Below, one piece after another: positions 1 through 64,000 of a DNA stretch of 64,000 nt. Position numbers and translations under genes: made by a program. How positions within the stretch are numbered: the stretch's first letter is position 1; the number at the start of each line of letters is the position of its first letter. The notes below the pieces were generated by a model. It had not been told where the DNA came from. It saw only the letters and a program-made list of their open reading frames with translations, and searched no databases. Source of the DNA: an uncultured virus (IMG/VR IMGVR_UViG_3300042892_000790) (taxonomy: Duplodnaviria > Heunggongvirae > Uroviricota > Caudoviricetes > Crassvirales). The DNA is taken from IMG/VR virus record IMGVR_UViG_3300042892_000790; one strand, written 5' to 3'.

Positions 1-117
1 CTTCTCCGTGGTAAATGTCAAGTGTGTATGACAGGTCTGCCTCTGAAGGTTCTGAGTCGAATGCGCAGACGATTCCGTCTACGTTCGATAGTACCCATGC
101 GTATCTTTTTGCCTGTC

Positions 118-282
118 TCATCGTGCTCTGTAGTATTTTACCGTGAGGTAGGTGAAACGTACGAATCCAATGCCTCCCAGTACTCCGAGGATTAGAACGA
201 TTGACATTGGTGAGTAGATCGCCCATGCCACAAAGATGAGGCCGATGATTACAATTAGTGCTGTGATTAGTGCGTTGAGCAT
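118..282 (-). CDS. small membrane protein (54 aa, MLNALITALIVIIG...), early region
   Basis: Read manually; two hydrophobic segments; packed against neighbours. Confidence 0.55.
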   Translation of the reverse strand: MLNALITALIVIIGLIFVAWAIYSPMSIVLILGVLGGIGFVRFTYLTVKYYRAR

Positions 283-437
283 TGGTCTATTTTTATTGTG
301 TCTCCTACATTTTTCTCTTCAAACATCATCAGGCTGTAGGTCTTTCCTGTGGTGTCCTTGCATGCGTACCTGTACCCACCGCTCGGGTGTGGCATCGACG
401 CTAAAATGATTAGTACTATCGTTGTGATGCTTTCCAT
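267..437 (-). CDS. hypothetical protein (56 aa, MESITTIVLIILAS...)
   Basis: Read manually; fills the gap between flanking minus-strand ORFs. Confidence 0.5.
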   Translation of the reverse strand: MESITTIVLIILASMPHPSGGYRYACKDTTGKTYSLMMFEEKNVGDTIKIDQCSTH

Positions 438-619
438 ATAATTCTATTTAAGTATTTCTGTCCGACTCCAAGGCCACACGCAGTGCGTATGAGCCAGTAG
501 TGTGTGCATTGATATCGTGTAACCTCCTCGTCCTTCTTCTTGTCCCATGCAATAAGCCTATCTCCTATCCATGCGTACACGTATCGTTTCTTCAATTTCT
601 TCAACAAGCGTGTCTTCAT
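416..619 (-). CDS. hypothetical early protein (MKTRLLKKLKKR...)
   Basis: Trimmed from ORF 416..775 to the ATG overlapping the previous stop. Confidence 0.6.
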   Translation of the reverse strand: MKTRLLKKLKKRYVYAWIGDRLIAWDKKKDEEVTRYQCTHYWLIRTACGLGVGQKYLNRIIWKASQR

Positions 620-1047
620 TTCTCCGCGATGTTTAAGGTGATGTCTCTGCCGTCCACCAGAAGAACCAAGTACATGTTGTCGCAGGCCATCATCTCTGAG
701 TACTGCATGATGTAGTTTGCCGTGTCTTGCTTTAAGTTGTCCTTGCTCGTGTGCTTGGTTGTTCCCTCTACCCACTTGTACTCGGCCGGCATCGGTAGAA
801 TCTGGCCGAAGCAGAAGTCATACGCAAATCCATCTTCAGATAAGTTGTCGAGTAGTTTTACGATGTTCCCCTTCTTGGGCTTGCATGTCTGACAGATGAC
901 GACCTTGTGGGTCTCGTCTATCGGGTCTGAGATGGCATGTCCGTCACCGCATGCACATGTGTGCAGTGTTAGGATGTCTGACTGGGTGCCATGGATTTGA
1001 GACAGAAGGCTTCGAGCCTCTGCCGAGTTGGTTGCGTAGTATATCAT
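616..1047 (-). CDS. hypothetical early protein with CxC/CxxC motifs
   Basis: 143-aa ORF in a tightly packed operon. Confidence 0.65.
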   Translation of the reverse strand: MIYYATNSAEARSLLSQIHGTQSDILTLHTCACGDGHAISDPIDETHKVVICQTCKPKKGNIVKLLDNLSEDGFAYDFCFGQILPMPAEYKWVEGTTKHTSKDNLKQDTANYIMQYSEMMACDNMYLVLLVDGRDITLNIAEK

Positions 1048-1280
1048 TCTTTACAAATTGCTAGTTCTGTTTGTGAAATGAACTCGGAGAAGTATCCGTG
1101 CTCAAATAAAAAGTCCTCAAACTCCTCGGAGTTACCCACACTGATTGATATCAGTGGGAATCCCTTGGAGTCTTTGCCGTTAGATGTAACGCTGAAGCAT
1201 TCAGCGTAGGCCATGATGCATGGCTCTTCCACTATCACGATTGATGGGAAGGTTTCGATTAGTATATCTTTAAATTCCAT
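1044..1280 (-). CDS. hypothetical acidic protein (MEFKDILIETF...)
   Basis: ATG at 1280 follows an A-rich leader; ATGA overlap with next gene. Confidence 0.6.
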   Translation of the reverse strand: MEFKDILIETFPSIVIVEEPCIMAYAECFSVTSNGKDSKGFPLISISVGNSEEFEDFLFEHGYFSEFISQTELAICKE

Positions 1281-1339
1281 ATTTCTTTTAATTAAAGAGC
1301 GACCCAGCAATCGCTCTTTTACAACAAAACACAACAATA

Positions 1340-1634
1340 TTTCACAACCTTTCGTTGAGGGCTAGTGCTGGCTAGCCTTTGTGCACGGGACGGGCTTCGA
1401 ACCCTGTTCATATCCCGTGCTGTTCACCGCATCACCCCATGGTGCTCCACCCATGATTCTAAGGACTGGGACTCAGTCCAGTGTGCGTACATAGTGGTCA
1501 GTCATTCGACTGCCAAATTACTTTTCCAATATGTCAAAGAACATGGCAAGACATTTATGTCTTGTCCTTAACCCCAAGCGATCCGACTTGGCTTAGTACA
1601 CGGGACTCGTGTAGGTGTTGTACTAGGTTGGGGA
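1340..1634 (-). ncRNA. structured intergenic RNA cassette: hairpins, boxA-like 13-mer, tRNA-like minihelix
   Basis: No credible ORF; serial hairpins (CAAGACAT/ATGTCTTG, CAGTC/GACTG, GGACTG/CAGTCC, TACACG/CGTGTA); GTTCTTTGACATA at 1530-1542. Confidence 0.6.
1382..1420 (-). ncRNA. tRNA-like minihelix (acceptor stem + T-loop)
   Basis: GCACGGGA-UAUGAA-CAGGG-UUCGAAG-CCCG-UCCCGUGC-A. Confidence 0.5.
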
Positions 1635-1796
1635 TTAACCCAACTCTAGTATTTCGTATTGAGCCACATCGCTAGATGATTCTTCAACAACATTGTATGC
1701 GTGTTCCTCTGCCTCATCCTTGCTAGGGAAGAACATCTTCCTAGTCCATAGGTCGTTTCCCTCCTCGTCTTGATATATAATCTTAAATTCAACCAT
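1635..1796 (-). CDS. hypothetical acidic protein (53 aa, MVEFKIIYQDEEGND...)
   Basis: Read manually, below ORF-track cutoff; overlaps the upstream stop. Confidence 0.65.
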   Translation of the reverse strand: MVEFKIIYQDEEGNDLWTRKMFFPSKDEAEEHAYNVVEESSSDVAQYEILELG

Positions 1797-2196
1797 GTCT
1801 TAGAATTCTTAAGAAGTCTTCAGAAGTGATGAATGTTACTGCGTCGCATCCACGAAGGTTGTCGATGACTGCCTTTGGCTTAGCGAGGGGAGAGAAGAAT
1901 ACAAGGTCACCCCTTCTTTTCTCGAAGATAATCTCGTAGCACACCTCGAAGTCTCTGACTATCTCGTATACATGAACCAGTTCCGCTCCGCATAGTGCGT
2001 GAACTAATGACTGGGATGGGTACTCGATGCCGTATCTTACACTATCATCGCTGAAGTCGTGACCATCCTCGCAAAAAGACTCGCTCTCGTCGTCGTGTAG
2101 TTCATAGACCTCGTAGTTGGCCTCGTGTAGGTACTTGGCAACCTTGGGTTGCAGAATGTACCATGTAAATCCGTCTTGTGTTGTGAATGTGTTCAT
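1789..2196 (-). CDS. hypothetical acidic early protein
   Basis: 135-aa ORF, operon packing. Confidence 0.7.
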   Translation of the reverse strand: MNTFTTQDGFTWYILQPKVAKYLHEANYEVYELHDDESESFCEDGHDFSDDSVRYGIEYPSQSLVHALCGAELVHVYEIVRDFEVCYEIIFEKRRGDLVFFSPLAKPKAVIDNLRGCDAVTFITSEDFLRILRHG

Positions 2197-2417
2197 ATCG
2201 TGATTGTATTTAATTCTTGATACATGATGATTACCCTTGTTGGGTAAGCCTCCTTTAGTGCAACGAGCAGTTCGTCGTTGTTATAGTACCCATTGCCGTA
2301 CCTCTCGGACATTACAATCGGTGCGATTACGTCTACAATTTCCTTCTCGTTAAGGTCAGTAGTTAGGATGAAGTTCTCTTCATCGAATGCGGTGGTGTTG
2401 ATTTCAAATGTTTTCAT
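2193..2417 (-). CDS. hypothetical early protein
   Basis: MKTFEINTTAFDEENF...; operon packing. Confidence 0.65.
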   Translation of the reverse strand: MKTFEINTTAFDEENFILTTDLNEKEIVDVIAPIVMSERYGNGYYNNDELLVALKEAYPTRVIIMYQELNTITI

Positions 2418-2459
2418 ATCTGTATGCAATATTAGTTACTATCTTGTTTATAACCTAAT

Positions 2460-2678
2460 TTATTTGTCGTTGAATTGTAATATTTTATTTCTCTCAAGGC
2501 TGGTGATTACGCAGTAGTCGTCCCAGCCCTTCAGTTGTTCGAGCAGTTCGTATATGCCGTCCAATGAGTCTATCTCAAAGATGTCAGCCTCGTTCTGCTT
2601 GATTAAGTTTACTACCTCTTCGTAGTTGCCCTCGGCATAGTAGTGAATGGCACGTAGCCCAGTTAAAATGTATTTCAT
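2460..2678 (-). CDS. hypothetical early protein
   Basis: 72-aa ORF, operon packing. Confidence 0.65.
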   Translation of the reverse strand: MKYILTGLRAIHYYAEGNYEEVVNLIKQNEADIFEIDSLDGIYELLEQLKGWDDYCVITSLERNKILQFNDK

Positions 2679-2679
2679 G

Positions 2680-3135
2680 TTAGTTGATTATAAAGTCAGT
2701 CCTTAAGTTCAATGTCTCCACCTCTTCGTCGGTGATGCCGGTGCCATTAATAATCCATTTGCTGAATGGGTATGGGCTATCGTCGGTTGCTCTGCAGTTG
2801 AATGCCTTGCGACCTATAAGTTTGTTCAACTCATTGGTGTACCCGTGAACTTCACCGGCAAGCCCATTCATGTTGGTACTGACTTGGTGTAGGTTTGAAT
2901 TTTGCTTAATCCATATATCCATTAGTTCAAAGATTTCATTCATAATGGTATGGCTATACTCTTCAAAGAACTTGCCCAGCATCTCGTTGCACCGGTCGTC
3001 GTTGTATAGTTTGTAGACATCATCGTCGCTTAAAGGTGCATCGTGGTTCTCCTCGCTGTAACGTACAATTGCGTTTCGCATGTCATTTGCCTCCCATAAT
3101 AGGCAACAATCGGTGATAATTTTTTTGTTTTTCAT
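2680..3135 (-). CDS. hypothetical early protein
   Basis: 151-aa ORF abutting neighbours. Confidence 0.7.
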   Translation of the reverse strand: MKNKKIITDCCLLWEANDMRNAIVRYSEENHDAPLSDDDVYKLYNDDRCNEMLGKFFEEYSHTIMNEIFELMDIWIKQNSNLHQVSTNMNGLAGEVHGYTNELNKLIGRKAFNCRATDDSPYPFSKWIINGTGITDEEVETLNLRTDFIIN

Positions 3136-3136
3136 A

Positions 3137-3403
3137 TCAGTCTAGTAGTATTTTGAATCCTTTGTAAACACCAGCCTTGTAGTTCTTGCTTTGGTGAAAT
3201 AATTTCCTTGATAACAATATCGCCGTGATGGACGTGAACTTGATTTCTATTTGGTCAAGCACCCCCTCAATTGTCTTGCCGTCTCTCAATGCCTCGATAA
3301 CGTCCTCTCGTGTTGTTACCTCTGGGTTGTCGAATGTTCCGCTTATCCTCGCTTGTATGTGAGCATCCGCGATGGCCTTGGTTTGCTTGCTTATCCTTTT
3401 CAT
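3137..3403 (-). CDS. hypothetical early protein
   Basis: MKRISKQTKAIADAH...; operon packing. Confidence 0.65.
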   Translation of the reverse strand: MKRISKQTKAIADAHIQARISGTFDNPEVTTREDVIEALRDGKTIEGVLDQIEIKFTSITAILLSRKLFHQSKNYKAGVYKGFKILLD

Positions 3404-3405
3404 GA

Positions 3406-3675
3406 TTAGTCCTCCCATCCATTAGACCAGTACCTTACAGCATTGGCGTACGTTCCCTTTGTGCATCCTTTCAACTCATCCCGTGACGGGATAACGTTTC
3501 CGTAGTAGTCGGTGAATGATTTCTTTGGTAGCATGCAGATGCCCATCTCGAGCAGTCGCATTGCCTCGCGTCCCATTGAGCCTTCCATCTTCCAAACCGA
3601 GCCGTTGTTGATGAGTCGTTGCATGTAGTCAACTCCCGCTGACTTTTGTCTTGAGTAAATTGTTTGTATATTCAT
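3406..3675 (-). CDS. hypothetical early protein (MNIQTIYSRQ...)
   Basis: ATG 1 nt after the ACCA of the tRNA-like element; globular-looking C-terminal part of ORF 3406..3966. Confidence 0.7.
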   Translation of the reverse strand: MNIQTIYSRQKSAGVDYMQRLINNGSVWKMEGSMGREAMRLLEMGICMLPKKSFTDYYGNVIPSRDELKGCTKGTYANAVRYWSNGWED

Positions 3676-3676
3676 A

Positions 3677-3724
3677 TGGTTCCCAAGGTCAGACTCGAAC
3701 TGACGGCATGCCATTGGCTTGGGA
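3677..3724 (-). ncRNA. anticodon-less tRNA mimic with 3' ACCA
   Basis: UCCCAAG-(13 nt)-GUCAG-UUCGAGU-CUGAC-CUUGGGA-ACCA: perfect 7-bp acceptor stem, 5-bp T-stem and canonical 7-nt T-loop. Confidence 0.75.
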
Positions 3725-3731
3725 TGGGACG

Positions 3732-4046
3732 TTAGTCCTCGTCGCGTAGCATCATCTTTGCTAACGCCTCGTGAAGTTCCTTTGGTACAAAGTCCTCGAC
3801 GTGTCGGTACTCTTGAATCAGTCGCTGGATGTAAATCGAAAGGCTTTGAAGTTCCACTGCCTCGTTGGGGCTGGGCTCCACCAACTCGACGTTGGTGTAC
3901 GTCTCGATGATGTTGCACTGCTCCAACTCCTCGTGGTTCACCTTGTCGTCGTTGTCTCCAAGCCAATCGTGTACCTCTTGGATGTTCTCTGCATCTACTA
4001 CCAACTCCGTGGCGTAGGTTCTGCTAATTACTACGTTGTATTTCAT
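3732..4046 (-). CDS. hypothetical acidic early protein
   Basis: 104-aa ORF, operon packing. Confidence 0.7.
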   Translation of the reverse strand: MKYNVVISRTYATELVVDAENIQEVHDWLGDNDDKVNHEELEQCNIIETYTNVELVEPSPNEAVELQSLSIYIQRLIQEYRHVEDFVPKELHEALAKMMLRDED

Positions 4047-4306
4047 TTTAAGTTCTCCTTTATGTATTGTTTGAATTCATTGCTTGTTCTCATGTAGACC
4101 TTGTCTACCAGTACCCATGTCGCGTTGCTCCACTTGTAGTTCGTCTTGATTTGGTTCCCTCCGTAGAGGTAGAACTCTTGCTCAATGAACACGTCTGGCT
4201 TGATGTTTGAGAATACGCTCTCGTTTACCCGTTGGTACTCCTCGTTGAAGTACTTGTCAGACAATTTTAAGAACTCCTCGATGGTGAATTTTTGTTCAGT
4301 GCTCAT
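4043..4306 (-). CDS. hypothetical early protein
   Basis: 87-aa ORF with ATGA overlaps. Confidence 0.65.
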   Translation of the reverse strand: MSTEQKFTIEEFLKLSDKYFNEEYQRVNESVFSNIKPDVFIEQEFYLYGGNQIKTNYKWSNATWVLVDKVYMRTSNEFKQYIKENLK

Positions 4307-4893
4307 TTTAGTTTGTTGATTAGGTTGATGATGTTGTCCAATTGGGTCATGTGATTCTCGTAGTAGTCGCTCATGTCAGCAATCCTTGAGTGGTTGTGCA
4401 GTTCGTTGAACTCGTCCATCGCCACGTCCAATGTGTGTAGCATGGCATCGAAGTCCTCGGACTTGTAGTCACCTAGGCCGGCCTCTTCTGGCTCGTCTCC
4501 CTCTCTCATGAGTCGGTACTCGGATCCACTAGCGCAGTCCCATATGGCCTCTTGGTCATGGTGCTGGCCTAGAACGATGGCGACCTCCTTGGTTTGTACG
4601 TTCTCAGAAATGTCGAAGACGAATCGGCCGGCATTGACCCAGCATCCCATGTAGTAGTTCGGGTCGGCCAACTGCTCAGCATGGCGGAGGAAGTAAGACC
4701 TACCGAATGCGATAAGGTCGCAACCACTTGGAGCCGTCTCCTCGTATCCCTTGATGGATACCATGAAGCCATGGTCGGGGTTGTGGTCGCCCGTGTTGAT
4801 GTTGTAGGAGAAACCGATGTGGTTTGTTTCAGCGTTGCGCAAGTGTGCGATGAGTGTGTTGTGGCTAGTGCCCATTACGATAGTTGATTTCAT
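4303..4893 (-). CDS. early protein, possible SAM-lyase/DUF3293-like fold plus acidic tail
   Basis: Motif G-C-W...F-D-I-S...A-I-V-L-G-x4-Q-E-A-I-W-D. Confidence 0.4.
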   Translation of the reverse strand: MKSTIVMGTSHNTLIAHLRNAETNHIGFSYNINTGDHNPDHGFMVSIKGYEETAPSGCDLIAFGRSYFLRHAEQLADPNYYMGCWVNAGRFVFDISENVQTKEVAIVLGQHHDQEAIWDCASGSEYRLMREGDEPEEAGLGDYKSEDFDAMLHTLDVAMDEFNELHNHSRIADMSDYYENHMTQLDNIINLINKLK

Positions 4894-4904
4894 GTCTATG
4901 TTTA

Positions 4905-5123
4905 TTAGTCGTTAAATTCGGTGTAGTAAAAGTCATCGTTGGTCAAGTACTCTTCGTAGTACTCGCACAAGTCATGGCTAAGGTGGAACCAAGATGACTC
5001 GTATGACTTCTCAGAGATGATGTCTCTGCACTTGTCAGAGCATGCGTAGTGTTCGCCTTGGTCGAAGACGTAAACGTTGTGGCTGGGTGTTCCGCAGTGG
5101 GAACATGTTCTTTGTGTTTCCAT
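4905..5123 (-). CDS. small zinc-finger protein
   Basis: CSHC...ACSDKC; first gene after hammerhead 3. Confidence 0.65.
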   Translation of the reverse strand: METQRTCSHCGTPSHNVYVFDQGEHYACSDKCRDIISEKSYESSWFHLSHDLCEYYEEYLTNDDFYYTEFND

Positions 5124-5136
5124 GTCTTGTTGTTTT

Positions 5137-5192
5137 GGTTAAGAGGGCTGGATGTCCAGCCCTTTCGTCTATTGAAGACTCATCAGTTAACC
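5137..5192 (-). ncRNA. type I hammerhead ribozyme HH3 (cleavage after CUC, 5143|5142)
   Basis: GGUUAA CUGAUGA GUCU UCAAU AGAC GAAA GGGCUGG ACAU CCAGCCC UC UUAACC. Confidence 0.92.
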
Positions 5193-5588
5193 TTTTCTTG
5201 ACGCTATCCAAAGTTGGGCGCGATGGTTCATCTCTGACTCAGACAATACCACGTCGATGAAGTCGGTTCCATCTAGGTTCACCACGTTCAATACTATGAT
5301 TTGGTTTCCCTCGTCTACAAATACGTGGTATCCGTTCTCCTCGAACCATAGCCATGCCATCTGAAATTCAGTCCTACTTGGGGCTTGGCTCATGACTTTG
5401 TGTAGGTCGGTATCTTGGAAGTGCATCTCGCTTCCGTCCAAGAAGTACAAGGTCTGGCGTGTGCCGTCGATGGTCTCCACGATGTGGGCTCTGACCTCGC
5501 CGTGCTCGATTACTTCGTACATGCTGTCGTCCTCGCTTGAGATGATGTAAGGCCATTTTACTTCGGGTAATTTGTTTAAGTGCTTCAT
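5187..5588 (-). CDS. hypothetical early protein
   Basis: 133-aa ORF; its last codons GGU UAA are stem I of HH3. Confidence 0.7.
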   Translation of the reverse strand: MKHLNKLPEVKWPYIISSEDDSMYEVIEHGEVRAHIVETIDGTRQTLYFLDGSEMHFQDTDLHKVMSQAPSRTEFQMAWLWFEENGYHVFVDEGNQIIVLNVVNLDGTDFIDVVLSESEMNHRAQLWIASRKG

Positions 5589-5595
5589 GTTCTTG

Positions 5596-5805
5596 TTATT
5601 TTAGTTGGGCGATTACCTTGTTGGATAGGCTCACATAGAGACTGCTATGGACAAAGAAGTTGTTGTACTTCTCGGGGTCTTCGGCTATGTCTTGTAGCGT
5701 TAATTCCATGATTCTCTCGATGCGCTCAGTTAAAAGTGCAACCTCGATGGTGTCAAGGCTCTTGATTAGGCCTCTTAATTTTTGTTCGTTGGTCTTGTTT
5801 TTCAT
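5596..5805 (-). CDS. hypothetical early protein (MKNKTNEQKLR...)
   Basis: ATG 20 nt after the HH2 cut site, same AGAC-AUG context as the sister genes. Confidence 0.7.
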   Translation of the reverse strand: MKNKTNEQKLRGLIKSLDTIEVALLTERIERIMELTLQDIAEDPEKYNNFFVHSSLYVSLSNKVIAQLK

Positions 5806-5819
5806 GTCTTTGTTGTTTT

Positions 5820-5875
5820 GGTTAAGATGGGGTGCTTCCACCCCATTTCGTCTATTAAAGACTCGTCAGTTAACC
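5820..5875 (-). ncRNA. type I hammerhead ribozyme HH2 (cleavage after AUC, 5826|5825)
   Basis: GGUUAA CUGACGA GUCU UUAAU AGAC GAAA UGGGGUG GAAG CACCCCA UC UUAACC. Confidence 0.92.
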
Positions 5876-6370
5876 TTTGGTGAACGTCATGTCGTACTCT
5901 TGGCTTCTCTTGGTCATCCATGCCCTAGCCTCTCTGCTGGTGCCTACCATGACCATCTCGCCCGTTTCTGGGTTGTGGAACTTGCCGTATGAGATGTTGA
6001 ACGTCTTCGAGTCCTCAATCTCTTGCATCAGAGCCTTCGCGCCTTCGATGTCCTCGGCCAGAAGGAACTTGTGTAGGTCTTTGTAGTTCCTCCCGTCGGC
6101 AGTCACTTGGCTCTTGTCTAGGCGGTAGAATCCGCCCGATGTGATGCCTCCGCCGTAGCCAAAGTCACCGAACAAGCGCAGTCCATCTGGTAGTGTGTAC
6201 TCTACAAAGTAGCGGTCGTAGTCGTATCCGTCTCCCTTTGCTACATGGTAGAATACCACGTCGGTGTACCTAGAGACCATCTGGTCAATGTTTTTCTCCC
6301 ATGTCTGGGGGTTGTACTCACGTCCTTCGCAAGAACGGATTTGGTCGGGGGTTAAGATTTGTGCCTTCAT
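5870..6370 (-). CDS. hypothetical early protein flanked by hammerheads
   Basis: 166-aa ORF; ends GGU UAA = stem I of HH2. Confidence 0.75.
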   Translation of the reverse strand: MKAQILTPDQIRSCEGREYNPQTWEKNIDQMVSRYTDVVFYHVAKGDGYDYDRYFVEYTLPDGLRLFGDFGYGGGITSGGFYRLDKSQVTADGRNYKDLHKFLLAEDIEGAKALMQEIEDSKTFNISYGKFHNPETGEMVMVGTSREARAWMTKRSQEYDMTFTKG

Positions 6371-6383
6371 GTCTGTGTGTGTT

Positions 6384-6439
6384 GGTTAAGACGGGGCTGG
6401 TGAGCCCCGTTTCGTCCATTTAGGACTCGTCAGTTAACC
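6384..6439 (-). ncRNA. type I hammerhead ribozyme HH1 (cleavage after GUC, 6390|6389)
   Basis: GGUUAA CUGACGA GUCC UAAAU GGAC GAAA CGGGGC UCACCA GCCCCG UC UUAACC. Confidence 0.93.
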
Positions 6440-6772
6440 TTACTTGAATAGTTCGTGCCCTACTCGGAAGTTGCGCCTCTCCTCTCTCTCGCCAGCCTCT
6501 GAGATTTGAAATTTGGCGTTGTTCAAGAAAGTGATGAACTCCCTCTGGCTCGCGTCGTCCGTGAATCCCCATGTCATGAGGTAGGTCTCGTTGTAGCGAA
6601 CTTGAGCGATGATTTGAACGCTTGGCAAGGAGCCCCTCTCGTGGAACTTGGTTCCATAGGATAGGCTGAAGCCGTCGTCAGATTTGAAGGTGCCGTTGCT
6701 CTCAGCGTTGCGGGTGTACTGGCTCCATGTGATGTTGGAGATTGCCTTGATGAATTGTTGTGAAGTTTCCAT
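6440..6772 (-). CDS. first early protein, hypothetical
   Basis: 110-aa ORF between the tRNA mimic and HH1. Confidence 0.7.
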   Translation of the reverse strand: METSQQFIKAISNITWSQYTRNAESNGTFKSDDGFSLSYGTKFHERGSLPSVQIIAQVRYNETYLMTWGFTDDASQREFITFLNNAKFQISEAGEREERRNFRVGHELFK

Positions 6773-6791
6773 GTTTATGTTTGTTTAATTT

Positions 6792-6840
6792 TGGTTGCAT
6801 CCCCTAGAATCGACAAGGCTGGAAGGCTGACTTGGATGCA
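6792..6840 (-). ncRNA. anticodon-less tRNA mimic with 3' ACCA
   Basis: UGCAUCC-(15 nt)-CCUUG-UCGAUU-CUAGG-GGAUGCA-ACCA. Confidence 0.6.
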
Positions 6841-7128
6841 GTTTAGATTGGCAAGCCTAGACCCCTAGACCTTTACCGCTGAAGGACTATCAGCGAACCC
6901 GTTGTGCCCCACAATTCACGCCTTATACCACTTTGTTGTACCATCAGCCACCCGTACTATGGGTGGCCTACTCTCCGAGGTTGTGAGCCTCAAGGCGCTC
7001 ATGTCTTTTTGGACTTTTATCAGTATGTCAAAGAACTCCCAAGCAGAGCCGACGCAATGTCGGGGTCTAGAAAGGCTTGGCTATGGAAAGCCCCTCGGGG
7101 CAGACAACCATAGTATGAATCAGAACTC
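6841..7128 (-). ncRNA. long structured 5' leader of the early operon with boxA-like element
   Basis: Stems CUAUGG/CCAUAG, GCCCC/GGGGC, GCCACCC/GGGUGGC, CGCCUU/AAGGCG, CGCUGA/UCAGCG, long-range CUAGACCCC/GGGGUCUAG; GTTCTTTGACATA at 7024-7036. Confidence 0.65.
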
Positions 7129-7132
7129 AATA

Positions 7133-7174
7133 CAATGATACGACCGATTGTTGACAACACCAAACATGTCAACA
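7133..7174 (-). promoter_or_regulatory. putative early promoter (TTTG-N20-TATCATTG) overlapped by palindrome TGTTGACA-N10-TGTCAACA
   Basis: One-mismatch match to the Bacteroidota -33/-7 consensus; perfect 8-bp inverted repeat 7149-7174. Confidence 0.5.
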
Positions 7175-7344
7175 TTTATTTTCAACTTTGTTTAAGGATT
7201 TTCGCAACTGATTTGAAAACCTTGTACGGATTATCGCAACTGACTATCAAGGCCTTGCAGATGGCAGATTCATGATGCGACCATGGGCGAGGTGTAATGG
7301 AAACTCTGAGCGTTTCCGCAGTTTCCGTAGGTCGTGAGCCCAAC

Positions 7345-7520
7345 ACGGGGCGCGGGTCGGGGCACCCACCTAGGGCACGGGCGGGCGGTTAGGGTAGGCA
7401 CGGGGCACCCCCTAGGAAAGGCCAAAAATTCGGGGCAAGGCCGACCCCCCGCACCCCCATGGGGCAAAAATAATCGGTTTTCCCAGCGGCCGGCGCGACG
7501 CAATATGGGGGTATTGCCCA
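7345..7520. other. GC-rich, G-run-rich non-coding tract between divergent operons
   Basis: Many GGG/GGGG runs; far more GC-rich than flanks. Confidence 0.55.
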
Positions 7521-7761
7521 AAACCTCAGCATATCTGGTACTCATCGGTATTGTACTCATAGGTATAAACTGCTCTTAAAAATATCAACCTTTAGGTTTA
7601 CTTTTGCCACATGGCTATAGAAATATCATTACTTTTCCCCTCCGCCTTTTTGATTGGCGTCGAGTACTTCAAGTCGAACTATCCTGGCGAGCACCAAGAG
7701 ATCGACATCAGCTTGTTTTTGTTCAGAATTACTTTTATCTGGTAGTCCCTATCTTTGCGTT

Positions 7762-7944
7762 ATGAAGAAACCATTAAACAATCCAATGCCACCACAGATG
7801 TCTGGCATCGCTAAGATGGCCGAGGCCAAGTCACAGATGAAGCAGATGAAGAAGACCATGATGATGGCAGAAGCCATGGCAATGGCGAAGAGGATGAGCG
7901 ACATGCCGATGACCATGAAGGTGAAAGGCAGCTGCGGTAAGTAG
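7762..7944 (+). CDS. Met/Lys-rich small protein (60 aa, 15 Met)
   Basis: TATCTTTG 4 nt before ATG; terminator follows. Confidence 0.7.
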   Translation: MKKPLNNPMPPQMSGIAKMAEAKSQMKQMKKTMMMAEAMAMAKRMSDMPMTMKVKGSCGK

Positions 7945-7977
7945 TCAAATTGCAAACCCCTTAATTAAGATCACCTA

Positions 7978-8004
7978 AAGGCACCCTGATTTGGGTGCTT
8001 TTTT
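7978..8004 (+). terminator. intrinsic terminator
   Basis: AGGCACCC-TGATTT-GGGTGCTT-TTTT. Confidence 0.75.
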
Positions 8005-8222
8005 GTGTCGCTTTTCGTGGATAAGTGTCGGTTTTGTGTTGACAAGTGTCGATTCTACTTAAAGTGACACTGGAGGTGACATGGGTTAACTCATTGATCT
8101 TTAATTTCTTATCTCTTTTGTGTCGTTTTTTCTCTGTTCAATACTAATAAAAAAAAATATATATAGAATAGTAAATTTATATATATAGAGTAGGAACCCC
8201 TGAAATCGACATATCGACACAA
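8003..8222. repeat. iteron-like GTGTCG array with AT-rich core (origin-like element A)
   Basis: GTGTCG at 8005, 8025, 8046, 8120; inverted CGACA at the right end; A-run/TATATATAG core; homologous to 59905-60123. Confidence 0.65.
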
Positions 8223-8275
8223 ATGAGATTTATCTCATTTATGATGCAATGATCAAGTTTTGCTATCTTTGATCC

Positions 8276-8854
8276 ATGGAACTAACAAGAGAGACCGTCA
8301 TGGCTGCGTGCTATAAATTGGGTCATAAGTATTTTGAGAATGGAGTTTACAATATGAATGTAATTGGTGTCAGAAACTCTGCACCGGGGAAGAAGGTAAC
8401 GAACATCTTCGACGACTGGATGACATTGTCGTACAAGGACGAAAAGGGCGTGTGGCAGTTCCACAAGTGGGCATGCACGACTGATCCGGGTACGAAGGCG
8501 GTAAAGCAGTTCCACAATGCGGGCGGTGTCGCTAGGGTTGTTCCGGGGCAGTACCCTGCCAGCCACTTTGTTGGTCTTCACCAAGGCAAGTACAAGGCAC
8601 TGAAGCAGTGTGGGCCGGTAAAGGTTTACAGGGACGCGAACAAGGACATGGTCTTCGACGAGACCAAGGTTGACACGGGAGTATTTGGTATCAACATCCA
8701 CCATGCGGGCGCCGACTCGGCGGTGGTAGAGAACTGGAGCGAGGGATGTCAGGTGTTCAAGCGGATCAAGGACTTCGATGAGTTCATGCGGATCGTGCAA
8801 TTGGACAAGGGCGAGAAGTGGACATACACATTGATCGAGAGTAAAGATTTATAA
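8276..8854 (+). CDS. L,D-transpeptidase (YkuD)-like peptidoglycan enzyme, probable endolysin
   Basis: GINIH...WSEGCQV His/Cys catalytic motif. Confidence 0.65.
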   Translation: MELTRETVMAACYKLGHKYFENGVYNMNVIGVRNSAPGKKVTNIFDDWMTLSYKDEKGVWQFHKWACTTDPGTKAVKQFHNAGGVARVVPGQYPASHFVGLHQGKYKALKQCGPVKVYRDANKDMVFDETKVDTGVFGINIHHAGADSAVVENWSEGCQVFKRIKDFDEFMRIVQLDKGEKWTYTLIESKDL

Positions 8855-8870
8855 GTATATTTGTACCATT

Positions 8871-9083
8871 ATGCCAAAAGAACAAAAAAGAGATTTCCCA
8901 CTAAGCCCGACACCCAAGACTGGAACGACCCCGGTTTATCGTATTGAGAAACCGAGCAAGGGATACCAAGACAGTGTTTCCGCTTACAACATCACAAAGA
9001 ACCCTAACTTTAAGCCAAAGGCCCCGGCCAAGACATACGTGAAGGACGTGCCATCTAGCAGCATCAAGTTCAAGAAGAAATGA
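8871..9083 (+). CDS. small basic protein
   Basis: K/P-rich; own TATATTTG promoter. Confidence 0.6.
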   Translation: MPKEQKRDFPLSPTPKTGTTPVYRIEKPSKGYQDSVSAYNITKNPNFKPKAPAKTYVKDVPSSSIKFKKK

Positions 9084-9403
9084 AGAACAAGGTAAACCCA
9101 TACCCACTTGTTGGTCCTCAAACAAAGAGAGAGACCAAGAAGGTATCTAAGGCTGCCCCAAAAGTACCAATGACGGTATCTGGAACAGCTACTGCGAAGG
9201 CGGCCAAGAAGAAAGAGAGAATGAAAAACATTGCTTCTATTGGCAGTGCTGTCGTGGGGACCATTGGTATGATTGCAGCTGACGCTAGATTAGCCCGTGG
9301 AAAGAACAGGTATTACAGCGAAAATCCACAACACAACACCCCTAATCCGACAACGAGGCAGAAATGGGACATGGGTAAAAACAAAAAATCAACAAAGAAA
9401 TAA
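9080..9403 (+). CDS. small basic protein
   Basis: K-rich, ATGA overlap. Confidence 0.6.
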   Translation: MKNKVNPYPLVGPQTKRETKKVSKAAPKVPMTVSGTATAKAAKKKERMKNIASIGSAVVGTIGMIAADARLARGKNRYYSENPQHNTPNPTTRQKWDMGKNKKSTKK

Positions 9404-10002
9404 TGGCAACTCCTGGACCAATTAGGCAGAAGATCAAGGCAAGGCTTACACGCACAAGTAACGTGGTAGGTGCTAAGGCAAAAGAGGCGAGAGGCATTAT
9501 CAAGTCAGAGGCCAATGTTGTTAAGTCTGACATCCGTGAAAGAGCTGCTAACGCAGTAGACGACAGCACCCTTGGATACGTAAAGAGACAGTCTCGAGTG
9601 TCTGAGAGAAAAGCCGAAAGAACAAAGAGGATTGCGGCTAGAAACAATACGGGTATTGTTATCAGTAAGTCTAACCCAGACACCCTAGACAAACGGAAAA
9701 GGGTTGCTCGCGAGCAAATCAAGGCTGGCTTTACCCAGAACACAATAAAGGGAAAGACCAATCGTGAGGTGAACAAGATTGCAGATCGTTACAGGAAAGA
9801 GATATTGTCTAGACCACAGACCGACGCTCAGAGGAAAAAAAGAGACTCAAAGCTACAGAGGAACGCGATCATCGGTAACACTAGTATCGGAGCTGGAAGC
9901 AAGAGCGGTCCAAGCACTGCAGACATGCAGAAGGTATGCCCAAGGAACGCCACCAATGGTGGAAAGAAGGGTACCTGTGCACCTAAAATGAAGAAGAAAT
10001 AA
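9403..10002 (+). CDS. highly basic K/R-rich protein
   Basis: 199-aa ORF, TAATG overlap. Confidence 0.65.
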   Translation: MATPGPIRQKIKARLTRTSNVVGAKAKEARGIIKSEANVVKSDIRERAANAVDDSTLGYVKRQSRVSERKAERTKRIAARNNTGIVISKSNPDTLDKRKRVAREQIKAGFTQNTIKGKTNREVNKIADRYRKEILSRPQTDAQRKKRDSKLQRNAIIGNTSIGAGSKSGPSTADMQKVCPRNATNGGKKGTCAPKMKKK

Positions 10003-10020
10003 TCTTATATTTGTAATACT

Positions 10021-10215
10021 ATGATGTACCCTAAGAACCCAGGAAAGCCTACAGGAATGAAGGTTTCTCCAAAAGATGCAGCCTCTGCAAAAGCGAAGTT
10101 TGCTAAAATGAAAGAAAACAGTCCTAAAAAGGTATCTATTACTGCAGAAGGCATGTCTCCAAGAGAGATGAAAAAAGTCAATAAGAGCATGACCAAGATG
10201 GTCAAGAAGAAATAA
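10021..10215 (+). CDS. small basic K/M-rich protein
   Basis: Promoter at 10006; terminator follows. Confidence 0.6.
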   Translation: MMYPKNPGKPTGMKVSPKDAASAKAKFAKMKENSPKKVSITAEGMSPREMKKVNKSMTKMVKKK

Positions 10216-10235
10216 ATTTTACGACAATTTGACAT

Positions 10236-10260
10236 AAAGGGGCCTAATGGTCCCTTTTTT
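10236..10260 (+). terminator. intrinsic terminator
   Basis: AAAGGGGCC-TAAT-GGTCCCTTT-TTT. Confidence 0.7.
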
Positions 10261-10288
10261 GTTTATATTTGCACAAATTAAATCAAAT

Positions 10289-11860
10289 ATGATCGTTAAA
10301 GAAGTTGAATTTGGGGCCGAGGCCCGTGAAAAGCTAGTGTCTGGTATAGACATTATAGCAAATGCCGTAAAGAGCACCTTGGGTGCACGTGGACAGACCG
10401 TTCTGATCGAGTCAGACCAGTACACACACGGTATCCACATCACAAAAGACGGGGTCAGTGTGGCTAGGTCCATCATCTTGGACGACCCCACGCAGAACCT
10501 TGCGGTACAAATGGTAAAAGAGGCATCCGAGAAGACGGCGACAGCTGCTGGAGACGGTACCACGACCTCGATTGTGCTGACACAAGGGCTGATCCATGGC
10601 TCTCAGCAGTTCATGAAGGCCGAAGACAACCCGACAAAGGTGTTGAGAGAGGTAAAAGAGCTAGCACTGTCAGTTGCGCAGGCATTGGACACGATGGCTA
10701 TCCCTGTTACAGACGATTCTATGGCCTCTGTAGCCACGATCTCTGCCAACAATGACCCAGAGCTAGGGCAGATCATCTCAGACGCTTACAGCATGGTTGG
10801 AAAGGACGGCGTGGTGACCGTTGAGACGTCTCAAAGCTCAAAGACTTACTCTGAGGTGGTATCTGGCATGAAGCTGGGCCGCGGATGGATGTCAAAGTAC
10901 TTCGTGACTGACCAGAAGAAGGGAGAGGCGATCCTAGAGGACTGCTACATCTTGATATCTGACCAGGAGATTACATCATTGAACAATATCGAGCACCTGC
11001 TGGCACCGGTGGTGCAGAGCGGCAAGAGTATACTCATTATCGCCGAGATGTCGGAGAACGCTCTGAACTCTCTTAACCTTAACAGGTTGAAGGGCGTGAT
11101 CAGGGCATGTGCGATCGTTCCACCGAGCTTCGGACACATGAGATCCGAGATCATGGAGGACATCGCAGCAGCTACCGGAGCACGATTCATCTCTGACGGA
11201 ACGGGAGATAATTTATCTCTCGTATCCTTTACTGATTTAGGCCATGCCCAGAAGGTGGTGGTCGGAAAGGAGTCGACGATCGTTATCACTGATAACGATC
11301 TGTCTGACGAGTTATCGTTACGTATCGAGGGCATCCGCAATAACCTGGCAGAGGCTACCAACGAGGGTGTGAAGAAGTTCTTGGAGGAGAGGCTCGCTAA
11401 CCTTGCGGGTGGTGTTGGCGTTATCCACGTCGGAGCGCAGAGCGATGTCGAGATGAAGGAGAAGAGGGACCGTGTAGAGGACGCAGTGTACGCGACCAAG
11501 GCAGCGATGGAGGGAGGCATTCTGCCTGGAGGTGGTATTGCACTGTTGAACATAGCCGGAGAGATCTGCGGATGCTCTACAGCTAAGAGCATTATCAAGT
11601 ACGCACTGCAGCAGCCATTCAATACGATCTTAGAGAACGGCGGGTATGACCCGAACGAGGTGAAGGGGGACATTGCCCTAAACTATCAAAATAGTTTCGG
11701 GTATGGCTTCGACGTGAAGGAGGGAGTTGTAGGGAACATGATCGAGATGGGAATCATCGACCCTTTGAAGGTTACCAAGAGCGCACTGGAGAACGCTGTA
11801 AGCGTTGCAACGACGATCTTGAGCACCAACTGTATCATCACTAACGTAAGAGCAAAATGA
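10289..11860 (+). CDS. groEL: chaperonin GroEL
   Basis: TLGARG, ITKDGVSVA, AGDGTTT, GGVGVIHVGA, GGGIAL, GIIDPLKV. Confidence 0.97.
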   Translation: MIVKEVEFGAEAREKLVSGIDIIANAVKSTLGARGQTVLIESDQYTHGIHITKDGVSVARSIILDDPTQNLAVQMVKEASEKTATAAGDGTTTSIVLTQGLIHGSQQFMKAEDNPTKVLREVKELALSVAQALDTMAIPVTDDSMASVATISANNDPELGQIISDAYSMVGKDGVVTVETSQSSKTYSEVVSGMKLGRGWMSKYFVTDQKKGEAILEDCYILISDQEITSLNNIEHLLAPVVQSGKSILIIAEMSENALNSLNLNRLKGVIRACAIVPPSFGHMRSEIMEDIAAATGARFISDGTGDNLSLVSFTDLGHAQKVVVGKESTIVITDNDLSDELSLRIEGIRNNLAEATNEGVKKFLEERLANLAGGVGVIHVGAQSDVEMKEKRDRVEDAVYATKAAMEGGILPGGGIALLNIAGEICGCSTAKSIIKYALQQPFNTILENGGYDPNEVKGDIALNYQNSFGYGFDVKEGVVGNMIEMGIIDPLKVTKSALENAVSVATTILSTNCIITNVRAK

Positions 11861-12120
11861 GAGCTATAGGAAAGTACATCGTGATTGATCCGATCGTTGA
11901 GGAGACTAAGTCTCAGTCTGGTCTGATCATGACAAATGACGATGAGAACGAGCTCAGGTACGGCAAGGCCCACGTAGTACACGTGGGCGGGGATGTTGTA
12001 TCTGACATCGCTAGTACTTCTATCGTATATTACGATAGAAGGGCTGGCCACGGCGTTAGAATTCAGAGTCGTCAGTATCATATAATACTTGAGCGGGACG
12101 TTGTTCTCGTTCTAGATTGA
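11857..12120 (+). CDS. groES: co-chaperonin GroES
   Basis: MRAIGKYIVIDP...SGLI...VVHVG...ILERDVVLVL; directly after groEL. Confidence 0.85.
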   Translation: MRAIGKYIVIDPIVEETKSQSGLIMTNDDENELRYGKAHVVHVGGDVVSDIASTSIVYYDRRAGHGVRIQSRQYHIILERDVVLVLD

Positions 12121-12523
12121 TCCTATTCATGAATATGGAGTGGTACTTCTGCGTGTAATTTTCTCTCTTGTGGACCGGGTTCTCAGCAGGATCGTCTGAG
12201 AAGCTGGTCTGCTCTAGTACCAGATCAAACAATTCCTTCATTATCTTGTCTGTCTTGACAGAGCACTGGTAGATAACGCCGAGCTTACGGGAGGAGTCCT
12301 TGTGGAACTTAATAAATCCTCGAGACTTCATGTCTGCGAATAGCCTTGCCTGCCACTTCATGGTGCATGCGAAGTCGTACAGTACTCTGAGGCGGAATGT
12401 ACGGGTACCGTGGATGAAGATCAGGATGTCGACCTGCGTAGAGGACAGGTTATACTTCTCCATGTAAAGTCTTTTAATAATCGGCAGGTACCTGACGTAC
12501 CGAGCCATTTCAATTGAGTCCAT
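12056..12523 (-). CDS. winged-helix (MarR-like) DNA-binding protein
   Basis: YNLSSTQVDILIFI...RGFI...IYQCSVK pattern; lone antisense gene in the late region. Confidence 0.5.
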   Translation of the reverse strand: MDSIEMARYVRYLPIIKRLYMEKYNLSSTQVDILIFIHGTRTFRLRVLYDFACTMKWQARLFADMKSRGFIKFHKDSSRKLGVIYQCSVKTDKIMKELFDLVLEQTSFSDDPAENPVHKRENYTQKYHSIFMNRINLEREQRPAQVLYDTDDSEF

Positions 12524-12585
12524 TTGAGTTTAAATTAGTTCACAATTATTTTAATTGTGAAACAAATTTAGACTATTTTTGCTAC

Positions 12586-12750
12586 ATGGACAAGCAAAAG
12601 GGATTAGGCGACACAGTCGCGGCCATTACCAAGGCCACCGGGATCGAAGCTTTGGTTAAAGGCATCTTCGGAGAGAACTGCGGATGCGACGCACGGCAGG
12701 AAGCTTTGAATAAGTTGGTTCCGTACCAAAAGGGAGAGAAGAAGAAGTAG
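12586..12750 (+). CDS. small phage protein with CGC motif
   Basis: GLGDTVAAITKATGI...CGCDARQEALN; promoter 4 nt upstream. Confidence 0.7.
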   Translation: MDKQKGLGDTVAAITKATGIEALVKGIFGENCGCDARQEALNKLVPYQKGEKKK

Positions 12751-12793
12751 ATATCACGACAATGTCGTGATATATCGTTATATTTGCACTATT

Positions 12794-13051
12794 ATGTATC
12801 AGAAATTACAAGCCGGTCGTGCCGCTGCGGTAACACCATCAAACACAGTAGATATCCCATCAGTATCTGGTGGTACTAGCAATAATGGCTGCGTATTGTA
12901 CGTGGGCGGAGCTGGTGACTTGAAAGTAGACACCGTTGGCGGGGATGAAGTTACATTTGTCGCTGTTCCAGCTGGGTCTTTTATCCCGGTACAGGTGACA
13001 CGTGTGTACGCTACCGGAACAAGTGCAACTAGTATCGTAGCCCTCTGGTAG
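12794..13051 (+). CDS. small beta-rich virion (spike-base-like) protein
   Basis: AVTPS...LYVGGAGDLKV...PVQVTRVYATGTSAT.IVALW. Confidence 0.65.
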   Translation: MYQKLQAGRAAAVTPSNTVDIPSVSGGTSNNGCVLYVGGAGDLKVDTVGGDEVTFVAVPAGSFIPVQVTRVYATGTSATSIVALW

Positions 13052-13071
13052 ACTGCCCCGCCATATACTTA

Positions 13072-13653
13072 ATGAGTTGGGACAACTGTCCCTACCATTA
13101 CTATGGACAGGCCGTAAACTTCAAACAGAGAGCGTCGTCTCACCTAAGAACGATGAGGTCTGGAAAGCACAAGAACCCAAGAGTACAAGCTATTTTTAAT
13201 AAGTACGGAGATCCAAAGATTGAGATTATAGTGTACTGCTCTATCGAGGAACTAAACAGGATGGAGCAGATATTTTTAGACACTTATCACGGAATGCCAT
13301 TTTGTTTAAACATAGACCCGATTGCGTCTTCAAGAAAGGGATGCGTTCCATCTGATCAACAAAAAAGAAAACAATCCCAGTCTATGACCGGGAGATTTGT
13401 GGGTGATAAAAACCCATACTACGGAATGTCTCACAGTGAAGAGACGATCAAGAAAATGAAGCTGGCATGGACAAAGAGATCCAAAAGGGTAACCAATTCA
13501 TGTATTTTACTAAACAAAGAGACCGGAATATTTTACGAGAGCATGGTAGAGGCTGCAAGGTCCATCAGTATGAATGTAAAAACCTTTAGAAATTACTTCA
13601 TGACCAAACCTCGTGGTAAATATGCAAAAGACTTTTGTTTCATAAAGGTTTAG
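13072..13653 (+). mobile_element. free-standing GIY-YIG homing endonuclease with NUMOD3 repeats
   Basis: (AIY)...YYGQA..R...H...H.N...FNKYG...EQ; NUMOD3-like NPYYGMSHSEETIKKM. Confidence 0.75.
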
Positions 13654-13666
13654 TATCTTTGTAAGG

Positions 13667-14689
13667 ATGATTGGAATTGCAATAGCAAATAGTATAGGTA
13701 TTCGGCGCTCATCCAGTTCTGCCCCAGTAGTCCCAATAGCGACTGCTGCGACCGGCATTGGACAAACTTCATTTACTGCAAACTGGAACGCTTTTACTGG
13801 AGCTTCTTACTATTTGCTTGACGTTTCATTAAACTCTTCTTTTTCATCATTTGTCGGATCATACCAAAACTTTGTCGTACTTTCTACTTCTCAGTTGGTG
13901 AGTGGTCTGACTGCAAGCACAACTTACTATTACAGACTGCGTGCAGCCACAGGCGTTGACGCTGACGCTGCTGCTTTCTTTAGTCGTGTATACACAGCAG
14001 GTGGTGCATTGTCCTACACAGAGGTGAGCGCTACCGAGACATTGGTTTCTACCATGAAAGCAGACGGAATTTGGACGGCCATGCGTGCTGTGTATCCCAT
14101 GGTTGGGGCAAGTGCGGCAGCGTGTGCGCAAAACTTAAAGAGTGCAAGTTTTACAGGTGCTTTTTTTGGAGGTGTAACTTTTGCAAGTACAGGCATAACC
14201 AGTAATGGGACTACGGGATATTTTGGTACTACCTATAATCCTAGTGTAAGCGGTTTATTAGATTCCGCACATTTAAGCGTTTATTCAAGGACAAATAATG
14301 GAGGCGCAAATGTTGACTTTGGTTCGAATGCACCGGCGCATTTTTTAACATACAATTTTGGTAATTTTGCTGGCTTAAATTCAAACGATAGCCCGACTTT
14401 TTCCACATTTCCAACATCCGATGGAATGTTGATTGGGTCAAGGACTGTCTCTACAGAGGCTAGATTTTTTCATAAAGGAGGTGCGGCTGTTGTTAGCACA
14501 AGAACATCAACTTCACGACCTAATCAGCCCTTAAGTTTATGTGCGTTGAATAATAATGGTAGTAATGCTTTTTTTACAACAAGAGAATACGCTTTTGCTT
14601 CAATAGGTGACGGATTAACCGATACACAAGCGGGTAATTTTTATACCGCAGTTCAAGCGTTTCAAACAACACTTTCAAGGCAAATATAA
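13667..14689 (+). CDS. virion fibre/decoration protein (FN3 + lectin-like domain)
   Basis: FN3 motif TSFTANW...YLLDVS...SGLTASTTYYYRLRA; S/T/G-rich. Confidence 0.7.
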   Translation: MIGIAIANSIGIRRSSSSAPVVPIATAATGIGQTSFTANWNAFTGASYYLLDVSLNSSFSSFVGSYQNFVVLSTSQLVSGLTASTTYYYRLRAATGVDADAAAFFSRVYTAGGALSYTEVSATETLVSTMKADGIWTAMRAVYPMVGASAAACAQNLKSASFTGAFFGGVTFASTGITSNGTTGYFGTTYNPSVSGLLDSAHLSVYSRTNNGGANVDFGSNAPAHFLTYNFGNFAGLNSNDSPTFSTFPTSDGMLIGSRTVSTEARFFHKGGAAVVSTRTSTSRPNQPLSLCALNNNGSNAFFTTREYAFASIGDGLTDTQAGNFYTAVQAFQTTLSRQI

Positions 14690-14916
14690 TGATAGGTTAC
14701 ATTTTAACAATTGAACAAAAAGATTCAATACAAGGTGTGCAATTTGCACCTTATGAATACTTCAATTGCGTTCAAGATATCAATGGAGTTTGGTTTAATT
14801 TCATGACCGAGGCACAAAAAAAGGAAATTCTAAACACTGCTTGGAGTTGGATCCTCACGCTTCCAGAAGCCGAGTACGTACCACCACCAGCACCACCATT
14901 CCCCCCTACTGAATAA
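14689..14916 (+). CDS. small fibre-associated protein
   Basis: Follows fibre gene; Pro-rich C-terminus. Confidence 0.6.
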   Translation: MIGYILTIEQKDSIQGVQFAPYEYFNCVQDINGVWFNFMTEAQKKEILNTAWSWILTLPEAEYVPPPAPPFPPTE

Positions 14917-15761
14917 TGCCAATCACAGGATACTCAAATACCATCTCAGTAACAACACTGGCACCGAGCCTGCTGCTAGACCTATACCCATCGGCTGCTG
15001 CTGCTTACTCAGTCCGTAAATTGCGTAATGCTTATTCTGGTAGTGCTATTCGCGTGCGTAGGTCAAGCGACAATACAGAACAAGACATAGGGTTTAGTAG
15101 TGGCAATTTAGATACAACTGCGTTGACTTCTTTTTGCAGTGGTACAAATGGTTTTGTAACAACTTGGTATGACCAAAGTGGAAATGGATATAACGCAATT
15201 CAAGGTACCGCAGCCAATCAACCAAGAATAGTTACAAGTGGCTCTGTATTAACAACAAACGGAAAACCTTCTGCATTGTTTGATGGAACTAATGATAGTT
15301 TAGATACAACAGGAACGCCATTTTCTGCAACTGAGAATACTTTAATTGCAGTATCTAAACTCGATTCTGTGAGCGCGACTTATAAAAGATTGTTTTGCGT
15401 AGGGCGTTATAATGATGGTCGGTATTTGGGAAGTAATATAAGCACTGATGACATGTTAGCCATTTTTAACAATTCGACATTAACTTGTTTTGGAGGTGTT
15501 GCAACTACTCAAAATTTGTCAATTATGTATAACAATGGAACCAATGGCGTGTTGTGGCAAAATGGCGCTCAAATAAATACTGTAACCGCGAGTAATAGTA
15601 GTTATGGAAATGAAAATATATATCTTGGAAGTGATAGTGCACCATTAATGACAGAGTATTGGTATGGCATCGCACAAGAATTTATTTATTACCCAACAAG
15701 CCAATCATCAAATTTATCAGGAATCGGAACCAATATAAATACTTATTATGGCATCTATTAA
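14916..15761 (+). CDS. LamG/concanavalin-like fibre protein
   Basis: AAYSVRKL...IRVRRSSDN.EQDIGF...WYDQSGNG..A.Q....QP. Confidence 0.75.
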   Translation: MPITGYSNTISVTTLAPSLLLDLYPSAAAAYSVRKLRNAYSGSAIRVRRSSDNTEQDIGFSSGNLDTTALTSFCSGTNGFVTTWYDQSGNGYNAIQGTAANQPRIVTSGSVLTTNGKPSALFDGTNDSLDTTGTPFSATENTLIAVSKLDSVSATYKRLFCVGRYNDGRYLGSNISTDDMLAIFNNSTLTCFGGVATTQNLSIMYNNGTNGVLWQNGAQINTVTASNSSYGNENIYLGSDSAPLMTEYWYGIAQEFIYYPTSQSSNLSGIGTNINTYYGIY

Positions 15762-15996
15762 CGGCTACCAATACACCACCGAACAAGAAGCAATCAATGC
15801 TCGTGAAGCGTGTGACGCTTATTACGGCATACCCGTTGCACCTGATGATGTTACACAAAATTGGGTTGATTATCAGTTTGCAGAACTGAACACACCGCAA
15901 TTTTGGTACATTGTTTTTGATGAATCATTACTCATAGTCCTAGGGACTCCGAGTACGTTTGAAGTTGTCACCCCTCCATTCCCTCCCGTAAATTAA
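15748..15996 (+). CDS. small fibre-associated protein
   Basis: Follows fibre gene; Pro-rich C-terminus. Confidence 0.6.
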   Translation: MASINGYQYTTEQEAINAREACDAYYGIPVAPDDVTQNWVDYQFAELNTPQFWYIVFDESLLIVLGTPSTFEVVTPPFPPVN

Positions 15997-16011
15997 TTAT
16001 ATTTGTAGTAA

Positions 16012-16188
16012 ATGATCCATCAGACTGACTCAGCCGCTAATACTCTCACAACAATTACGGGGGTCGCAGCCGTAGCATCTTTTGCCACAGCATGGCAGCC
16101 AATCATATCAATGATCGTAGGACTGATCGGTTGCATCTCCGGTGTACTAGCATGCGTTTACTACGTTAAAGGAATCGTAAAGAAATGA
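16012..16188 (+). CDS. small 2-TM holin-like protein (58 aa)
   Basis: Read manually; promoter at 15998; hydrophobic segments and basic tail. Confidence 0.55.
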   Translation: MIHQTDSAANTLTTITGVAAVASFATAWQPIISMIVGLIGCISGVLACVYYVKGIVKK

Positions 16189-16442
16189 AACTACCCGTAA
16201 GTTTTTCCGAGTTTCAGAAGAATCCAGTAGCCGCGGTCGCTTTCTGCATGCTTTTAGTGGTCGGTTACCTTTACGTTGACCTCAGATCGGGATACACAGA
16301 CCAGATAGAGAAGTCTAACAAGAAGATCGACGCACTAGAGGTTAAGATCGACAAGATGGCCTACGCACTCAAGAGAAGCGATTCTGCGCTCTCTGCTGCA
16401 ATAACAGAGCTTCGTATTATAAATACCGTCAAAAAGCTATGA
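16185..16442 (+). CDS. membrane-anchored coiled-coil protein
   Basis: N-terminal TM plus coiled coil. Confidence 0.6.
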   Translation: MKLPVSFSEFQKNPVAAVAFCMLLVVGYLYVDLRSGYTDQIEKSNKKIDALEVKIDKMAYALKRSDSALSAAITELRIINTVKKL

Positions 16443-16843
16443 AGTACGTTGTAATCGCCTTATTTGCGTTTGCTATCTCGATAGAGATTGCATTCCCAGT
16501 AAGAGCCATTTCGGTACCTCCTATAGACGAGATCGAGATGATGATGGCCAAGATCCAAGACAATCTTAAGATGGCGTCACAGGTTACACAGATGGCACAG
16601 TCTAAAAGTGCAGCACTTGTTGCACAAAAGCAGCAGGAGAAGGCCGACCTCAAAGAGGCGGTGGTAGCTGCTGAGAAAAAGTCAGAGATGTTCGCGGCTA
16701 AGATGATTAGTGCGGGACTTGACACGGCCATCGAAGAGGTAAAAATGACCGGTCCAGCATACGACGCTTACCTCAACTACGTTGAAGAGGGCGGAAAAGA
16801 AGAGTTCGACTATTTTAGAATGTACCTATGGCAGCAAAAGTAA
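16439..16843 (+). CDS. signal/TM-anchored helical protein
   Basis: Hydrophobic N-terminus, helical body. Confidence 0.6.
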   Translation: MKYVVIALFAFAISIEIAFPVRAISVPPIDEIEMMMAKIQDNLKMASQVTQMAQSKSAALVAQKQQEKADLKEAVVAAEKKSEMFAAKMISAGLDTAIEEVKMTGPAYDAYLNYVEEGGKEEFDYFRMYLWQQK

Positions 16844-16950
16844 AGTCAAACGTATCCACCTTCAGAGCAAAGCCACGCAAGAAATTGCGCCGGCACACAA
16901 AGCACGCTAACAAGCACAACAGCTCTAAGCCTTATAACCGTCAAGGATAA
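16828..16950 (+). CDS. tiny basic protein (40 aa, MAAKVKSNVSTFRAKPRKK...)
   Basis: Read manually; TAATG coupling to the next gene. Confidence 0.55.
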   Translation: MAAKVKSNVSTFRAKPRKKLRRHTKHANKHNSSKPYNRQG

Positions 16951-17294
16951 TGAAAGACGCTTGCTACACCAAGGTAAAGGCACAGTACTCTGTCTTCCCA
17001 TCCGCCAGGGCTTCGCAAGCAATTGCTAAGTGCAGGAAAGGGAGCGGGGTAGTTAGAAAGACAAAGGCCGGATCAGACCTAAAGCGTTGGGGATCCGAGA
17101 AGTGGGTAGACACCAAGAGCGGAAAGGCCTGCGGGGCCGGTGGCTCTAACGAGTACTGCCGACCGTCGAAAAGGGTATCTTCCAAGACTCCGGTAACAAG
17201 GTCAGAGATGAGCCTGTCAAAGCTAGCAGCAAAGAAGGCCGAGAAGTCAAGAGTGGGCATGGGCTCACGGGTGAGCAATGTAAAGAGGAAATGA
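16950..17294 (+). CDS. basic Cys-containing phage protein
   Basis: KDACYTKVK..Y.VFPSA.AS.AIAKCRK; WGSEKWVD...CG...YCRP. Confidence 0.7.
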   Translation: MKDACYTKVKAQYSVFPSARASQAIAKCRKGSGVVRKTKAGSDLKRWGSEKWVDTKSGKACGAGGSNEYCRPSKRVSSKTPVTRSEMSLSKLAAKKAEKSRVGMGSRVSNVKRK

Positions 17295-17372
17295 TGCTCG
17301 AGGGTTTCTTGTTCGGGCTATTATTCATTACCTTTACAATCGGAATTTCATACATTATAGGAGAGTACTTAG

Positions 17373-17642
17373 ATGGCAAAGATTACAGGGAAAAACACTA
17401 GACCGGGCAGTAACAAAGTTACTGGCCGAGATTATTTAAAAGAAAAAGAGTATCAGTCTTCCCCCAAACGCCGGGCGTATCGCAGTGAGCTAAACGCAGA
17501 GGCACGCGAGAGAGGCATCTACGGAAAGCGTAGTGCAATGGGCAAAGACCTGTCGCACACCAAGGACGGGAAGATGGTTCTGGAGAGCAAGTCTTTGAAT
17601 CGCCGTCGCCAAGGAGCCAACGGCAAGTCGACAAAGAAATAA
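17373..17642 (+). CDS. small basic protein, HNH-like C-terminus
   Basis: RDY..E..YQ...GKDLSH...S.NR. Confidence 0.55.
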   Translation: MAKITGKNTRPGSNKVTGRDYLKEKEYQSSPKRRAYRSELNAEARERGIYGKRSAMGKDLSHTKDGKMVLESKSLNRRRQGANGKSTKK

Positions 17643-17671
17643 CTAACCCAAGGTTAGTTATCTTTGCATAA

Positions 17672-18454
17672 ATGTTCAGACCACCGACCAAATACTCCGA
17701 ATATTTACAGGACGTACAAAAATCCATAGACTACATTCTTAGGCGTGTAAACGCTAAGTACGTGTCTAAGATCGTGGCCGGCACAAATGTCACCATATCT
17801 CCGGCTGACGGAACAGGCACTGTTACCATAAATGCTACAGGTGGTGGAGTTACACAAATCGTAGCTGGAACCAACATCAGTATAACACCGGCCGGTGGAA
17901 CAGGTGTCGTTACCATAAACTCACCCGTAAGCGCAGGATCAACGGGTTTCTACGGTGCGTTCTCAGACTACACAAACCAGACAGCGGCAGCGATAAATAC
18001 CGGGTATCCGATGAGGCTTGGTGTTACAGACCTAAACAACGAGGTCACCATACAGAGCAACTCAAGGATCACCTTTAACTTCGCAGGAAAGTATAACCTA
18101 CAATGGTCTGGTCAATTTGTAAATCCAGACACGCAGGAGCATGACGCAAGTATATGGCTCAGAAGGAACGGAACAAACGTAACGGGGAGTACTGGACTTG
18201 TATCTGTAGCCTCAAGACACGGAGGAATAGATGGGCACGTCCTTCCAGCATGGAACTATGTGGTAGATGTAAGTGCTAACGACTACTACGAGTTTGTGTG
18301 GAGCACAAGTTCTACTCAAGTTTATTTAGCATCAAGACCAGCCACAGCGTTCTCTCCGTCTACCGCATCTGTTATTGTAACTGCGACTCCAGTAAGTGCG
18401 GGCTCTGACTCGGAGAGTGTTGGATCAAAACTATACCTATTTAATAACCTATAA
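17672..18454 (+). CDS. fibre protein with repeated IVAGTN(V/I)xI motif and beta-sandwich tip
   Basis: Two GTN-type repeats; C1q/BclA-like C-terminus. Confidence 0.65.
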   Translation: MFRPPTKYSEYLQDVQKSIDYILRRVNAKYVSKIVAGTNVTISPADGTGTVTINATGGGVTQIVAGTNISITPAGGTGVVTINSPVSAGSTGFYGAFSDYTNQTAAAINTGYPMRLGVTDLNNEVTIQSNSRITFNFAGKYNLQWSGQFVNPDTQEHDASIWLRRNGTNVTGSTGLVSVASRHGGIDGHVLPAWNYVVDVSANDYYEFVWSTSSTQVYLASRPATAFSPSTASVIVTATPVSAGSDSESVGSKLYLFNNL

Positions 18455-18456
18455 AA

Positions 18457-18858
18457 ATGGCAAACATTAATCCCATATTTGCACTCACCCCAGACGTCCC
18501 AATAGTAACGGTAACGGCCGCTACAACGGACAGGACCGGTGCAACAACTACAAACTTGGTCAACCTATTGACCGCAACTTCAAGTGGCACGAAGATAACT
18601 CAGATCGGTGCTAAGGTGGCAGGAAACAACGCTGCAACGCTTGTTCTGATATTTATCACAGACACTGCGGGTGCCAACCCAAAACTATTTGACGAGATTG
18701 CGTTGCCGGCTGTAACGGCAAGCAATCAAGCTACATCACAGAGGCAGGTCAACGTTTACTCAGACTTGCAGCTAAAAGCGGGCCAAATTATAAAAGTTGG
18801 AGCTACTGTTATAAGTGGCGGAAATATTAATATCTTTGCAGTAAAGGGAGACTATTAA
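18457..18858 (+). CDS. virion structural protein
   Basis: T/A-rich beta protein in the fibre cluster. Confidence 0.6.
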   Translation: MANINPIFALTPDVPIVTVTAATTDRTGATTTNLVNLLTATSSGTKITQIGAKVAGNNAATLVLIFITDTAGANPKLFDEIALPAVTASNQATSQRQVNVYSDLQLKAGQIIKVGATVISGGNINIFAVKGDY

Positions 18859-18860
18859 GG

Positions 18861-19034
18861 ATGAGTCAAGAATTTGGATCGATGCGAGGATTTTCTGGGA
18901 CACTGTTCCAGGGAGGGGTGCCAACATTGATTGGAATCATTGGATCGATATACGCAGTCTTGTTCACGTACAGACCTTGGGAGGCGATTACAACGATAAA
19001 TTGGAATGACGTAACAGCAGAAACTTGGAACTAA
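18861..19034 (+). CDS. small protein (57 aa) with Trp-repeat C-terminus
   Basis: Read manually; fills the gap between fibre genes. Confidence 0.5.
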   Translation: MSQEFGSMRGFSGTLFQGGVPTLIGIIGSIYAVLFTYRPWEAITTINWNDVTAETWN

Positions 19035-19035
19035 A

Positions 19036-20214
19036 ATGGGAATTTCACTAACGGGGTTAACCCCATCAACAACATACGACGCCCTAATTAAAGTAGGCGA
19101 CAACGGGCCAATCGACGGAACGTTAAAGACCTTGTCCGACGGGCTTGGGAACGACCTACCAATGGAAGTATCAACGGCGGGTGTAAACTTGACGGGTTCA
19201 CCAACTGTTAACTCTGTTGCGATTGCCAACACCACCCAAGTTGCGGCCAAACAAGATACATTAGTATCGGGAACAAACATTAAGACGGTGAATTCAACAA
19301 CTATTTTAGGTAGCGGGAATTTAGCGGTACAAGATGTATTGGTAAGCGGTACAAACATTAAAACCATCAATGGAACAAGTTTGTTAGGTTCGGGAAACAT
19401 CCCCGTGGTAACATCACCAAGCGGTGTGAGTGGTGCAATTCAGTTCAGCAATGGTAGTGCGTTTGCAAGTGATGCGGCTAACTTGTTTTGGGATGACACC
19501 AATAATAGGTTGGGGGTTGGTACGAATACACCGACACGAAATTTGCAAGTAAATGGTATAGGGGCTTTTATAAATTCCGATGGCAATACTGCCCTATATG
19601 CCACCAATAGTAACACGGGAGTATCCTCAGTATTACACGCAAACTGCGGAAGTGCAAATATGTATTTTGGTGGATTTGGATTACTTACCAATTCCGATTC
19701 AACTTTTGGACAATTAACAACTTTAGGCGCAAGGGTCGGCATCAAAGGCAGTGGCACAACATCAGGCACTACATCGCTTTTGGTGCAGAATAGTGCGGGG
19801 ACGGCAACATTGACCGCAAGGGATGACGGCAAAATCCTTATTAGAGATTACATTTCGGGAGTAGGAGAAAATGCGTATTTGAGATTAAACAATTCAAATG
19901 GGTTTGAAGGTGGGTATAATGAAGGCAGTGGAGGTTCATTTCAAGCGGGTGGTTCAACGGTCAATTTGAACATTGGAGGGAGTAAAATTTTACAAGGGTA
20001 TTCGGGTGGTATTTCAATAGGAAAAGGGGCATCAAACCCCGTTGCATCTGCTCAATTAGAAGTGTTCAGCACAACGAAAGGATTTTTGCCTCCCGTGATG
20101 ACAACAACCCAAAGAAACGCCATCGCATCACCTGCCACGGGATTGGTTGTTTACGATTCAACAACAAACAAACTATGTTGCTACAATGGTAGCACTTGGA
20201 ACGATTTATTCTAA
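19036..20214 (+). CDS. tail fibre protein
   Basis: Tandem QDxLVSGTNIKTxNxTxxLGSGN repeat; RLGVGTNTP; STTKGFLPPVMTTTQRNAI. Confidence 0.75.
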   Translation: MGISLTGLTPSTTYDALIKVGDNGPIDGTLKTLSDGLGNDLPMEVSTAGVNLTGSPTVNSVAIANTTQVAAKQDTLVSGTNIKTVNSTTILGSGNLAVQDVLVSGTNIKTINGTSLLGSGNIPVVTSPSGVSGAIQFSNGSAFASDAANLFWDDTNNRLGVGTNTPTRNLQVNGIGAFINSDGNTALYATNSNTGVSSVLHANCGSANMYFGGFGLLTNSDSTFGQLTTLGARVGIKGSGTTSGTTSLLVQNSAGTATLTARDDGKILIRDYISGVGENAYLRLNNSNGFEGGYNEGSGGSFQAGGSTVNLNIGGSKILQGYSGGISIGKGASNPVASAQLEVFSTTKGFLPPVMTTTQRNAIASPATGLVVYDSTTNKLCCYNGSTWNDLF

Positions 20215-20234
20215 TTTTGTAAAAAAATAAGACA

Positions 20235-20579
20235 ATGCAAGCAATAAAAATCAATACCAATGTAAACCTTACAAGCGGTTTATCAATCCCATCGGGTTCA
20301 GTAGTAGTAATCGCAGAAGGTTACGCATCAGTTAAAGACCAAAAAGACGGAATCATCCCCGCCCAAATCGCAACCTTTGTTTTTGCAAGTGTACAAGCAT
20401 TGGCAGAAGGCAAAGCCCCGATTCAAGGCATTGAAGATTTTAACACCACTTTTTCCAACCTTGAATTATCGGTGGTATCGTACGAAACAATCCCCGCAGA
20501 ATCATTGTTGGTAAATGCCGTGTACGATGCATTGGTAGCCATTTATGGTGCGGAGAATGTGGAACAAATAACTGTATGA
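20235..20579 (+). CDS. fibre-associated protein
   Basis: Follows the tail fibre gene. Confidence 0.55.
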   Translation: MQAIKINTNVNLTSGLSIPSGSVVVIAEGYASVKDQKDGIIPAQIATFVFASVQALAEGKAPIQGIEDFNTTFSNLELSVVSYETIPAESLLVNAVYDALVAIYGAENVEQITV

Positions 20580-20809
20580 AAAAGTTAATGGAAATGTTCA
20601 AGGGCGACAAGGGAGAAATCTCTTCCAAGCGCGTCGTTGGGATCGTTGGTGCCTTGGTCCTTTTTGCGACCATGGCACACAACAGCCTCAGCCCAGAGGA
20701 GATCGCTCCTAGCAAGGACCTCGTAGCCGCGGTTGAGTTTGTGGTGATCGCGTGCCTTGGATTCACAAGCATCGATAAGTTCGCAAATAAAGAAAATGCC
20801 GAAGGATAA
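20576..20809 (+). CDS. holin-like 2-TM protein
   Basis: SSKRVVG + two TM helices. Confidence 0.6.
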   Translation: MKKLMEMFKGDKGEISSKRVVGIVGALVLFATMAHNSLSPEEIAPSKDLVAAVEFVVIACLGFTSIDKFANKENAEG

Positions 20810-21086
20810 GCCGATAGCAAAGACGACCACCGGAAAGGGTGCCAACTACTTGCCAACGAGCAAGGGTGCAGGCATGACTGCCAAGGGGGTAGCTGCGTAT
20901 CGCAAGGCCAATCCAGGCAGTAAGCTAAAGACTGCCGTAACTGGAAAGGTCAAGGCCGGTAGTGCAGACGCAAAGAGACGCAAGTCGTTCTGTGCTCGCA
21001 GCGCTGGCCAGATGGCAGACTTCCCAAAGGCAGCTGCAGACCCGAACTCACGCCTCAGACAGGCACGTAAACGCTGGAAATGTTAA
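20796..21086 (+). CDS. basic phage protein (DUF6321-like)
   Basis: GMTAKGVAAYRKANPGSKLKTAV...RRKSFCARS...DPNSRL..ARKRWKC. Confidence 0.7.
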   Translation: MPKDKPIAKTTTGKGANYLPTSKGAGMTAKGVAAYRKANPGSKLKTAVTGKVKAGSADAKRRKSFCARSAGQMADFPKAAADPNSRLRQARKRWKC

Positions 21087-21490
21087 AATACGCTATTGCT
21101 ATATTGTTACTAACATCGTGCAGTGCTAACTGGCACTTGAAGCGTGCTATCAAAAAAGACCCATCACTACTCTTGAGTAGGGATACGGTATTGGTACACG
21201 ACACCCAGTTCGTAACAAAGGAGCGTGTGCTTACCGACAGCTTCTTTACCACCTGCTACGATACCATCACACTTGAGGACAGCTTTGTATACACTCAGGT
21301 GATCCGCAGGGACAATGTGATTAAAGTTTACACTAAGTGTAAGTCAGATACCGTACGTATTACTACGAAGATCCCTTTCAGCTTGCCCCCAACAGTGTCG
21401 TATAAGAACGATCCGTTCTGGAAATCTTTGGCAATTGCGTTTGGAACCTTGTTATTGTTAATTATTATCATTAGATTTGTACTTAAATGA
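21080..21490 (+). CDS. lipoprotein with C-terminal TM, unimolecular spanin-like
   Basis: LLLTSC lipobox, beta-rich middle, C-terminal hydrophobic helix. Confidence 0.6.
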   Translation: MLKYAIAILLLTSCSANWHLKRAIKKDPSLLLSRDTVLVHDTQFVTKERVLTDSFFTTCYDTITLEDSFVYTQVIRRDNVIKVYTKCKSDTVRITTKIPFSLPPTVSYKNDPFWKSLAIAFGTLLLLIIIIRFVLK

Positions 21491-21735
21491 AATCGTTAGA
21501 AACACAAGAATTGGAATCGCTTAGATCTTTGAGCTCAAAGGTAAAGACCTTGAAAGAAGAGATTGCTGACATTGAAGTAAACTTGTCTCGCTTGAACAAC
21601 CGTAAGCCTGCTCTTATCTTTGATATTGAGAACACCGCCGAGGAGTTGACTAGCCTGCAAGGAGAATTGCAAGAGAAGTACGGTAACGTTGTTATCGACC
21701 TAAACACAGGAGAAATAAAAGATGGGCAATATTAA
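21487..21735 (+). CDS. coiled-coil protein
   Basis: Heptads; LQEKYGNVVIDLNTGEI. Confidence 0.65.
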   Translation: MKSLETQELESLRSLSSKVKTLKEEIADIEVNLSRLNNRKPALIFDIENTAEELTSLQGELQEKYGNVVIDLNTGEIKDGQY

Positions 21736-21985
21736 CAACTATACGGTAGACAACTCTTTAGTTGGTACCGAGAAACTTTTGATGTCTAACACACCCGCCG
21801 GTGGTGCGACAAATAACACGACCGTTGATGCGGTTGCTGTTTACACATTCGGAGCGGGAGCTCCTAAAGTTACACAAGCTCAGAGACTCGCTATCGTATC
21901 TCCAGTTGTCGGTCAGTTGGTTTACCAGACAGACGCAACCGAAGGAACGTATCAGTACAAGTCTACGGGCTGGGTTGCGTTATGA
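21722..21985 (+). CDS. small fibre-like protein
   Basis: TQAQRLAIVSPVVGQLVYQTD resembles the C-terminus of 19036..20214. Confidence 0.6.
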   Translation: MGNINNYTVDNSLVGTEKLLMSNTPAGGATNNTTVDAVAVYTFGAGAPKVTQAQRLAIVSPVVGQLVYQTDATEGTYQYKSTGWVAL

Positions 21986-22203
21986 TCGTAAGGAAGGTAT
22001 CTATAGGCCAGGACTACAAGTCTGATGCCATGCACTACGTGCTTGGTCAGGACGTGCTGCGTGGCGAGTACAAGATATCTCTCATGCTATTAAAGGACGA
22101 CGGGACCGTAGCCGTTTGGATCAAGAATGCCTCTGGTATTATGCTTTGGAAGACCTTCAACAGCAACATGCCAATCTCAATCGAATACGACATAGACTTT
22201 TAA
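21982..22203 (+). CDS. conserved hypothetical phage protein
   Basis: IVRKVSIGQDYKSDAMHY..GQ...WK.FN.NMPISIEY. Confidence 0.65.
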   Translation: MIVRKVSIGQDYKSDAMHYVLGQDVLRGEYKISLMLLKDDGTVAVWIKNASGIMLWKTFNSNMPISIEYDIDF

Positions 22204-22208
22204 ATAAA

Positions 22209-22766
22209 ATGAAATCACCGCTCTACTTTGTGGTAGAGCCTGTTGGCGACAAGCTTTACGACAGCACAACAGATTACGGGCTCATACTGAGCTCATCAAA
22301 GGAGGACCACACGGCAACCAATCGATTTGCTACGGTCATCGCCACTCCGATCGGTTACACTGGGGAGATCGTTCCTGGTGACACACTCATGGTACACCAT
22401 AACGTGTTCAGGAAGTACTTCGATGTACGCGGAAAGGAGAAGTACGGCCCATCTCACTTTAGGGACAAGACCTTCTTCATCGACTTCGATCAGTTCTTTT
22501 TGTACAAGCACGAAGACGTCTGGAAGGCGCCGCACCCGTACTGCATGGTCAAGCCATTGGAGAATGATAACTCCACTATCATCAAGAGCACTGACATGGA
22601 GGCGCCGCTGGTCGGGATCCTCAAGTACGGAAACGAGTACCTTTACTCTAAGGGGCTCAAGGACGGTGACACGATTAGTTTCCAGCCGGAGAGCGAGTAC
22701 CCGTTCACGGTGGACGGAGAGAAGCTGTACCGGATGTTTAGCAAGAACATATGCGTGGCACTATGA
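22209..22766 (+). CDS. tandem GroES-like domain protein
   Basis: Two GroES-like halves (FVVEP...IVPGDTLMVHH; MVKP...LKDGDTISF...LYRM). Confidence 0.55.
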   Translation: MKSPLYFVVEPVGDKLYDSTTDYGLILSSSKEDHTATNRFATVIATPIGYTGEIVPGDTLMVHHNVFRKYFDVRGKEKYGPSHFRDKTFFIDFDQFFLYKHEDVWKAPHPYCMVKPLENDNSTIIKSTDMEAPLVGILKYGNEYLYSKGLKDGDTISFQPESEYPFTVDGEKLYRMFSKNICVAL

Positions 22767-23047
22767 CCGAGAAAGAATTCAAGGAAAAGATTATAGAGGC
22801 CGCGGAGAAGGCTATACACGAGCTGATCGCGGTAGCAAAGGAGCCGATCCTGAATAATAACTCAGAGACGGACCTGTCTGCCGACAAGCTGAAGAACGCT
22901 GCGGCTACCAAGAAGCTGGCCATCATGGACGCATTCGACATCCTCAAGAGGATACAGGAGGAGCGTAACATGCTGGACACTCCGGAGGCCAAGGTATCTG
23001 CATCCGTAGAGACCAAGAAGGGATTTGCAGAAAGATTCTCTAAATGA
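22763..23047 (+). CDS. probable terminase small subunit
   Basis: Helical 94-aa protein directly upstream of terL. Confidence 0.5.
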   Translation: MTEKEFKEKIIEAAEKAIHELIAVAKEPILNNNSETDLSADKLKNAAATKKLAIMDAFDILKRIQEERNMLDTPEAKVSASVETKKGFAERFSK

Positions 23048-25248
23048 GCAGGCTGTACGAGGTTATAAAGGATCCGATACCAAAGGATGTATTGACCAAG
23101 GGCAACAAGGCAGGCTCGTGGGAGTACGGGTATAACCCCAAGTACGACGTAATCGTCATCTCCAAGGACGGGACAATCGGTCCGGTATACGAGATCAACG
23201 GTCTTAAGATAGCCCTACCGTTTCCAAAGCATGTAGAGGACCGCGGGGGCAAGTGGGTCCCACAGGAGTACCCAAAGGAGCTTTCTAAGCTGAAGACAAT
23301 ATTCGACTGGAACAAGTACGACAACCAGTTCAAGGGCAAGTGGGTCGACTACATCGAGACAGAGTTTGACAGGAGAGAGCACGGATTCTGGTTCCTTAAC
23401 AAAAAGCAAAAGACATACATTACCGGCACACACTACATGTACCTCCAGTGGACAAAGATCGATATCGGTCTGCCGGAGTTCCGTGAGTCTAACCGCATAT
23501 TCTTCATTTACTGGGAGGCCTGCAAGGCAGACACAAGATGCTTCGGCATGTGCTACCTCAAGAACAGGCGTTCTGGATTCTCGTTCATGAGCTCATCCGA
23601 GCTGGTGAACATTGGTACCATCACAAAGAATGCAAGGCTAGGTATCCTGTCTAAGACCGGATCCGATGCCAAGATCATGTTCACGGACAAGGTCGTCCCT
23701 ATATCTACAAATTACCCGTTCTTCTTCAAGCCGGTTCAGGACGGTATGGACAAGCCTAAGACGGAGCTCGGATTCCGGGTTCCTGCGTCCAAGATCACAC
23801 GCAATAACATGGACAAGAACGAGGAGGACATTGAGGGGCTAGACACGTCCATCGACTGGAAGAACACTGCAGACAACTCGTATGATGGAGAGAAGCTGAA
23901 GCTGCTCATTCATGACGAGAGCGCCAAGTGGACACCACCAAATAACATCGAGACCAACTGGCGTGTAACAAAGACCTGTCTTCGTTTGGGTTCTAGGATC
24001 ATCGGCAAGTGCATGATGGGATCTACCTCTAACGCGATGGACAAGGGCGGATCTGGGTACAAGGTGCTTTACAATGACTCTGACCCAAGAAAGCGAAGCC
24101 AGAACGGGCAGACAAAGAGCGGGCTCTACGGACTCTTTATCCCAATGGAGTGGAACTTCGAGGGATTCATCGACGAGCATGGATGGCCGGTACTTGAGAA
24201 GCCAGAGGAGCCGATCAAGGGAATAGACGGTGGATGGATATCCAACAGCGTTGTCGACTACTGGGAGAACGAGGTACAGTCATTGAAGTCTGACTCGGAC
24301 GCACTGAACGAATTCTATCGTCAGTTCCCACGCACGGAGTCTCACGCATTCCGTGACGAGAGTAAGCAGTCTCTGTTCAACCTGACCAAGATATACCAGC
24401 AGATCGATTACAATGACTCCATGATCAAGGGCCAGATGATCACCCGTGGCAATTTCCACTGGAAGAACGGAGAGAAGGACAGCGAGGTTGTGTGGACGCC
24501 GGAGAATACCGGCAGGTTCTACATCTCGTGGTTCCCCGACAAGCCAAACAATGTCATCGACATCAACGGAAGGAAGAAGCCGGGCAACGAGCACATGGGC
24601 ACGTTCGGATGCGATCCTTACGATATCTCGGGTACCGTAGGCGGTGGCGGATCTAACGGATCTTTGCACGGGATGACAAAGTTCCACATGGACAGCGGTC
24701 CGTGCAACCAGTTCTTTCTGGAGTACATAGCAAGGCCACAGACCGCGGAGATATTCTTCGAGGACGTGCTGATGGCGTGCGTGTTCTACGGAATGCCGGT
24801 ACTGGCGGAGAATAACAAGCCAAGACTACTTTACCACTTTAAGAACAGGGGATACAGGGCGTTCGCTACGAACAGGCCCGACAAGCCCATTGCGAAGCTC
24901 TCTAAGACAGAGATAGAGATCGGGGGGATACCCAACACCTCCGAGGACATTAAGCAGGCTCACGCATCGGCTATCGAGAGTTACATCGAGCAGCAGGTGG
25001 GAATAGACATGGAGGGAACTTACCGTCCGTCGGACGAGATGGGCGTGATGCCGTTCACTAGGACCCTTGAGGACTGGGCCAGATTCGATATCAATAACCG
25101 TACAAAGCACGATGCTTCTATTAGTTCTGGACTTGCAATTATGGCTAACCAAAAACACTTATATTTAAAGGCTGTACAGAAGTCGAAAATAAGCGTTAAA
25201 TTTGCACAATACGATAACAAAGGCTCCGAAAGCCAGTTGATAAGATAA
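23044..25248 (+). CDS. terL: terminase large subunit
   Basis: KNRRSGFS Walker A variant, LLIHDE Walker B, GCDPYD nuclease motif; crAss-type. Confidence 0.92.
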   Translation: MSRLYEVIKDPIPKDVLTKGNKAGSWEYGYNPKYDVIVISKDGTIGPVYEINGLKIALPFPKHVEDRGGKWVPQEYPKELSKLKTIFDWNKYDNQFKGKWVDYIETEFDRREHGFWFLNKKQKTYITGTHYMYLQWTKIDIGLPEFRESNRIFFIYWEACKADTRCFGMCYLKNRRSGFSFMSSSELVNIGTITKNARLGILSKTGSDAKIMFTDKVVPISTNYPFFFKPVQDGMDKPKTELGFRVPASKITRNNMDKNEEDIEGLDTSIDWKNTADNSYDGEKLKLLIHDESAKWTPPNNIETNWRVTKTCLRLGSRIIGKCMMGSTSNAMDKGGSGYKVLYNDSDPRKRSQNGQTKSGLYGLFIPMEWNFEGFIDEHGWPVLEKPEEPIKGIDGGWISNSVVDYWENEVQSLKSDSDALNEFYRQFPRTESHAFRDESKQSLFNLTKIYQQIDYNDSMIKGQMITRGNFHWKNGEKDSEVVWTPENTGRFYISWFPDKPNNVIDINGRKKPGNEHMGTFGCDPYDISGTVGGGGSNGSLHGMTKFHMDSGPCNQFFLEYIARPQTAEIFFEDVLMACVFYGMPVLAENNKPRLLYHFKNRGYRAFATNRPDKPIAKLSKTEIEIGGIPNTSEDIKQAHASAIESYIEQQVGIDMEGTYRPSDEMGVMPFTRTLEDWARFDINNRTKHDASISSGLAIMANQKHLYLKAVQKSKISVKFAQYDNKGSESQLIR

Positions 25249-27677
25249 TGACAGAACCAACCATTGCAATAAGCCCAAGCAGCTTCCCAACTCAGTTGGC
25301 CACTGATGCCGAAAAGGCCTCAAAAGAGTATGGCCTAAAGATAGGAAGTGCTATTCAGTACGAGTGGTTTCGCAGAGATGCGGGTTCTTGCCGTTTCTAC
25401 AACCAGTGGACAGAGTTCCACCGCCTGCGTTTGTACGCCCGTGGTGAGCAGTCTGTCGAGAAGTACAAGAAGGAGATGTCATTCGACGGAGACCTTTCGT
25501 ACTTGAACTTATCTTGGACCCCGGTCCCAATCATACCCAAGTTCGTTGACATCGTTGTCAACGGGATGGCAGACAGAAACTTCAGCATAAAGGCCGTTGC
25601 ACAGGATGCGATGGCCGCTGAAAAGAGGTCTCAGTTCCAGGACATGATTGAGGGCGACATGGTTGCAAAGGACTTCTTGCTCCAGACAAAGGAGCAGTTC
25701 GGAGTGGACGCTTTCAACACAGACGTTGAGAACTTGCCGTCTACCGACGAGGAGTTGCAGCTTTATATGCAATTAAATTACAAGCCTAGCATCGAGATTG
25801 CCGAAGAAGAGGCGATCAATACGATCCTAGAGCAAAACAACTATGCAGACATTAAGAAAAGAATCAACTATGACTTGGCAGTGCTGGGTGTGGGTGGGGC
25901 AAAGCACAACTTTTTGCCCGGGGCAGGTGTTAAGGTCGAGTACGTTGACCCGGCCAACCTGGTCTACAGTTACACCGAGTCACCAACATTTGAAGATTGC
26001 TTTTACTATGGTGAGGTAAAGCAGGTCCCGATCACAGAGCTGATCAAGATCAAGCCTGACATTACCAAGGAAGAGATGAACGAGATTTCTAATCTAGGCT
26101 CAGCTTGGTACAACTACTATGGTATCATGCGTCCTTACAGGGACGACATCTTCTCCAAGGACAATGTTACGCTTCTTTATTTCAACTACAAAACAGACAA
26201 AAAATTCGTATACAAGAAGAAGTTCTTGGACAACGGAGGAGAGCGTGTTATACGCAAGGACGAGAACTTTAACCCAGAGGTAACTCCAGAGGACAGGTTC
26301 GAGAAGGTAGAGAAGAGAATTGACGTTTGGTACGAGGGTATCCTTGTGATGGGATCGAACCACTTGATCAAGTGGGAGCTTTCCAAGAACATGGTAAGAC
26401 CAAAGTCTGCGTCTCAGTACGCATACTCTAACTACGTGATGTGTGCTCCACGCTTGTACAAGGGCGTTGTCGAGTCATTGGTACGCAGGATGATATCATT
26501 CGCCGACCTGATTCAGATGACTCACCTCAAGCTGCAGCAGGTACTCACTAAGATCGTTCCAGATGGTGTATTCATCGACGCTGACGGACTTACCGACGTT
26601 GACCTAGGCAATGGTGCCGCTTACAACCCAGAGGACGCTCTACGCATGTACTTCCAGACCGGTAGCGTTATCGGTAGAAGCTACACCTCTGACGGCGAGT
26701 TCAACAATGCACGTGTCCCAATTCAAGAGCTAAACTCTAACTCTGGTCAGGCTAAGATTTCTAGCTTGATCGGTACATACAACCATTACCTGTCTATGAT
26801 CAGGGACGTTACAGGACTCAACGAGGCCCGTGACGGTTCAATGCCATCGTCTGACGCACTAGTTGGTGTTCAGAAGTTGGCTGCTGCTAACTCAAATACT
26901 GCCACAAGGCACATCCTTGACGCAGCTCTATTCATCACAAGAAGGCTATCTACCTGTGTATCTGGCCGTGTGTCTGACATCTTGGAGTACGCTGACTTCC
27001 GAGAGGAGTTCGCCAACCAGATCGGAAAGTACAACGTACAGATCCTAGAGAGCATCAAGGACCTTTACCTGCACGACTTTGGTATCTTCATCGAGGTATC
27101 TCCAGACGAGGAAGAGAAGCAACAGCTTGAGGCTAACATCCAGATGGCACTATCTAGAGACCAGATCGGTCTAGAGGATGCAATCGATATCCGTGAGATC
27201 AAGAACTTGAAGCTTGCCAACCAATTATTGAAGGTCAAGCGCAAGGAGAAAGATAAAAAGGAGATGGAGAAGCAGCAGCAGATATCTCAGTTCCAGTCGC
27301 AAGCGAATATCGAGGCCGCTAACGCTACAGCTCAGGCCAAGATGCAACAGATCCAAGCCGAGACTCAGTCTAAGATCGAGATTAAGAGGGCAGAGGTTCA
27401 GTTCGACGTGGAGAAAATGCAGCAAGAGGCTCAGATCAAGTTAGGCCTTATGCAGCAGGAGTTCCAGATGAACATGCAGCTAAAGGGCGTAGACATGCAG
27501 GGGCTAACCGAAAAGGACAAGATGAAGGAAGAGGCAAAGGATAAACGAGTATCTTTACAAAATACACAGCAATCAAAGTTGATCGAGCAAAGAAAAAACA
27601 ACTTGCCACCGGTAGACTTCGAATCGAATGAGGACACCCTTGATGGCTTTGACCTAGCGTCATTTGAGCCAAAATAG
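25248..27677 (+). CDS. portal protein
   Basis: 809 aa after terL; PIIPKFVDIVVNG; Q-rich C-terminal coiled coil. Confidence 0.88.
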   Translation: MTEPTIAISPSSFPTQLATDAEKASKEYGLKIGSAIQYEWFRRDAGSCRFYNQWTEFHRLRLYARGEQSVEKYKKEMSFDGDLSYLNLSWTPVPIIPKFVDIVVNGMADRNFSIKAVAQDAMAAEKRSQFQDMIEGDMVAKDFLLQTKEQFGVDAFNTDVENLPSTDEELQLYMQLNYKPSIEIAEEEAINTILEQNNYADIKKRINYDLAVLGVGGAKHNFLPGAGVKVEYVDPANLVYSYTESPTFEDCFYYGEVKQVPITELIKIKPDITKEEMNEISNLGSAWYNYYGIMRPYRDDIFSKDNVTLLYFNYKTDKKFVYKKKFLDNGGERVIRKDENFNPEVTPEDRFEKVEKRIDVWYEGILVMGSNHLIKWELSKNMVRPKSASQYAYSNYVMCAPRLYKGVVESLVRRMISFADLIQMTHLKLQQVLTKIVPDGVFIDADGLTDVDLGNGAAYNPEDALRMYFQTGSVIGRSYTSDGEFNNARVPIQELNSNSGQAKISSLIGTYNHYLSMIRDVTGLNEARDGSMPSSDALVGVQKLAAANSNTATRHILDAALFITRRLSTCVSGRVSDILEYADFREEFANQIGKYNVQILESIKDLYLHDFGIFIEVSPDEEEKQQLEANIQMALSRDQIGLEDAIDIREIKNLKLANQLLKVKRKEKDKKEMEKQQQISQFQSQANIEAANATAQAKMQQIQAETQSKIEIKRAEVQFDVEKMQQEAQIKLGLMQQEFQMNMQLKGVDMQGLTEKDKMKEEAKDKRVSLQNTQQSKLIEQRKNNLPPVDFESNEDTLDGFDLASFEPK

Positions 27678-27724
27678 TGTGTCACATTTATTCGTAAATT
27701 TGTGACCAAATAATTAAATCTAAT

Positions 27725-28852
27725 ATGACAAACGAATTTAAAGTGCGTTCTGTCTCTTTCGATGAGGAGAAATCCGTTCAAGAAATCGAGGCACAACTGC
27801 TAAAGGAACACGAAGAGAAGAATGGTATCTCTTCAGAAGAAACGCCAGTAGAGACCACAGTGGTGGGATCGGATGGCACGATTGAAAAAGAAAGTGTTGA
27901 AGAGACTCCGGGGGCAAACCCAAGAGAATTGGAAGACACAGACGTTCTTACATATCTTAAAAATCGGTACAACAAGGAGATCAACTCAGTAGACGAGTTG
28001 TTTTCCGCAAGAAAAGAGGCCGAGGAATTGCCGGAGGACGTGTCAGCATTCTTGAAGTTCAAGAGAGATACGGGCCGCGGATTCGAAGACTTTGTTAAAA
28101 TCAACAAGGACTACGATGCAGTTCCCGCCAATGATTTGTTAGTCGAGTATCTTAAGCAGACCAATCCTGACCTAGACGATGAGGACATCAAGTTCGAGGT
28201 TGAGAGCAGGTACGCTTATAACGAAGACTACGACGACGCCAAAGAGGTGAAGTCAAAACAGATCGCAATGAAAAAAGATCTTGCCAAGGCCAAAGAGTAC
28301 TTTAATAAACAGAAAGAACAGTACAAGCTCCCTCTTGAGTCAAGAGAAGGCTTTGTTCCAGAAAATGAAAAAGGTAACTACGAGGCTTTCAAGAAGTATT
28401 CCAAAGAGACCGAGGAAATGCAAAAGCAGCAGATGGAGCGCTCAGAGTTCTTTGCAAAGAAGACAGAAGAAGTCTTCAACGACAAGTTCAAAGGTTTTGA
28501 ATTCAATGTCGGTGAGGGTGATGTATCTTTCAAACCTAGCAATCCCGAACAAATGAAGAAGGCTCAGTCTGATGTAAGCCAATTTATTGGATCGTTCTTA
28601 GATGAGAATGGTTTTATTAAAAACGCTGAAGCATATCACAAGTCAATTGCTGTTGCAATGAACCCAGACAGCTTTGCCAAGTTCTTTTACGAGCAAGGAA
28701 AAGCATCTGCCATTGATCAAGTAAGCAAGGAGTCTAAGAATATTCAGATGGATATCAGACAGACACCGCAGCCTACCGCGACAGGTGGATTCAAAGTAAC
28801 TGCACTCGACAACGACCACGGCTCTGGACTACGTATAAAAACACGTAACTAA
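27725..28852 (+). CDS. capsid scaffolding protein
   Basis: Acidic, helical, between portal and MCP. Confidence 0.7.
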   Translation: MTNEFKVRSVSFDEEKSVQEIEAQLLKEHEEKNGISSEETPVETTVVGSDGTIEKESVEETPGANPRELEDTDVLTYLKNRYNKEINSVDELFSARKEAEELPEDVSAFLKFKRDTGRGFEDFVKINKDYDAVPANDLLVEYLKQTNPDLDDEDIKFEVESRYAYNEDYDDAKEVKSKQIAMKKDLAKAKEYFNKQKEQYKLPLESREGFVPENEKGNYEAFKKYSKETEEMQKQQMERSEFFAKKTEEVFNDKFKGFEFNVGEGDVSFKPSNPEQMKKAQSDVSQFIGSFLDENGFIKNAEAYHKSIAVAMNPDSFAKFFYEQGKASAIDQVSKESKNIQMDIRQTPQPTATGGFKVTALDNDHGSGLRIKTRN

Positions 28853-28877
28853 ACAAAAAAAACTAAAAAACTAAACT

Positions 28878-30278
28878 ATGGCTGGATCAGTTCAAGTGAG
28901 TCCCGGGTTTGCTATAACCCCCTCATCCGTTAAGGCAACATTGCCTTCTAACTACATTACCAACTTCGATTTCTTAAACCAGTATCTTCCTGATACCTAC
29001 GAGAAAGAATTCGAGCGTTACGGTAATCGCTCTATCGCATCTTTCTTACGTCAAGTAGGAGCTGAGATGCCTTCTAACTCTGACCTTATCAAGTGGGCAG
29101 AACAAGGTCGTTTGCATACTAAGTATGTAAGCTGTACTTCAGCTGCTGCCGCTGCTGCTGACACCGCTACTTGGACAGTTGCTGACTCAGGTATTACTGC
29201 ATGTAACTTCCGTGTTGGTCAAACTGTATTCTTGTCTCGTAACTCTGGTGGTACTCAAAGCGACAAAGCTATCATCACCGCAGTATCTGGATTGACTTTC
29301 ACCGTTGCTTACTATGCTGGTGGTGGACAAACTATCCCTGTATCAACTACTTCTACTGCATTCGTTTACGGTTCTGAATTCAAAAAAGGAGCTAGCGGTA
29401 TGTCTGGTTCTTTGGAGGCTGAAGATAGTTTCTTCGACAACTCCCCTATCATCATTAAGGATAACTACGAAGTATCTGGTTCTGACATGGCTCAGATCGG
29501 ATGGGTAGAAGTTACTACTGAAAATGGTGCAACTGGATACTTGTGGTACATCAAGTCTGAGCACGAAACTCGTTTGCGTTTCGAAGACTACATGGAAATG
29601 GCCATGGTAGAAGGTGTTCCTGCTGAAACCGCTTCTGGTGCTATCGCAGTAACTGGAGATGTTGGTAACAAAGGAACTAAAGGTTTATTCTACACAGTTG
29701 AACAGCGTGGAAACATTTGGGCTGGTGGAAATCCAAGTACTTTGGCTGACTTCGATGCTATCATCCAACGCTTGGACAAGCAAGGTGCTATCCAAGAGAA
29801 CGTATTGTTCTTGAACCGTAACTTCAGCTTCGATATCGATGATATGTTGGCTACTCAAAACAGCTACGGTGCTGGTGGAACTAGCTATGGTTTGTTCAAC
29901 AACGACGAGAAAATGGCCTTGACTTTAGGTTTCTCTGGATTTAAGCGTGGATATGAGTTCTACAAAACTGATTGGAAATACTTAAACGATGCTACTCTTC
30001 GTGGTGGTATCAATGGTGGTGAAATCAACGGTGTATTAGTACCTGCTGGTTCAACTAATGTTTACGATCAAGTTATGGGTAAGAACGCTAAGCGTCCATT
30101 CTTGCACGTTCGCTACCGTGCTAGCGAAACCGAGAATCGCAAATACAAGACTTGGATCACAGGTTCTGCTGGTGGCGCTGCTACTAGTGACTTGGATGCA
30201 ATGAAAGTTAGTTTCTTGTCTGAGCGTGCATTGTGCACCTTGGGCGCGAACAACTTCTTCTTGTTCAAGACTGCCTAA
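28878..30278 (+). CDS. major capsid protein
   Basis: 466 aa, strongly biased codons, strong terminator; WAEQGRLH and GYLWY motifs. Confidence 0.88.
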   Translation: MAGSVQVSPGFAITPSSVKATLPSNYITNFDFLNQYLPDTYEKEFERYGNRSIASFLRQVGAEMPSNSDLIKWAEQGRLHTKYVSCTSAAAAAADTATWTVADSGITACNFRVGQTVFLSRNSGGTQSDKAIITAVSGLTFTVAYYAGGGQTIPVSTTSTAFVYGSEFKKGASGMSGSLEAEDSFFDNSPIIIKDNYEVSGSDMAQIGWVEVTTENGATGYLWYIKSEHETRLRFEDYMEMAMVEGVPAETASGAIAVTGDVGNKGTKGLFYTVEQRGNIWAGGNPSTLADFDAIIQRLDKQGAIQENVLFLNRNFSFDIDDMLATQNSYGAGGTSYGLFNNDEKMALTLGFSGFKRGYEFYKTDWKYLNDATLRGGINGGEINGVLVPAGSTNVYDQVMGKNAKRPFLHVRYRASETENRKYKTWITGSAGGAATSDLDAMKVSFLSERALCTLGANNFFLFKTA

Positions 30279-30300
30279 TCTTAAATAGGTTATCACACAC

Positions 30301-30331
30301 AAGGGGTGGGTACAATGTACTCACCCTTTTT
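30301..30331 (+). terminator. intrinsic terminator after MCP
   Basis: AAGGGGTGGGTAC-AAT-GTACTCACCCTTTTT. Confidence 0.8.
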
Positions 30332-30363
30332 GTTTATATTTGTACCAACAATTAAATCTACTT

Positions 30364-31107
30364 ATGATAAAATCTACAAATGAGCTTAAGGACAGGGTAT
30401 TTGTCCTTACCTCCAGCACCTCCCCGTTAACTTATGTGTTGCCATCTCGTAACACTAAAAGATTTTCACTGCTCCACTTTGATGGAAAGACTAACCGTGC
30501 ACTACGCTACGCAAGAAATCAAAAGTCTGTATTTGAAGACGAACAAGACGACAATGCAATTGTCGAGCCAGTTATCTTTGAGGATGGTGCCTTGGTAGTT
30601 CCAGCAAACAATCCTCTCTTGTCGCAGTTCTTGGATATCCATCCATTAAATGGTCAAATATTTACGGAGTTGAATCCAGAGAAAGAGGCAATAATGGATA
30701 TTGAGGACATGAATGTAGAGCTAGACGCTCAGATCGCTGCTAGATCTATGGACCTAGATACCATGTTAGCTATTGCTAGATTGGTTTGGGGGCCTGTAGT
30801 TGACACAATGACTACTCCAGAGTTGAAGAGAGACATCTTGTTGTACGCAAGAGAGTATCCAATTCAGTTGCTAGAGATGTTAAATGACCCATCATTGACC
30901 GAGACAGCTTTAGCCTCTAAGGCGCTTTCTGAGGGCTTGTTTGGTATGCGTAACAATAACCGTGAGATCTGGTTTAATATGACCGGAAACAAGCGTAAGT
31001 TGATGAACGTGCAGCAGGGTGAAGATCCTGTGTATGTTTTGACTGCATACTTAGAGTCTGCTGAAGGGAAAGAAGTATTGGAAATGGTGAAGTCTAAGTT
31101 ATCATAA
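30364..31107 (+). CDS. conserved morphogenesis/virion protein
   Basis: RALRYARNQKS.FEDEQ...IFEDG; follows MCP. Confidence 0.65.
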   Translation: MIKSTNELKDRVFVLTSSTSPLTYVLPSRNTKRFSLLHFDGKTNRALRYARNQKSVFEDEQDDNAIVEPVIFEDGALVVPANNPLLSQFLDIHPLNGQIFTELNPEKEAIMDIEDMNVELDAQIAARSMDLDTMLAIARLVWGPVVDTMTTPELKRDILLYAREYPIQLLEMLNDPSLTETALASKALSEGLFGMRNNNREIWFNMTGNKRKLMNVQQGEDPVYVLTAYLESAEGKEVLEMVKSKLS

Positions 31108-31126
31108 TTATACGTATATTTGTTGT

Positions 31127-31408
31127 ATGGAAAAATTTTTAAGCATCCCAGTTACTAGCGAACAAAATCAGCTAGTTCAGGCTACAGGAATCATTTTGAT
31201 TGAGCAAGCCTCTACAACTACAGTTACCATCACTTACGGTGGCGGTAAAGTGGTTACACTTACACATGCTACTGCTGGTGCAGGAGACGAGACAGAGCGT
31301 GATGCAATTCAAAGCGCCGTAGTTGCTGCCTTGCAGACTTCTTGGACTTTTGTTGCATACACTGTATCGAACCTTCCATACGCAGTTAGTGGAATTGGTG
31401 TAGCGTAA
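31127..31408 (+). CDS. small virion protein
   Basis: Own promoter and terminator. Confidence 0.65.
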   Translation: MEKFLSIPVTSEQNQLVQATGIILIEQASTTTVTITYGGGKVVTLTHATAGAGDETERDAIQSAVVAALQTSWTFVAYTVSNLPYAVSGIGVA

Positions 31409-31430
31409 ACATTAAGACTATTTAAAACTA

Positions 31431-31460
31431 AGGCCATCTCGAGAGGGGTGGCCTTTTTTT
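31431..31460 (+). terminator. intrinsic terminator
   Basis: AGGCCATCTC-GAGA-GGGGTGGCCT-TTTTTT. Confidence 0.75.
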
Positions 31461-31477
31461 GTTATCTTTGTGAGAAC

Positions 31478-32170
31478 ATGATTAACACGGTTAGAAATAC
31501 TGTTATGGCTATCATAAACAAGGACAACAACGGTTATATTACACCGGATGAGTTCAACTTGTTTGCCAAGCAGGCTCAGCTAGAGATATTTGAACAACAA
31601 TTTTACGATTACACTAACTGGGTTAATAAAAGAAACGCCCGGATGGCTAACGATGGCTACTCTGACATTCAAAAACAAATTGCAGAAAAAATTGATAGAT
31701 TTAGCGAGCAGGCGACTCTTACGTATAATTCTGGTGCCGGCGCTTTTCCTGCACCTTCTAATTCTTATTTCGTTAACGTTCTACTTTACGCTAACAAAGA
31801 GATTGAGTACGTGGCTCACACGAAAATTATGAACCTTATCTCGTCAAACTTGACGGCTCCCACTACATCGTACCCTGCGTACTATGAGAAGGAGAATTTC
31901 TATTATGTATATCCGAGCACAATCCAAACCAATGTCAGCGCTCTGCACGTTCGCTATCCTGTTGATCCTAAGTGGACATACACTGTCGTGTCAGGGTCGC
32001 CTATATTCAACCAGTCAGCTGTTGACTATCAAGACTTTGAGCTTTCGGAAAGCTCACAAAACGACTTAGTTTTCAAGATCCTTTCATACGCTGGTGTTAA
32101 TATCCGTGAGAACGATGTAGTTCAGTTCGCAATGGCCGGAGAAAACGCAGAGTCAACCAAGCAATCATAA
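31478..32170 (+). CDS. tail ring/adaptor protein 1
   Basis: NKDNNGYITPDEFNLFAKQAQLEIF; crAss-like synteny. Confidence 0.7.
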   Translation: MINTVRNTVMAIINKDNNGYITPDEFNLFAKQAQLEIFEQQFYDYTNWVNKRNARMANDGYSDIQKQIAEKIDRFSEQATLTYNSGAGAFPAPSNSYFVNVLLYANKEIEYVAHTKIMNLISSNLTAPTTSYPAYYEKENFYYVYPSTIQTNVSALHVRYPVDPKWTYTVVSGSPIFNQSAVDYQDFELSESSQNDLVFKILSYAGVNIRENDVVQFAMAGENAESTKQS

Positions 32171-33069
32171 TGGCATATATAAGCAACCAACAATACTACT
32201 CAGACCCCAACAATAACGGGGAGTACCAGTATGTCAGCCTTGCTGACGTAGTGAATAACTTCATGCTTATGTATGTTGGTGACGACAAGTTGATCGGAAC
32301 CGTGAACAGGTACAATGTGCTGTTCTACGCAAAGCGTGCGATCCAGGAGCTTAACTACGATGCGGCTAGGAATGTTCGCGTTCTTGAGTTTAGGATTGGT
32401 CCAGACCTTAAGTTAATACTGCCACCTGACTACATCAACTACGTTCGTATCTCATTGGAGAACGAGGGCGTCTTATTCCCGTTGTTTGAGAGCAAGACCG
32501 TAAACTACGCACAGACATACCTAAGAGACTCTAGCGACAATATCCTATACGACATGAACGGAGAGGTTATTACGGGCACGTCCGAGCTTGACATGAAGAG
32601 AATCCAAGGGTATCCAAGGGAATTGTTCACTGGCGACGCTTGGGCAAACGGAAGATATGGATGGCTTGTAGATGGTTATTGGTATTTTAACTATGACTTG
32701 GGCGGATACTTTGGCCTAAACGGAGAGACTGCGAACGGAAATCCGAACTTCAGAATCGATCAGGGATCTGGCGTGATCAACTTCAGCTCTCAGATGTCTG
32801 ACCAGTTATTGGTGATGGAGTACATCTCCGATGGTCTTGAGAACGGTGACGACTCATTGGTCAAGGTAAACAAGTTTGCCGAGGACTTCATGTATAGCTA
32901 TATCAAGTGGTGTATTTTAAACAATCGTGTTGGAGTACAGGAGTACATCGTTCGTAGAGCGAGAGAAGAGAAGTCAGCCCTTCTTCGCAACGCAAAGATT
33001 AGGATGAGCAACTTGCACTCTGGTAGATTGTTGATGGTATTACGGAATCAATCTAACTGGATTAAATAA
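32170..33069 (+). CDS. tail ring/tubular protein 2
   Basis: AKRAIQELNYD...LPPDYINYVRIS...EYISDG. Confidence 0.7.
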   Translation: MAYISNQQYYSDPNNNGEYQYVSLADVVNNFMLMYVGDDKLIGTVNRYNVLFYAKRAIQELNYDAARNVRVLEFRIGPDLKLILPPDYINYVRISLENEGVLFPLFESKTVNYAQTYLRDSSDNILYDMNGEVITGTSELDMKRIQGYPRELFTGDAWANGRYGWLVDGYWYFNYDLGGYFGLNGETANGNPNFRIDQGSGVINFSSQMSDQLLVMEYISDGLENGDDSLVKVNKFAEDFMYSYIKWCILNNRVGVQEYIVRRAREEKSALLRNAKIRMSNLHSGRLLMVLRNQSNWIK

Positions 33070-36000
33070 TGCAAATAACAAGGTCGCTGGTATCCGGCAT
33101 AATGAATAAGGACCTAGACGAGCGTCTAGTTCCAAACGGGCAGTATCGTGATGCTCTGAACGTAACCGTGGGAACCTCTGAGGACGCCGGTGTTGGCGCT
33201 GTAGCTAACGAGCTAGGCAATACACAGGTAAGCGGGCTAGCCGCTGCTGCGACTACATTTTCTGGAAGTGCATTCTCTTTGGCCGGGGCCAAGACAATTG
33301 GCTCTATAGCTGTCCCTGCCGAGTTCTTGATCTTCTGGTTTGTAAAGGCTGTCACGGGCAATATCATCGCATCGTACAATTCACAGACAGGTCTTACATC
33401 CATTATTGCAATGGACACTAGGGCCGGATCTAGTAATGTATTGAACTTCAATTCAGAATACTTAATCACTGGCGTAAACTATATCAGTGGTCTATTATTC
33501 TGGACAGATAACTTAAACCCACCTAGAAGAGTTGACACAAAAGCTTTCTATCCTTTCAACAACTTTACACAAGACGATATCAATGTCATCGTAAAGCCAC
33601 CATTAACGGCTCCTACACTAGCTCTTAGAAATGACTCAAGTGTGTTGTCTAATAACATCAAGGACAAGTTCTTGTACTTTGCTTACAGGTACAAGTACGT
33701 TAATAACGAGTACTCGTCTTTCTCTCCATTCTCAGAGGTTGGATTTCAACCAAGCATATTTACATTTGACTATGGTACCGGTGTCAACAAGTCAATGCAG
33801 AACAGGTGGAACATTATAGACATTTCATTCTCTACTGCTGGATCAAACATTAAAGAGATTCAACTGTTATTTAAGGACTCTGCGAGTACAAATGTAAACG
33901 TCATTGAGAACCTGGTATTGTCAGATTTGGTGTTGGGCAATATTCAAGGTGTTACGTACAACGCAGGAGCCCAAACTGCCAAGTTCTCAGGCTTTGCTAA
34001 TAACAAAGTTTATGGTGTATTGCCATCGAACCAACTAACAAGACTATTTGACAACGTACCGTTAAAGGCAAAGGCTCAAGAGTTAATCAGCAGCCGGATT
34101 ATCTACGGAAACTACACTCAGTTTTACAACATTGTATCCATAGCTGGCAAGGGAATTGTTCCAAATTACTCCGTAAGTATTGTTAGCGAGAGCAAGCTCA
34201 GTACTGGCTATGTTATAAATAGCCCGGTAAAGACACTTCACTCTGACAGGGGATACGAGGTTGGTATTTGCTACATGGACGACTATGGTAGAATGAGCAC
34301 CGTATTGACATCAAGCACAAACACAGCAAGTGTTTCATCGGCAAACTCAGATACAAGTAATTACTTAAAGGTTAACATAATAAGTGAGGCTCCATCATTT
34401 GCTACCAAGTACAGAATATTTGTAAAGCAAGCAAAGGGACAGTACTACACTATATTCCCAAACATTTTTTATACTGAGGGAATTTACACATACTTTATGA
34501 TCAACGAGTCTGACGTGGACAAGGTTCACGCCAATGACTATATCGTATTTAAAGTAAATCCAAATGGAATTACGTATAGCAATACAGAATTTAAAGTACT
34601 TGATGTAGTTGTAAAAGAAAAAGACTTTTTAAACAACAAAAAGAATCAGATTTCTGGCGTATACATGAAGGTAAAGACCGATGGAAATACTGCATTTTCT
34701 GCATCTAACCTCATCGTCAATAAAACATCAAGTAGAGGTGTAACTTCTGCAAGAAAGTCTAAGTATGCAGCAGGTTTTACATGTGCAAGTCTAGGAGATC
34801 CTGGCGTATTGCCCATATTCTTTCCTCACTCTTTTACTGAAGATCCTGTTTTTTATGGAGCGGGTGCAAATGATTTGGCTACTGTAAATAAGTCAGACAA
34901 GGTATTAGTAGATAGGCGTATAAGAATTGAAATTGATGGAAGGAACGCTTCTGGTATAGACACCTTTAAAGTCTCAGTTCTTTCTACAGACGTTGCCGGA
35001 GCGTCTCTCATTCAAAATGTAGCAATTACTGGTACAAATCAAGTGATATCAGACGGAACGAAAACTTTATGTACAATTAGATTTGCCAAAACTACAGGAC
35101 ATACCATTGGGGATTCTTGGAGAATAAACCAAAGGGCAAACTGGACAAGCTTTGATGGTAGAACTGTTTTTGGAGGGCCCTTAGTCTTTACTGGCTTTGA
35201 CGATCCATTTGGTGGTATTGCTGTTTTCCCTAAAGATGCTACGTCTATTAGTGGAGGAGCTGTAATTACTATTAAGATAAACGAAACAAGAGTTGCTGGT
35301 GGAGAGGGTCAACCAGAACAAACATTTATCTCGTCAAGGGATTACATAAACATTGAGGAATGGTTTTTTGAGGACTCTATATACGAGCAGTTCACAATGA
35401 CTGCACGTAGTCAAAATCAAGGTGCAACAACAGTATTTTTTAGAAGGTGTAGCAACTACAGAAACATTCAGTCTGGAAGCCAGTCCTGTACTCAGGTAGA
35501 CCAAACAGACAATGGAGACATTAGAATGTTTATCCGTGGCCATGCAGATGCAAATAGCGACGACTTTAAGAGCGGAAACTCAATTTCTTGTATTAGAGCA
35601 ATACTCACAGTTGATTGTACGATTACACAGGCAAAGAACAAGACCATAATTGAGACTCAGCCAAAGAATACCGACATAGACATATACCACGAGACAGAGA
35701 CATTCTCGGTTACCAATGGTCTGCACTCTGGAACAAATGGTCAAAACCAATCTAGAGACACAGCAGGAACCATTCGGAAACCTGCAATAGTAGACTTGGT
35801 GAATGTATACAATGCATACTGTTTTAGAAATGGTGTTGAGAGCGATCGTATTCGTGATGACTTCAATGGATCTAGCATGCAGTACAGTCCACGTGTTTCT
35901 TCTACGATTGAAAATTATGAGCAGGAACGTGTTCCACACGGACTAACTTACAGTGGCGTGTTTAGGGAAGACACCGGAACAAATAGATTAAATGAGTTCA

Positions 36001-38987
36001 ACCTGTCTACAGCTAACTTTAAGTACGTTGACCGTTTCTTTGGAAGTATTCAAAAGCTGTACGCTCGTGACACAAACTTGATCGTATTTCAAGAGGATAA
36101 GATATCTACCGTTCTTTACGGAAAGAACTTGCTAAGCGACTCTACCGGCGGTGGAGCTATCGCTAGCATACCAGAGGTCCTAGGAACACAGATCTCCTTT
36201 GTTGGCGAGTATGGTATCAGTTTAAACCCAGAGAGCTTCGCTACATGGGGTAATGACATGTTCTTTACCGATGCAAGGCGTGGAGTTGTATTGACCATAT
36301 CTGGAAATGACCTAGGAGAGATTTCTATCCAAGGGATGAAGGACTGGTTTAGAGACTTGTTCATTGAAGGAACCAACAAGCAGAAGGTCGGAGTTCTAGA
36401 TCCGTACAGCCAAATGTACGTACTAACCTCAAACGATATTACATCTAGTCCTTGTCAATTGTCAATATCACCTCTGTCTATAACAACAGACAATACGGCA
36501 AAAACTGTAAACATATTTGATATTCAGTCTAACTCAGGATGGGTTATCACTGGAATGCCGGTATGGATGACAGTATCTCCATCGAGTGGAACCGGTGATC
36601 AAGACGTTATGGCAGACATTGCTCTAAACAGTACACTGGTTACAAGAAGTGCGGTTCTTACAATTACAGCTTCGTGTGGAAACGTAGTTACATTTACCAT
36701 AGTTCAAACAGGAAAACAACTTGTAAGAAGAGGGGGCGTAGTTATTGGCGGAAGCGGAGACAGCGGCACTGTCGGCACGCAGAAGTATAACTATAGTAGC
36801 TCTGGAACACTTGGATACGAGTTTACCGATACATCCTTTACTCCAGCCCCGGTCAGCTTGTTCAATACCTTTGGAGCTCCTGGCGGAACCGATGGTGTTC
36901 CAAACCCTGGAGACACGGTGACATTGTATGCCTACAACACCACTACTAGCCCGTCTGGAATTCCAGCTAATCCATTCTTACCTGGCCTTGGAAACAAAGC
37001 GTACTACTTGGTATCTAATACACAGTACACAGACCAAGACTCTGCGGCTATAATAGCCCTTGCGACTCCTGTCACAATGACACTTGCTGGCTCTGAGTAT
37101 AGCGGAACCTTCTCTTACTTAACACCATCCAATGAGCAGTACTTGTACTTGCTTTGGGACTATAGGAATATTATAGCGTGTGGAGCTACGGCGTCTTACT
37201 CTGGAACTGCATTGACATCTGAGACTACAGTAACTACTGGATCTGCAAACGGAAACGTTACATTTAACTATGATGCTCAGTCTACACCAGACCGTTTTGT
37301 TATTACATTGAATGGTGGCGTAGTTGCAGATAGTGGATACGTTGGACTCAATAGCTCGGCTAACTACAATGCGTTGATCGCGGCTGGAGTTGCTGCTAGC
37401 GACATCAAGTTGGTTTCTCCATATGATGGCCTTGTAAACAATAGTACAGGGACTTTGAAGTTTACAAAAACTCAAACTGGAAATCCAATACTTACCGTTT
37501 ACTCTCCACTATCATCAAATGGATGGAGTGTTGTTACTGCGTGTGCGAGTTTGAATACCGTAACAATCGACACCACAAATGGTACGTTAGCAAATGTTTG
37601 TGCTCAGACGCCGGCCACTGTTAAGTATCATAACGGGCCTTCGGCTACTCCTACAGTTGGTGTTATCGTTTACAACGAGTCTACGGGAGCAACTATTTAC
37701 AACGGAGGAAATGCATATCACAAGTTTGGCACGTCTTACGCATTCATAACATCAGCTGGTGTTATCACAGAGGTTGGATCTTGTATTTGCGCTGAGACGT
37801 TCTCTCCGATCGTTACGATGTCTGACATTGAAATAGCGGTGGCGGCTGGTGTATCTATAAAAATTGCAGCAACAAATAACCCGACAAGCTATAACTTGAT
37901 CACCACCTGTACTAGTTTTACATTCTATGGTGGTATTGATGGAGCTGTGTTCTACGGTGCAAACTGCGAGACAGGATACTACGAGACATTCCCTGTATCT
38001 GCATACGAGACAAGTTCAAGGTGCTTTACAGCTGGAACAGTAACCAAGTTGTCTGGGTCTGCTGACGCTACGCTAGAGGCCACTGGGTCTTGTGGTGAAA
38101 CATCTTTACCATTTGGTATTACTTTCGATAGTACAAATGGATTCTTGTCAGGAATTGCAGAGGGACAGGGGCAGTACAAGGCTACCTTTAATGCTACAAA
38201 CTGCTTTGGAACTGGACCAAATACTACTATTAACATCTCAGCTGTTCAGCTAGATGCTCCTGCAACTGCATTCCAAATCAACGTAGACGATCAGGCTAGT
38301 GCCGCTGCCGCATGTGCACTAGTTCCAGAGGTTTGGGTGACCCTTTACCACAACGGATACTACACGTACCCAATACTTGGTGACACGGTTTACATTCAGT
38401 CTAGAGGCGGAAATACTTTTGACGGAAATAACTTATGGTATGCTATCAATAATAATCAGGCAATTCAGATCAGTGATGATGGGGTTGTCACTGCGGTATT
38501 CAACTGCGGCTCAACGCCTCCAACACCTCCGACACCTCCAGCCGGAAACTACTACACCGCTGTTCTATGTAATAGTACATACAGTGCCGTCCTTTACGAT
38601 GCTGTAGCTCGTGTTGTTGCGTCTGGAACTAAGTTGAAGACCACTGACGGGAACTGCTGGACTGTAGGAGCTGCGGTAGCTGCAATAGCGACTAGCTTCA
38701 ACATACCAACAACTATCGTTACATTCGCAAGCTGTGCAACGTGCACTGGCGTAGTGCCGGCCCTTACAGAGGTATTCTTGACCGATTCTGGTACCAAGAC
38801 TGGTGTGTGTGCTTCTCCTAACTATTACTCTTACTGGACTAATGGAACGGTAGGGACTAGTGGAACCTTGTACATGAACTCGTCTGGAACTATCGTAGCA
38901 CCTTCTGGGTACTACAAGAATCAGGCTGATCCAACAAATGCACACTACTGGAGCGGAACTGCTTGGACACTGACAGAAGCTTGCTAA
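33069..38987 (+). CDS. tail stabilisation/muzzle protein (P22 gp10-like), N-part, with BACON/Ig extension
   Basis: MNKDLDERLVP.GQYRDALN, FWTDNLNPPR, NGVES.RIRD.FN, YGISLNPESFA, FTDARRG; BACON-like domain near 36500-36710. Confidence 0.8.
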   Translation: MQITRSLVSGIMNKDLDERLVPNGQYRDALNVTVGTSEDAGVGAVANELGNTQVSGLAAAATTFSGSAFSLAGAKTIGSIAVPAEFLIFWFVKAVTGNIIASYNSQTGLTSIIAMDTRAGSSNVLNFNSEYLITGVNYISGLLFWTDNLNPPRRVDTKAFYPFNNFTQDDINVIVKPPLTAPTLALRNDSSVLSNNIKDKFLYFAYRYKYVNNEYSSFSPFSEVGFQPSIFTFDYGTGVNKSMQNRWNIIDISFSTAGSNIKEIQLLFKDSASTNVNVIENLVLSDLVLGNIQGVTYNAGAQTAKFSGFANNKVYGVLPSNQLTRLFDNVPLKAKAQELISSRIIYGNYTQFYNIVSIAGKGIVPNYSVSIVSESKLSTGYVINSPVKTLHSDRGYEVGICYMDDYGRMSTVLTSSTNTASVSSANSDTSNYLKVNIISEAPSFATKYRIFVKQAKGQYYTIFPNIFYTEGIYTYFMINESDVDKVHANDYIVFKVNPNGITYSNTEFKVLDVVVKEKDFLNNKKNQISGVYMKVKTDGNTAFSASNLIVNKTSSRGVTSARKSKYAAGFTCASLGDPGVLPIFFPHSFTEDPVFYGAGANDLATVNKSDKVLVDRRIRIEIDGRNASGIDTFKVSVLSTDVAGASLIQNVAITGTNQVISDGTKTLCTIRFAKTTGHTIGDSWRINQRANWTSFDGRTVFGGPLVFTGFDDPFGGIAVFPKDATSISGGAVITIKINETRVAGGEGQPEQTFISSRDYINIEEWFFEDSIYEQFTMTARSQNQGATTVFFRRCSNYRNIQSGSQSCTQVDQTDNGDIRMFIRGHADANSDDFKSGNSISCIRAILTVDCTITQAKNKTIIETQPKNTDIDIYHETETFSVTNGLHSGTNGQNQSRDTAGTIRKPAIVDLVNVYNAYCFRNGVESDRIRDDFNGSSMQYSPRVSSTIENYEQERVPHGLTYSGVFREDTGTNRLNEFNLSTANFKYVDRFFGSIQKLYARDTNLIVFQEDKISTVLYGKNLLSDSTGGGAIASIPEVLGTQISFVGEYGISLNPESFATWGNDMFFTDARRGVVLTISGNDLGEISIQGMKDWFRDLFIEGTNKQKVGVLDPYSQMYVLTSNDITSSPCQLSISPLSITTDNTAKTVNIFDIQSNSGWVITGMPVWMTVSPSSGTGDQDVMADIALNSTLVTRSAVLTITASCGNVVTFTIVQTGKQLVRRGGVVIGGSGDSGTVGTQKYNYSSSGTLGYEFTDTSFTPAPVSLFNTFGAPGGTDGVPNPGDTVTLYAYNTTTSPSGIPANPFLPGLGNKAYYLVSNTQYTDQDSAAIIALATPVTMTLAGSEYSGTFSYLTPSNEQYLYLLWDYRNIIACGATASYSGTALTSETTVTTGSANGNVTFNYDAQSTPDRFVITLNGGVVADSGYVGLNSSANYNALIAAGVAASDIKLVSPYDGLVNNSTGTLKFTKTQTGNPILTVYSPLSSNGWSVVTACASLNTVTIDTTNGTLANVCAQTPATVKYHNGPSATPTVGVIVYNESTGATIYNGGNAYHKFGTSYAFITSAGVITEVGSCICAETFSPIVTMSDIEIAVAAGVSIKIAATNNPTSYNLITTCTSFTFYGGIDGAVFYGANCETGYYETFPVSAYETSSRCFTAGTVTKLSGSADATLEATGSCGETSLPFGITFDSTNGFLSGIAEGQGQYKATFNATNCFGTGPNTTINISAVQLDAPATAFQINVDDQASAAAACALVPEVWVTLYHNGYYTYPILGDTVYIQSRGGNTFDGNNLWYAINNNQAIQISDDGVVTAVFNCGSTPPTPPTPPAGNYYTAVLCNSTYSAVLYDAVARVVASGTKLKTTDGNCWTVGAAVAAIATSFNIPTTIVTFASCATCTGVVPALTEVFLTDSGTKTGVCASPNYYSYWTNGTVGTSGTLYMNSSGTIVAPSGYYKNQADPTNAHYWSGTAWTLTEAC

Positions 38988-39004
38988 TATCGTAACTTTG
39001 CATA

Positions 39005-39751
39005 ATGGCTAATTATACTCTCACATACTCCCCAGCGCTCGAAGGGTGGACATCGTTCCACTCATATTTTCCAGAGTGGATGGAACACATGAACAGCTTC
39101 ATGTATACATTCAAAAACGGGGAGATGTGGAAACACAATACCAATGCAACTCGCAATAGGTGGTACAATGTAAATTACCCATCTACTATTACCGTTATAT
39201 TGAACGATGCTCCGGCCGAGACCAAGATGTTCAAAACCCTGTCTTACGACTCGGACCACAAGTGGTCTGCCTCTGTAATCACAGACCTAAGCGCAGGGTC
39301 GATGGCAAGCAGCTACTTCGAGGAGAAGGAGGGAGGTTACTTTACATACATTAGAAGGAACACTGGAACAGTAGACTTAAAGGCCATGTCGTCACAAGGT
39401 GTTGGTAATGCTAGCGCTGTAACGCTTATTGCTTCAGTTACCTATAGAATTGACTTTACGTTCGACATTGGGTCAATCATGAGCATTGGTGACTTGGTTT
39501 ATGTGGTTCCAGTTAGCACGCCTCTTATATCTGGTCAGATAACCGCTTTGACATCTAACTCTATTACAATCGTAATGGTAGTTGGTGGTACAGTCCCAGC
39601 TATAGGGAACTTTATCATGGTTGTTAAAGATGCCGTTGCCGAGTCTTACGGAGCCAGAGGTTACTACATGGAAACAACTCTCACAAACACTGACACAGAG
39701 GCTGTTGAATTATTTGCAATTTCTTCACAGATATTTAAAAGTTACCCATAA
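39005..39751 (+). CDS. muzzle protein C-terminal part
   Basis: TLTYS...GWTSFHSY.PE...KMFKTL...KEG.YF...GARGYY...ELFA. Confidence 0.7.
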   Translation: MANYTLTYSPALEGWTSFHSYFPEWMEHMNSFMYTFKNGEMWKHNTNATRNRWYNVNYPSTITVILNDAPAETKMFKTLSYDSDHKWSASVITDLSAGSMASSYFEEKEGGYFTYIRRNTGTVDLKAMSSQGVGNASAVTLIASVTYRIDFTFDIGSIMSIGDLVYVVPVSTPLISGQITALTSNSITIVMVVGGTVPAIGNFIMVVKDAVAESYGARGYYMETTLTNTDTEAVELFAISSQIFKSYP

Positions 39752-39772
39752 CTTCGCTATCTTTGCGTAGCA

Positions 39773-40180
39773 ATGGGTTTTCAGGCAAGGTTTCTTACAG
39801 AGAACGATTACGACAACATCTTATGTGGATGGTGGTCTGATTGGAGATGGACGCCTCCTTCCAAAGACTTCTTGCCAGACAATGGCAATGGTGGAGTTAT
39901 CGTATCAAAAGACGGTACCGACATCTGCGCTGGATATCTTTACTTTACCAATTCTAAAGCAGTATGGGTAGAGTTTGTGGTGTCTAATATTAACTATAAG
40001 GACAAGGATAGGAAGCAAGCTATTATGTTCTTAGTTGACACATTGACTGAATATGCGAAACTAAACGGAGCGAAGTACGCTTATGTTTCTTTGAAGAGCC
40101 AGCCACTGATCAATAAGTTTATTGAGTGTGGCTTTCAACAGGGCAGCGTTGGTTGTACGGAACTCATAAAAACATTATAA
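39773..40180 (+). CDS. GNAT-fold acetyltransferase-like protein
   Basis: ICAGYLY...WVEFVVSN...AKLNGAKY...FIECGF; position before ejection genes. Confidence 0.6.
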   Translation: MGFQARFLTENDYDNILCGWWSDWRWTPPSKDFLPDNGNGGVIVSKDGTDICAGYLYFTNSKAVWVEFVVSNINYKDKDRKQAIMFLVDTLTEYAKLNGAKYAYVSLKSQPLINKFIECGFQQGSVGCTELIKTL

Positions 40181-40181
40181 A

Positions 40182-40919
40182 ATGCCGGCAGTAACATCAA
40201 TCATAGCAGCAGCAGGAGCCGCAGCAAGCGCTGGACAGGCAATTTCTGCCAACCAAAGAAGAAAGAAAGACGAGGCAGCAGCTAAAACAGCGGCAGCTAA
40301 TCTTCGTGGTTTAACAGAGACCGACTACTCGGCTGGACTACAAGTCCCAACAATGGGATACAACTTGGCACAGCAGGGTATTCAACAGCAAGAGGCCGCT
40401 GGACTACAGGCCTTGCAAGAGACTGGAGCCGCTGGTGTTATCGGTGGTGTACCGTCAATGGTACAGGCTGGAAATCAGGCAAACCAGGAACTATCTGCAG
40501 ATCTTCAGCAAGCCGAATACAACAGAGACTTGTACCGTTCACAGAACAGGCAGGGTATTGAAGGTCGAAGAGTGGAAAGGGATTTTGACATAGGCGCAAG
40601 CGAATTACAGGGAGCTCAAATGTCTGCACTTCAAAACAAGCAAATGGTAAACGAGGGGATTTCTGGAGCGTTCTCTGGACTAACTTCAATGGGAGAGTCT
40701 ATTGCTACAAACCAAGCGCTATACAAGACAATACCAAAGACAGGCGTTACAATGAACGATGCATTAGCCCCGTTCCAACAGCCATTGAATGCGGAGATGT
40801 TGGGTGGTCAAAAGGTTAAAGGTGCGCCACGAGGAACGATGCAGTACGGTAATTCTTCATACGCTCCTGGCTATAGCCCATTTGGACAAGTTTCAAGTTT
40901 AACAATCCCACGTAAATAA
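40182..40919 (+). CDS. DNA pilot/ejection protein
   Basis: A/G/Q-rich amphipathic helices. Confidence 0.6.
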   Translation: MPAVTSIIAAAGAAASAGQAISANQRRKKDEAAAKTAAANLRGLTETDYSAGLQVPTMGYNLAQQGIQQQEAAGLQALQETGAAGVIGGVPSMVQAGNQANQELSADLQQAEYNRDLYRSQNRQGIEGRRVERDFDIGASELQGAQMSALQNKQMVNEGISGAFSGLTSMGESIATNQALYKTIPKTGVTMNDALAPFQQPLNAEMLGGQKVKGAPRGTMQYGNSSYAPGYSPFGQVSSLTIPRK

Positions 40920-40920
40920 G

Positions 40921-42291
40921 ATGCCAGAATATATAGGTTATCAAGGAAGGGCCAAGGGGGTCGATTGGGCTGGAATAGCTGACAAGGCTATTACTGGATA
41001 CAATACGATACAAAAAGATCGTGACGAGCAGCGTGCTTCTCTTGAGAAGTCTGCTGACGATTTAGTTGCTGCCTCAAAACTGTACAAGCCTGGTCAGTCA
41101 AATGTATTTAACGAAAAGATTTTAGAGGGTGCTGACAGGGCTAGAACATATACACTAGATCTCAAGAAGGAATTGATGGCCGGAAGGATTACACCTACCG
41201 AGTACAAGTCTCGTGTTGGAAAGATGTCTAGTGACTGGAAGGTAGTGGGTGACTTTGCTAAGTCTTACAACGATATTTTAGCCAAGAACACAGAGTACTT
41301 AAACGATCCAAAGGCGTCAGCTCTTGGTGCGTACTTGTTGGAAAAGCAGGCAAGTGTGTCAGACTTGTCTGGCAAGAACTTCGTAGTAGATCAGGGTGGA
41401 AGTATAGTTTTGTCTGACCCAAATTCTGGGATGGTAATTGACTTTATGTCTATGCTTAATCCAGAGAACCAAACACCACAAAAGCTTGACGTCATTACCG
41501 AGGTCGAAAAATTCACAAAGGGACTTGGGGAGACCTCTAAGTATGTAGGTGGATTGTGGACAACATCTCCAATCCTAAAGACCGACAATGAGTATCAAAA
41601 AGCAAAGGCCAACTTTACAAAGTCTATGCTACAGAATCCAAGAGGTGCTGCAAGCATTTTATCTGACTATGTTGGTGGATACGATTTCTACGAGACAGAG
41701 CAGCAGAAGAAAGATATCGAAGCAGCAGGAGGAAAGGCCATTCAATTGGTTCAAGGCACAAATGGTATTGCCACTCCAAAGCTAACAGCAGACCAAGAGA
41801 AGGAAGCAAGAGCCGTTTTAGATAGATTGGTTGACTCTCGTGTTGATGTTAAAAAAGACAAGCCAGAGACTATTAGGCCTGCTACTCCAGAAAAGCCAGA
41901 CGAAGGAATCTTGAAGGTTAACAACAGAAGACAGTCAGTTGAAGATATATTCGCAGATCCAGTTGGTCAATCAGCTCAGTTGTTAGACCAAGAATATAAG
42001 CCGGGACAAACAGTTGTTGATGTACAAAAGGTTGTCCCAGAAGGCATGACAAAAGACAAAAAGCCATTGCCTCCAGGGATAAGAATAACTAGGAGGAAAA
42101 CATCTATCGATAAAAATGGAAAAGTTACAGAAAGCTTTGTGTCTGATGATTTTTTTAATGACGCAGCAAAGCGTGCTATTAATGACGTGTTGAATGTTGA
42201 AGAAAATATACCATATTTGAAAGTGTATCCAACAAGAGAGCGAGTTGAAAAAGCAAGAAATACAACAATATCAGGAGGAACAGTTAGATAA
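40921..42291 (+). CDS. internal virion/ejection protein
   Basis: Helical, between pilot and giant protein. Confidence 0.6.
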   Translation: MPEYIGYQGRAKGVDWAGIADKAITGYNTIQKDRDEQRASLEKSADDLVAASKLYKPGQSNVFNEKILEGADRARTYTLDLKKELMAGRITPTEYKSRVGKMSSDWKVVGDFAKSYNDILAKNTEYLNDPKASALGAYLLEKQASVSDLSGKNFVVDQGGSIVLSDPNSGMVIDFMSMLNPENQTPQKLDVITEVEKFTKGLGETSKYVGGLWTTSPILKTDNEYQKAKANFTKSMLQNPRGAASILSDYVGGYDFYETEQQKKDIEAAGGKAIQLVQGTNGIATPKLTADQEKEARAVLDRLVDSRVDVKKDKPETIRPATPEKPDEGILKVNNRRQSVEDIFADPVGQSAQLLDQEYKPGQTVVDVQKVVPEGMTKDKKPLPPGIRITRRKTSIDKNGKVTESFVSDDFFNDAAKRAINDVLNVEENIPYLKVYPTRERVEKARNTTISGGTVR

Positions 42292-42297
42292 TAAAAT

Positions 42298-45200
42298 ATG
42301 ACCGATTTAAAGCAATCATTAAGAGATTTTGTTGCAACAGCAAATAGTGGAAAGTACGCTGATGAGAATGTATTAATATCTAAATTCCCAGAATTAAAGG
42401 GGTACGACATTGGAGTGTTAAAGGATTTTGTTGCTACCTCTAATAGTGGTAAGTATCAAACAGAGGACGAGTTGTTTTCAAAGTTCCCTGAGTTTGCAGT
42501 AAAAAAAAAAGAATTGGTTTCTCCTTCTCAACAAAAAGCTCAACCTACTTCATTGGCTACTGGTGGGGCGATGGAAGGTGGGCCTTCGGTGCCTTCTGTA
42601 AATCCTCCAAGCAATAAGCTTCAAGAGGAATTATTCCAAAAGACAAGACTAGCCGCTAGCGCAGTTACTGCGTCTGCAAAGCCAGGATACACTCCAGTGC
42701 CGAAGGAAGAAGCTCAGAAAGCTTTCTATGGCAAGGCCAAGGTTGCGCCTGTTGCTTTGTATTTAAAAAGCCAAGGCACAAAGGAAGAAGCCGTATCTAA
42801 CTTAAATAAAGATTTTGGCAAATTGGGCGTTAGGTTTGAGCAAGCTCAAAATCCTATAGCTAAGTCCATGGGTGACGTTGTTGCTACTGCAGACAATGGT
42901 CAGTCCATTACAATTCAAGCATCAGACAATGAAAGACTAGCGAAGATCGAGTCTGAAAGGCTTCAAAACTTCTTGATGAATAACTCTGCTGGAGTAGAAA
43001 AGAAGGAAGTAACTCCAATAGACATGCTCAGAATGACACAGGGTGGTATTTCTGAGATGGAAGAAAATAAATTCAAAAGGGTTTACACGCCAGAAATGAT
43101 TAATGAAACTGTAAAGTTTGTTAATGAAGAGGTTAATAAATCGAACAAGAAGTTACAGGACATAAATAATCAGATTCAAGAAATTAACAATGAGGCCGCA
43201 AGGTTAAATGGCATTGTTGGTACTGCCACTCCAGAGGAGCAAGACAGAATCAAGTATTTGACTGATAGGTATGACTTGTTAAAGTCTGACTTTGATAGGG
43301 AAAGGGAGAATGCAAAAGTTGTATCCCAGCTTGGAAGCGAAGGAATTGGCATGGCCGCAGCTGAGCACTTGAAACTGTTAGAGCAAAAGGGTGGTTTTGG
43401 GAAATCAATATACAACCATACCGTAAACATGATAGGCAATACCGTTAACGGCGCTTTTCAATTGGCTTCGCTTGGTATAATGGATAAGGGTGCAGATTAC
43501 GCACAAAACTTAACAAACGAATTTAAGAAAGAGTTTAAGTTCTCAGAAACACAGGCATACGAACAAAGTAGCAACATGGCTATGAATGTTCTTTTCTCTA
43601 TGCCAGAATGGCTTCCAATGGCTGCAATGGGACCTGCCGCTGGTACTGCATTTATGTTTAACCAAGGGGTTGGACGTAGAATGGAAGAAGTAAATTCCAA
43701 CGAAGAGACTAAGAACATGTCTCAAGCAGAGAAGCTGGCCATGGTAGCGCCTATGGCATACGTAGAGGCTAGGTTGGAAAATCTTGGTCTATCTGCTTGG
43801 TTGAGCAAGAACAAGGGCTTAGCGTCTTCGATTGCTATTAAGGCTGTAGCAAACGTAGCTCCTAAAGCGGGGGCTGCAGGTGTTGCTAGATTAATCAATA
43901 CCGAAATCAATAACCTTGCATTAAAAGGTGTTTTCAATGTTGCAGGAGCTACTCTCGCGGAAGCCGAAACTGGTGCATTACAATATGCAACAGAAAGCGG
44001 AATGAAAGAGCTTTACAATATTGCAGAAGGAAAACAAATATTCAAGCAACCGCAATTTGGATCAGAGGCATGGGCAAAAGAACTTGCCGAAAGTTCGCTC
44101 ATGGAAGGCCTTGGTGGTATGTTTGTTTCTGGACCAATTAACATAGCTCAACAAACTGCAAATTATGTAGTAGGCAAGTCAAATACAAATCAAACATTTG
44201 GTATTGTAAAGGACTTGTTAAACGACAACATTGCCGAGAGGTCTATGATTGCTCAGTTAAGCGCTGCTGTAAATGATGGTAAACTTTCAAAAGAAAAGGC
44301 ACAAAACACTCTGTACAACTTCAGAGAGGCCAAGGCTATTGTAAGAGAACTTCCTCAAGAACTAAGCGAAGACAACCAAAGAGCTGCATTTGATTTGATT
44401 GCAGAGAAGAGGAAATTGACAAAACAGATTGAGGGAAAAGATCCTTCATTGGTAAACAAACAAAAGAAGCGTATAACAGAAATTGAAAACCAACTAATAG
44501 ACATATCAAATGCCGTTCAAGAGCAAACAACAAGTGAAGTACCTGTACAGTCAGAAGCCAGAAGTGGCGAAGAAGTTCAGAAAGGACAGCCCCAGCCAGA
44601 ACCTGAAGTCGTTGCCGAAGAAGGTCAAGAAAAAGTAGTAGTTCCAGGCGAAAAGGATATTGTTTCTGGTATTGAGATAACGTATCCTACAGATCAGGAG
44701 AAATCTGAGCGTCAAGCTACAAGAAACTCGGTTGAATACGTTTCTATGAAATCGGCTGAGCTTCCTGTTATTACAGAGGAAGAGCTTCAAGAGGACTTAC
44801 AGGGAGAATTTGCAATGGTTACCGCGGAGAACCCAATGGCACAACCACTTACCGAAGAGGAGAATACTGCGTTAAATTTAAAGGCAGAGAAGTGGCTTAC
44901 AGATAAGGGTTACTCTCCAAAAAGAATTGTAGGTAAGTATGACCAGGCGGAGAACTCGTTCTTTGTAAAAGGCATGACCAAAGAGGATTCTTTGGCGTTT
45001 GCCAAGGAGTTCAACCAAGACTCAGTCGCACATTCTGATGGCCTTATATACCAGAGTGGAAAGATGAATCCGAGGGATACTGCTCAAGATAATTTTGAAA
45101 CTAAAAACTTTGTTGTTGGAGATAACTTTGTGTCAGTTGTAAATACACCAGAAGGCCCAAAAACTTTCTCTGTGGGATATAACTTTGACACAGAGATTGA

Positions 45201-48200
45201 TTATTCTCCAACAAGCAACTTCGACCAGGCCTTGGCTAATTCAGCTCAAGCGCTTAACGTAGTAGCACCGGGATTAAAGGTGATAGTGGGAGAGAATGTA
45301 GACGATGTACAGAACCAAATCGTAGAGGCTATCGCACCATTGATTGGAGAGAGACAGGCCGTACAGACAGCTGAAGAATTTGCTACTGGAACCAAGGGTC
45401 AGACGATCTTTGTTGATGGCAAGCCTTTCGCTGTGGTATTCGACAAGACTACTGCAGATAGCCGTACCGCAGGACACGAGGCATGGGAGGTTATGCTGAA
45501 CGATGCGTTCGGCAACGATCAAGCTAAGTTCAAGGAGTTTACAGCAGGCATCGACTCTCAACTAAGGGCTCAAGGTTTTACTGATATCGCTGATGCTTTG
45601 GATGCATTTGCCAGCCAGAAGGGCTACGAAGCCGTAAAATACTCGGAGTACATGGCCGAGCTTGGTGGTATGTTGGTAGAGGCTGGTTTCGGAAAGGGAC
45701 CACTAACGGCTCAACAGAAGACATTACTACAGAAGATCGGTGAAATCATCAACAAGTTCGCTGAGCTATTCACCGGCAAGAAGCAGTTCTTAGATCAGGC
45801 AAGCCCAGAGGATATCCTTGGATTTATGGTGACCATCTCTGAGAAGGTTGCTAAGGGAGAGGACGTGTCAAGCTTCTTTAGACCAACTGAAAACACCGAA
45901 ACAATAAAAGATACCAAGAAAGTGCTTTCAAATAGAAGCCAAAAGATTGGAGACTTTGATATTCAATACTTTGAAGACGAAGCTCAATTTAAGGATTTGG
46001 TTGATCGCGGATTAGTTGTTCAAAATGCATCTATTGACGAGGCTGCTGGTCAGCCAGTAGCTACGCATCAGCCAGACAATTTGCTTGTAGGTAATGTAAA
46101 TTACAAAGGAAAGCAGATCATGGAAGGCAATGGTGGGATTTATTATGTATTGAAGTTTGGCAATGTATGGGCATCTGGAAAACAAACCAGTGCTAAAACT
46201 CTTTCTAATTACATAAACAAATCACGCAAGGAGTCTACTGACGGAATTGGCCGTATGGTCTTAGTTCGTGGAAGTCAAGACAAGATGATTAGTTCTGTTC
46301 AAGGAGTAAAGGCAGCAATGCGTATCCTAGAGGAACTTGTTTTTGACAATCTTATTTCTACCTCTGATTTCAGAAAAGCTTTGACAGTTGCAGGTAAGGC
46401 TTATAACATTGATTTTTCTGGAAGTAATTCTGCCAAGCAAATTCAAAAGGATATTGAAGACAAGTTCATGAACGTATCAGATTCTACATTTGCTAGACGT
46501 GGAGATTTCTTCAGTACACTTGTTAATGAGATTGGAAAGCTAGATTCTGCTAAGAAAAATATTAAGGAAATACAAAAAGCTTTAGGAGCTACTAAAAATA
46601 TTCAGTTCTCAAAGGGCGGTATCCGTCAACAGATAGGAACAGTACTTACCGAAAGACTTCTTATTGGTCTTGATTCTGGAAATGCATATGCAATTGTTGA
46701 GGTAGATGAAGACGTTATAGTTAAGAAAGACGACCAACATCCAAGCTATCCTTTTTCTATTGTTACAAAAAGTGGTAAGCCACCAGTACTAAAGGTGTTC
46801 AACTATAGACCAAAAGCTGTTGAAGCGATTACAACTATGTCCGGAGAGAAGGCGTCAAACGCTCAGCTTGGTCTTGCTCAAATGGGGATGGGCATGGGTC
46901 GTATTGCTTCTGACAAAAAGATAGTAGTTAAGTCACGCTCACAGAAGAATGTGCCAACGGTAGTAGACGAGGTTCTTACCGATGACGGCAAGGGAAACTA
47001 CCTGTTCGTTCACTACTCTGATGAGAATAGAGATGTGATCAAGCCAATGTCAGGATCTAAGAGCAACTTCACAAGCCGTGAAGAGGTATCTGCGATATCT
47101 GCCGTAGGTGGTGTTGCGATGTACTACACAAAGTCAGGGCAGAAAGAGAGCGGTGTTGGGAATGTTCCACACACAGTTCTAGTTCCAAAGGACAAGGTGT
47201 ACTTCTACGGAAGCACAGAAAAGGGAAAAGTATCTCACGATCCAGAAGGGTTTGAGGAAGAGGCAAGACAAAGATTCCAAGCCTACAGGAACCGTGGAAA
47301 CGAGGACAGGCCAACAAAGTATGCGTTTGACGCAAACAACTCTGCAGCTTGGGTGACCAAGGTGGCCGCAGAGAACGGATACGATATGCTTGTTACCAAC
47401 TGGGGAGGGCCAAAGAGCTACCGTGCACAGACAACCAAGGCATTAAAGCCAGAGGCTGAGTACACTGGTTTCAAGAAGCCAGAGCCCGTGGTGTTTGAGG
47501 TGGGTGATGAGGTCTTCTTAAATGGAAGATACTCTACTATTGTAGCCGTCGATGGAAATGTTCTTTCTTATGAATTCCAAAACGACTACGGAACATTCAA
47601 TACTGGAAAGTTCCCATTGTCACAATATACAAGTGACAGGATTACAATGATCGAGAAGGCTAAGCCGTCTGTTACAACTCGCTCTCAGAAGGTTGAGGTA
47701 AAGACCATTCCTGGATACGACAGAATGATGAACGAGGTCGAGGGTATTATGGACAAGAGCATTAATAGAGGCAGGTCTTATAATCAAACAAGCGCTAACG
47801 CAGTTGACTACATTCAGAAGTCATCTGTTTATGAAAGGGCAGACGATTCTCAGCGTGAGCAGATCATCCGCGACTTCAAGAAGATCAGAGGAGAGAAGTT
47901 TAAGACCGCTCCGTCTGTGGCTAAAATACTAGGCCAGATCGAGGACGTAAAAAAGGTAACAGTAAAAGAGAGCACAGCGCTTAAGGATCAGATCAAGTTG
48001 GAGGCCAAGGCAGCCAAGGACTCTGCAGCCTTTGTAAAGCAGCTCCGCATGGACATCTCTGGTAGGTTGAAGTCTATGGTTGGCCGTGGCATGATGTCTG
48101 CTAGGCAGGCAACTGCTATTATCTCTCGCTACGACAAGATGAACATATTGAACCCTGTAATGCGTGACCGCTTTGTAGACTACATGTCTAGGGTATTCCA

Positions 48201-51192
48201 AAGCGCTGAGTACATGGACAAGATCAAGGAAGCGTCAAAGCTTAGAGCGTCTATAAAGAAGGCTATGAAGTCACCAGCAAACCAAGCAGAGATTGCAAAG
48301 CTTGCTAAGGACTTTGGAGACATCGATCCGTCTCGCGTAGAGAATATTGACGACTATATCAACAACGCAACACAGATGCTAAACGCAGTGGCCAGAAAGA
48401 CTGGAGACCCATTGATGCGTAGCCTTGTTAACGCTGGTGACATGGCATCTTATATTGAGACAGAAATAGAATCTCAAAGAGAGCAGATCAAGAACGAGCT
48501 ACTCGATAAGTATAAAGAATTGGTCGATGCTGGTGTATTGTCAAGCGACATGACCATCAACGAAATCAAAAAGGTAATAGCCGCGATCGAGGAGAATGAC
48601 AACGAGTCTGTGGCAAAGGAAGAGAAGGCCAAGGCCGCTGTCAAGGAAATGATGGCCGAGGTATCTCCATTGATTGTGCAGATCGTTAAGACCGGAGAAG
48701 ATCCGTTTACAGGAGAGCCTATATCACTGACACAGGACGAAAAGAAGTCATTGATTGCATTGACTAATATTGACACTGACAGCCTTTCATTGTCAGAGGC
48801 ATTGCAGGTACTTGAGTATGCTAACAACTTCGTTGCAAATGGCATCACTTCCGGTATCGATGGAATGGTAAGCCTTTACCAAGGTGGGCTGAATGCCGGA
48901 GAGTTAGTTGATGATGGTATCAAGTCTATCCCATTGAGCAAGTACTTCTCTGGACTAGTTGGAAGAGTATGGGGAGAAGGATTCGCAACGCTTCCAATGC
49001 TTAACAAGTTGTTATGGGGTAACACAAGGCGTGCTATAATGGTCTCTGAAAAGGCCGGAATCAATGGAGTGTCGAATGGTAAGGCCAAGGCCTTGAAGAT
49101 GGTTGACAATGCTGTTAAACAGTACGTAAAGCTATTCTCGAAGACCAAGGACTTCTTGGCAAGTGAGAATGTTGTCGAGCGTGGTGTATTTGCATTCATG
49201 TCTAGAAACGTGGTCGGCGATGAATTCCAGGCGCAAGACGAGTTTAATAGGCGCAAATCACTCATTAAGGAAACAATCCAGGCGCTATCTGACGTAGACA
49301 ACAACACTGAATCAGAAATCAAGAAGGGCGAGGTCATCCAAAAGGTGTACGAAAAGGTCTTGAAAGATGCCAAGAATATTAATGACGTCAAGAAAAACGT
49401 AAGCCAGATCAACCAAGACGCTGTAAACTGGTGGATAAACAAGTGGTCTGAGAACTTCGACCGTATCGACGAGGTATCTAGAAACGTGTACAATACACAA
49501 TTGTCTAGGGACATTGACTTTACACCCGACAGGTTCCAACTAAAGGAGGCACCAACAGCTGTCGAGGAAGACTTTGAATCTGGATTCTTTGGAAACTTTG
49601 AGTACGTTGACACGTCTAAGTCTGGATCACTGAGAAAAAATAACCGTATTTCTAATCTTCCAAAGGACAAGAATGGTGTTAAAACTCGTATAGTCAACCT
49701 TGACTTTGACGTGAATAACGTTAACGCATTCACGAATGCAATGGTAGACGTAGAGACCGCTAGCTCTGTGATGCAGATGAAAGGTTTTGTGACATCTAAA
49801 AACTTCTCAAAGCTTTTCTCAAACAAGGAAGACAAGAACCTTTACAAGAAAAGACTGATCAAGTACGTAAACCGCGCCAAGGGTGGTTCTTATGTGGACC
49901 AGAATGAGCTTTCAAAGATAAATAGAACAATTAATACCATTGCATCATTTGGTGTTGCTAAGGCATTGTTTAGTGTGTCACAGCCATTTAAGCAGTTCTT
50001 TCCTCCAATGATAAACACTTTTGTTCAGACAGGTAGGTTTGACTTAAACAAGTTGCTGTACAATGGCGGAATGGGCTTTATCGACAGCTCTGGTTATCCT
50101 ATCGCCAACCGTGGTGTCGCATCTCAAGGTGAACTTAAGTCTATCAACAGACAGTTGGTAGAGGCAGAGAAGAACTTGGCCATGCGTGGACTAGATGGTG
50201 TTGCGGAGTTTAGCAACAAGACTCTTGAAATTACACTTAAGAATCCGGACATTTTTGCTGCACGTGCCTCTTGGATTTCTTTTTACTTGAGCAAATTGAA
50301 GAAGCAGGGTGTAAATATCTCTGGAATAGATTTCAATACTCACGAGCTAAATAAAGATGCGGCTGACTACGCACAGGCGATGGTCGACTCTCAGCAAAAC
50401 ATCAGTGACACCGACATGCAGGGAGAGATCTTCGCTAGCAAGCAGCCAGCTACTGTGTTCTTGAGACGTGCCATTCTTCCATTGATGACATTTACCTTAA
50501 ACCAAAAGACTCGTATATGGTCTGACGTAAGAACCCTTTCAAATGACGTGTCGTCAAAAGATGACAAGGTAGAGGCGGCTAAGTCTTTGTCTGGAGCATT
50601 GATCGAGTTAGTAGCGTTCCAGGGCATAGTACTTGCGTTCAAGGAGCTTTACAATGTAGTAGCAGCTGCCATCATGGGTGAAGATGAGGACGAAGAGGAA
50701 AAGAAGATTAGAAAGATGAGACAGTCTCAATCCACTGCTCAGGCATTCATGAAGGACTTCTTCTTGCCACCGATCCCCGGGATGGATATCTTAGCTAGCA
50801 AGGGTGTCAATTACCTTTTAGACGAGACGGGCCTATCTGACGAGTTACCATACAAGTGGTACGGTATCGAGGACGAGGAGCAGAAGTTCAGGCTGTACGA
50901 CAAGATGAACCAAGGTTACTTAGACATGCTTGGAACGCAGGGTATTGCGGCAGAGAAGGCTCTTGAACTAATCGAATACTATGACGCTGCTATCGATGGT
51001 GAGTTCACCAAAGAGTACAACGGCAATAAAGTAAAAAAGGCCCTCATGGAAGAGGACCTTGATATAGCTAGAATGAATGCTGTTATTATGACTGCTTATT
51101 ATGGAGGAATATTGCCATCAGACATGGCTAACATCGTCAACATAATGAACAAGAAGATTCAGAAGAGAGCAGAGCAGGTAGACGAGGACTAG
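42298..51192 (+). CDS. giant ejected polyvalent protein (2964 aa)
   Basis: DUF3293-like TAENP...ENS...FNQDSV domain, zincin-like TAGHEAWE, ART-like LFVHYS...GYDM, RSQK linkers. Confidence 0.75.
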   Translation: MTDLKQSLRDFVATANSGKYADENVLISKFPELKGYDIGVLKDFVATSNSGKYQTEDELFSKFPEFAVKKKELVSPSQQKAQPTSLATGGAMEGGPSVPSVNPPSNKLQEELFQKTRLAASAVTASAKPGYTPVPKEEAQKAFYGKAKVAPVALYLKSQGTKEEAVSNLNKDFGKLGVRFEQAQNPIAKSMGDVVATADNGQSITIQASDNERLAKIESERLQNFLMNNSAGVEKKEVTPIDMLRMTQGGISEMEENKFKRVYTPEMINETVKFVNEEVNKSNKKLQDINNQIQEINNEAARLNGIVGTATPEEQDRIKYLTDRYDLLKSDFDRERENAKVVSQLGSEGIGMAAAEHLKLLEQKGGFGKSIYNHTVNMIGNTVNGAFQLASLGIMDKGADYAQNLTNEFKKEFKFSETQAYEQSSNMAMNVLFSMPEWLPMAAMGPAAGTAFMFNQGVGRRMEEVNSNEETKNMSQAEKLAMVAPMAYVEARLENLGLSAWLSKNKGLASSIAIKAVANVAPKAGAAGVARLINTEINNLALKGVFNVAGATLAEAETGALQYATESGMKELYNIAEGKQIFKQPQFGSEAWAKELAESSLMEGLGGMFVSGPINIAQQTANYVVGKSNTNQTFGIVKDLLNDNIAERSMIAQLSAAVNDGKLSKEKAQNTLYNFREAKAIVRELPQELSEDNQRAAFDLIAEKRKLTKQIEGKDPSLVNKQKKRITEIENQLIDISNAVQEQTTSEVPVQSEARSGEEVQKGQPQPEPEVVAEEGQEKVVVPGEKDIVSGIEITYPTDQEKSERQATRNSVEYVSMKSAELPVITEEELQEDLQGEFAMVTAENPMAQPLTEEENTALNLKAEKWLTDKGYSPKRIVGKYDQAENSFFVKGMTKEDSLAFAKEFNQDSVAHSDGLIYQSGKMNPRDTAQDNFETKNFVVGDNFVSVVNTPEGPKTFSVGYNFDTEIDYSPTSNFDQALANSAQALNVVAPGLKVIVGENVDDVQNQIVEAIAPLIGERQAVQTAEEFATGTKGQTIFVDGKPFAVVFDKTTADSRTAGHEAWEVMLNDAFGNDQAKFKEFTAGIDSQLRAQGFTDIADALDAFASQKGYEAVKYSEYMAELGGMLVEAGFGKGPLTAQQKTLLQKIGEIINKFAELFTGKKQFLDQASPEDILGFMVTISEKVAKGEDVSSFFRPTENTETIKDTKKVLSNRSQKIGDFDIQYFEDEAQFKDLVDRGLVVQNASIDEAAGQPVATHQPDNLLVGNVNYKGKQIMEGNGGIYYVLKFGNVWASGKQTSAKTLSNYINKSRKESTDGIGRMVLVRGSQDKMISSVQGVKAAMRILEELVFDNLISTSDFRKALTVAGKAYNIDFSGSNSAKQIQKDIEDKFMNVSDSTFARRGDFFSTLVNEIGKLDSAKKNIKEIQKALGATKNIQFSKGGIRQQIGTVLTERLLIGLDSGNAYAIVEVDEDVIVKKDDQHPSYPFSIVTKSGKPPVLKVFNYRPKAVEAITTMSGEKASNAQLGLAQMGMGMGRIASDKKIVVKSRSQKNVPTVVDEVLTDDGKGNYLFVHYSDENRDVIKPMSGSKSNFTSREEVSAISAVGGVAMYYTKSGQKESGVGNVPHTVLVPKDKVYFYGSTEKGKVSHDPEGFEEEARQRFQAYRNRGNEDRPTKYAFDANNSAAWVTKVAAENGYDMLVTNWGGPKSYRAQTTKALKPEAEYTGFKKPEPVVFEVGDEVFLNGRYSTIVAVDGNVLSYEFQNDYGTFNTGKFPLSQYTSDRITMIEKAKPSVTTRSQKVEVKTIPGYDRMMNEVEGIMDKSINRGRSYNQTSANAVDYIQKSSVYERADDSQREQIIRDFKKIRGEKFKTAPSVAKILGQIEDVKKVTVKESTALKDQIKLEAKAAKDSAAFVKQLRMDISGRLKSMVGRGMMSARQATAIISRYDKMNILNPVMRDRFVDYMSRVFQSAEYMDKIKEASKLRASIKKAMKSPANQAEIAKLAKDFGDIDPSRVENIDDYINNATQMLNAVARKTGDPLMRSLVNAGDMASYIETEIESQREQIKNELLDKYKELVDAGVLSSDMTINEIKKVIAAIEENDNESVAKEEKAKAAVKEMMAEVSPLIVQIVKTGEDPFTGEPISLTQDEKKSLIALTNIDTDSLSLSEALQVLEYANNFVANGITSGIDGMVSLYQGGLNAGELVDDGIKSIPLSKYFSGLVGRVWGEGFATLPMLNKLLWGNTRRAIMVSEKAGINGVSNGKAKALKMVDNAVKQYVKLFSKTKDFLASENVVERGVFAFMSRNVVGDEFQAQDEFNRRKSLIKETIQALSDVDNNTESEIKKGEVIQKVYEKVLKDAKNINDVKKNVSQINQDAVNWWINKWSENFDRIDEVSRNVYNTQLSRDIDFTPDRFQLKEAPTAVEEDFESGFFGNFEYVDTSKSGSLRKNNRISNLPKDKNGVKTRIVNLDFDVNNVNAFTNAMVDVETASSVMQMKGFVTSKNFSKLFSNKEDKNLYKKRLIKYVNRAKGGSYVDQNELSKINRTINTIASFGVAKALFSVSQPFKQFFPPMINTFVQTGRFDLNKLLYNGGMGFIDSSGYPIANRGVASQGELKSINRQLVEAEKNLAMRGLDGVAEFSNKTLEITLKNPDIFAARASWISFYLSKLKKQGVNISGIDFNTHELNKDAADYAQAMVDSQQNISDTDMQGEIFASKQPATVFLRRAILPLMTFTLNQKTRIWSDVRTLSNDVSSKDDKVEAAKSLSGALIELVAFQGIVLAFKELYNVVAAAIMGEDEDEEEKKIRKMRQSQSTAQAFMKDFFLPPIPGMDILASKGVNYLLDETGLSDELPYKWYGIEDEEQKFRLYDKMNQGYLDMLGTQGIAAEKALELIEYYDAAIDGEFTKEYNGNKVKKALMEEDLDIARMNAVIMTAYYGGILPSDMANIVNIMNKKIQKRAEQVDED

Positions 51193-52301
51193 AACAAGTG
51201 AGTGATTCTAGCGACCTGCCCGTGCTCGGGGTGGTGGAGGAAGCCTTCCACCGCCTTGGGGGAGCCGCTGTAACCATTTCTATGGTGCCAGCTATCTGTT
51301 CCAGACGGTGATCGAAGACTCTCCACAGTGACACCGATGTAGTCCTTGGACGTCTTGTGGTGTACGTGGTGTGTATACACATAGCGATGCTTGGTCTGTG
51401 ACCATGACAGCGGTGACTCTTGAGCCATAAGCAATGGCAAGTCCTGTGCCTTGGCACCATCTCCATGTGTAGATCCAATCATATTGGTCCCGTAAGTGTA
51501 ATACTTTCTGTGTGCTATAGAGCAGTCAAAGGTAATATTATCGCACTTTGAGAACCATGACTGAATCGTGTCGGCCAAAAAGAATCCATTCGTGTAGTCG
51601 TGGTTAGACGGATTAAAGCAGAAGTGCACGTCAGCAACCGTTACCAGCATCTCAAGTATCTCAATGTAAAGCTGCTTGGCGATCAAGAAGTTGTCGTACC
51701 ACATGCCATCGGTGTCCTGGAACGTACCAGACGTGGTGGTTCTCCTTGGCGTGTCGATGTGCAGGATATCGTTTCCAGCAATAAATAAGATCTTATCAAT
51801 ATTGAATCCAGCGGTCTTGTCTAGGATTCCCTTGACGCCCTCTCTGACTCTTTGGACAGCAATTTGGTTATTGTAATCCTCGCCGGTCTCGAAAGAGCTA
51901 GCGAGCTTTCCAATGTGAATGTCTGCAGGATCGATCACCAGTAGGTGCCCGTCCTTGCTATGGCTTCTGTGGATGTGTTGGTACAAGGGTGCATAAGACT
52001 TCATCTGATCGATGATATCGTCTCTGATCTCCTCGTAAGATGGGGCAGCGTCTCCCTTTACGTTCATTGAGAAGTTCTTTCCCTTGTGCCAGTAATACTT
52101 TACCTTGTCAACGGGAACCCCTATTACGTTACACTCTTCAACCAAGGCTCTGTGCTTGGTGATTTGTCTGCATACCTCTTTTCTCACTGTCTCTTCAGAC
52201 ATTGGCAGATTGTACTTGTCCTTTAGGGACTTAGCAATCTGGGTCTTATTGAGTTTGCCTTCGGCAAAAAGCTCAACAGCCTCTTGTTTATATGATTTCA
52301 T
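51189..52301 (-). CDS. calcineurin-like metallophosphoesterase
   Basis: DIHIG, GNDILH, SNHD, HGD, HVHH. Confidence 0.85.
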   Translation of the reverse strand: MKSYKQEAVELFAEGKLNKTQIAKSLKDKYNLPMSEETVRKEVCRQITKHRALVEECNVIGVPVDKVKYYWHKGKNFSMNVKGDAAPSYEEIRDDIIDQMKSYAPLYQHIHRSHSKDGHLLVIDPADIHIGKLASSFETGEDYNNQIAVQRVREGVKGILDKTAGFNIDKILFIAGNDILHIDTPRRTTTSGTFQDTDGMWYDNFLIAKQLYIEILEMLVTVADVHFCFNPSNHDYTNGFFLADTIQSWFSKCDNITFDCSIAHRKYYTYGTNMIGSTHGDGAKAQDLPLLMAQESPLSWSQTKHRYVYTHHVHHKTSKDYIGVTVESLRSPSGTDSWHHRNGYSGSPKAVEGFLHHPEHGQVARITHLF

Positions 52302-52473
52302 TTGTGTGGGTCGCTTGAATATCCTTTAACAAAGGTATCATAGCCTCAACGATCTTCTTCACTTCCTTGTTCTCCTGGTCCATCATGGCCTCGTAGAGGT
52401 CTGTAGACAGGCTGTTCAACTCATCCATAACCGAGTTAACGTAGTTAGATATGTTCTTGTGTTCTGGTTTCAT
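52288..52473 (-). CDS. small helical protein
   Basis: MKPEHKNISNY...; promoter at 52540-52547. Confidence 0.55.
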   Translation of the reverse strand: MKPEHKNISNYVNSVMDELNSLSTDLYEAMMDQENKEVKKIVEAMIPLLKDIQATHTNEII

Positions 52474-52646
52474 GGTGTTTAAAACAATGGGGCCGGAAAA
52501 TTCCAAACCCCAATGTTACCCAACGAGATATGAACAAGGCAAAGATAATCAGACTATACCCTGAGTTATCAACAAATTGTACGCAAACATTTGCCACTAT
52601 TTCTATTTATTGGCAATTGTGAGTAATTCTGCCGCATTATGGTTCG

Positions 52647-52751
52647 TAGCCAAGGAGGGATTTGAACCCTCAGTTCCTAAGTCTATGGATTTCACATATT
52701 TCGGAGGCCCATCTCTGGGGTAGCTCCGCTTCGGATATACGACACTTGGCT
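52647..52751 (-). ncRNA. tRNA-like RNA with non-canonical middle
   Basis: AGCCAAG/CUUGGCU-A acceptor stem; GAGGG-UUCAAAU-CCCUC T-arm; long CGGAG/CUCCG hairpin replaces D and anticodon arms. Confidence 0.6.
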
Positions 52752-53191
52752 TGAAAAAGCCCCACGAGCAGATCTTACGGTATGCAGGTGGGGACTTTCG
52801 GTCTAAGGATTCTATCCAGAGAGTGGTTCGATGCAAATATATGCACAAAGTAGCGAAAAGCAATACCTTGTGCAAAAAATCCTTATTTGCCATTTTTGTG
52901 AAAAATAACCATTATATTGTGCAATTTGTGCTATTTTTGGCACATTTAACCATTATAATGTGCAATTATTGTACAATAATGTCCTTTAAGACACCCAAAA
53001 GGGTACGAAAATGAGCCATATATGACACTTTATATGCGTTCGGGTATAATTTGTCTGATTTATACATCATTATATGCATTTTGCTGCACTAATGAACGTA
53101 TATTCCGCCAAAACTCGTTTTATTGTCAAGTTTTGGCAGGTTATACGGAAAATAACCGATTAATGTCCAGTTTATTTACATAAAAACTGGA

Positions 53192-55048
53192 CTATGAAAC
53201 CTCGCAGGCACCGCCAGCGCAAGCAGCTTGGTCCATTAGGCTCGTCTTGTCGCTAATCTCTACAATTTTTGCGACATCCAAAGCGTTAAGATTTGTAACG
53301 AGTTGATCGTACTTCTCCTTTGTAATGGTCTCGAACGGAGTCTGAACGTACGTTCCAAGGTCCTTTGGCAAGAAAGATAGTCCGTTGAAGAACTGCTTGT
53401 TCTCCCACAACCACTCTCCAACTGCCGGCCACTCGGACTGGCCCATGCTCACAGTAGCGCTCACGTTGTGTGTGTTATCTCCACGCACGTGTCCCGGTGT
53501 GATCCAGTACTCGTGGAAGTACTTTACACGCTCCAAGAACTGAATAGCGTTCTCGTCATTTCTAGTGATGGCGCCAACCGGTGCAGACTGCGGAACAGAC
53601 ACGACAGCTTGCTGCTGTGGCTTGAACACGTCGTCCTCCAACATCTCAGGATGGTAGATCGACAGGTACGTGTACATCGCCTCATTCTTTCCAATACGCA
53701 TCCTGCGGACGTAATACTCGTCGTGCCATGCATGGATACCAGACGAAGTCCCCAAGACCAAGGAAGAGGTCCCAGATGGCTTCACGCATGTTATACGAGC
53801 TGCAGGGTTGATTCCGATCATCTCAGACACAGACACGTTTGCGTATATCGCTTGGTTAACGGCCAGCTGAAGGTTCATCTTCATCACCGGACCGCTAGCG
53901 ATACCAGTCATCCCGATTCCCAACAATGCTTCACGCTCTGTGGTCTCTTTCCAGATCGGACGAAGGTAATGGAAGTCAGTGTAAGATGCCTGCATGGTTC
54001 CAATAACAGATGCCCAGTACACGCGATCGTTCAAGTCGTCCTGGTCCTTTATGTCAGAGGCGTTCACCTCTACCAAGTTACAGAACTGGAATGGGTTCAA
54101 CGCAATCTCAGCGCAGGGGTTGGTGCCCATGGTCTCGTTGTCGCTGAAGTAAAATCCGGGCTCTCCAGAATTGCTCAGCTCAATTTTTTTCCATAGACCA
54201 AGGAACTCCTCCTTAGATACACTATCACGCTTTAGGATGGCAGAGTTGTTGGCACGTGCACGCTGTGGGTTAAGTTCCCACCAGTTGCCGAACTTAGACG
54301 TGAGCATCTCCTCGTCGTCAAGATCGAACAACGCAATCATCGCGCTGCGTCTGATACCGCCGCTTAATACCGCATCTGCGATAAAGCACATGATGTCGTG
54401 ACACTCTACAGATGTAAGCCTTTCTCCGTCAGACTTGCGGTCCAATACTGACTGGATGTGCATCAAGCAGATCTTCAATGGCTCAGGACCCGGGGCAACA
54501 CCACCAGAGGTGATAAGTCTTTCTCCCTTTGGCCTGATTGCACGGAAGTCGAATGTAGGCACCGTAGCGCTAAGTCCCAAGTAACCTTTCATCAGTACCT
54601 TGATAGAGTCGGCCCATCCTTCGATAGAGTCACCGATCAAGTACCTTCGGGTCTTGGTTCCCTTTGCGATGGCCGGCAACTTCTCAATGTTGAATGACTG
54701 CACCGAGTATCCAACACCAGTCCCACAAAGAAGTAGGAACATGGTCTCTGAGAACGCACGGTAATCGTCAACTGATAAGTAAGAGCAGTTGAACAAACGA
54801 GTGTTGTTTACCTCGATTGGCCTTCCACCAAACTGAAGCGAACGCATAGATGGGAGGATCTTCTTGGCATACACCAACTCATAAGCTCTCTCGATCAAAG
54901 CGGTCATCTGAGGAAACTTCCTCAAGTGCATTTCCTTGTTGCGTGTAACAAGTTCGGTCCACGTCTCTCTTCTGTTCAACTCAGGTACGAAGCGTGCATA
55001 CTTAGACCATACTACTAAATCCGACAAAATCTCTTTCTCTAGTTCCAT
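53192..55048 (-). CDS. nrdJ: class II (adenosylcobalamin) ribonucleoside-triphosphate reductase
   Basis: RRETW, LPSMRSL, FNC, GTGVG, GTNPCAEI, FCNL, VKPSGT, C-terminal ACAGGAC. Confidence 0.93.
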   Translation of the reverse strand: MELEKEILSDLVVWSKYARFVPELNRRETWTELVTRNKEMHLRKFPQMTALIERAYELVYAKKILPSMRSLQFGGRPIEVNNTRLFNCSYLSVDDYRAFSETMFLLLCGTGVGYSVQSFNIEKLPAIAKGTKTRRYLIGDSIEGWADSIKVLMKGYLGLSATVPTFDFRAIRPKGERLITSGGVAPGPEPLKICLMHIQSVLDRKSDGERLTSVECHDIMCFIADAVLSGGIRRSAMIALFDLDDEEMLTSKFGNWWELNPQRARANNSAILKRDSVSKEEFLGLWKKIELSNSGEPGFYFSDNETMGTNPCAEIALNPFQFCNLVEVNASDIKDQDDLNDRVYWASVIGTMQASYTDFHYLRPIWKETTEREALLGIGMTGIASGPVMKMNLQLAVNQAIYANVSVSEMIGINPAARITCVKPSGTSSLVLGTSSGIHAWHDEYYVRRMRIGKNEAMYTYLSIYHPEMLEDDVFKPQQQAVVSVPQSAPVGAITRNDENAIQFLERVKYFHEYWITPGHVRGDNTHNVSATVSMGQSEWPAVGEWLWENKQFFNGLSFLPKDLGTYVQTPFETITKEKYDQLVTNLNALDVAKIVEISDKTSLMDQAACAGGACEVS

Positions 55049-55051
55049 AAT

Positions 55052-55432
55052 TTAAAACGCTTTACCATGCTTATAACCCCTTGTTGAATTGTAGGCCATC
55101 TTAAGTTGAATGTGATTCTGAAGGTCAATATCAAGACCGCCACATAAATCAAATAGACGTATACAAACGTCTGCCAGCTCGTCCTCGAAGCTAGACTTAA
55201 TATTATTTCTAAAAATTTCTGCATACTCTTCTTTTGTGCCACCTCTTGCAAAGAAGTCATCAGACAAGAGGGCGACTGCTGCCTTGTCTGCGTAATGATT
55301 TTTCCTCAAGGCCTCTAGTGCCTCCGCTGCTTCAGATACGATCAACATCAACATCTCTGGTTTGTTGCGCTCTGTGTCCCAAAACCCGTTGGCTTTGGCT
55401 GTTCCGTGTGCTTGTGATATTAGCTTTTTCAT
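55052..55432 (-). CDS. MazG-like NTP pyrophosphohydrolase
   Basis: LIVSEAAEALEA...EDELADVCIRLFD...KMAYN..R.YKHGK. Confidence 0.85.
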   Translation of the reverse strand: MKKLISQAHGTAKANGFWDTERNKPEMLMLIVSEAAEALEALRKNHYADKAAVALLSDDFFARGGTKEEYAEIFRNNIKSSFEDELADVCIRLFDLCGGLDIDLQNHIQLKMAYNSTRGYKHGKAF

Positions 55433-55689
55433 AATAGTTCTTTAAATTTTTCAATTGAGTCGCAGACTAAGGCCTCGACTCCTATCTCTTTTAATTCTTT
55501 AATTCGATACTCTTGCAGTGGCCGGGCCTTACCTCCCTCTCTCTTGACCTCAACAAAGACAGTTCTCCCTTCCCGATACATGTACAGATCGGGGATTCCT
55601 GGTTTATTAGTGCTCAAAAGTTTTAGGACGTACCACCCGTTTTCCTCAGCAAGCTTAATCATCTTTGATTGCAGCTTAGATTCTAACAT
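55429..55689 (-). CDS. VRR-NUC nuclease
   Basis: GIPDL...FVEVK...RPLQ. Confidence 0.85.
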   Translation of the reverse strand: MLESKLQSKMIKLAEENGWYVLKLLSTNKPGIPDLYMYREGRTVFVEVKREGGKARPLQEYRIKELKEIGVEALVCDSIEKFKELL

Positions 55690-55693
55690 GGGA

Positions 55694-56947
55694 CTACAAA
55701 GATAGCAAATCCTTCTTGAAATGCGATACCGTGTAAGGTTTTTTTCCTTGAACAACCTTATAAATTTTCTCCTCGATACCGCCCTCAGCAAAGACCCAGT
55801 ACACGTTATTCTCTAGCCTGTCCATCGTAGTTAAGCGATCCCTGCTCTGCCAGTAAGACGTGGCCGAGAAGTCAATATTGTAGTAGACCAAGTAGTCGGC
55901 CTGCTTCAAAGAGATTCCCTCACGCCCCGTAACAATTTGTATAGCAAAGTTGTTACACTCACCTGCATGAAATTTTCCTAAATCGGTGGTCATATCTTCT
56001 TGAAAGACAGACAACAAGCTTTCTAGCTCTGCCTGGAACTTGTAGAATACCGCTATGCGTTTTCCTGCAAAGTGCTCCTTGATAAAATCAGACTTCGTGT
56101 TGTCAAATACCAGCCTGTTACCTGATTCTAGGATGACAGTACCGCTGTATATCTGGTGCAGCTTCTGCATCAGCTTTACCGGCGTGTCCGCAAGTATCAC
56201 GTCGCTCTTACCCTCGAAGACCAGGTCCTTCTTCAGCTTGTCTGCGATCTTGTAAGTAGTCTCGCTCATCTTAACCATGAGAACGTGCTCGTTTACCTTG
56301 GATGTAAATCCGGCCTCGTCCTGCGTGTAGCTGATCATGTAAGGCTGTACCGCCGGCATGATGCTCTCCTTGATCCCGTTCGAGTAGTCGTGGACTCTGA
56401 AGCCGTTGATCATCCGCTCCCAGATCTTTACGTAGATGTGAGCCCACTTGTAGAAGGTCGGCTCGCAGAACGGAGACCTTGACCCGAGTACCCACATCTG
56501 ATGGTACATCTGTGAGTATGACTCCGGTGACGGCGTTCCAGAAAGGAAGATGACATATGGATTGTGCTTGTGCACCAGATCCCGTGCCACCTTGGCCCTG
56601 TTAGACGGCTTGGGAAATGCTCCCATGCTGTGAGCCTCGTCGAATACAATGGCATCTATCTTAGAAATGTCTAACTTGTGCAGGCTCTCGTAGTTTATAA
56701 ACGTGCAATTATAGCTAGGGGCCAGGGCCTTGTAGTCCTTCTGTATTCCGGATATCGCCTTCTTCTTGGTTACAAATACCATTTCGTTGACGTCACCAAC
56801 ATGATCAAGAGCAGACAAGGCCGTCAAGGTCTTGCCTGTCCTAACTTCCATGGAGAGATATGCAAAACGAGGGGCTCCCCCCAATAATTTGCAAGTTTTT
56901 TCCACTATAGCCTGCTGATATGGTCTTAATGTGATATTTTTTTCCAT
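55694..56947 (-). CDS. SNF2/DEAH-family helicase
   Basis: LRPYQ, RTGKT, DEAH, SGTP, QSRDR. Confidence 0.88.
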   Translation of the reverse strand: MEKNITLRPYQQAIVEKTCKLLGGAPRFAYLSMEVRTGKTLTALSALDHVGDVNEMVFVTKKKAISGIQKDYKALAPSYNCTFINYESLHKLDISKIDAIVFDEAHSMGAFPKPSNRAKVARDLVHKHNPYVIFLSGTPSPESYSQMYHQMWVLGSRSPFCEPTFYKWAHIYVKIWERMINGFRVHDYSNGIKESIMPAVQPYMISYTQDEAGFTSKVNEHVLMVKMSETTYKIADKLKKDLVFEGKSDVILADTPVKLMQKLHQIYSGTVILESGNRLVFDNTKSDFIKEHFAGKRIAVFYKFQAELESLLSVFQEDMTTDLGKFHAGECNNFAIQIVTGREGISLKQADYLVYYNIDFSATSYWQSRDRLTTMDRLENNVYWVFAEGGIEEKIYKVVQGKKPYTVSHFKKDLLSL

Positions 56948-59361
56948 TAGAATTCAAATTCAGATTGCTCTGGCTCCTTCTTTACAAACTTGATCCATCG
57001 TCCAGAACCATCACGACCCTGCTCTACGGTCTCTCCAGTGTAGAACATACCGAACGACTCGAGCCACTTGTAGAACTTGTTCAACGATATCGATGTCTTT
57101 CCTCTCTGACCAAAGTCAGGGTTGTCCAACACGAAGTCCTTGTACACGTCCTCCTTGTAGATCTTAGAGTTTGTTCTGAGGTACCTGTTCTCGCTGTCTG
57201 TCATCCACTCCCAGAAGCTGTGGTCCGTCTCTGCGATAAACTTACGTGTCTTGAGGTTCTTGAAGTCAGACTTGATGAATCCAAAGCATAGGTAGTTCTT
57301 CAAGTTGTTGACCATGTAGTTGTCAAACTTACACCAGTCGTCATCGTTCCAGTCCTCGAACAATAACCGGCCAAACTCTACGTGTGGCGTGAAGTCCTTG
57401 TTGTAGTACTGCTTGAACTCTAGCTCCCACTTGCGTCTCTCGAATGAGTTACCCTTTCCCTTGATCGCGTAGTTGGTCGTGATGACCACCTTCGGCGACT
57501 TATGGAACGGTATCTTTATGGCGTCCTTGTTCTTCTTCTCAAGAGTGATACCCTCGGTAACGATAGAGAATAACCTCTCAAAGTCAAAGTTCCTTCTCAC
57601 GTCATCGAACACGATGATCTGTGTGTCGGTTGACACGGTCTGGTAAGCGAAGCTCCTCTCGAAGTTAAAACTCTTTCCATCGATAACCGATGACTTTTTC
57701 ATCCTAGAGATGGCGTTCATGAATAGTCCCTTACCCGTACCACCCTCTGGGTTGTCGGTGATGACCTCGTCATTGATGATAACCGCGGGGCAGTACCCGT
57801 GGTTCTTGTAGCTGTGCAGCAAGAAACCAACTGTACTCTCTACCGATCTGACACGGTCCCTCTCTGCTCCAGAGATGTTTGAGATGAATGTCTTGAAGTC
57901 GCAGTCATGCGAGTCGCATATTTCAAAGTCCCTGTCGATTACCTGATCCTTCCACACGTAACCACCAAGGTCGATGTAGTCGATCATAACGATCTCGTTG
58001 CAGTTGGCCTTGACGGCGCAGTTCCTGTAGTACAGGTATGCATCGTCCTTGTCGTCCTCTACAAAGTACACGTCGACAGGAGACAGCAGAGACAGAAAGT
58101 CTTCCTTGAAGTATCTGGTCTTGTCTGCAAAGTGATTGTAGATGGACAGGTCCTCCATCTTGAATAGATACTCTAGAACAAAGTCCTTGATTTCATCTTC
58201 AGATGCATTAGAAATAAGGTTATTCGTAACCTTAACAAAAATATAGTTTTTTGTGCCCTCCGGCGAATACTTAAAGTAACCATTGTCTTCTAGAAATTCT
58301 TTTAATAAATAATGTACAACACTGACCGCACCCTTCGATGACTTGGTCCAAAACTCTTTGCTTGATGAGTCCTCCTCTATCTTTACCATTACGGCGTCAG
58401 ATACACCGTCACTCAGCCCGGAATCTCTAAGCTGTTGACGGATCTCCTTTTTTGGCACGCCCTTCTTGATCTGCCTTCTCACGCTGTCGATCGCGTCCCG
58501 GTCCTCGAAGAACTTGGTATTGAAGTTCTGCTCCTTACGGTAAGCGCTGTCGATTGTGGTCTTGATCTCAGATAGCGGGAAGTCATCGTGTGCAAACTCT
58601 CCGAGTACGTAGCTCGCTAGCTCCTTGTTGACACCAAAGTCATTGAATGCGGCAGCTAGGATGTACACGTTGGCATTTCTCTCGCCGACCACGATCCCGT
58701 ACTGGCGCTCCCACCAAAGGCGTAGCCTGCGTACAATTTCGTTTTGGTCCGTAAGAGTGATAGTGCGCTCGTTGTCGGGCCTCTTGATCTGCTCGAACTC
58801 TTCCTCTGATACCTTGTCCCACTCCTTTGACTCTGGGTTATGGAATATCAACGGATCGTAAGACTCGTAACAGACACGTGAGATGTTCTTCGATGTCTTG
58901 TCAAACTGCTCGCAGTTGTAGTACTTCTCGAGTGACTTGAAGTAGGACTTGTGCTTGTCCTCGTCTGCCGGTATCTTGACCAGCAACTTGAGCCCATCGC
59001 CAGATGGCGAGATGAACACTGACAGGGTGTACTTGTCCTTGGTGAACTCCTCCTTCTTGGCAAGCATGTCTGCCTTCTTTGAAAAGCCATCAAAGTCGAG
59101 GCAGATCACGCCAGAGTGAGATACTAGTGCAGAGTCTTCCCTGCGTGTGAACTCACCGGAGAAGCAGATAGCCGGTAGCTCCTTCTTGATCTGGTTTCGT
59201 TTCTCCTTGTCCTTCTCCTCTCTGATCCGCTTGACGATGTCCTTGGACTTGCCCTCCTTGATCCTGTGAATGATGTAGTCGACCGACCTGTAGAATGGCG
59301 CCGACGTGTCCTTGATGCTCTTGAATATTGTTATGTTTCCCATTGGATTTGATTTGTTCAT
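56947..59361 (-). CDS. primase-helicase (VirE-N/BT4734-like + PriCT + P-loop)
   Basis: HSGVICLDFD, FISPSGDGLK, GERN, GGTGKG, FDDV. Confidence 0.85.
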   Translation of the reverse strand: MNKSNPMGNITIFKSIKDTSAPFYRSVDYIIHRIKEGKSKDIVKRIREEKDKEKRNQIKKELPAICFSGEFTRREDSALVSHSGVICLDFDGFSKKADMLAKKEEFTKDKYTLSVFISPSGDGLKLLVKIPADEDKHKSYFKSLEKYYNCEQFDKTSKNISRVCYESYDPLIFHNPESKEWDKVSEEEFEQIKRPDNERTITLTDQNEIVRRLRLWWERQYGIVVGERNANVYILAAAFNDFGVNKELASYVLGEFAHDDFPLSEIKTTIDSAYRKEQNFNTKFFEDRDAIDSVRRQIKKGVPKKEIRQQLRDSGLSDGVSDAVMVKIEEDSSSKEFWTKSSKGAVSVVHYLLKEFLEDNGYFKYSPEGTKNYIFVKVTNNLISNASEDEIKDFVLEYLFKMEDLSIYNHFADKTRYFKEDFLSLLSPVDVYFVEDDKDDAYLYYRNCAVKANCNEIVMIDYIDLGGYVWKDQVIDRDFEICDSHDCDFKTFISNISGAERDRVRSVESTVGFLLHSYKNHGYCPAVIINDEVITDNPEGGTGKGLFMNAISRMKKSSVIDGKSFNFERSFAYQTVSTDTQIIVFDDVRRNFDFERLFSIVTEGITLEKKNKDAIKIPFHKSPKVVITTNYAIKGKGNSFERRKWELEFKQYYNKDFTPHVEFGRLLFEDWNDDDWCKFDNYMVNNLKNYLCFGFIKSDFKNLKTRKFIAETDHSFWEWMTDSENRYLRTNSKIYKEDVYKDFVLDNPDFGQRGKTSISLNKFYKWLESFGMFYTGETVEQGRDGSGRWIKFVKKEPEQSEFEF

Positions 59362-59561
59362 TTGTATGCGGAACCATTTATCATGTCTTGCAACACGTCC
59401 ATGATGTCCTGCTGTGTCTGGCCCCAGTACATAGTGCACTTGCCGTCTATGATCGGGGACTCGGTGAAGTATGACTGATACTCAGTCGCTGGGTCTGTGA
59501 ACCTGTGGCATGTCTCCTTCATGGGACATCCCTCTCCCTTGCATTTGGTTATGTCGCTCAT
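59358..59561 (-). CDS. small Cys-rich protein
   Basis: DITKC.G..CP.KETCHRF...QSYF. Confidence 0.7.
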   Translation of the reverse strand: MSDITKCKGEGCPMKETCHRFTDPATEYQSYFTESPIIDGKCTMYWGQTQQDIMDVLQDMINGSAYK

Positions 59562-59782
59562 AAGTTATCGATCTCTTGTCTTACCCTGTGAAGGTACTCA
59601 TACATCTCGTCGGCTTGCTTTCCAGTGAACGTGAATGCCACGCCGAGCATGCTCTGAATTTCTTTGGTTGCGAACAGCTTTGCGGTAGGCCACTCAATAC
59701 GTGAGTCGTCGCTAATCTTAAAGCTCCTGTTCTTCATGTAATACTCGACCATCTCCTTGGCCTTGATTTTTGCTTCTATCAT
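59558..59782 (-). CDS. hypothetical protein (MIEAKIKAKEMVE...)
   Basis: C-terminal part of ORF 59558..59995; the longer start runs through the repeat array. Confidence 0.55.
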   Translation of the reverse strand: MIEAKIKAKEMVEYYMKNRSFKISDDSRIEWPTAKLFATKEIQSMLGVAFTFTGKQADEMYEYLHRVRQEIDNL

Positions 59783-59904
59783 AAATTTAATTGCTTCTTG
59801 TATTGTGTCAAACTCTCTTACCCTCTCCATGTTCACGTAAACTCTTATTTTCCTCTTGTCATTTACTGTCGCTCTCACGATTTGAGTGTTCGAAGGTATG
59901 GTTT

Positions 59905-60123
59905 TTGTGTCGATTTTTTGCATTTTGTGTCGATTTTTTGGGGTTTGTGTCGACTTAGTGTCGATTTTAAAATGAACCGACACAACCAAACTCATTGAAT
60001 TTCTTCTACTTAGCTATTTTGTGTCGATTTTTACTATACTTATTAGTAATTTAAAAAAAATATATATAGAATACAATTTTATATATATAGAGTAGGGGAC
60101 CTAAAAACCGACACAACGACACA
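59905..60123. repeat. iteron-like GTGTCG array with AT-rich core (origin-like element B)
   Basis: GTGTCGA at 59907, 59927, 59947 (20-bp period), 59958, 60021; inverted CGACAC at 59978, 60109, 60117. Confidence 0.7.
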
Positions 60124-60156
60124 TGGGGCAGTCCCATGTGCCTGTGCCTTGGTTTC

Positions 60157-60447
60157 TTAGAACGGTAACTCTTCGGATGGTGCGCTTGCCTTCTTGGGCT
60201 CATTAGAGGACTTCTCAGCCACTTTAATGCTTCCGTCGGTCCAAACTACCTTTCCGCCTCCGATGTAGGCCTTAGAGGTCTTCGCTTCGCGTTCCTCTTT
60301 TGTCTGCGACTCGTAGATGGAAGCGTTCTTGCCCCACTGGTTCGTTGCATCGTCTACAGAGATGGTTACGTCAAGGTACTTGCCGTCCTTGATTTTGCTT
60401 TTCGTGATCTTGCTCACGTCGATTGATAAACTGATTAGTGTACTCAT
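60157..60447 (-). CDS. probable single-stranded DNA-binding protein
   Basis: Beta-rich, C-terminal EELPF tail, next to recombination genes. Confidence 0.6.
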   Translation of the reverse strand: MSTLISLSIDVSKITKSKIKDGKYLDVTISVDDATNQWGKNASIYESQTKEEREAKTSKAYIGGGKVVWTDGSIKVAEKSSNEPKKASAPSEELPF

Positions 60448-61178
60448 AGTGTTTCTTTTGTGTAATACTGTGTGATGTCCTCCGTTTTATTTGGCCCGAA
60501 GAACTTGCGCCATACTTCTACTGCTCTTTGCACTTTCTCTTTGCCTCTGTCCAAGAACTCGTCAGAGCAGTCGAATAGTCCTGTCTTGTTGGTACCCTTC
60601 TCTACCGCGATAAAGATGACCGGCTTGCCGAAGATCTGGTTGTAAATGTAGGCCTGCGAGTCGTAGTTGTACTTCCTTGCAGAGTACTTGAACTCCTCGA
60701 TGTTTGATGTGGTCTTGAGGTCGATGACAAACTCAGATGAGATGATGTCAGCCTTTCCCTTCCAGATCTCGCCCATAACATTGGATATGCCCGGCTGCTC
60801 GTACATGTTGCCGTCCTCGTAGATCATGTCGAAGAAGTCCATGCGTCCCCTGACCGAGTCTACCATCGAGTCCAGCTCCTCTACCTCCTTAGAAAGAAGG
60901 ATGATGTCTACACCCTGTGCCTCGCACATCTCTTTGTACTTGTTGGTATTTCGAGATGTCACGTCGCAGATCAGGAAGTCTACCATCTTCTGTGGCTCCA
61001 GCATTGCGGTGTGGAAGTAAGAGCCCTGCACCATTGGTACAGTCTTTTCCTTGTCCTTTCCGTACGATGACGGGTCCTTTAGAAGTGTGCCGATGTCCGA
61101 GTTGGACAGGAACTTCTTTCCGAAGTCCCCGTAGTACTCAGAGTCGCTGTTCAGTCTTGTTAGGATTTCTTGGGTCAC
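60444..61178 (-). CDS. PD-(D/E)xK exonuclease VIII-like (DUF3799)
   Basis: LSNS, GSYFH..MLEP, KGKAD, IDLKTT, YDSQAYIY. Confidence 0.85.
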   Translation of the reverse strand: MTQEILTRLNSDSEYYGDFGKKFLSNSDIGTLLKDPSSYGKDKEKTVPMVQGSYFHTAMLEPQKMVDFLICDVTSRNTNKYKEMCEAQGVDIILLSKEVEELDSMVDSVRGRMDFFDMIYEDGNMYEQPGISNVMGEIWKGKADIISSEFVIDLKTTSNIEEFKYSARKYNYDSQAYIYNQIFGKPVIFIAVEKGTNKTGLFDCSDEFLDRGKEKVQRAVEVWRKFFGPNKTEDITQYYTKETL

Positions 61179-61759
61179 GATGCAACCTCCTTGTTAACCT
61201 CTGTCCTGATCACGTCCGTGATGTTGTACTTCTTGGACAACTGCTCAAGGATAAACTTCGACCCCTTCTTCTTGTTGGCGTTTACATAGTTCATCACCCT
61301 TACCCAGTTCTCGTCGCCCAACTCTAGCTCAATGACAATACCCTCTGCGCTTGGCGTGGCCTTGGCCGCCTTCTCCTCGTCTGGCATGTCCTCTCCGGCG
61401 TAGACGTAAAGACCTAGCCCGTGTAGTCCGATCGCCTTGGTGGTAGATCTTTGGATCGCCTTGTTCACGTCAAATGATGTGACCCTCTCGATTGGAAGGG
61501 AAGCGTTCTTGGCGTCCATGATCGGGAGGTAGTCGATGTGCTCCTGCCCATCGATGGTGATACCAACCTTGACCCATGCCGTCTTTCCGTCTGTGTGGTA
61601 GTTGTTACCGGTCTCAGACTCGTACACCTTTCGTGTCATGTCTGGGCAGATCTTCATTGTCTCTTGCCATGCGTAGGCCCAAGACAGGTAACTTTGATTG
61701 CCCTTCTTCTCCGTCATCTTGTTGACGTTGATTGCATTTAATTCTTTAAACTTGCTCAT
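61175..61759 (-). CDS. Sak-type ssDNA annealing protein (DUF1071)
   Basis: YLSWAYAW...VNKAIQRS.TKAI.LHGLGLY.YAGED. Confidence 0.85.
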   Translation of the reverse strand: MSKFKELNAINVNKMTEKKGNQSYLSWAYAWQETMKICPDMTRKVYESETGNNYHTDGKTAWVKVGITIDGQEHIDYLPIMDAKNASLPIERVTSFDVNKAIQRSTTKAIGLHGLGLYVYAGEDMPDEEKAAKATPSAEGIVIELELGDENWVRVMNYVNANKKKGSKFILEQLSKKYNITDVIRTEVNKEVAS

Positions 61760-61967
61760 ATTTTTCTATTAATTTGTTTAAGTACCATTGGGCCTTCTTG
61801 AGGTCCTCTATTTTATTCTTATTCTCATACCGCCAGATGTACTTCTGTGTGTTACCCTTAAGGTATCCACAGAACTGGTCTTTGCTCATTGATGCCTCTA
61901 TCGCTTGGATGCACTCGATACCCGATTGGTTATAGTGTGCAGGCTTCTCTACGTTGTCAAAACTCAT
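61746..61967 (-). CDS. DUF3310 protein (T7 gp1.7-like)
   Basis: PAHY...IECI...GN..KY.WRY..KN..EDLKKA.WYL. Confidence 0.85.
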   Translation of the reverse strand: MSFDNVEKPAHYNQSGIECIQAIEASMSKDQFCGYLKGNTQKYIWRYENKNKIEDLKKAQWYLNKLIEKYEQV

Positions 61968-61982
61968 ATGCAAATTTAACCA

Positions 61983-62282
61983 TTAGTTGTCTGATTTCCA
62001 AGGACTTTCTGATAATTTTAATCCCCAGTTCAGTGAAATCATTGACATCTGAACATCGGCAGACTTGGCGTAAAGCCTCATGTACTTCATCAGATAGGCC
62101 TTTCCCCACTTGCGCCATTCAGCGTCCTGATCTGGTGTCATGGTCCAGTCTTGGAACCAGTTGTCTTTCCTGTCAACGATGTCATTAAATGTCACATCGT
62201 GTCCGGCAATCTCAAACATCTTGTTGATCAGTGTCTCAAGTGCGATCTGCCATTTTTCTTCATTACTTAATCTTTTCACCAT
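61983..62282 (-). CDS. hypothetical protein
   Basis: 99-aa ORF, operon packing. Confidence 0.65.
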   Translation of the reverse strand: MVKRLSNEEKWQIALETLINKMFEIAGHDVTFNDIVDRKDNWFQDWTMTPDQDAEWRKWGKAYLMKYMRLYAKSADVQMSMISLNWGLKLSESPWKSDN

Positions 62283-62408
62283 AGTCTTGTATTTTTTCTA
62301 TTAGTTGATTCATCTTTACATTTATAAATGATATTATCTCCTCGCATACTATCAGCGGTAGGCTCATCGCACCTAGCCCGAGTACCATTATGATCACAAA
62401 CGCCTTTC

Positions 62409-62912
62409 TCATTTCATTTCTTTTAGTTTGTTTACATAACTAGGATCAGAGGCGTAAGACCCGTTGATGTTCTTCAAGTAACGGCCCTGTATGTGAGCGT
62501 AACACTTGACGTTGTCCTTGTAGGTGTTGTACTTGGCGTAGGCTCCGTACTGGCCCGCCACGTGCTTGCACCTGTGGAATACAATACCGAACAGGTTCTT
62601 GGCCTCACGCCCAACCTTGGACTTGCCTAGACCAGACTCGATCGTTGCCTGTGCGACTGCTACGTTTGGTAGTAGAACTCCGCTGGCAACCAACTCGGCG
62701 GTCAGACCGCTATCGGTCAGTGCCATGTCATTGCTCTCTTCGTTCACTATCACGGAATGGTACACGTGTCGTATCTTTTCTGGCAGGTTGGCCATGTACA
62801 CAAAGCCAAGCCCCATTCCCAAGTTCAGCAGAACACTTGCAAGCATGACCCTCTTCCAGTCGTACCTGTAGCATGTGGTCATGTCGTCGTTAATTACCAG
62901 TCTCCTTTTCAT
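62409..62912 (-). CDS. membrane-anchored GH73 glucosaminidase-like muramidase
   Basis: TM helix; AQATIESG, NLFGI, YASDPSY. Confidence 0.8.
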   Translation of the reverse strand: MKRRLVINDDMTTCYRYDWKRVMLASVLLNLGMGLGFVYMANLPEKIRHVYHSVIVNEESNDMALTDSGLTAELVASGVLLPNVAVAQATIESGLGKSKVGREAKNLFGIVFHRCKHVAGQYGAYAKYNTYKDNVKCYAHIQGRYLKNINGSYASDPSYVNKLKEMK

Positions 62913-63153
62913 ACTTATGGTTAAAATAGTCCGTACCAGATACGATCCAAGGCTCATACAGCCCGTCAGTGCACGCTTGAACAATACATTTCTTTTCATC
63001 CGCAAGAGATTGCAATAACTGTTCCTTAAGGCTGACAGCCTCCTGCAGTGCTCCCATGTGAAAGTTTGAATCGTTACTGAGTGTCTGTGCCTGCGAGTGG
63101 AAGGAGATCCTGCTCTCCACTTGCTGTAATAATTTTTGAATAGGGGTTTTCAT
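62890..63153 (-). CDS. hypothetical protein
   Basis: MKTPIQ...EKKCIVQA; operon packing. Confidence 0.6.
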   Translation of the reverse strand: MKTPIQKLLQQVESRISFHSQAQTLSNDSNFHMGALQEAVSLKEQLLQSLADEKKCIVQACTDGLYEPWIVSGTDYFNHKYEKETGN

Positions 63154-63505
63154 ATGTCTTCTTTAATATATTAGTTCTCTGTTCTTGATACTTTGTCGGG
63201 TCCTGTCCGGCAGATAGTCTGTTCTGAATGATCCTGTTCAAAGCATCGATCTGGTACTTGTATGTCTGTAGTTCTACAAACTTGGTTCCCATGACCCATC
63301 CATCGGCCTCGAATACCGCGTACTCTGAGTCCTTCAGCTTCTTGTAGAAGTCTCCGCCTAGCCTAGTGTTCTTGATGATAATCTTTCCGTTATTAAATCT
63401 CTCTATCTTGCATCCGTTCTGGATCGTGAATAGTGAGTCGTTGCCGATGAAGAAGGAATTATCCTTGTGTCTCAGCGCTTCGTTCCAAATGTCTTGTAAT
63501 GTCAT
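63074..63505 (-). CDS. hypothetical protein
   Basis: 143-aa ORF. Confidence 0.6.
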   Translation of the reverse strand: MTLQDIWNEALRHKDNSFFIGNDSLFTIQNGCKIERFNNGKIIIKNTRLGGDFYKKLKDSEYAVFEADGWVMGTKFVELQTYKYQIDALNRIIQNRLSAGQDPTKYQEQRTNILKKTYENPYSKIITASGEQDLLPLAGTDTQ

Positions 63506-63911
63506 CGATTAGTTTATTTTCTCTTGTGTAAAATTTCTTGTTAGCAATCCAGTCAGCCACCAACTGCACCCCGTGGATCACAGTTGAGTGGTCTCGTCCT
63601 CCCATCAACCCACCGATCATCTTCAGCGTGAGTCTCATCCTTGTGTATACAAAGTGCATGAATAGGAAGCGGGCCTCTACATGTTGTTGTGTTCTGGTCT
63701 TTACATTGAAGTCGTCGAAGTTCATGCCTGTCACGATCTCTACTGCCTCAATGATCTCTATCAGTTCTCTTCTGTCCTCTGTACCCATAAATGTCATGCC
63801 AAGGCTCTTGCGCTTGGGCTCACACATCTTACTAATGATGCTTGCCACGTCATTGCCTGCAAAGTTATTGTACGGGCGATCGTTAAAGTATTTGATTAAT
63901 TCTTTCTCCAT
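63459..63911 (-). CDS. protein with DnaA C-terminal (domain IV) HTH
   Basis: EARFLFM...TLKMIG.LMGGRDHSTVIHG. Confidence 0.8.
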   Translation of the reverse strand: MEKELIKYFNDRPYNNFAGNDVASIISKMCEPKRKSLGMTFMGTEDRRELIEIIEAVEIVTGMNFDDFNVKTRTQQHVEARFLFMHFVYTRMRLTLKMIGGLMGGRDHSTVIHGVQLVADWIANKKFYTRENKLIDDITRHLERSAETQG

Positions 63912-64000
63912 GTCTTTAAGTTGTCGTGAAATTCATTAAACCCTTCAATCGGGCGGTCATATTCAAACTCGTACGGGGTGGCCTCCATCACCTCCGTCTC

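What the first reader, a model, noticed from the sequence alone, without database searches (positions are those of the whole stretch)
3677..3724. 48-nt anticodon-less tRNA mimic ending in ACCA, 1 nt before a start codon
Seen: perfect 7-bp acceptor stem, 5-bp T-stem, canonical UUCGAGU loop and encoded ACCA, with only 13 nt in place of the D and anticodon arms. It fills the whole intergenic gap, like the hammerheads. Known: the acceptor plus T-arm is the minimal substrate of RNase P, RNase Z and the CCA-adding enzyme. Inference: a second punctuation device using host tRNA-processing enzymes (3' cleavage would leave a leaderless mRNA), or a decoy for tRNA-targeting defences.
Basis: partly seen in the sequence, partly recalled or inferred. 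Interest (0 to 1): 0.8.

Follow-up and report, generated by a model that had tools for sequence, protein, structure and literature searches.

The report
Anticodon-less tRNA mimic between phage genes
A 48-base RNA shaped like the top half of a transfer RNA sits between two early genes of an uncultured flavobacterial-type phage; it belongs to a large, uncatalogued phage family that most likely marks where host tRNA-trimming enzymes cut long messages into single-gene pieces.

Summary
On the minus strand, 3724..3677 has a perfect 7-bp acceptor stem, a 13-nt connector with a GG, a 5-bp T stem closed by G-C, loop UUCGAGU and ACCA. One base follows, then the ATG of an 89-aa gene.

It is not chance. 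A strict descriptor finds 1 hit in the window against 0.02 per shuffle. Relatives keep the architecture with compensatory changes: 8 of 12 pairs in the window's subtype and 11 of 13 in a sister subtype. Related phage contigs carry 1-8 copies each, all in short gaps of one small-gene operon, on the coding strand. Rfam and ARAGORN do not recognise it.

The window's operon also has three hammerhead ribozymes in equivalent gaps. These leave 19-20-nt leaders, the same spacing as the typical mimic-to-ATG distance.

Best reading (0.55, not shown): a cis signal cut by host RNase P and/or RNase Z, like plant-mitochondrial t-elements.

The ACCA tail and 1-nt spacing are not family traits. Tails are NCCA or NCAA, and this lineage has lost its leader. 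Nothing supports a decoy role.

The parts
3677..3724 (-). The 48-nt tRNA top-half mimic: acceptor 3724..3718 with 3687..3681; connector 3717..3705 (GG at 3712..3711); T stem 3704..3700 with 3692..3688; T loop 3699..3693; unpaired A 3680; CCA 3679..3677
   Evidence: Sequence read. Strict descriptor: 1 hit against 0.02 per shuffle. Subtype alignment A6: 100% of cells paired and 8 of 12 pairs changed on both sides.
3725..3731 (-). C-rich single-stranded 5' flank (CGUCCCA) between the upstream TAA and the element
   Evidence: Across 51 distinct copies, positions -5..-2 are C in 32-38 of 51, and -1 can pair with the base after the acceptor in only 2 of 51.
3732..4046 (-). Upstream 104-aa gene (no family match). 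In every syntenic relative examined, an element of this architecture directly follows its homologue.
   Evidence: Synteny and element positions in G002-G006.
3406..3675 (-). Downstream 89-aa gene (weak phrog_3908 / DUF7417 match). Its ATG at 3675 lies 1 nt after the encoded CCA.
   Evidence: Homologues align from residue 1 at 92-100% identity behind different upstream sequence, so 3675 is the real start.
6384..6439 (-). Hammerhead ribozyme 1 (type I) filling the gap between genes 6440..6772 and 5870..6370. The cut is predicted between 6390 and 6389, leaving a 19-nt leader.
   Evidence: Rfam RF00163, 34.6 bits against a gathering score of 34. Anatomy.
5820..5875 (-). Hammerhead 2. Stem I includes the upstream stop TAA (5872..5870). 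The cut is predicted between 5826 and 5825, leaving a 20-nt leader to the ATG at 5805.
   Evidence: Core and stems read. Only a weak Rfam match (RAGATH-1-hammerhead, 25.5 bits, E 0.83).
5137..5192 (-). Hammerhead 3. Stem I includes the stop TAA (5189..5187). The cut is predicted between 5143 and 5142, leaving a 19-nt leader to the ATG at 5123.
   Evidence: Weak Rfam match (30.7 bits, E 0.059).
1383..1420 (-). Second, degenerate tRNA-like element ('type B'). The acceptor is intact, but the connector is 8 nt shorter and the T stem is reduced to about 3 bp. It lies in a 451-nt non-coding stretch behind a Bacteroidota-type promoter motif.
   Evidence: Intact homologues in G004, G005 and G006 show a C-G to U-A compensatory change in the acceptor.

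Best explanation
The element is a cis-acting mimic of the tRNA top half (acceptor stem, T arm and a GG that stands in for the D loop), transcribed inside a polycistronic early mRNA of a flavobacterial-type phage. It works like a plant-mitochondrial t-element. Host RNase P would cut at its 5' edge (between 3725 and 3724). Host RNase Z, or exonucleases in the CCA-bearing copies, would act at its 3' edge (after A3680 or after CCA3677). This separates the upstream 104-aa cistron from the downstream 89-aa cistron and releases a minihelix of 44-48 nt. It is the host-enzyme-dependent counterpart of the three self-cleaving hammerheads in other gaps of the same operon.

Shown: the structure, its conservation through compensatory changes, its strict placement between genes, and its spacing.

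Inferred: that it is cut, by which enzymes, and to what benefit. Possible benefits are separate stabilities for each cistron, a defined short leader, and protected ends.
For: 1. tRNA-specific features are the conserved ones. In the 27-sequence alignment A4 the T-stem closing pair is G-C in 27 of 27 and the GG and T-loop bases are invariant. The other stem positions vary freely but stay paired: 98.9% of cells paired, 11 of 13 pairs changed on both sides, covariation 0.813 against 0.149 in shuffles. The window's own subtype (A6, 9 distinct sequences) is 100% paired, with 8 of 12 pairs changed on both sides.

2. A test that does not select on pairing. A pattern specifying only the 5' half matched 22 places in 13 viral contigs, and 22 of 22 had perfectly complementary 3' halves. 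The same pattern matched 2 places in 185,579 bacterial species genomes, and 0 of 2 paired.

3. Placement. Thirteen of 13 further phage records have 1-8 model hits each. In each record they cluster in one region of a few kb, on one strand, which is the coding strand in 10 of 10 clusters. They typically start 6-10 nt after a stop codon, or overlap it by 1-3 nt, and end 14-20 nt before the next ATG.

4. The helix end is kept exact. Base -1 can pair with the base after the acceptor in only 2 of 51 distinct copies. Both flanks are C/A-rich and mutually non-complementary. End-processing enzymes need exactly this.

5. Equivalence with hammerheads. The window's three hammerheads fill the same kind of gap and leave 19-, 20- and 19-nt leaders. 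The distance from acceptor end to ATG clusters at 19-20 nt. tRNA-mimic-rich operons have almost no hammerheads: 0 at Rfam gathering score and 2 unverified core matches in 65.6 kb. The window's group has 1-4 hammerheads and 1-2 mimics per record.

6. A relative carries a 60-nt version with D arm, T arm and acceptor but no anticodon arm, scoring 45.2 bits on the Rfam tRNA model. This links the family to tRNA.

7. The probable hosts are Bacteroidota. The terminase's relatives in GenBank are Flavobacterium and Cellulophaga phages. Most tRNA genes of that group do not template CCA (PMC5143459, passage read). From established tRNA biology, not from that paper, such tRNAs have their 3' ends made by RNase Z followed by CCA addition. 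That fits the CCA-less majority of the family.

8. Precedent. t-elements direct RNase P and RNase Z cuts that make mRNA ends in plant mitochondria (PMC1920247, passages read).
Against: - No cleavage is shown. No RNA run was available.
- The covariance models built from the sister subtype do not find the window's element. R1 gives nothing at E <= 10. R2 gives only a local T-arm match of 9.5 bits, E 2.8. The link between subtypes therefore rests on shared architecture and on the same position behind homologous genes, not on a model score.
- Rows of A4 and A6 were chosen with a descriptor that demands pairing, so their paired percentages are partly by construction.
- In G002, G003 and G004 the upstream stop codon overlaps the first two acceptor bases. 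An RNase P cut there would remove the stop codon. Plant nad6 and ccmC t-elements do the same.
- In this window the structure ends 5 nt before the ATG. Uncut, it would sit on the ribosome landing site. The encoded CCA is, from memory of Bacillus work, an anti-determinant for RNase Z.
- Base -1 is A or C (22 each of 51), not the U that I recall bacterial RNase P preferring.
- Some copies in relatives keep the outer stem and flanks but replace the T-loop hairpin with other hairpins, for example loop AGCGAAA. tRNA mimicry is therefore not obligatory in all members.
- No phage-encoded tRNA-processing enzyme was found among 47 window proteins. This is neutral if host enzymes act.
Confidence: 0.55

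Rival explanations
1. The element is a structural mRNA element that is not cut. It could act as a folded insulator or stabiliser sitting about 19 nt upstream of start codons to keep the A/C-rich leader unstructured. It could protect mRNA ends made elsewhere, or interact with the ribosome at termination or re-initiation.
For: There is regular spacing to the upstream stop (6-10 nt) and to the next ATG (14-20 nt, clustering at 19-20). About 19-20 nt is roughly what I recall an initiating ribosome covering upstream of the AUG, so this spacing does not need cleavage to explain it. Some relatives replace the T-loop hairpin with other hairpins while keeping the outer stem.
Against: It does not explain why tRNA-specific details are invariant: the G-C closing pair in 27 of 27, the T-loop bases and the GG. 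It does not explain why the helix end is kept exact (2 of 51). The equivalent slots in this operon hold self-cleaving ribozymes, whose only known activity is cutting. In this window the structure ends 5 nt before the ATG, which would hinder initiation rather than help it.
Confidence: 0.15
2. The released (or embedded) minihelix acts in trans. It could be a decoy or sponge for a host protein that binds the acceptor/T-arm half of tRNA, such as a tRNA-end-modifying toxin, a defence nuclease, the CCA-adding enzyme or an aminoacyl-tRNA synthetase. It could also be an aminoacylatable minihelix.
For: The element has all that acceptor-end-binding proteins see, and in 6 of 13 copies of the window's architecture it has an encoded NCCA end. 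There are several copies per genome, in an early operon, when host takeover happens. The acceptor sequence GAACUGC/GCAGUUC is conserved in the sister subtype while its T stems vary.
Against: A trans-acting RNA needs no fixed place between a stop and a start codon, yet placement is strict. Acceptor sequences differ between subtypes and covary. The window's 3' half matches no bacterial genome exactly, so it copies no known host tRNA end: 0 matches in 185,579 species genomes. Anticodon nucleases cannot be decoyed by an RNA without an anticodon.
Confidence: 0.12
3. The element is the substrate of a dedicated phage-encoded endonuclease, or is itself a new small self-cleaving RNA that only resembles a tRNA top half.
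For: It occupies the same slots as hammerheads. Neighbourhoods of known ribozymes have yielded new ribozyme classes before (recalled). The flanks are conserved: a C-run 5', and A at the fourth base after the acceptor in 48 of 51. Variants with the same outer stem have different interiors.
Against: Every invariant base is accounted for by tRNA mimicry, and no further conserved core is visible. Outer-stem sequences differ between subtypes. No nuclease family was found among 47 window proteins, although most of the small early proteins match no family at all.
Confidence: 0.08
4. The element is a decaying remnant of a phage tRNA gene, a recombination linker, or a phage attachment site copied from a host tRNA 3' end, with no RNA function of its own.
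For: The element is found between different gene pairs, and in G002 and G003 it stays with the upstream gene when an extra gene is inserted. The window's 'type B' copy is degenerate.
Against: Compensatory changes in 8 of 12 and 11 of 13 pairs show selection for pairing. G-U pairs on the sense strand, 2 cells in A4 and 1 in A6, would be C-A mismatches on the other strand, which points to RNA. There is no exact copy of the 3' half in 185,579 bacterial species genomes. Up to 8 copies per operon is not how attachment sites occur.
Confidence: 0.05

Closest known systems
t-elements of plant mitochondria (Forner et al. 2007, PMC1920247; passages read)
   Same: They are non-decoding tRNA-like structures with a conserved T arm, embedded in mRNA precursors. 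Their borders coincide with mRNA 5' and 3' ends and they are taken to direct RNase P and RNase Z cuts. The released t-element carries non-encoded C and A additions. Some cuts fall inside reading frames, as the stop-codon overlap in G002-G004 would imply here.
   Different: They are organellar rather than phage elements. They are usually longer, imperfect cloverleaves (74 nt for cox1), scattered singly and not arrayed gap after gap. Here the element is reduced to 44-48 nt with no D stem or anticodon arm, occurs up to 8 times per operon, and shares its role with hammerheads. Cleavage has been shown for t-elements and not for this element.
tRNA punctuation of animal mitochondrial transcripts (recalled; the abstracts of PMC5716156 and PMC4787750 in the listing state it)
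   Same: Polycistronic transcripts are resolved by RNase P and RNase Z acting on tRNA-shaped spacers between genes.
   Different: There the spacers are functional tRNAs. Here they cannot decode.
Clustered hammerhead ribozymes flanking genes in phage and prophage operons (Perreault et al. 2011, PMC3088659, passages read; review PMC6765202, passages read)
   Same: They occupy the same slots in the same operon and leave the same leader length. Processing of polycistronic transcripts is likewise proposed for them and still untested.
   Different: Hammerheads cut themselves. This element has no hammerhead core and would depend on host enzymes.
tRNA-like domain of tmRNA (recalled; not matched: ARAGORN finds no tmRNA, and the Rfam tmRNA model does not match the element)
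   Same: A 7-bp acceptor, an unpaired D-loop analogue with GG, a T arm and an ACCA end, with no anticodon arm. Topologically the window's element is that domain with the long connecting helix removed.
   Different: There is no G3-U70 alanine identity pair (C3-G70 here), no mRNA-like module and no pseudoknots. It is 48 nt rather than about 360 nt.
Other non-tRNA substrates of bacterial RNase P: phage phi80 M3 RNA, the C4 antisense RNA of phages P1 and P7, operon mRNAs (review PMC11143913, passage read)
   Same: They are phage or operon RNAs cut by RNase P at tRNA-like or hairpin features.
   Different: They are single, idiosyncratic sites. They are not a covarying family of minimal tRNA mimics arrayed between genes.
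mascRNA at the 3' end of MALAT1 (recalled)
   Same: A tRNA-like module is excised by RNase P and RNase Z to make the 3' end of the upstream RNA, and it receives CCA.
   Different: It is eukaryotic, a full cloverleaf and a single copy.

Membership tests
tRNA (Rfam RF00005 / ARAGORN) | Anticodon stem-loop | tested here: not met
   Only 13 nt lie between the acceptor and the T stem. ARAGORN finds 0 genes. The Rfam tRNA model gives no match at E <= 10.
tRNA (Rfam RF00005 / ARAGORN) | 7-bp acceptor stem stacked on a 5-bp T stem; G53-C61 closing pair; T-loop UUCRANN | tested here: met
   Read and conserved in A6. The sister subtype has a 6-bp T stem (13-bp stack), and its sixth pair covaries.
tRNA (Rfam RF00005 / ARAGORN) | D arm with G18-G19 that dock on the T loop | tested here: inconclusive
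   There is no D stem. A GG is invariant in the connector, but its docking cannot be tested by sequence. In the window's subtype CC..GG could instead form a 2-3-bp mini-hairpin.
t-element-type processing signal | Non-canonical tRNA-like fold with a conserved T arm inside an mRNA precursor, next to coding regions | tested here: met
   No promoter-like or terminator-like site lies at 3677..3731, so the two genes are probably co-transcribed.
t-element-type processing signal | Cut by RNase P at the 5' edge and RNase Z at the 3' edge, with mRNA ends coinciding with its borders | not testable with these tools
   No RNA run was listed. Enzyme assays or end-mapping are needed.
tmRNA tRNA-like domain | G3-U70 pair, tag reading frame, pseudoknots | tested here: not met
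   Position 3-70 is C-G. The element is 48 nt in all. ARAGORN finds no tmRNA.
Hammerhead ribozyme | CUGANGA ... GAAA core with three stems | tested here: not met
   The core is absent from 3677..3731. My core scan finds it only at the three other gaps.
Intrinsic terminator | G+C-rich hairpin followed by a U run | tested here: not met
   No terminator-like site at the element. The hairpin is followed by ACCAUAUG.
Phage attachment site copied from a host tRNA 3' end | Identity of the T-arm and acceptor 3' half with a host tRNA gene | tested here: not met
   The 24-nt 3' half has 0 exact matches in 185,579 species genomes. Exact matching only, so a diverged copy would be missed.

The most novel reading that the evidence does not exclude
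Phages of Bacteroidota have evolved a minimal, modular 't-element' of 44-48 nt that is interchangeable with hammerhead ribozymes as an intercistronic cutting module. If so, the long-unexplained phage hammerheads and these mimics are two solutions to one task: deliberate gene-by-gene dissection of early messages. In addition, the excised CCA-ending or CCA-completed minihelices would accumulate to high copy number. They would act as a second product, for example by titrating a host factor that binds tRNA acceptor ends or by being aminoacylated.
Probability: 0.12. Interest if true: 0.85.

Novelty: new variant of a known kind. Interest (0 to 1): 0.68.

Why it matters
Self-cleaving ribozymes between phage genes have been known since 2011, but their purpose is still a proposal (PMC3088659; PMC6765202). 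A covarying family of tRNA top-half mimics sits in the very same slots, with the same leader spacing. In some phages it replaces hammerheads almost entirely.

This gives an independent argument that cutting between cistrons is the selected function. It also makes the argument testable with two well-understood host enzymes.

It would extend the tRNA-punctuation and t-element principle from organelles to bacterial viruses. It would add an uncatalogued RNA family, absent from Rfam 15, to phage annotation. It would also offer a compact natural RNase P/Z-dependent processing module for polycistronic designs in Bacteroidota.

I found no paper describing it in five of my full-text searches. The library lacks most subscription journals, so a prior description cannot be ruled out.

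Tried and rejected
- **Rfam.** The gathering scan of the window found only one hammerhead. Permissive scans of 3500..3900 and of three relatives' loci found nothing tRNA-like.
- **Covariance models.** R1 (8 sequences) and R2 (27 sequences) from the sister subtype did not recover the window's element. I did not build a third model.
- **Relaxed descriptor.** Allowing 4-bp T stems, 1 mismatch and a bulge was useless: 23 window hits against 16.5 per shuffle.
- **Nearest records.** No megablast match of 2000..8000 in GenBank phages. The window's own assembly is not held. The nearest held fragment, G001, lacks the region.
- **RNA evidence.** No RNA holder was listed for window 1000..7600.
- **Host-tRNA copy or attachment site.** 0 exact matches of the 3' half in bacterial genomes.
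- **GenBank relatives.** MW202828.1 and Flavobacterium phage NC_055852.1 have no R2-type element. My descriptor and hammerhead scan found nothing in the first 50 kb of MW202828.1.
- **Phage-encoded enzymes.** None of RNase P, RNase Z, CCA-adding enzyme or RNA ligase among 47 window proteins.
- **Direct slot swap.** I looked for the same orthologous junction holding a hammerhead in one genome and a mimic in another. I found none among the window and G002-G006.
- **Pattern scans.** They also returned chance or coding matches: 9 of 12 in viral contigs and 51 of 61 in metagenome contigs. These were dropped before A6 was built.
- **Earlier notes of this scan.** Nothing for this genome or sequence. 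One word query was also empty.

Full report
**What is there.** The genes around the finding lie on the minus strand. Read on that strand, 3724..3677 has the following parts:
- a perfect 7-bp stem (3724..3718 with 3687..3681);
- a 13-nt connector that contains GG (3712..3711);
- a 5-bp stem closed by G-C (3704..3700 with 3692..3688);
- the loop UUCGAGU;
- an unpaired A and CCA.

One U and the ATG at 3675 of an 89-aa gene follow. The stop codon of the upstream 104-aa gene is at 3734..3732, so the gap is 56 nt and the element fills 48 nt of it. ARAGORN finds no tRNA or tmRNA in the window. Rfam gives no tRNA-like match to the element even at E <= 10.

**Is it more than chance?** A strict descriptor (perfect 7-bp and 5-6-bp stems, loop TTCRANN) finds only this site in 64 kb, against 0.02 per shuffle in 50 shuffles. 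Folding energy alone is unremarkable: z -1.59, and 15 of 200 shuffles fold as well. The decisive evidence comes from relatives.

**The host and the operon.** The window is nearly a whole phage genome, with terminase, portal and GroEL. Its terminase is closest to Flavobacterium and Cellulophaga phages in GenBank. The leaders lack Shine-Dalgarno sequences and two TAnnTTTG promoter motifs are visible (the consensus is recalled). All of this points to a Bacteroidota host.

The element lies in a minus-strand operon of at least 17 small genes without known function. Three other gaps of this operon are filled by type I hammerheads: 6439..6384, which is over the Rfam threshold, and 5875..5820 and 5192..5137, whose cores and stems I read. 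The latter two have only weak Rfam matches. Each hammerhead embeds or abuts the upstream TAA in stem I and is predicted to leave a leader of 19, 20 or 19 nt.

**Relatives of the window's element.** The 89-aa protein has 26 related loci in viral contigs. In the syntenic relatives G002-G006, an element of this architecture always follows the homologue of the 104-aa gene:
- G005 and G006 have the window's sequence type.
- G002, G003 and G004 have a different acceptor and T-stem sequence, and their stop codon overlaps the first two acceptor bases.
- In G002 and G003 an extra gene lies between the element and the 89-aa gene, so the element travels with the upstream gene.

Pattern scans for the window's subtype found one further viral contig, and 10 fully paired copies among 61 matches in metagenome contigs. 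The other 51 had pairing scores typical of chance. Nine distinct sequences (A6) are 100% paired, with 8 of 12 pairs changed on both sides. The rows were chosen for pairing, so the bimodal split (10 perfect, 51 random-looking) is the fairer statistic.

**The sister subtype.** One relative, G007, has five copies in 4.4 kb. A pattern that fixes only the 5' half matched 22 places in 13 viral contigs, and all 22 had perfectly complementary 3' halves. The same pattern hit 2 places in 185,579 bacterial species genomes, and neither pairs.

In the 27-sequence alignment A4, 98.9% of cells pair and 11 of 13 pairs change on both sides. The T-stem closing pair is G-C in 27 of 27, and the GG and T-loop bases are invariant. 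This subtype has a 6-bp T stem (13-bp stack), and the sixth pair covaries.

A model built from A4 (R2) hits 13 of 13 further records, 1-8 times each. In each record the hits cluster in one region of a few kb, on one strand, which is the coding strand in 10 of 10 clusters.

Against a simple 'one family' claim, neither R1 nor R2 finds the window's element. The two subtypes are tied together by architecture and by position behind homologous genes.

**Regularities across 51 distinct copies.**
- The base before the acceptor can pair with the base after it in only 2 of 51.
- The 5' flank is C-rich: positions -5..-2 are C in 32-38 of 51.
- The fourth base after the acceptor is A in 48 of 51.
- The distance from acceptor end to the first ATG clusters at 19-20 nt.
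- Elements usually start 6-10 nt after a stop codon or overlap it by up to 3 nt.

The flanks are thus kept single-stranded and mutually non-complementary, and the helix end is exact. tRNA end-processing enzymes require both. The 19-20-nt spacing equals the leader left by the window's hammerheads.

**What is special about the window's copy.**
- Among the 13 copies with the window's architecture (5-bp T stem, 13-nt connector), the four bases after the acceptor are ACCA in 5, GCCA in 1, GCAA in 5, TCAA in 1 and CCCA in 1. CCA is common but not conserved.
- Only the window and G005 have 5 nt between acceptor and ATG. By my comparison with the leaders of relatives printed, they have lost about 14-17 nt of leader.
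- An in-frame ATG at 3714 lies inside the connector. Homologues start at the ATG that corresponds to 3675.

**Link to tRNA.**
- In G027 the operon ends with a 60-nt RNA that has an acceptor, a complete D arm and a T arm but no anticodon arm. It scores 45.2 bits on the Rfam tRNA model and is followed by a terminator-like hairpin.
- Some copies with the same outer stem carry a covarying 3-bp mini-hairpin where a D arm would be, and other loop sequences in the inner hairpin.
- The family therefore looks like a reduction series from tRNA. Not all members keep a T-loop, which weakens a strict tRNA-mimic reading for those members.

**How it most likely works.** Most tRNA genes of Bacteroidetes do not template CCA (PMC5143459, passage). 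From general knowledge, their 3' ends are therefore made by RNase Z and CCA addition.

A tRNA top half with an exact helix end and free flanks is a plausible substrate for RNase P at the 5' edge and RNase Z at the 3' edge. Plant mitochondria use such t-elements to make mRNA ends, and the excised pieces receive C and A additions (PMC1920247, passages). RNase P is already known to cut phage M3 and C4 RNAs and operon mRNAs (PMC11143913, passage).

I therefore read the element as a host-enzyme-dependent intercistronic cutting signal, the counterpart of the hammerheads (confidence 0.55). The structure, covariation, placement and spacing are shown. The cutting, the enzymes and the benefit are inferred.

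For this copy, the encoded CCA may block RNase Z (recalled from Bacillus work). The structure abuts the start codon, so either 3' processing yields a nearly leaderless message or translation of the 89-aa gene is restrained.

**Rivals.**
- An uncut structural insulator or stabiliser: 0.15.
- A trans-acting decoy or chargeable minihelix: 0.12.
- A substrate of an unknown phage nuclease, or a new ribozyme: 0.08.
- A remnant, recombination linker or attachment site: 0.05.

The attachment-site idea is weakened by 0 exact matches of the 3' half in bacterial genomes. The remnant idea is weakened by the covariation. No RNA data could be obtained.

**Known or new.** Rfam 15 has no family for it. Five of my full-text searches found no description of such elements in phages. 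Subscription journals are largely outside that library.

Earlier unchecked notes of this scan describe stripped-down tRNA look-alikes beside hammerheads in other uncultured phages. They agree with this reading but are not independent evidence.

I rate it a new variant of a known kind: the t-element or tRNA-punctuation principle in a phage, in a minimal and arrayed form.

Noticed in passing
window 6384..6439, 5820..5875, 5137..5192 (minus strand): Three type I hammerheads share the frame GGUUAA-CUGANGAG...CGAAA...UC|UUAACC followed by an A/C-rich leader and ATG. Relatives have 1-4 each. Only the first passes Rfam's threshold.
   Followed up: partly
window 1383..1420 (minus strand), within the 451-nt gap 1338..1788: A second tRNA-like element ('type B') is degenerate here and in G002, with a shorter connector and a T stem of about 3 bp. 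It is intact in G004, G005 and G006, with a compensatory acceptor change. It lies about 100 nt behind a TAnnTTTG-type promoter motif, among other conserved hairpins, so this may be a small-RNA locus.
   Followed up: partly
window 52647..52751 (minus strand): A 105-nt RNA candidate is closed by a perfect 7-bp acceptor-like stem and carries a T arm with about 75 nt in between. It lies behind a TAnnTTTG promoter motif, and the 96-aa ORF called there is probably spurious. G006 has a similar 3' end, and two odd-length matches to the tRNA model lie in the same part of G006 (13562..13671 at 39.6 bits; 13754..13862 at 28.6 bits).
   Followed up: partly
L071:284-343 (minus strand; record G027): A 60-nt tRNA-model match (45.2 bits) has an acceptor, a D arm and a T arm but no anticodon arm. 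It sits at the end of a mimic-rich operon, followed by a terminator-like hairpin.
   Followed up: partly
loci L069-L076 and L037 (alignment A5): Some copies share the outer stem and flanks of the sister subtype but have other interiors. One kind has a covarying 3-bp mini-hairpin plus a hairpin with loop AGCGAAA or AGCGAUA. Another has two small hairpins.
   Followed up: no
window 3712..3714 (minus strand): An ATG inside the element's connector is in frame with the 89-aa gene. In this window and in G005 the frame is open through the element, which would allow a 102-aa form. Homologues start at the downstream ATG.
   Followed up: partly
window 6773..7269: A 497-nt gene-free stretch lies at the head of the operon, between divergent gene blocks. 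It is rich in hairpins and has a weak match to the Rfam DUF2693 RNA (23.8 bits, E 0.27).
   Followed up: no
L072:899-923 (+) and L075:505-528 (-): Two hammerhead-core matches (CUGANGA, 4-bp stem II, GAAA) lie 16-17 nt before an ATG in mimic-rich operons. Rfam did not call them.
   Followed up: no
window 10247..11860 and 13072..13653: The phage encodes a GroEL-type chaperonin (phrog_5725, E 2.5e-136) and a protein with a NUMOD3 motif, which is typical of homing endonucleases.
   Followed up: no

Follow-up and report, generated by a model that had tools for sequence, protein, structure and literature searches.

The DNA analyzed here, called the window over its whole length of 64,000 nucleotides, is a phage genome of approximately 64 kb whose kin, as judged by TerL, are podophages of Flavobacterium and Cellulophaga. 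The closest named complete relative by TerL is MW202828 (68.7%), and DNA of the window was detected in lake-water metagenomes. The host of the phage is probably a Bacteroidota bacterium. A Shine-Dalgarno (SD)-like 4-mer was found at only 11 of the 66 gene starts of the window. Genes 1 to 5 of a minus-strand operon are interspersed with three type I hammerhead ribozymes, which were scored with the Rfam model RF00163 and with R1, a class-specific covariance model based on 21 related sequences of viral origin. In the direction of transcription, the features of this locus are as follows.

6440..6772, minus strand: gene 1, an orphan of 110 aa, 5' of hammerhead 1
6384..6439, minus strand: hammerhead 1, type I, predicted cut 6390/6389; RF00163 34.6 bits, R1 65.0 bits, hammerhead is the MFE fold
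6371..6389, minus strand: predicted leader on gene 2, 19 nt, UUAACC...AGAC, with the AUG at 6370
5870..6370, minus strand: gene 2, an orphan of 166 aa, between hammerheads 1 and 2
5820..5875, minus strand: hammerhead 2, type I, predicted cut 5826/5825; R1 64.3 bits, hammerhead is the MFE fold
5806..5825, minus strand: predicted leader on gene 3, 20 nt, with the AUG at 5805
5596..5805, minus strand: gene 3, 69 aa, the first open reading frame past hammerhead 2
5187..5588, minus strand: gene 4, 133 aa, 7 nt past gene 3 and followed by hammerhead 3
5137..5192, minus strand: hammerhead 3, type I, predicted cut 5143/5142; R1 61.7 bits, hammerhead is the MFE fold
5124..5142, minus strand: predicted leader on gene 5, 19 nt, with the AUG at 5123
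4905..5123, minus strand: gene 5, a Cys-rich orphan of 72 aa, the first open reading frame past hammerhead 3

Scans against PHROGs and Pfam gave no family match for gene 1 or for the other early genes and detected no RNA-repair or ligase enzyme among them. The position of the operon suggests, by itself, that it is expressed early. The initial annotation described the ribozymes as punctuating this early operon, which holds for the first 1.7 kb but not for the remainder: a ribozyme is present at only 3 of approximately 16 operon junctions, and the other junctions overlap or span 7 to 11 nt. Scans of the minus strand between 6772 and 4900 (genes 1 to 5) revealed neither promoter-like nor terminator-like sites, which makes co-transcription of the five genes plausible. 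A sigma-70 promoter scan is ill-suited to Bacteroidota, and a Bacteroidota-type -7 box motif was used instead. This motif was absent from the minus strand between 616 and 7400. It was found 4 to 7 nt ahead of the AUG of approximately ten plus-strand late genes, indicating that this phage normally has its start codons in a 5'-proximal position. The ribozymes may supply such 5'-proximal starts where promoters are absent.

Sequence, fold, and predicted cut sites of the three hammerheads

All three minus-strand hammerheads lie where the initial annotation had placed them, each with a full catalytic core. They share the layout GGUUAA-CUGAYGA-G...C-GAAA-stem III-UC-UUAACC and the conserved type I core CUGA(C/U)GA ... 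GAAA ... UC, with C at H17. The topology is that of type I in each copy, stem I being open and loops closing stems II and III, and the Rfam alignment of copy 1 concurs. Stem III is GC-rich and 7 bp long in every window copy; as previously claimed, it differs from copy to copy and yet pairs perfectly (CGGGGCU/AGCCCCG, UGGGGUG/CACCCCA, and GGGCUGG/CCAGCCC). The compensatory C-G to U-A change reported for stem II was also recovered (UCC..GGA versus UCU..AGA). Stem I consists of 6 bp, four of which are A-U pairs.

The pattern CTGAYGAG..CGAAA..TC occurs at three loci in the window, compared with 0.12 expected, and none of 100 shuffles equaled the observed count. The hammerhead three-way junction was the centroid fold as well as the MFE fold of all three copies, with z scores between -3.7 and -3.9. 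The R1 scores listed above correspond to E values of about 1e-16, and with filters off, R1 found nothing beyond the three copies above 11.4 bits in the whole 64 kb. A search with the Rfam hammerhead models, which had been proposed as a check, succeeded for copy 1, whose RF00163 score of 34.6 bits exceeds the gathering threshold of 34, but copies 2 and 3 were not reported by RF00163 even at E values up to 10 in a 5-kb search. That just one of the three copies reaches the Rfam gathering threshold, and that stem I is only 6 bp long, are two observations that stand against the explanation favored below.

Membership in RAGATH-1 (RF03152, RAGATH-1-hammerhead) was considered and rejected. With a gathering threshold of 56.3 bits, copy 2 scored 25.5, copy 3 scored 30.7, and the remaining copy scored 21.2 bits, and the upstream hairpin of the model aligns with the window copies through non-standard pairs. 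No other ribozyme class was found in the window with Rfam, either at gathering thresholds or at E values up to 0.5. Rfam matches to DUF2693 and DUF805b were far below threshold and were set aside.

The 5' ends previously predicted at 6389, 5825, and 5142, with leaders of 19, 20, and 19 nt, agree with the geometry of the sequence. Cutting at these sites would leave a short, G-poor leader on the downstream gene, a prediction that is supported at the sequence level. The further description of each ribozyme as starting at the upstream stop codon applies to copy 1, which begins right after the TAA at 6442-6440. It does not apply to copies 2 and 3, where the stop codons of genes 2 and 4 are the UAA within stem I itself (GGU UAA).

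A class of phage hammerheads and its genomic setting

The window copies are members of a large class of phage hammerheads whose stem I is GGUUAA/UUAACC. A scan of viral contigs found at least 125 loci of this class, with up to 7 copies in approximately 3 kb among the matches listed. Because the search pattern behind these loci specifies part of stem I, the core, and two stem II pairs, the invariance of those positions is partly by construction. In 129 distinct class members among the matches listed, standard pairs were found in 99.9% of 1923 helix cells, in an alignment that was fitted to the model and thus favors the structure; slid controls gave just 25 to 42% pairing. Double-sided changes were present in 305 cells, compared with 72 in shuffles, and none of 500 shuffles reached 305. 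In this class alignment, 9 of the 15 pairs were changed on both sides, indicating covariation. No core-inactivating changes at cassette borders were found among the matches listed, the core being among the parts specified by the search pattern.

The placement of the ribozymes relative to the flanking genes is also regular. Of 122 cases among the matches listed, 94 have the upstream stop codon within the ribozyme or immediately adjoining it. In 53 of these it is inside stem I or the core (TAA at +3 in 41, TGA within CUGA in 12), and in 41 more it touches stem I. The distance from the cut to the next AUG is 19 to 24 nt in 99 of 120 of the matches listed, with a sharp lower bound. Across 167 distinct copies among the matches listed, G does not exceed 7% at leader positions +7 to +17, A is present at -1 in 98% and at +7 in 90%, and loop II follows U-N-A-N-U, with its fixed positions conserved in 98%, 90%, and 87%. 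The conserved A(-1), A(+7), and loop II are a candidate for a tertiary contact of loop II with stem I. Such a contact is needed for hammerhead activity at low Mg2+ and gives fast cleavage at physiological Mg2+; the two A positions lie at the end of the 6-bp stem I. The comparisons within this class support the conclusion that the window elements are genuine hammerheads located at gene junctions, on the coding strand, and evolutionarily maintained.

The gene content of five related genomes differs exactly at the ribozymes. In four related contigs, the gene-4 homologue is followed by a positional orthologue of hammerhead 3 whose stem III is the same, and in two relatives (G003 and G005) a hammerhead likewise comes after the gene-1 homologue. 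A chimeric copy lies in G003 between the homologues of gene 4 and gene 3: its body is that of hammerhead 3, its leader and gene are those of hammerhead 2, and the crossover lies within the common stem I/leader segment. The cultured relative Flavobacterium phage vB_FspP_elemoA_7-9A, which infects Flavobacterium sp. BAL314, has one related hammerhead where two genes meet, on the minus strand at 17282-17347 of its record. By pattern search, no hammerhead was found in the nearest related fragment (G001) or in MW202828, and its absence from the latter indicates that the ribozyme device is dispensable. In blastn searches, positions 4000-9000 of the window gave no match to named phages, and hammerhead 3 with its flanks gave only three chance-level matches.

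One RNA run (X24) contains 6% of the sampled window words, in the form of assembled contigs, which cannot show RNA ends. A 310-nt contig of a close relative (depth, 3.3) crosses hammerhead 1 into a gene-4 homologue, which means either uncut RNA or carried-over DNA. A 1116-nt contig of a different relative (depth, 14.4) ends in adapter-like letters 5 nt before the cut predicted for that relative, an end that, in a contig, cannot be read as the end of an RNA.

Proposed role and alternative explanations

We favor, with moderate confidence, the explanation that these are three active type I hammerheads that cut a long minus-strand message into pieces with standard leaders, aiding translation or stability, and that the module common to them serves as a recombination joint. 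The sequence, fold, conservation, geometry, and mosaicism on which this explanation builds are observed. The contig that crosses hammerhead 1, the small share of operon junctions with a ribozyme, and the lack of a pattern match in MW202828 also weigh against it. One long minus-strand message, starting upstream of 6772, would include all three ribozymes. Each ribozyme would fold and then cut itself after C17, generating 5'-OH ends at 6389, 5825, and 5142. The upstream piece would retain its stop codon, and its 3' end would be the ribozyme body, compactly folded and bearing a 2',3'-cyclic phosphate. After the cut, the weak stem I of 6 bp, four of them A-U pairs, would dissociate, and the released downstream piece would carry a 5'-OH and a G-poor, unstructured leader of 19 to 20 nt before the next AUG. 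By such steps the three ribozymes probably cut the long early message into single-gene pieces. Cleavage in vivo, protection by the 5'-OH, standardized leaders, release of the products, and effects on translation or stability are what we infer for this locus. The analogy with the processing of T7 messages by RNase III, drawn in the initial annotation, is fair for the outcome but not for the mechanism.

Translation initiation in Bacteroidia depends on low structure and upstream adenines (PMC6847099, PMC13000457). Ribosomes of the probable Bacteroidota host would disregard Shine-Dalgarno sequences and need leaders that are unstructured and A-rich. Given this style of translation, the likeliest benefit of cutting would be that internal cistrons become independent messages, each with a free standard leader and its own stability. 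The common ribozyme and leader sequence would also act as a joint for the recombinational exchange of early-gene cassettes among related phages. A more far-reaching version of this explanation is possible but doubtful. It holds that the GGUUAA hammerhead and leader form a dedicated, promoter-independent 5'-end generator for non-SD hosts, that cutting and stem I release are required for translation of the next cistron because they expose a G-poor leader of 19 to 24 nt with a free 5' end, and that the module, whose ribozyme body ends one gene at its 3' side and whose leader opens the next at its 5' side, is a standard joint for early-gene trade among Bacteroidota phages. If it is true that cutting is needed for downstream translation, self-cleaving ribozymes would be linked to bacterial translation initiation.

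The emphasis of the initial annotation was on RNA stability. Cutting would occur as described, but the selected benefit would be stability and not translation: the 5'-OH would evade 5'-monophosphate-dependent RNases, and the ribozyme body, together with its cyclic phosphate, would keep out 3' exonucleases and prevent tailing. The end chemistry of hammerheads is generally established (PMC8782182), and a stable, GC-rich stem III, of 7 bp in the window copies, forms the end of the upstream product in every case. However, stability alone leaves unexplained both the 19- to 24-nt spacing to the AUG, with its sharp lower bound, and the G-poor leader, and we consider this account unlikely.

The position of the stop codons invites another explanation, in which cutting is conditional and coupled to upstream translation: the terminating ribosome would unwind the ribozyme, and the timing of folding versus ribosome arrival would set the release of the downstream gene. 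Stops inside stem I or the core (53 of 122 among the matches listed) or touching stem I (41 more), and those within stem I of window copies 2 and 3, speak for such coupling. The tight packing of phage genes would by itself push stops against the ribozyme, however, and the conserved A at -1 (98%) makes TAA and TAG more likely in the flank. Nor did any ligand-binding or switch element come to light, and conditional cutting appears quite improbable.

We give still less credence to the idea that the elements are retained chiefly because they serve as recombination joints or selfish cassette borders, with approximately 50 conserved nt permitting early-gene swaps and self-cleavage being incidental. 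The five related genomes do differ in their genes exactly at the ribozymes, with one chimera, and the genes past hammerheads 1 and 3 occur in the window alone, homologues of gene 2 and of gene 5 being absent from the four related contigs compared. A role at the DNA level, however, would not preserve pairing through 305 double changes, nor would it keep the catalytic core invariant in 129 distinct copies, and the free divergence of stem III and loop II leaves a shorter stretch of DNA homology to be used.

It is highly improbable that the pieces between ribozymes become circular mRNAs, in which the UUAACC at the 5'-OH end would pair with the GGUUAA of the piece's own 3' ribozyme and the ribozyme or a host RtcB-type ligase would rejoin the ends: adjacent stem I sequences are fully cross-compatible in 88 of 101 pairs among the matches listed, and at 5 of 6 positions in the rest, but this count does not discriminate because GGUUAA dominates anyway; the class stem I is nearly invariant, more so than catalysis alone demands, but shared ancestry and the location of the stop codon in stem I account for this as well; in other phage hammerhead families, differing stem I sequences occur together on one contig; no RNA ligase was found among the window proteins scanned (PHROGs, Pfam); and, in the part of their study that addresses this, Perreault et al. 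sought spliced or circular products and found none (PMC3088659).

Relation to known systems

The favored explanation, in which hammerheads process a long phage message, has a clear precedent. Perreault et al. (2011) reported prophages in which several hammerheads border single genes, put forward the processing of long phage transcripts to single-gene mRNAs, and demonstrated in vitro cleavage for three triple arrangements (PMC3088659). Both the mRNA-processing idea and the layout were therefore already published in 2011, and the window is a clean further example that adds no new principle. As in those arrays, coding-strand hammerheads lie at consecutive phage operon junctions with the same proposed role, the three window copies flanking gene 2 and the gene 3-4 pair. 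In contrast to the arrays as described in that study, the window copies are all of type I, share one fixed stem I (GGUUAA), have the stop codon in or against the ribozyme, and precede a G-poor, SD-less leader of 19 to 20 nt, with a Bacteroidota host range suggested. The spacing rule and the GGUUAA subclass do not appear to be described there, although its alignment supplement (Dataset S1) may already contain members (PMC3088659). A 2019 review calls for additional work on the purpose of phage hammerheads (PMC6765202). The present class sharpens this question through its fixed stem I, the stop codon inside the ribozyme, the 19- to 24-nt cut-to-start distance, the non-SD hosts, and one cultured relative.

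Among the Rfam families, RF00163 (Hammerhead_1, clan CL00010) has the same core and topology, and copy 1 is above its gathering threshold, but stem III is longer in the window, with a 14-nt insertion relative to the model. RAGATH-1 (RF03152) is similar in its type I-like core, its short A/U-rich stem I ending in UUA/UAA, and its long stem III; unlike in that family, the upstream hairpin of the model is not formed in the window copies.

In the haloviruses HF1 and HF2, the hammerhead HHphage likewise lies a short fixed distance (13 nt there) before the start of the first early gene, and the 5' end of a halovirus transcript was mapped to within 3 nt of the hammerhead site (Perreault et al. 2011, PMC3088659). 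As described in that study, HHphage differs from the window elements in being a single-copy structural variant with an archaeal host and salt-dependent activity. The likeness to RiboJ-type insulators is functional only: self-cutting removes the upstream RNA and leaves a defined, context-independent leader, but RiboJ is engineered, joins a hairpin to a ribozyme of satellite-RNA origin, and finds its use in SD-dependent hosts (PMC6206723). A link between ribozymes and translation comparable to the one considered here was recently described in RNA viruses of plants and fungi, whose type I hammerheads, located in 5' UTRs and intergenic regions, support translation initiation (PMC13725137). Like the window copies, these elements span a short intergenic region and cut a few nucleotides (7 in one case) before the start codon. 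Unlike the window copies, as far as that report describes them, they belong to RNA genomes with eukaryotic hosts and cap-independent translation, and they have other helix II and tertiary features (PMC13725137).

Hammerhead array and minus-strand block of the window

The window contains three hammerhead ribozymes, and this triple array is real and well preserved.

Hammerhead ribozymes of the window
6439-6384, minus strand, hammerhead 1, type I layout
5875-5820, minus strand, hammerhead 2, type I layout
5192-5137, minus strand, hammerhead 3, type I layout

All three copies open with GGUUAA, the 5' strand of stem I, followed by a CUGA(C/U)GA core, a stem II of 4 bp with a 5-nt loop, the core GAAA, a stem III of 7 bp with a 4-nt loop plus the A15.1-U16.1 pair, and finally UC and UUAACC, the 3' strand of stem I. 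The sequence confirmed the initial annotation in that the stem III arms differ in each copy and pair perfectly, and that stem II shows a C-G to U-A exchange among copies. The annotated 5' ends (6389, 5825, and 5142) and leaders from cut site to AUG (19, 20, and 19 nt for copies 1, 2, and 3) likewise agree with the predicted cut geometry. Each element was also said to begin at the upstream stop codon. This holds for copy 1, which starts just after the stop, but copies 2 and 3 have the stop within stem I, as a UAA.

A loose core pattern matched the window only at the three copies, versus 0.12 matches expected by chance. The Rfam search suggested earlier detected copy 1 with Hammerhead_1 (34.6 bits; gathering score, 34), but copies 2 and 3 gave only subthreshold matches to RAGATH-1-hammerhead. 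No further ribozyme families were found in the window by the Rfam scans. R1, a covariance model of the phage type I class with GGUUAA stem I, was built from 21 related viral sequences (alignment A1; 21 of 28 equal-length sequences after removal of duplicates). It scored copies 1, 2, and 3 at 65.0, 64.3, and 61.7 bits, and with filters off no other match in the 64 kb exceeded 11.4 bits. The hammerhead junction is the minimum-free-energy fold of every window copy (z, -3.7 to -3.9).

The ribozymes all lie within 1.7 kb at the start of a block of about 16 small orphan genes on the minus strand (6772 to 616); PHROG and Pfam scans assigned none of these genes to a family with known function. The remaining block junctions overlap or are 7 to 11 nt apart. 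The position of the block suggests early timing. No sigma-70-like promoter or terminator-like site was found by scanning minus strand 6772-4900, and a motif scan of the block (616-7400) found no minus-strand TAnnTTTG, which we take to be the Bacteroidota-type -7 promoter box. TAnnTTTG occurs 77 times in the window versus 44 expected (0 of 100 shuffles reach 77), and about ten plus-strand late genes carry it, mostly as TATCTTTG or TATATTTG, 4 to 7 nt before the AUG.

TAnnTTTG boxes before late genes (motif scan)
8264-8271, plus strand
8856-8863, plus strand
13654-13661, plus strand
15998-16005, plus strand
17659-17666, plus strand
21472-21479, plus strand
31115-31122, plus strand
38993-39000, plus strand
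39758-39765, plus strand

If these are promoter boxes, many of the late transcripts would have little or no leader. The block without a -7 box on its own strand would appear to use ribozymes instead.

The approximately 340 nt of noncoding DNA upstream of gene 1 (6800-7128, minus strand) is hairpin rich, shows a weak partial match to the Rfam DUF2693 RNA (23.8 versus 81.3 bits), and could represent either the early promoter region or a structured RNA. At 7300-7530, a GC-rich stretch contains recurring GGGGTGCCCCG-like words and is overlapped by a doubtful open reading frame (ORF) of 96 aa (7270-7560, minus strand); this stretch could serve in packaging, as an origin, or as a terminal repeat.

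Census and conserved features of the class

An exact-pattern scan of viral contigs, in which the core, two base pairs of stem II, and a portion of stem I were fixed, gave at least 125 loci. From the loci listed and the window, 123 nonredundant copies were taken, and 122 of them parsed as a complete type I hammerhead; the single exception lies in locus L048. Stem I is GGUUAA/UUAACC in about 100 of the parsed copies, and variants such as AGUUAA/UUAACU and GAUUAA/UUAAUC are changed on both strands. The loci of about 3 kb hold up to seven copies by the general parser (among the 125 listed, 71, 30, 14, 3, 4, 2, and 1 loci with 1, 2, 3, 4, 5, 6, and 7 copies, respectively).

Position of the upstream stop codon among the loci listed (122 copies)
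UAA inside stem I, 41/122
UAG overlapping the first G, 27/122
UAA directly before stem I, 14/122
UGA of the core, 12/122
4 to 9 nt upstream, 13/122
none by the criteria used, 15/122

Measured to the AUG of the first downstream ORF with 35 or more codons, the cut lies 19 to 24 nt upstream in 99 of 120 copies among the loci listed, and the spacing is sharply bounded below at 19 nt; two copies had no such ORF within 200 nt of the cut.

An R1 search of 100 of about 264 sources gave 197 matches, and covariation was examined on the best 150 (129 distinct rows) in an alignment that was fitted to R1 and is thus biased towards structure, with 99.9% of helix cells paired. Slid controls gave 25 to 42% pairing. 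Among the same best 150, changes on both sides were seen in 305 cells versus 72 in shuffles, and none of 500 shuffles reached 305. Among 167 distinct copies, the bases before and after stem I are A in 98% and 90%, respectively, loop II reads U-N-A-N-U (98%, 90%, and 87%), and G is at most 7% at leader positions +7 to +17. Natural hammerheads are described as needing a loop II/stem I contact at low Mg2+ (PMC3088659), and the conserved As and loop II positions are candidates for this contact.

When stem I was left free in a second scan of viral contigs, 33 of 121 copies among the matches listed had a UUAA-type stem I. Other stem I families were present among these matches, some with Shine-Dalgarno (SD)-like leaders, and their cuts lie about 20 to 28 nt before an AUG. 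Another hammerhead family of viral contigs, with stem I GUCCUU/AAGGAC (loci L177, L179, L215, and L216), is followed by a conserved ACGC..ACCUU..GGUGUA segment rather than a start codon, which may be another structured RNA freed by the cut.

Mosaicism among related viruses

The early region is shared with four related virus records, G002 to G005.

Early gene orders (HH, hammerhead; F, shared gene family; u, no homologue among the five records, with length in aa)
Window: F6 HH u166 HH F11 F2 HH u72 F1
G003: F17 HH F6 HH F2 HH F11 u57 F1a HH F1b
G005: F17 HH F6 HH u105 F2 HH F15 F1
G002: u90 HH F14 HH F2 HH F15 F1
G004: F14 HH u59 F2 HH F1

Across the five records, the ribozyme that follows F2 has a conserved stem III; the one that follows F6 has a stem III that differs in sequence yet pairs in the three records carrying it. 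Between F2 and F11, G003 has a chimera whose body is that of window hammerhead 3 and whose leader and downstream gene are those of window hammerhead 2; its N7 is A, so that it fell outside the first regular expression and was matched by R1. These patterns indicate that the ribozyme body moves together with the gene preceding it, and the leader with the gene it precedes. Crossovers lie within the stem I/leader stretch that the copies share. F17 and a ribozyme precede F6 in G003, whereas in the window unrelated noncoding DNA (342 nt) occupies this place, and homology restarts 14 nt before the gene 1 AUG.

Another G003 hammerhead (L261, 2402-2466, minus strand) separates a 128-aa from a 178-aa ORF, each matching the single 196-aa protein of the window (4303-4893), indicating that a ribozyme and leader divide parts of what is elsewhere a single gene. 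The cultured Flavobacterium phage vB_FspP_elemoA_7-9A (L264, NC_055852.1) carries one related type I hammerhead (in record region 17275-17382) between gp67 and gp69, with stem I GGCAAA/UUUGUC and a 28-nt leader. The 35-aa plus-strand gp68 annotated over it is probably spurious, and a 21-codon ORF just upstream shares its first ten bases with gp69.

Host, predicted effect, and known systems

The window is a near-complete phage genome (45% GC) whose DNA occurs in lake-water metagenomes, encoding the large terminase, portal, virion proteins, GroEL, GroES, replication genes, and a 2,964-aa protein. By large terminase, its relatives are an uncultured podovirus from a spring (68.7% identity) and, at about 42%, 68 Flavobacterium and 15 Cellulophaga phage records. 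The 2,964-aa protein (42298-51192, plus strand) had no PHROG match and a sole domain, DUF3293, at residues 841 to 910; its gene follows the virion genes, and the product is a candidate for a giant protein of the virion or for an injected one.

An SD-like 4-mer precedes only 11 of 66 window gene starts, which fits a Bacteroidota host. Bacteroidota ribosomes are reported to ignore the SD and to use low structure and upstream adenines (PMC6847099, PMC13000457). At the three junctions, cotranscriptional self-cleavage would be followed by dissociation of the weak, A-U-rich stem I into separate messages, the upstream one terminated by the ribozyme body and its cyclic phosphate, the downstream one carrying a 5'-OH at the head of a short unstructured leader. 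The tight spacing bounded at 19 nt, the G-poor leader, and the SD-blind host point to translation initiation as the probable main selected effect, and the late-gene boxes lend support to this picture of how the phage operates. RNA stability is the second candidate for the selected effect.

Multiple hammerheads flank single genes in prophages, according to Perreault et al. (2011, PMC3088659), who proposed that long phage transcripts are processed into single-gene mRNAs, with cleavage shown for three triple arrays in vitro and for one in Escherichia coli. The same source describes a hammerhead in a halovirus that lies 13 nt upstream of a start codon and close to a mapped 5' end. The processing mechanism of the initial annotation seems reasonable and was already proposed in 2011; a 2019 review still describes the purpose of hammerheads as undefined (PMC6765202). 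Our literature search turned up no publication describing hammerheads in phages of Flavobacterium or Cellulophaga, nor any on a hammerhead-to-AUG spacing rule; the 2011 supplementary alignments, outside that search, may hold class members. The regularities of the class merit follow-up because a cultured relative exists: a stop codon within the ribozyme, a leader of 19 to 24 nt, conservation of loop II and of the flanking As, and modular bodies and leaders.
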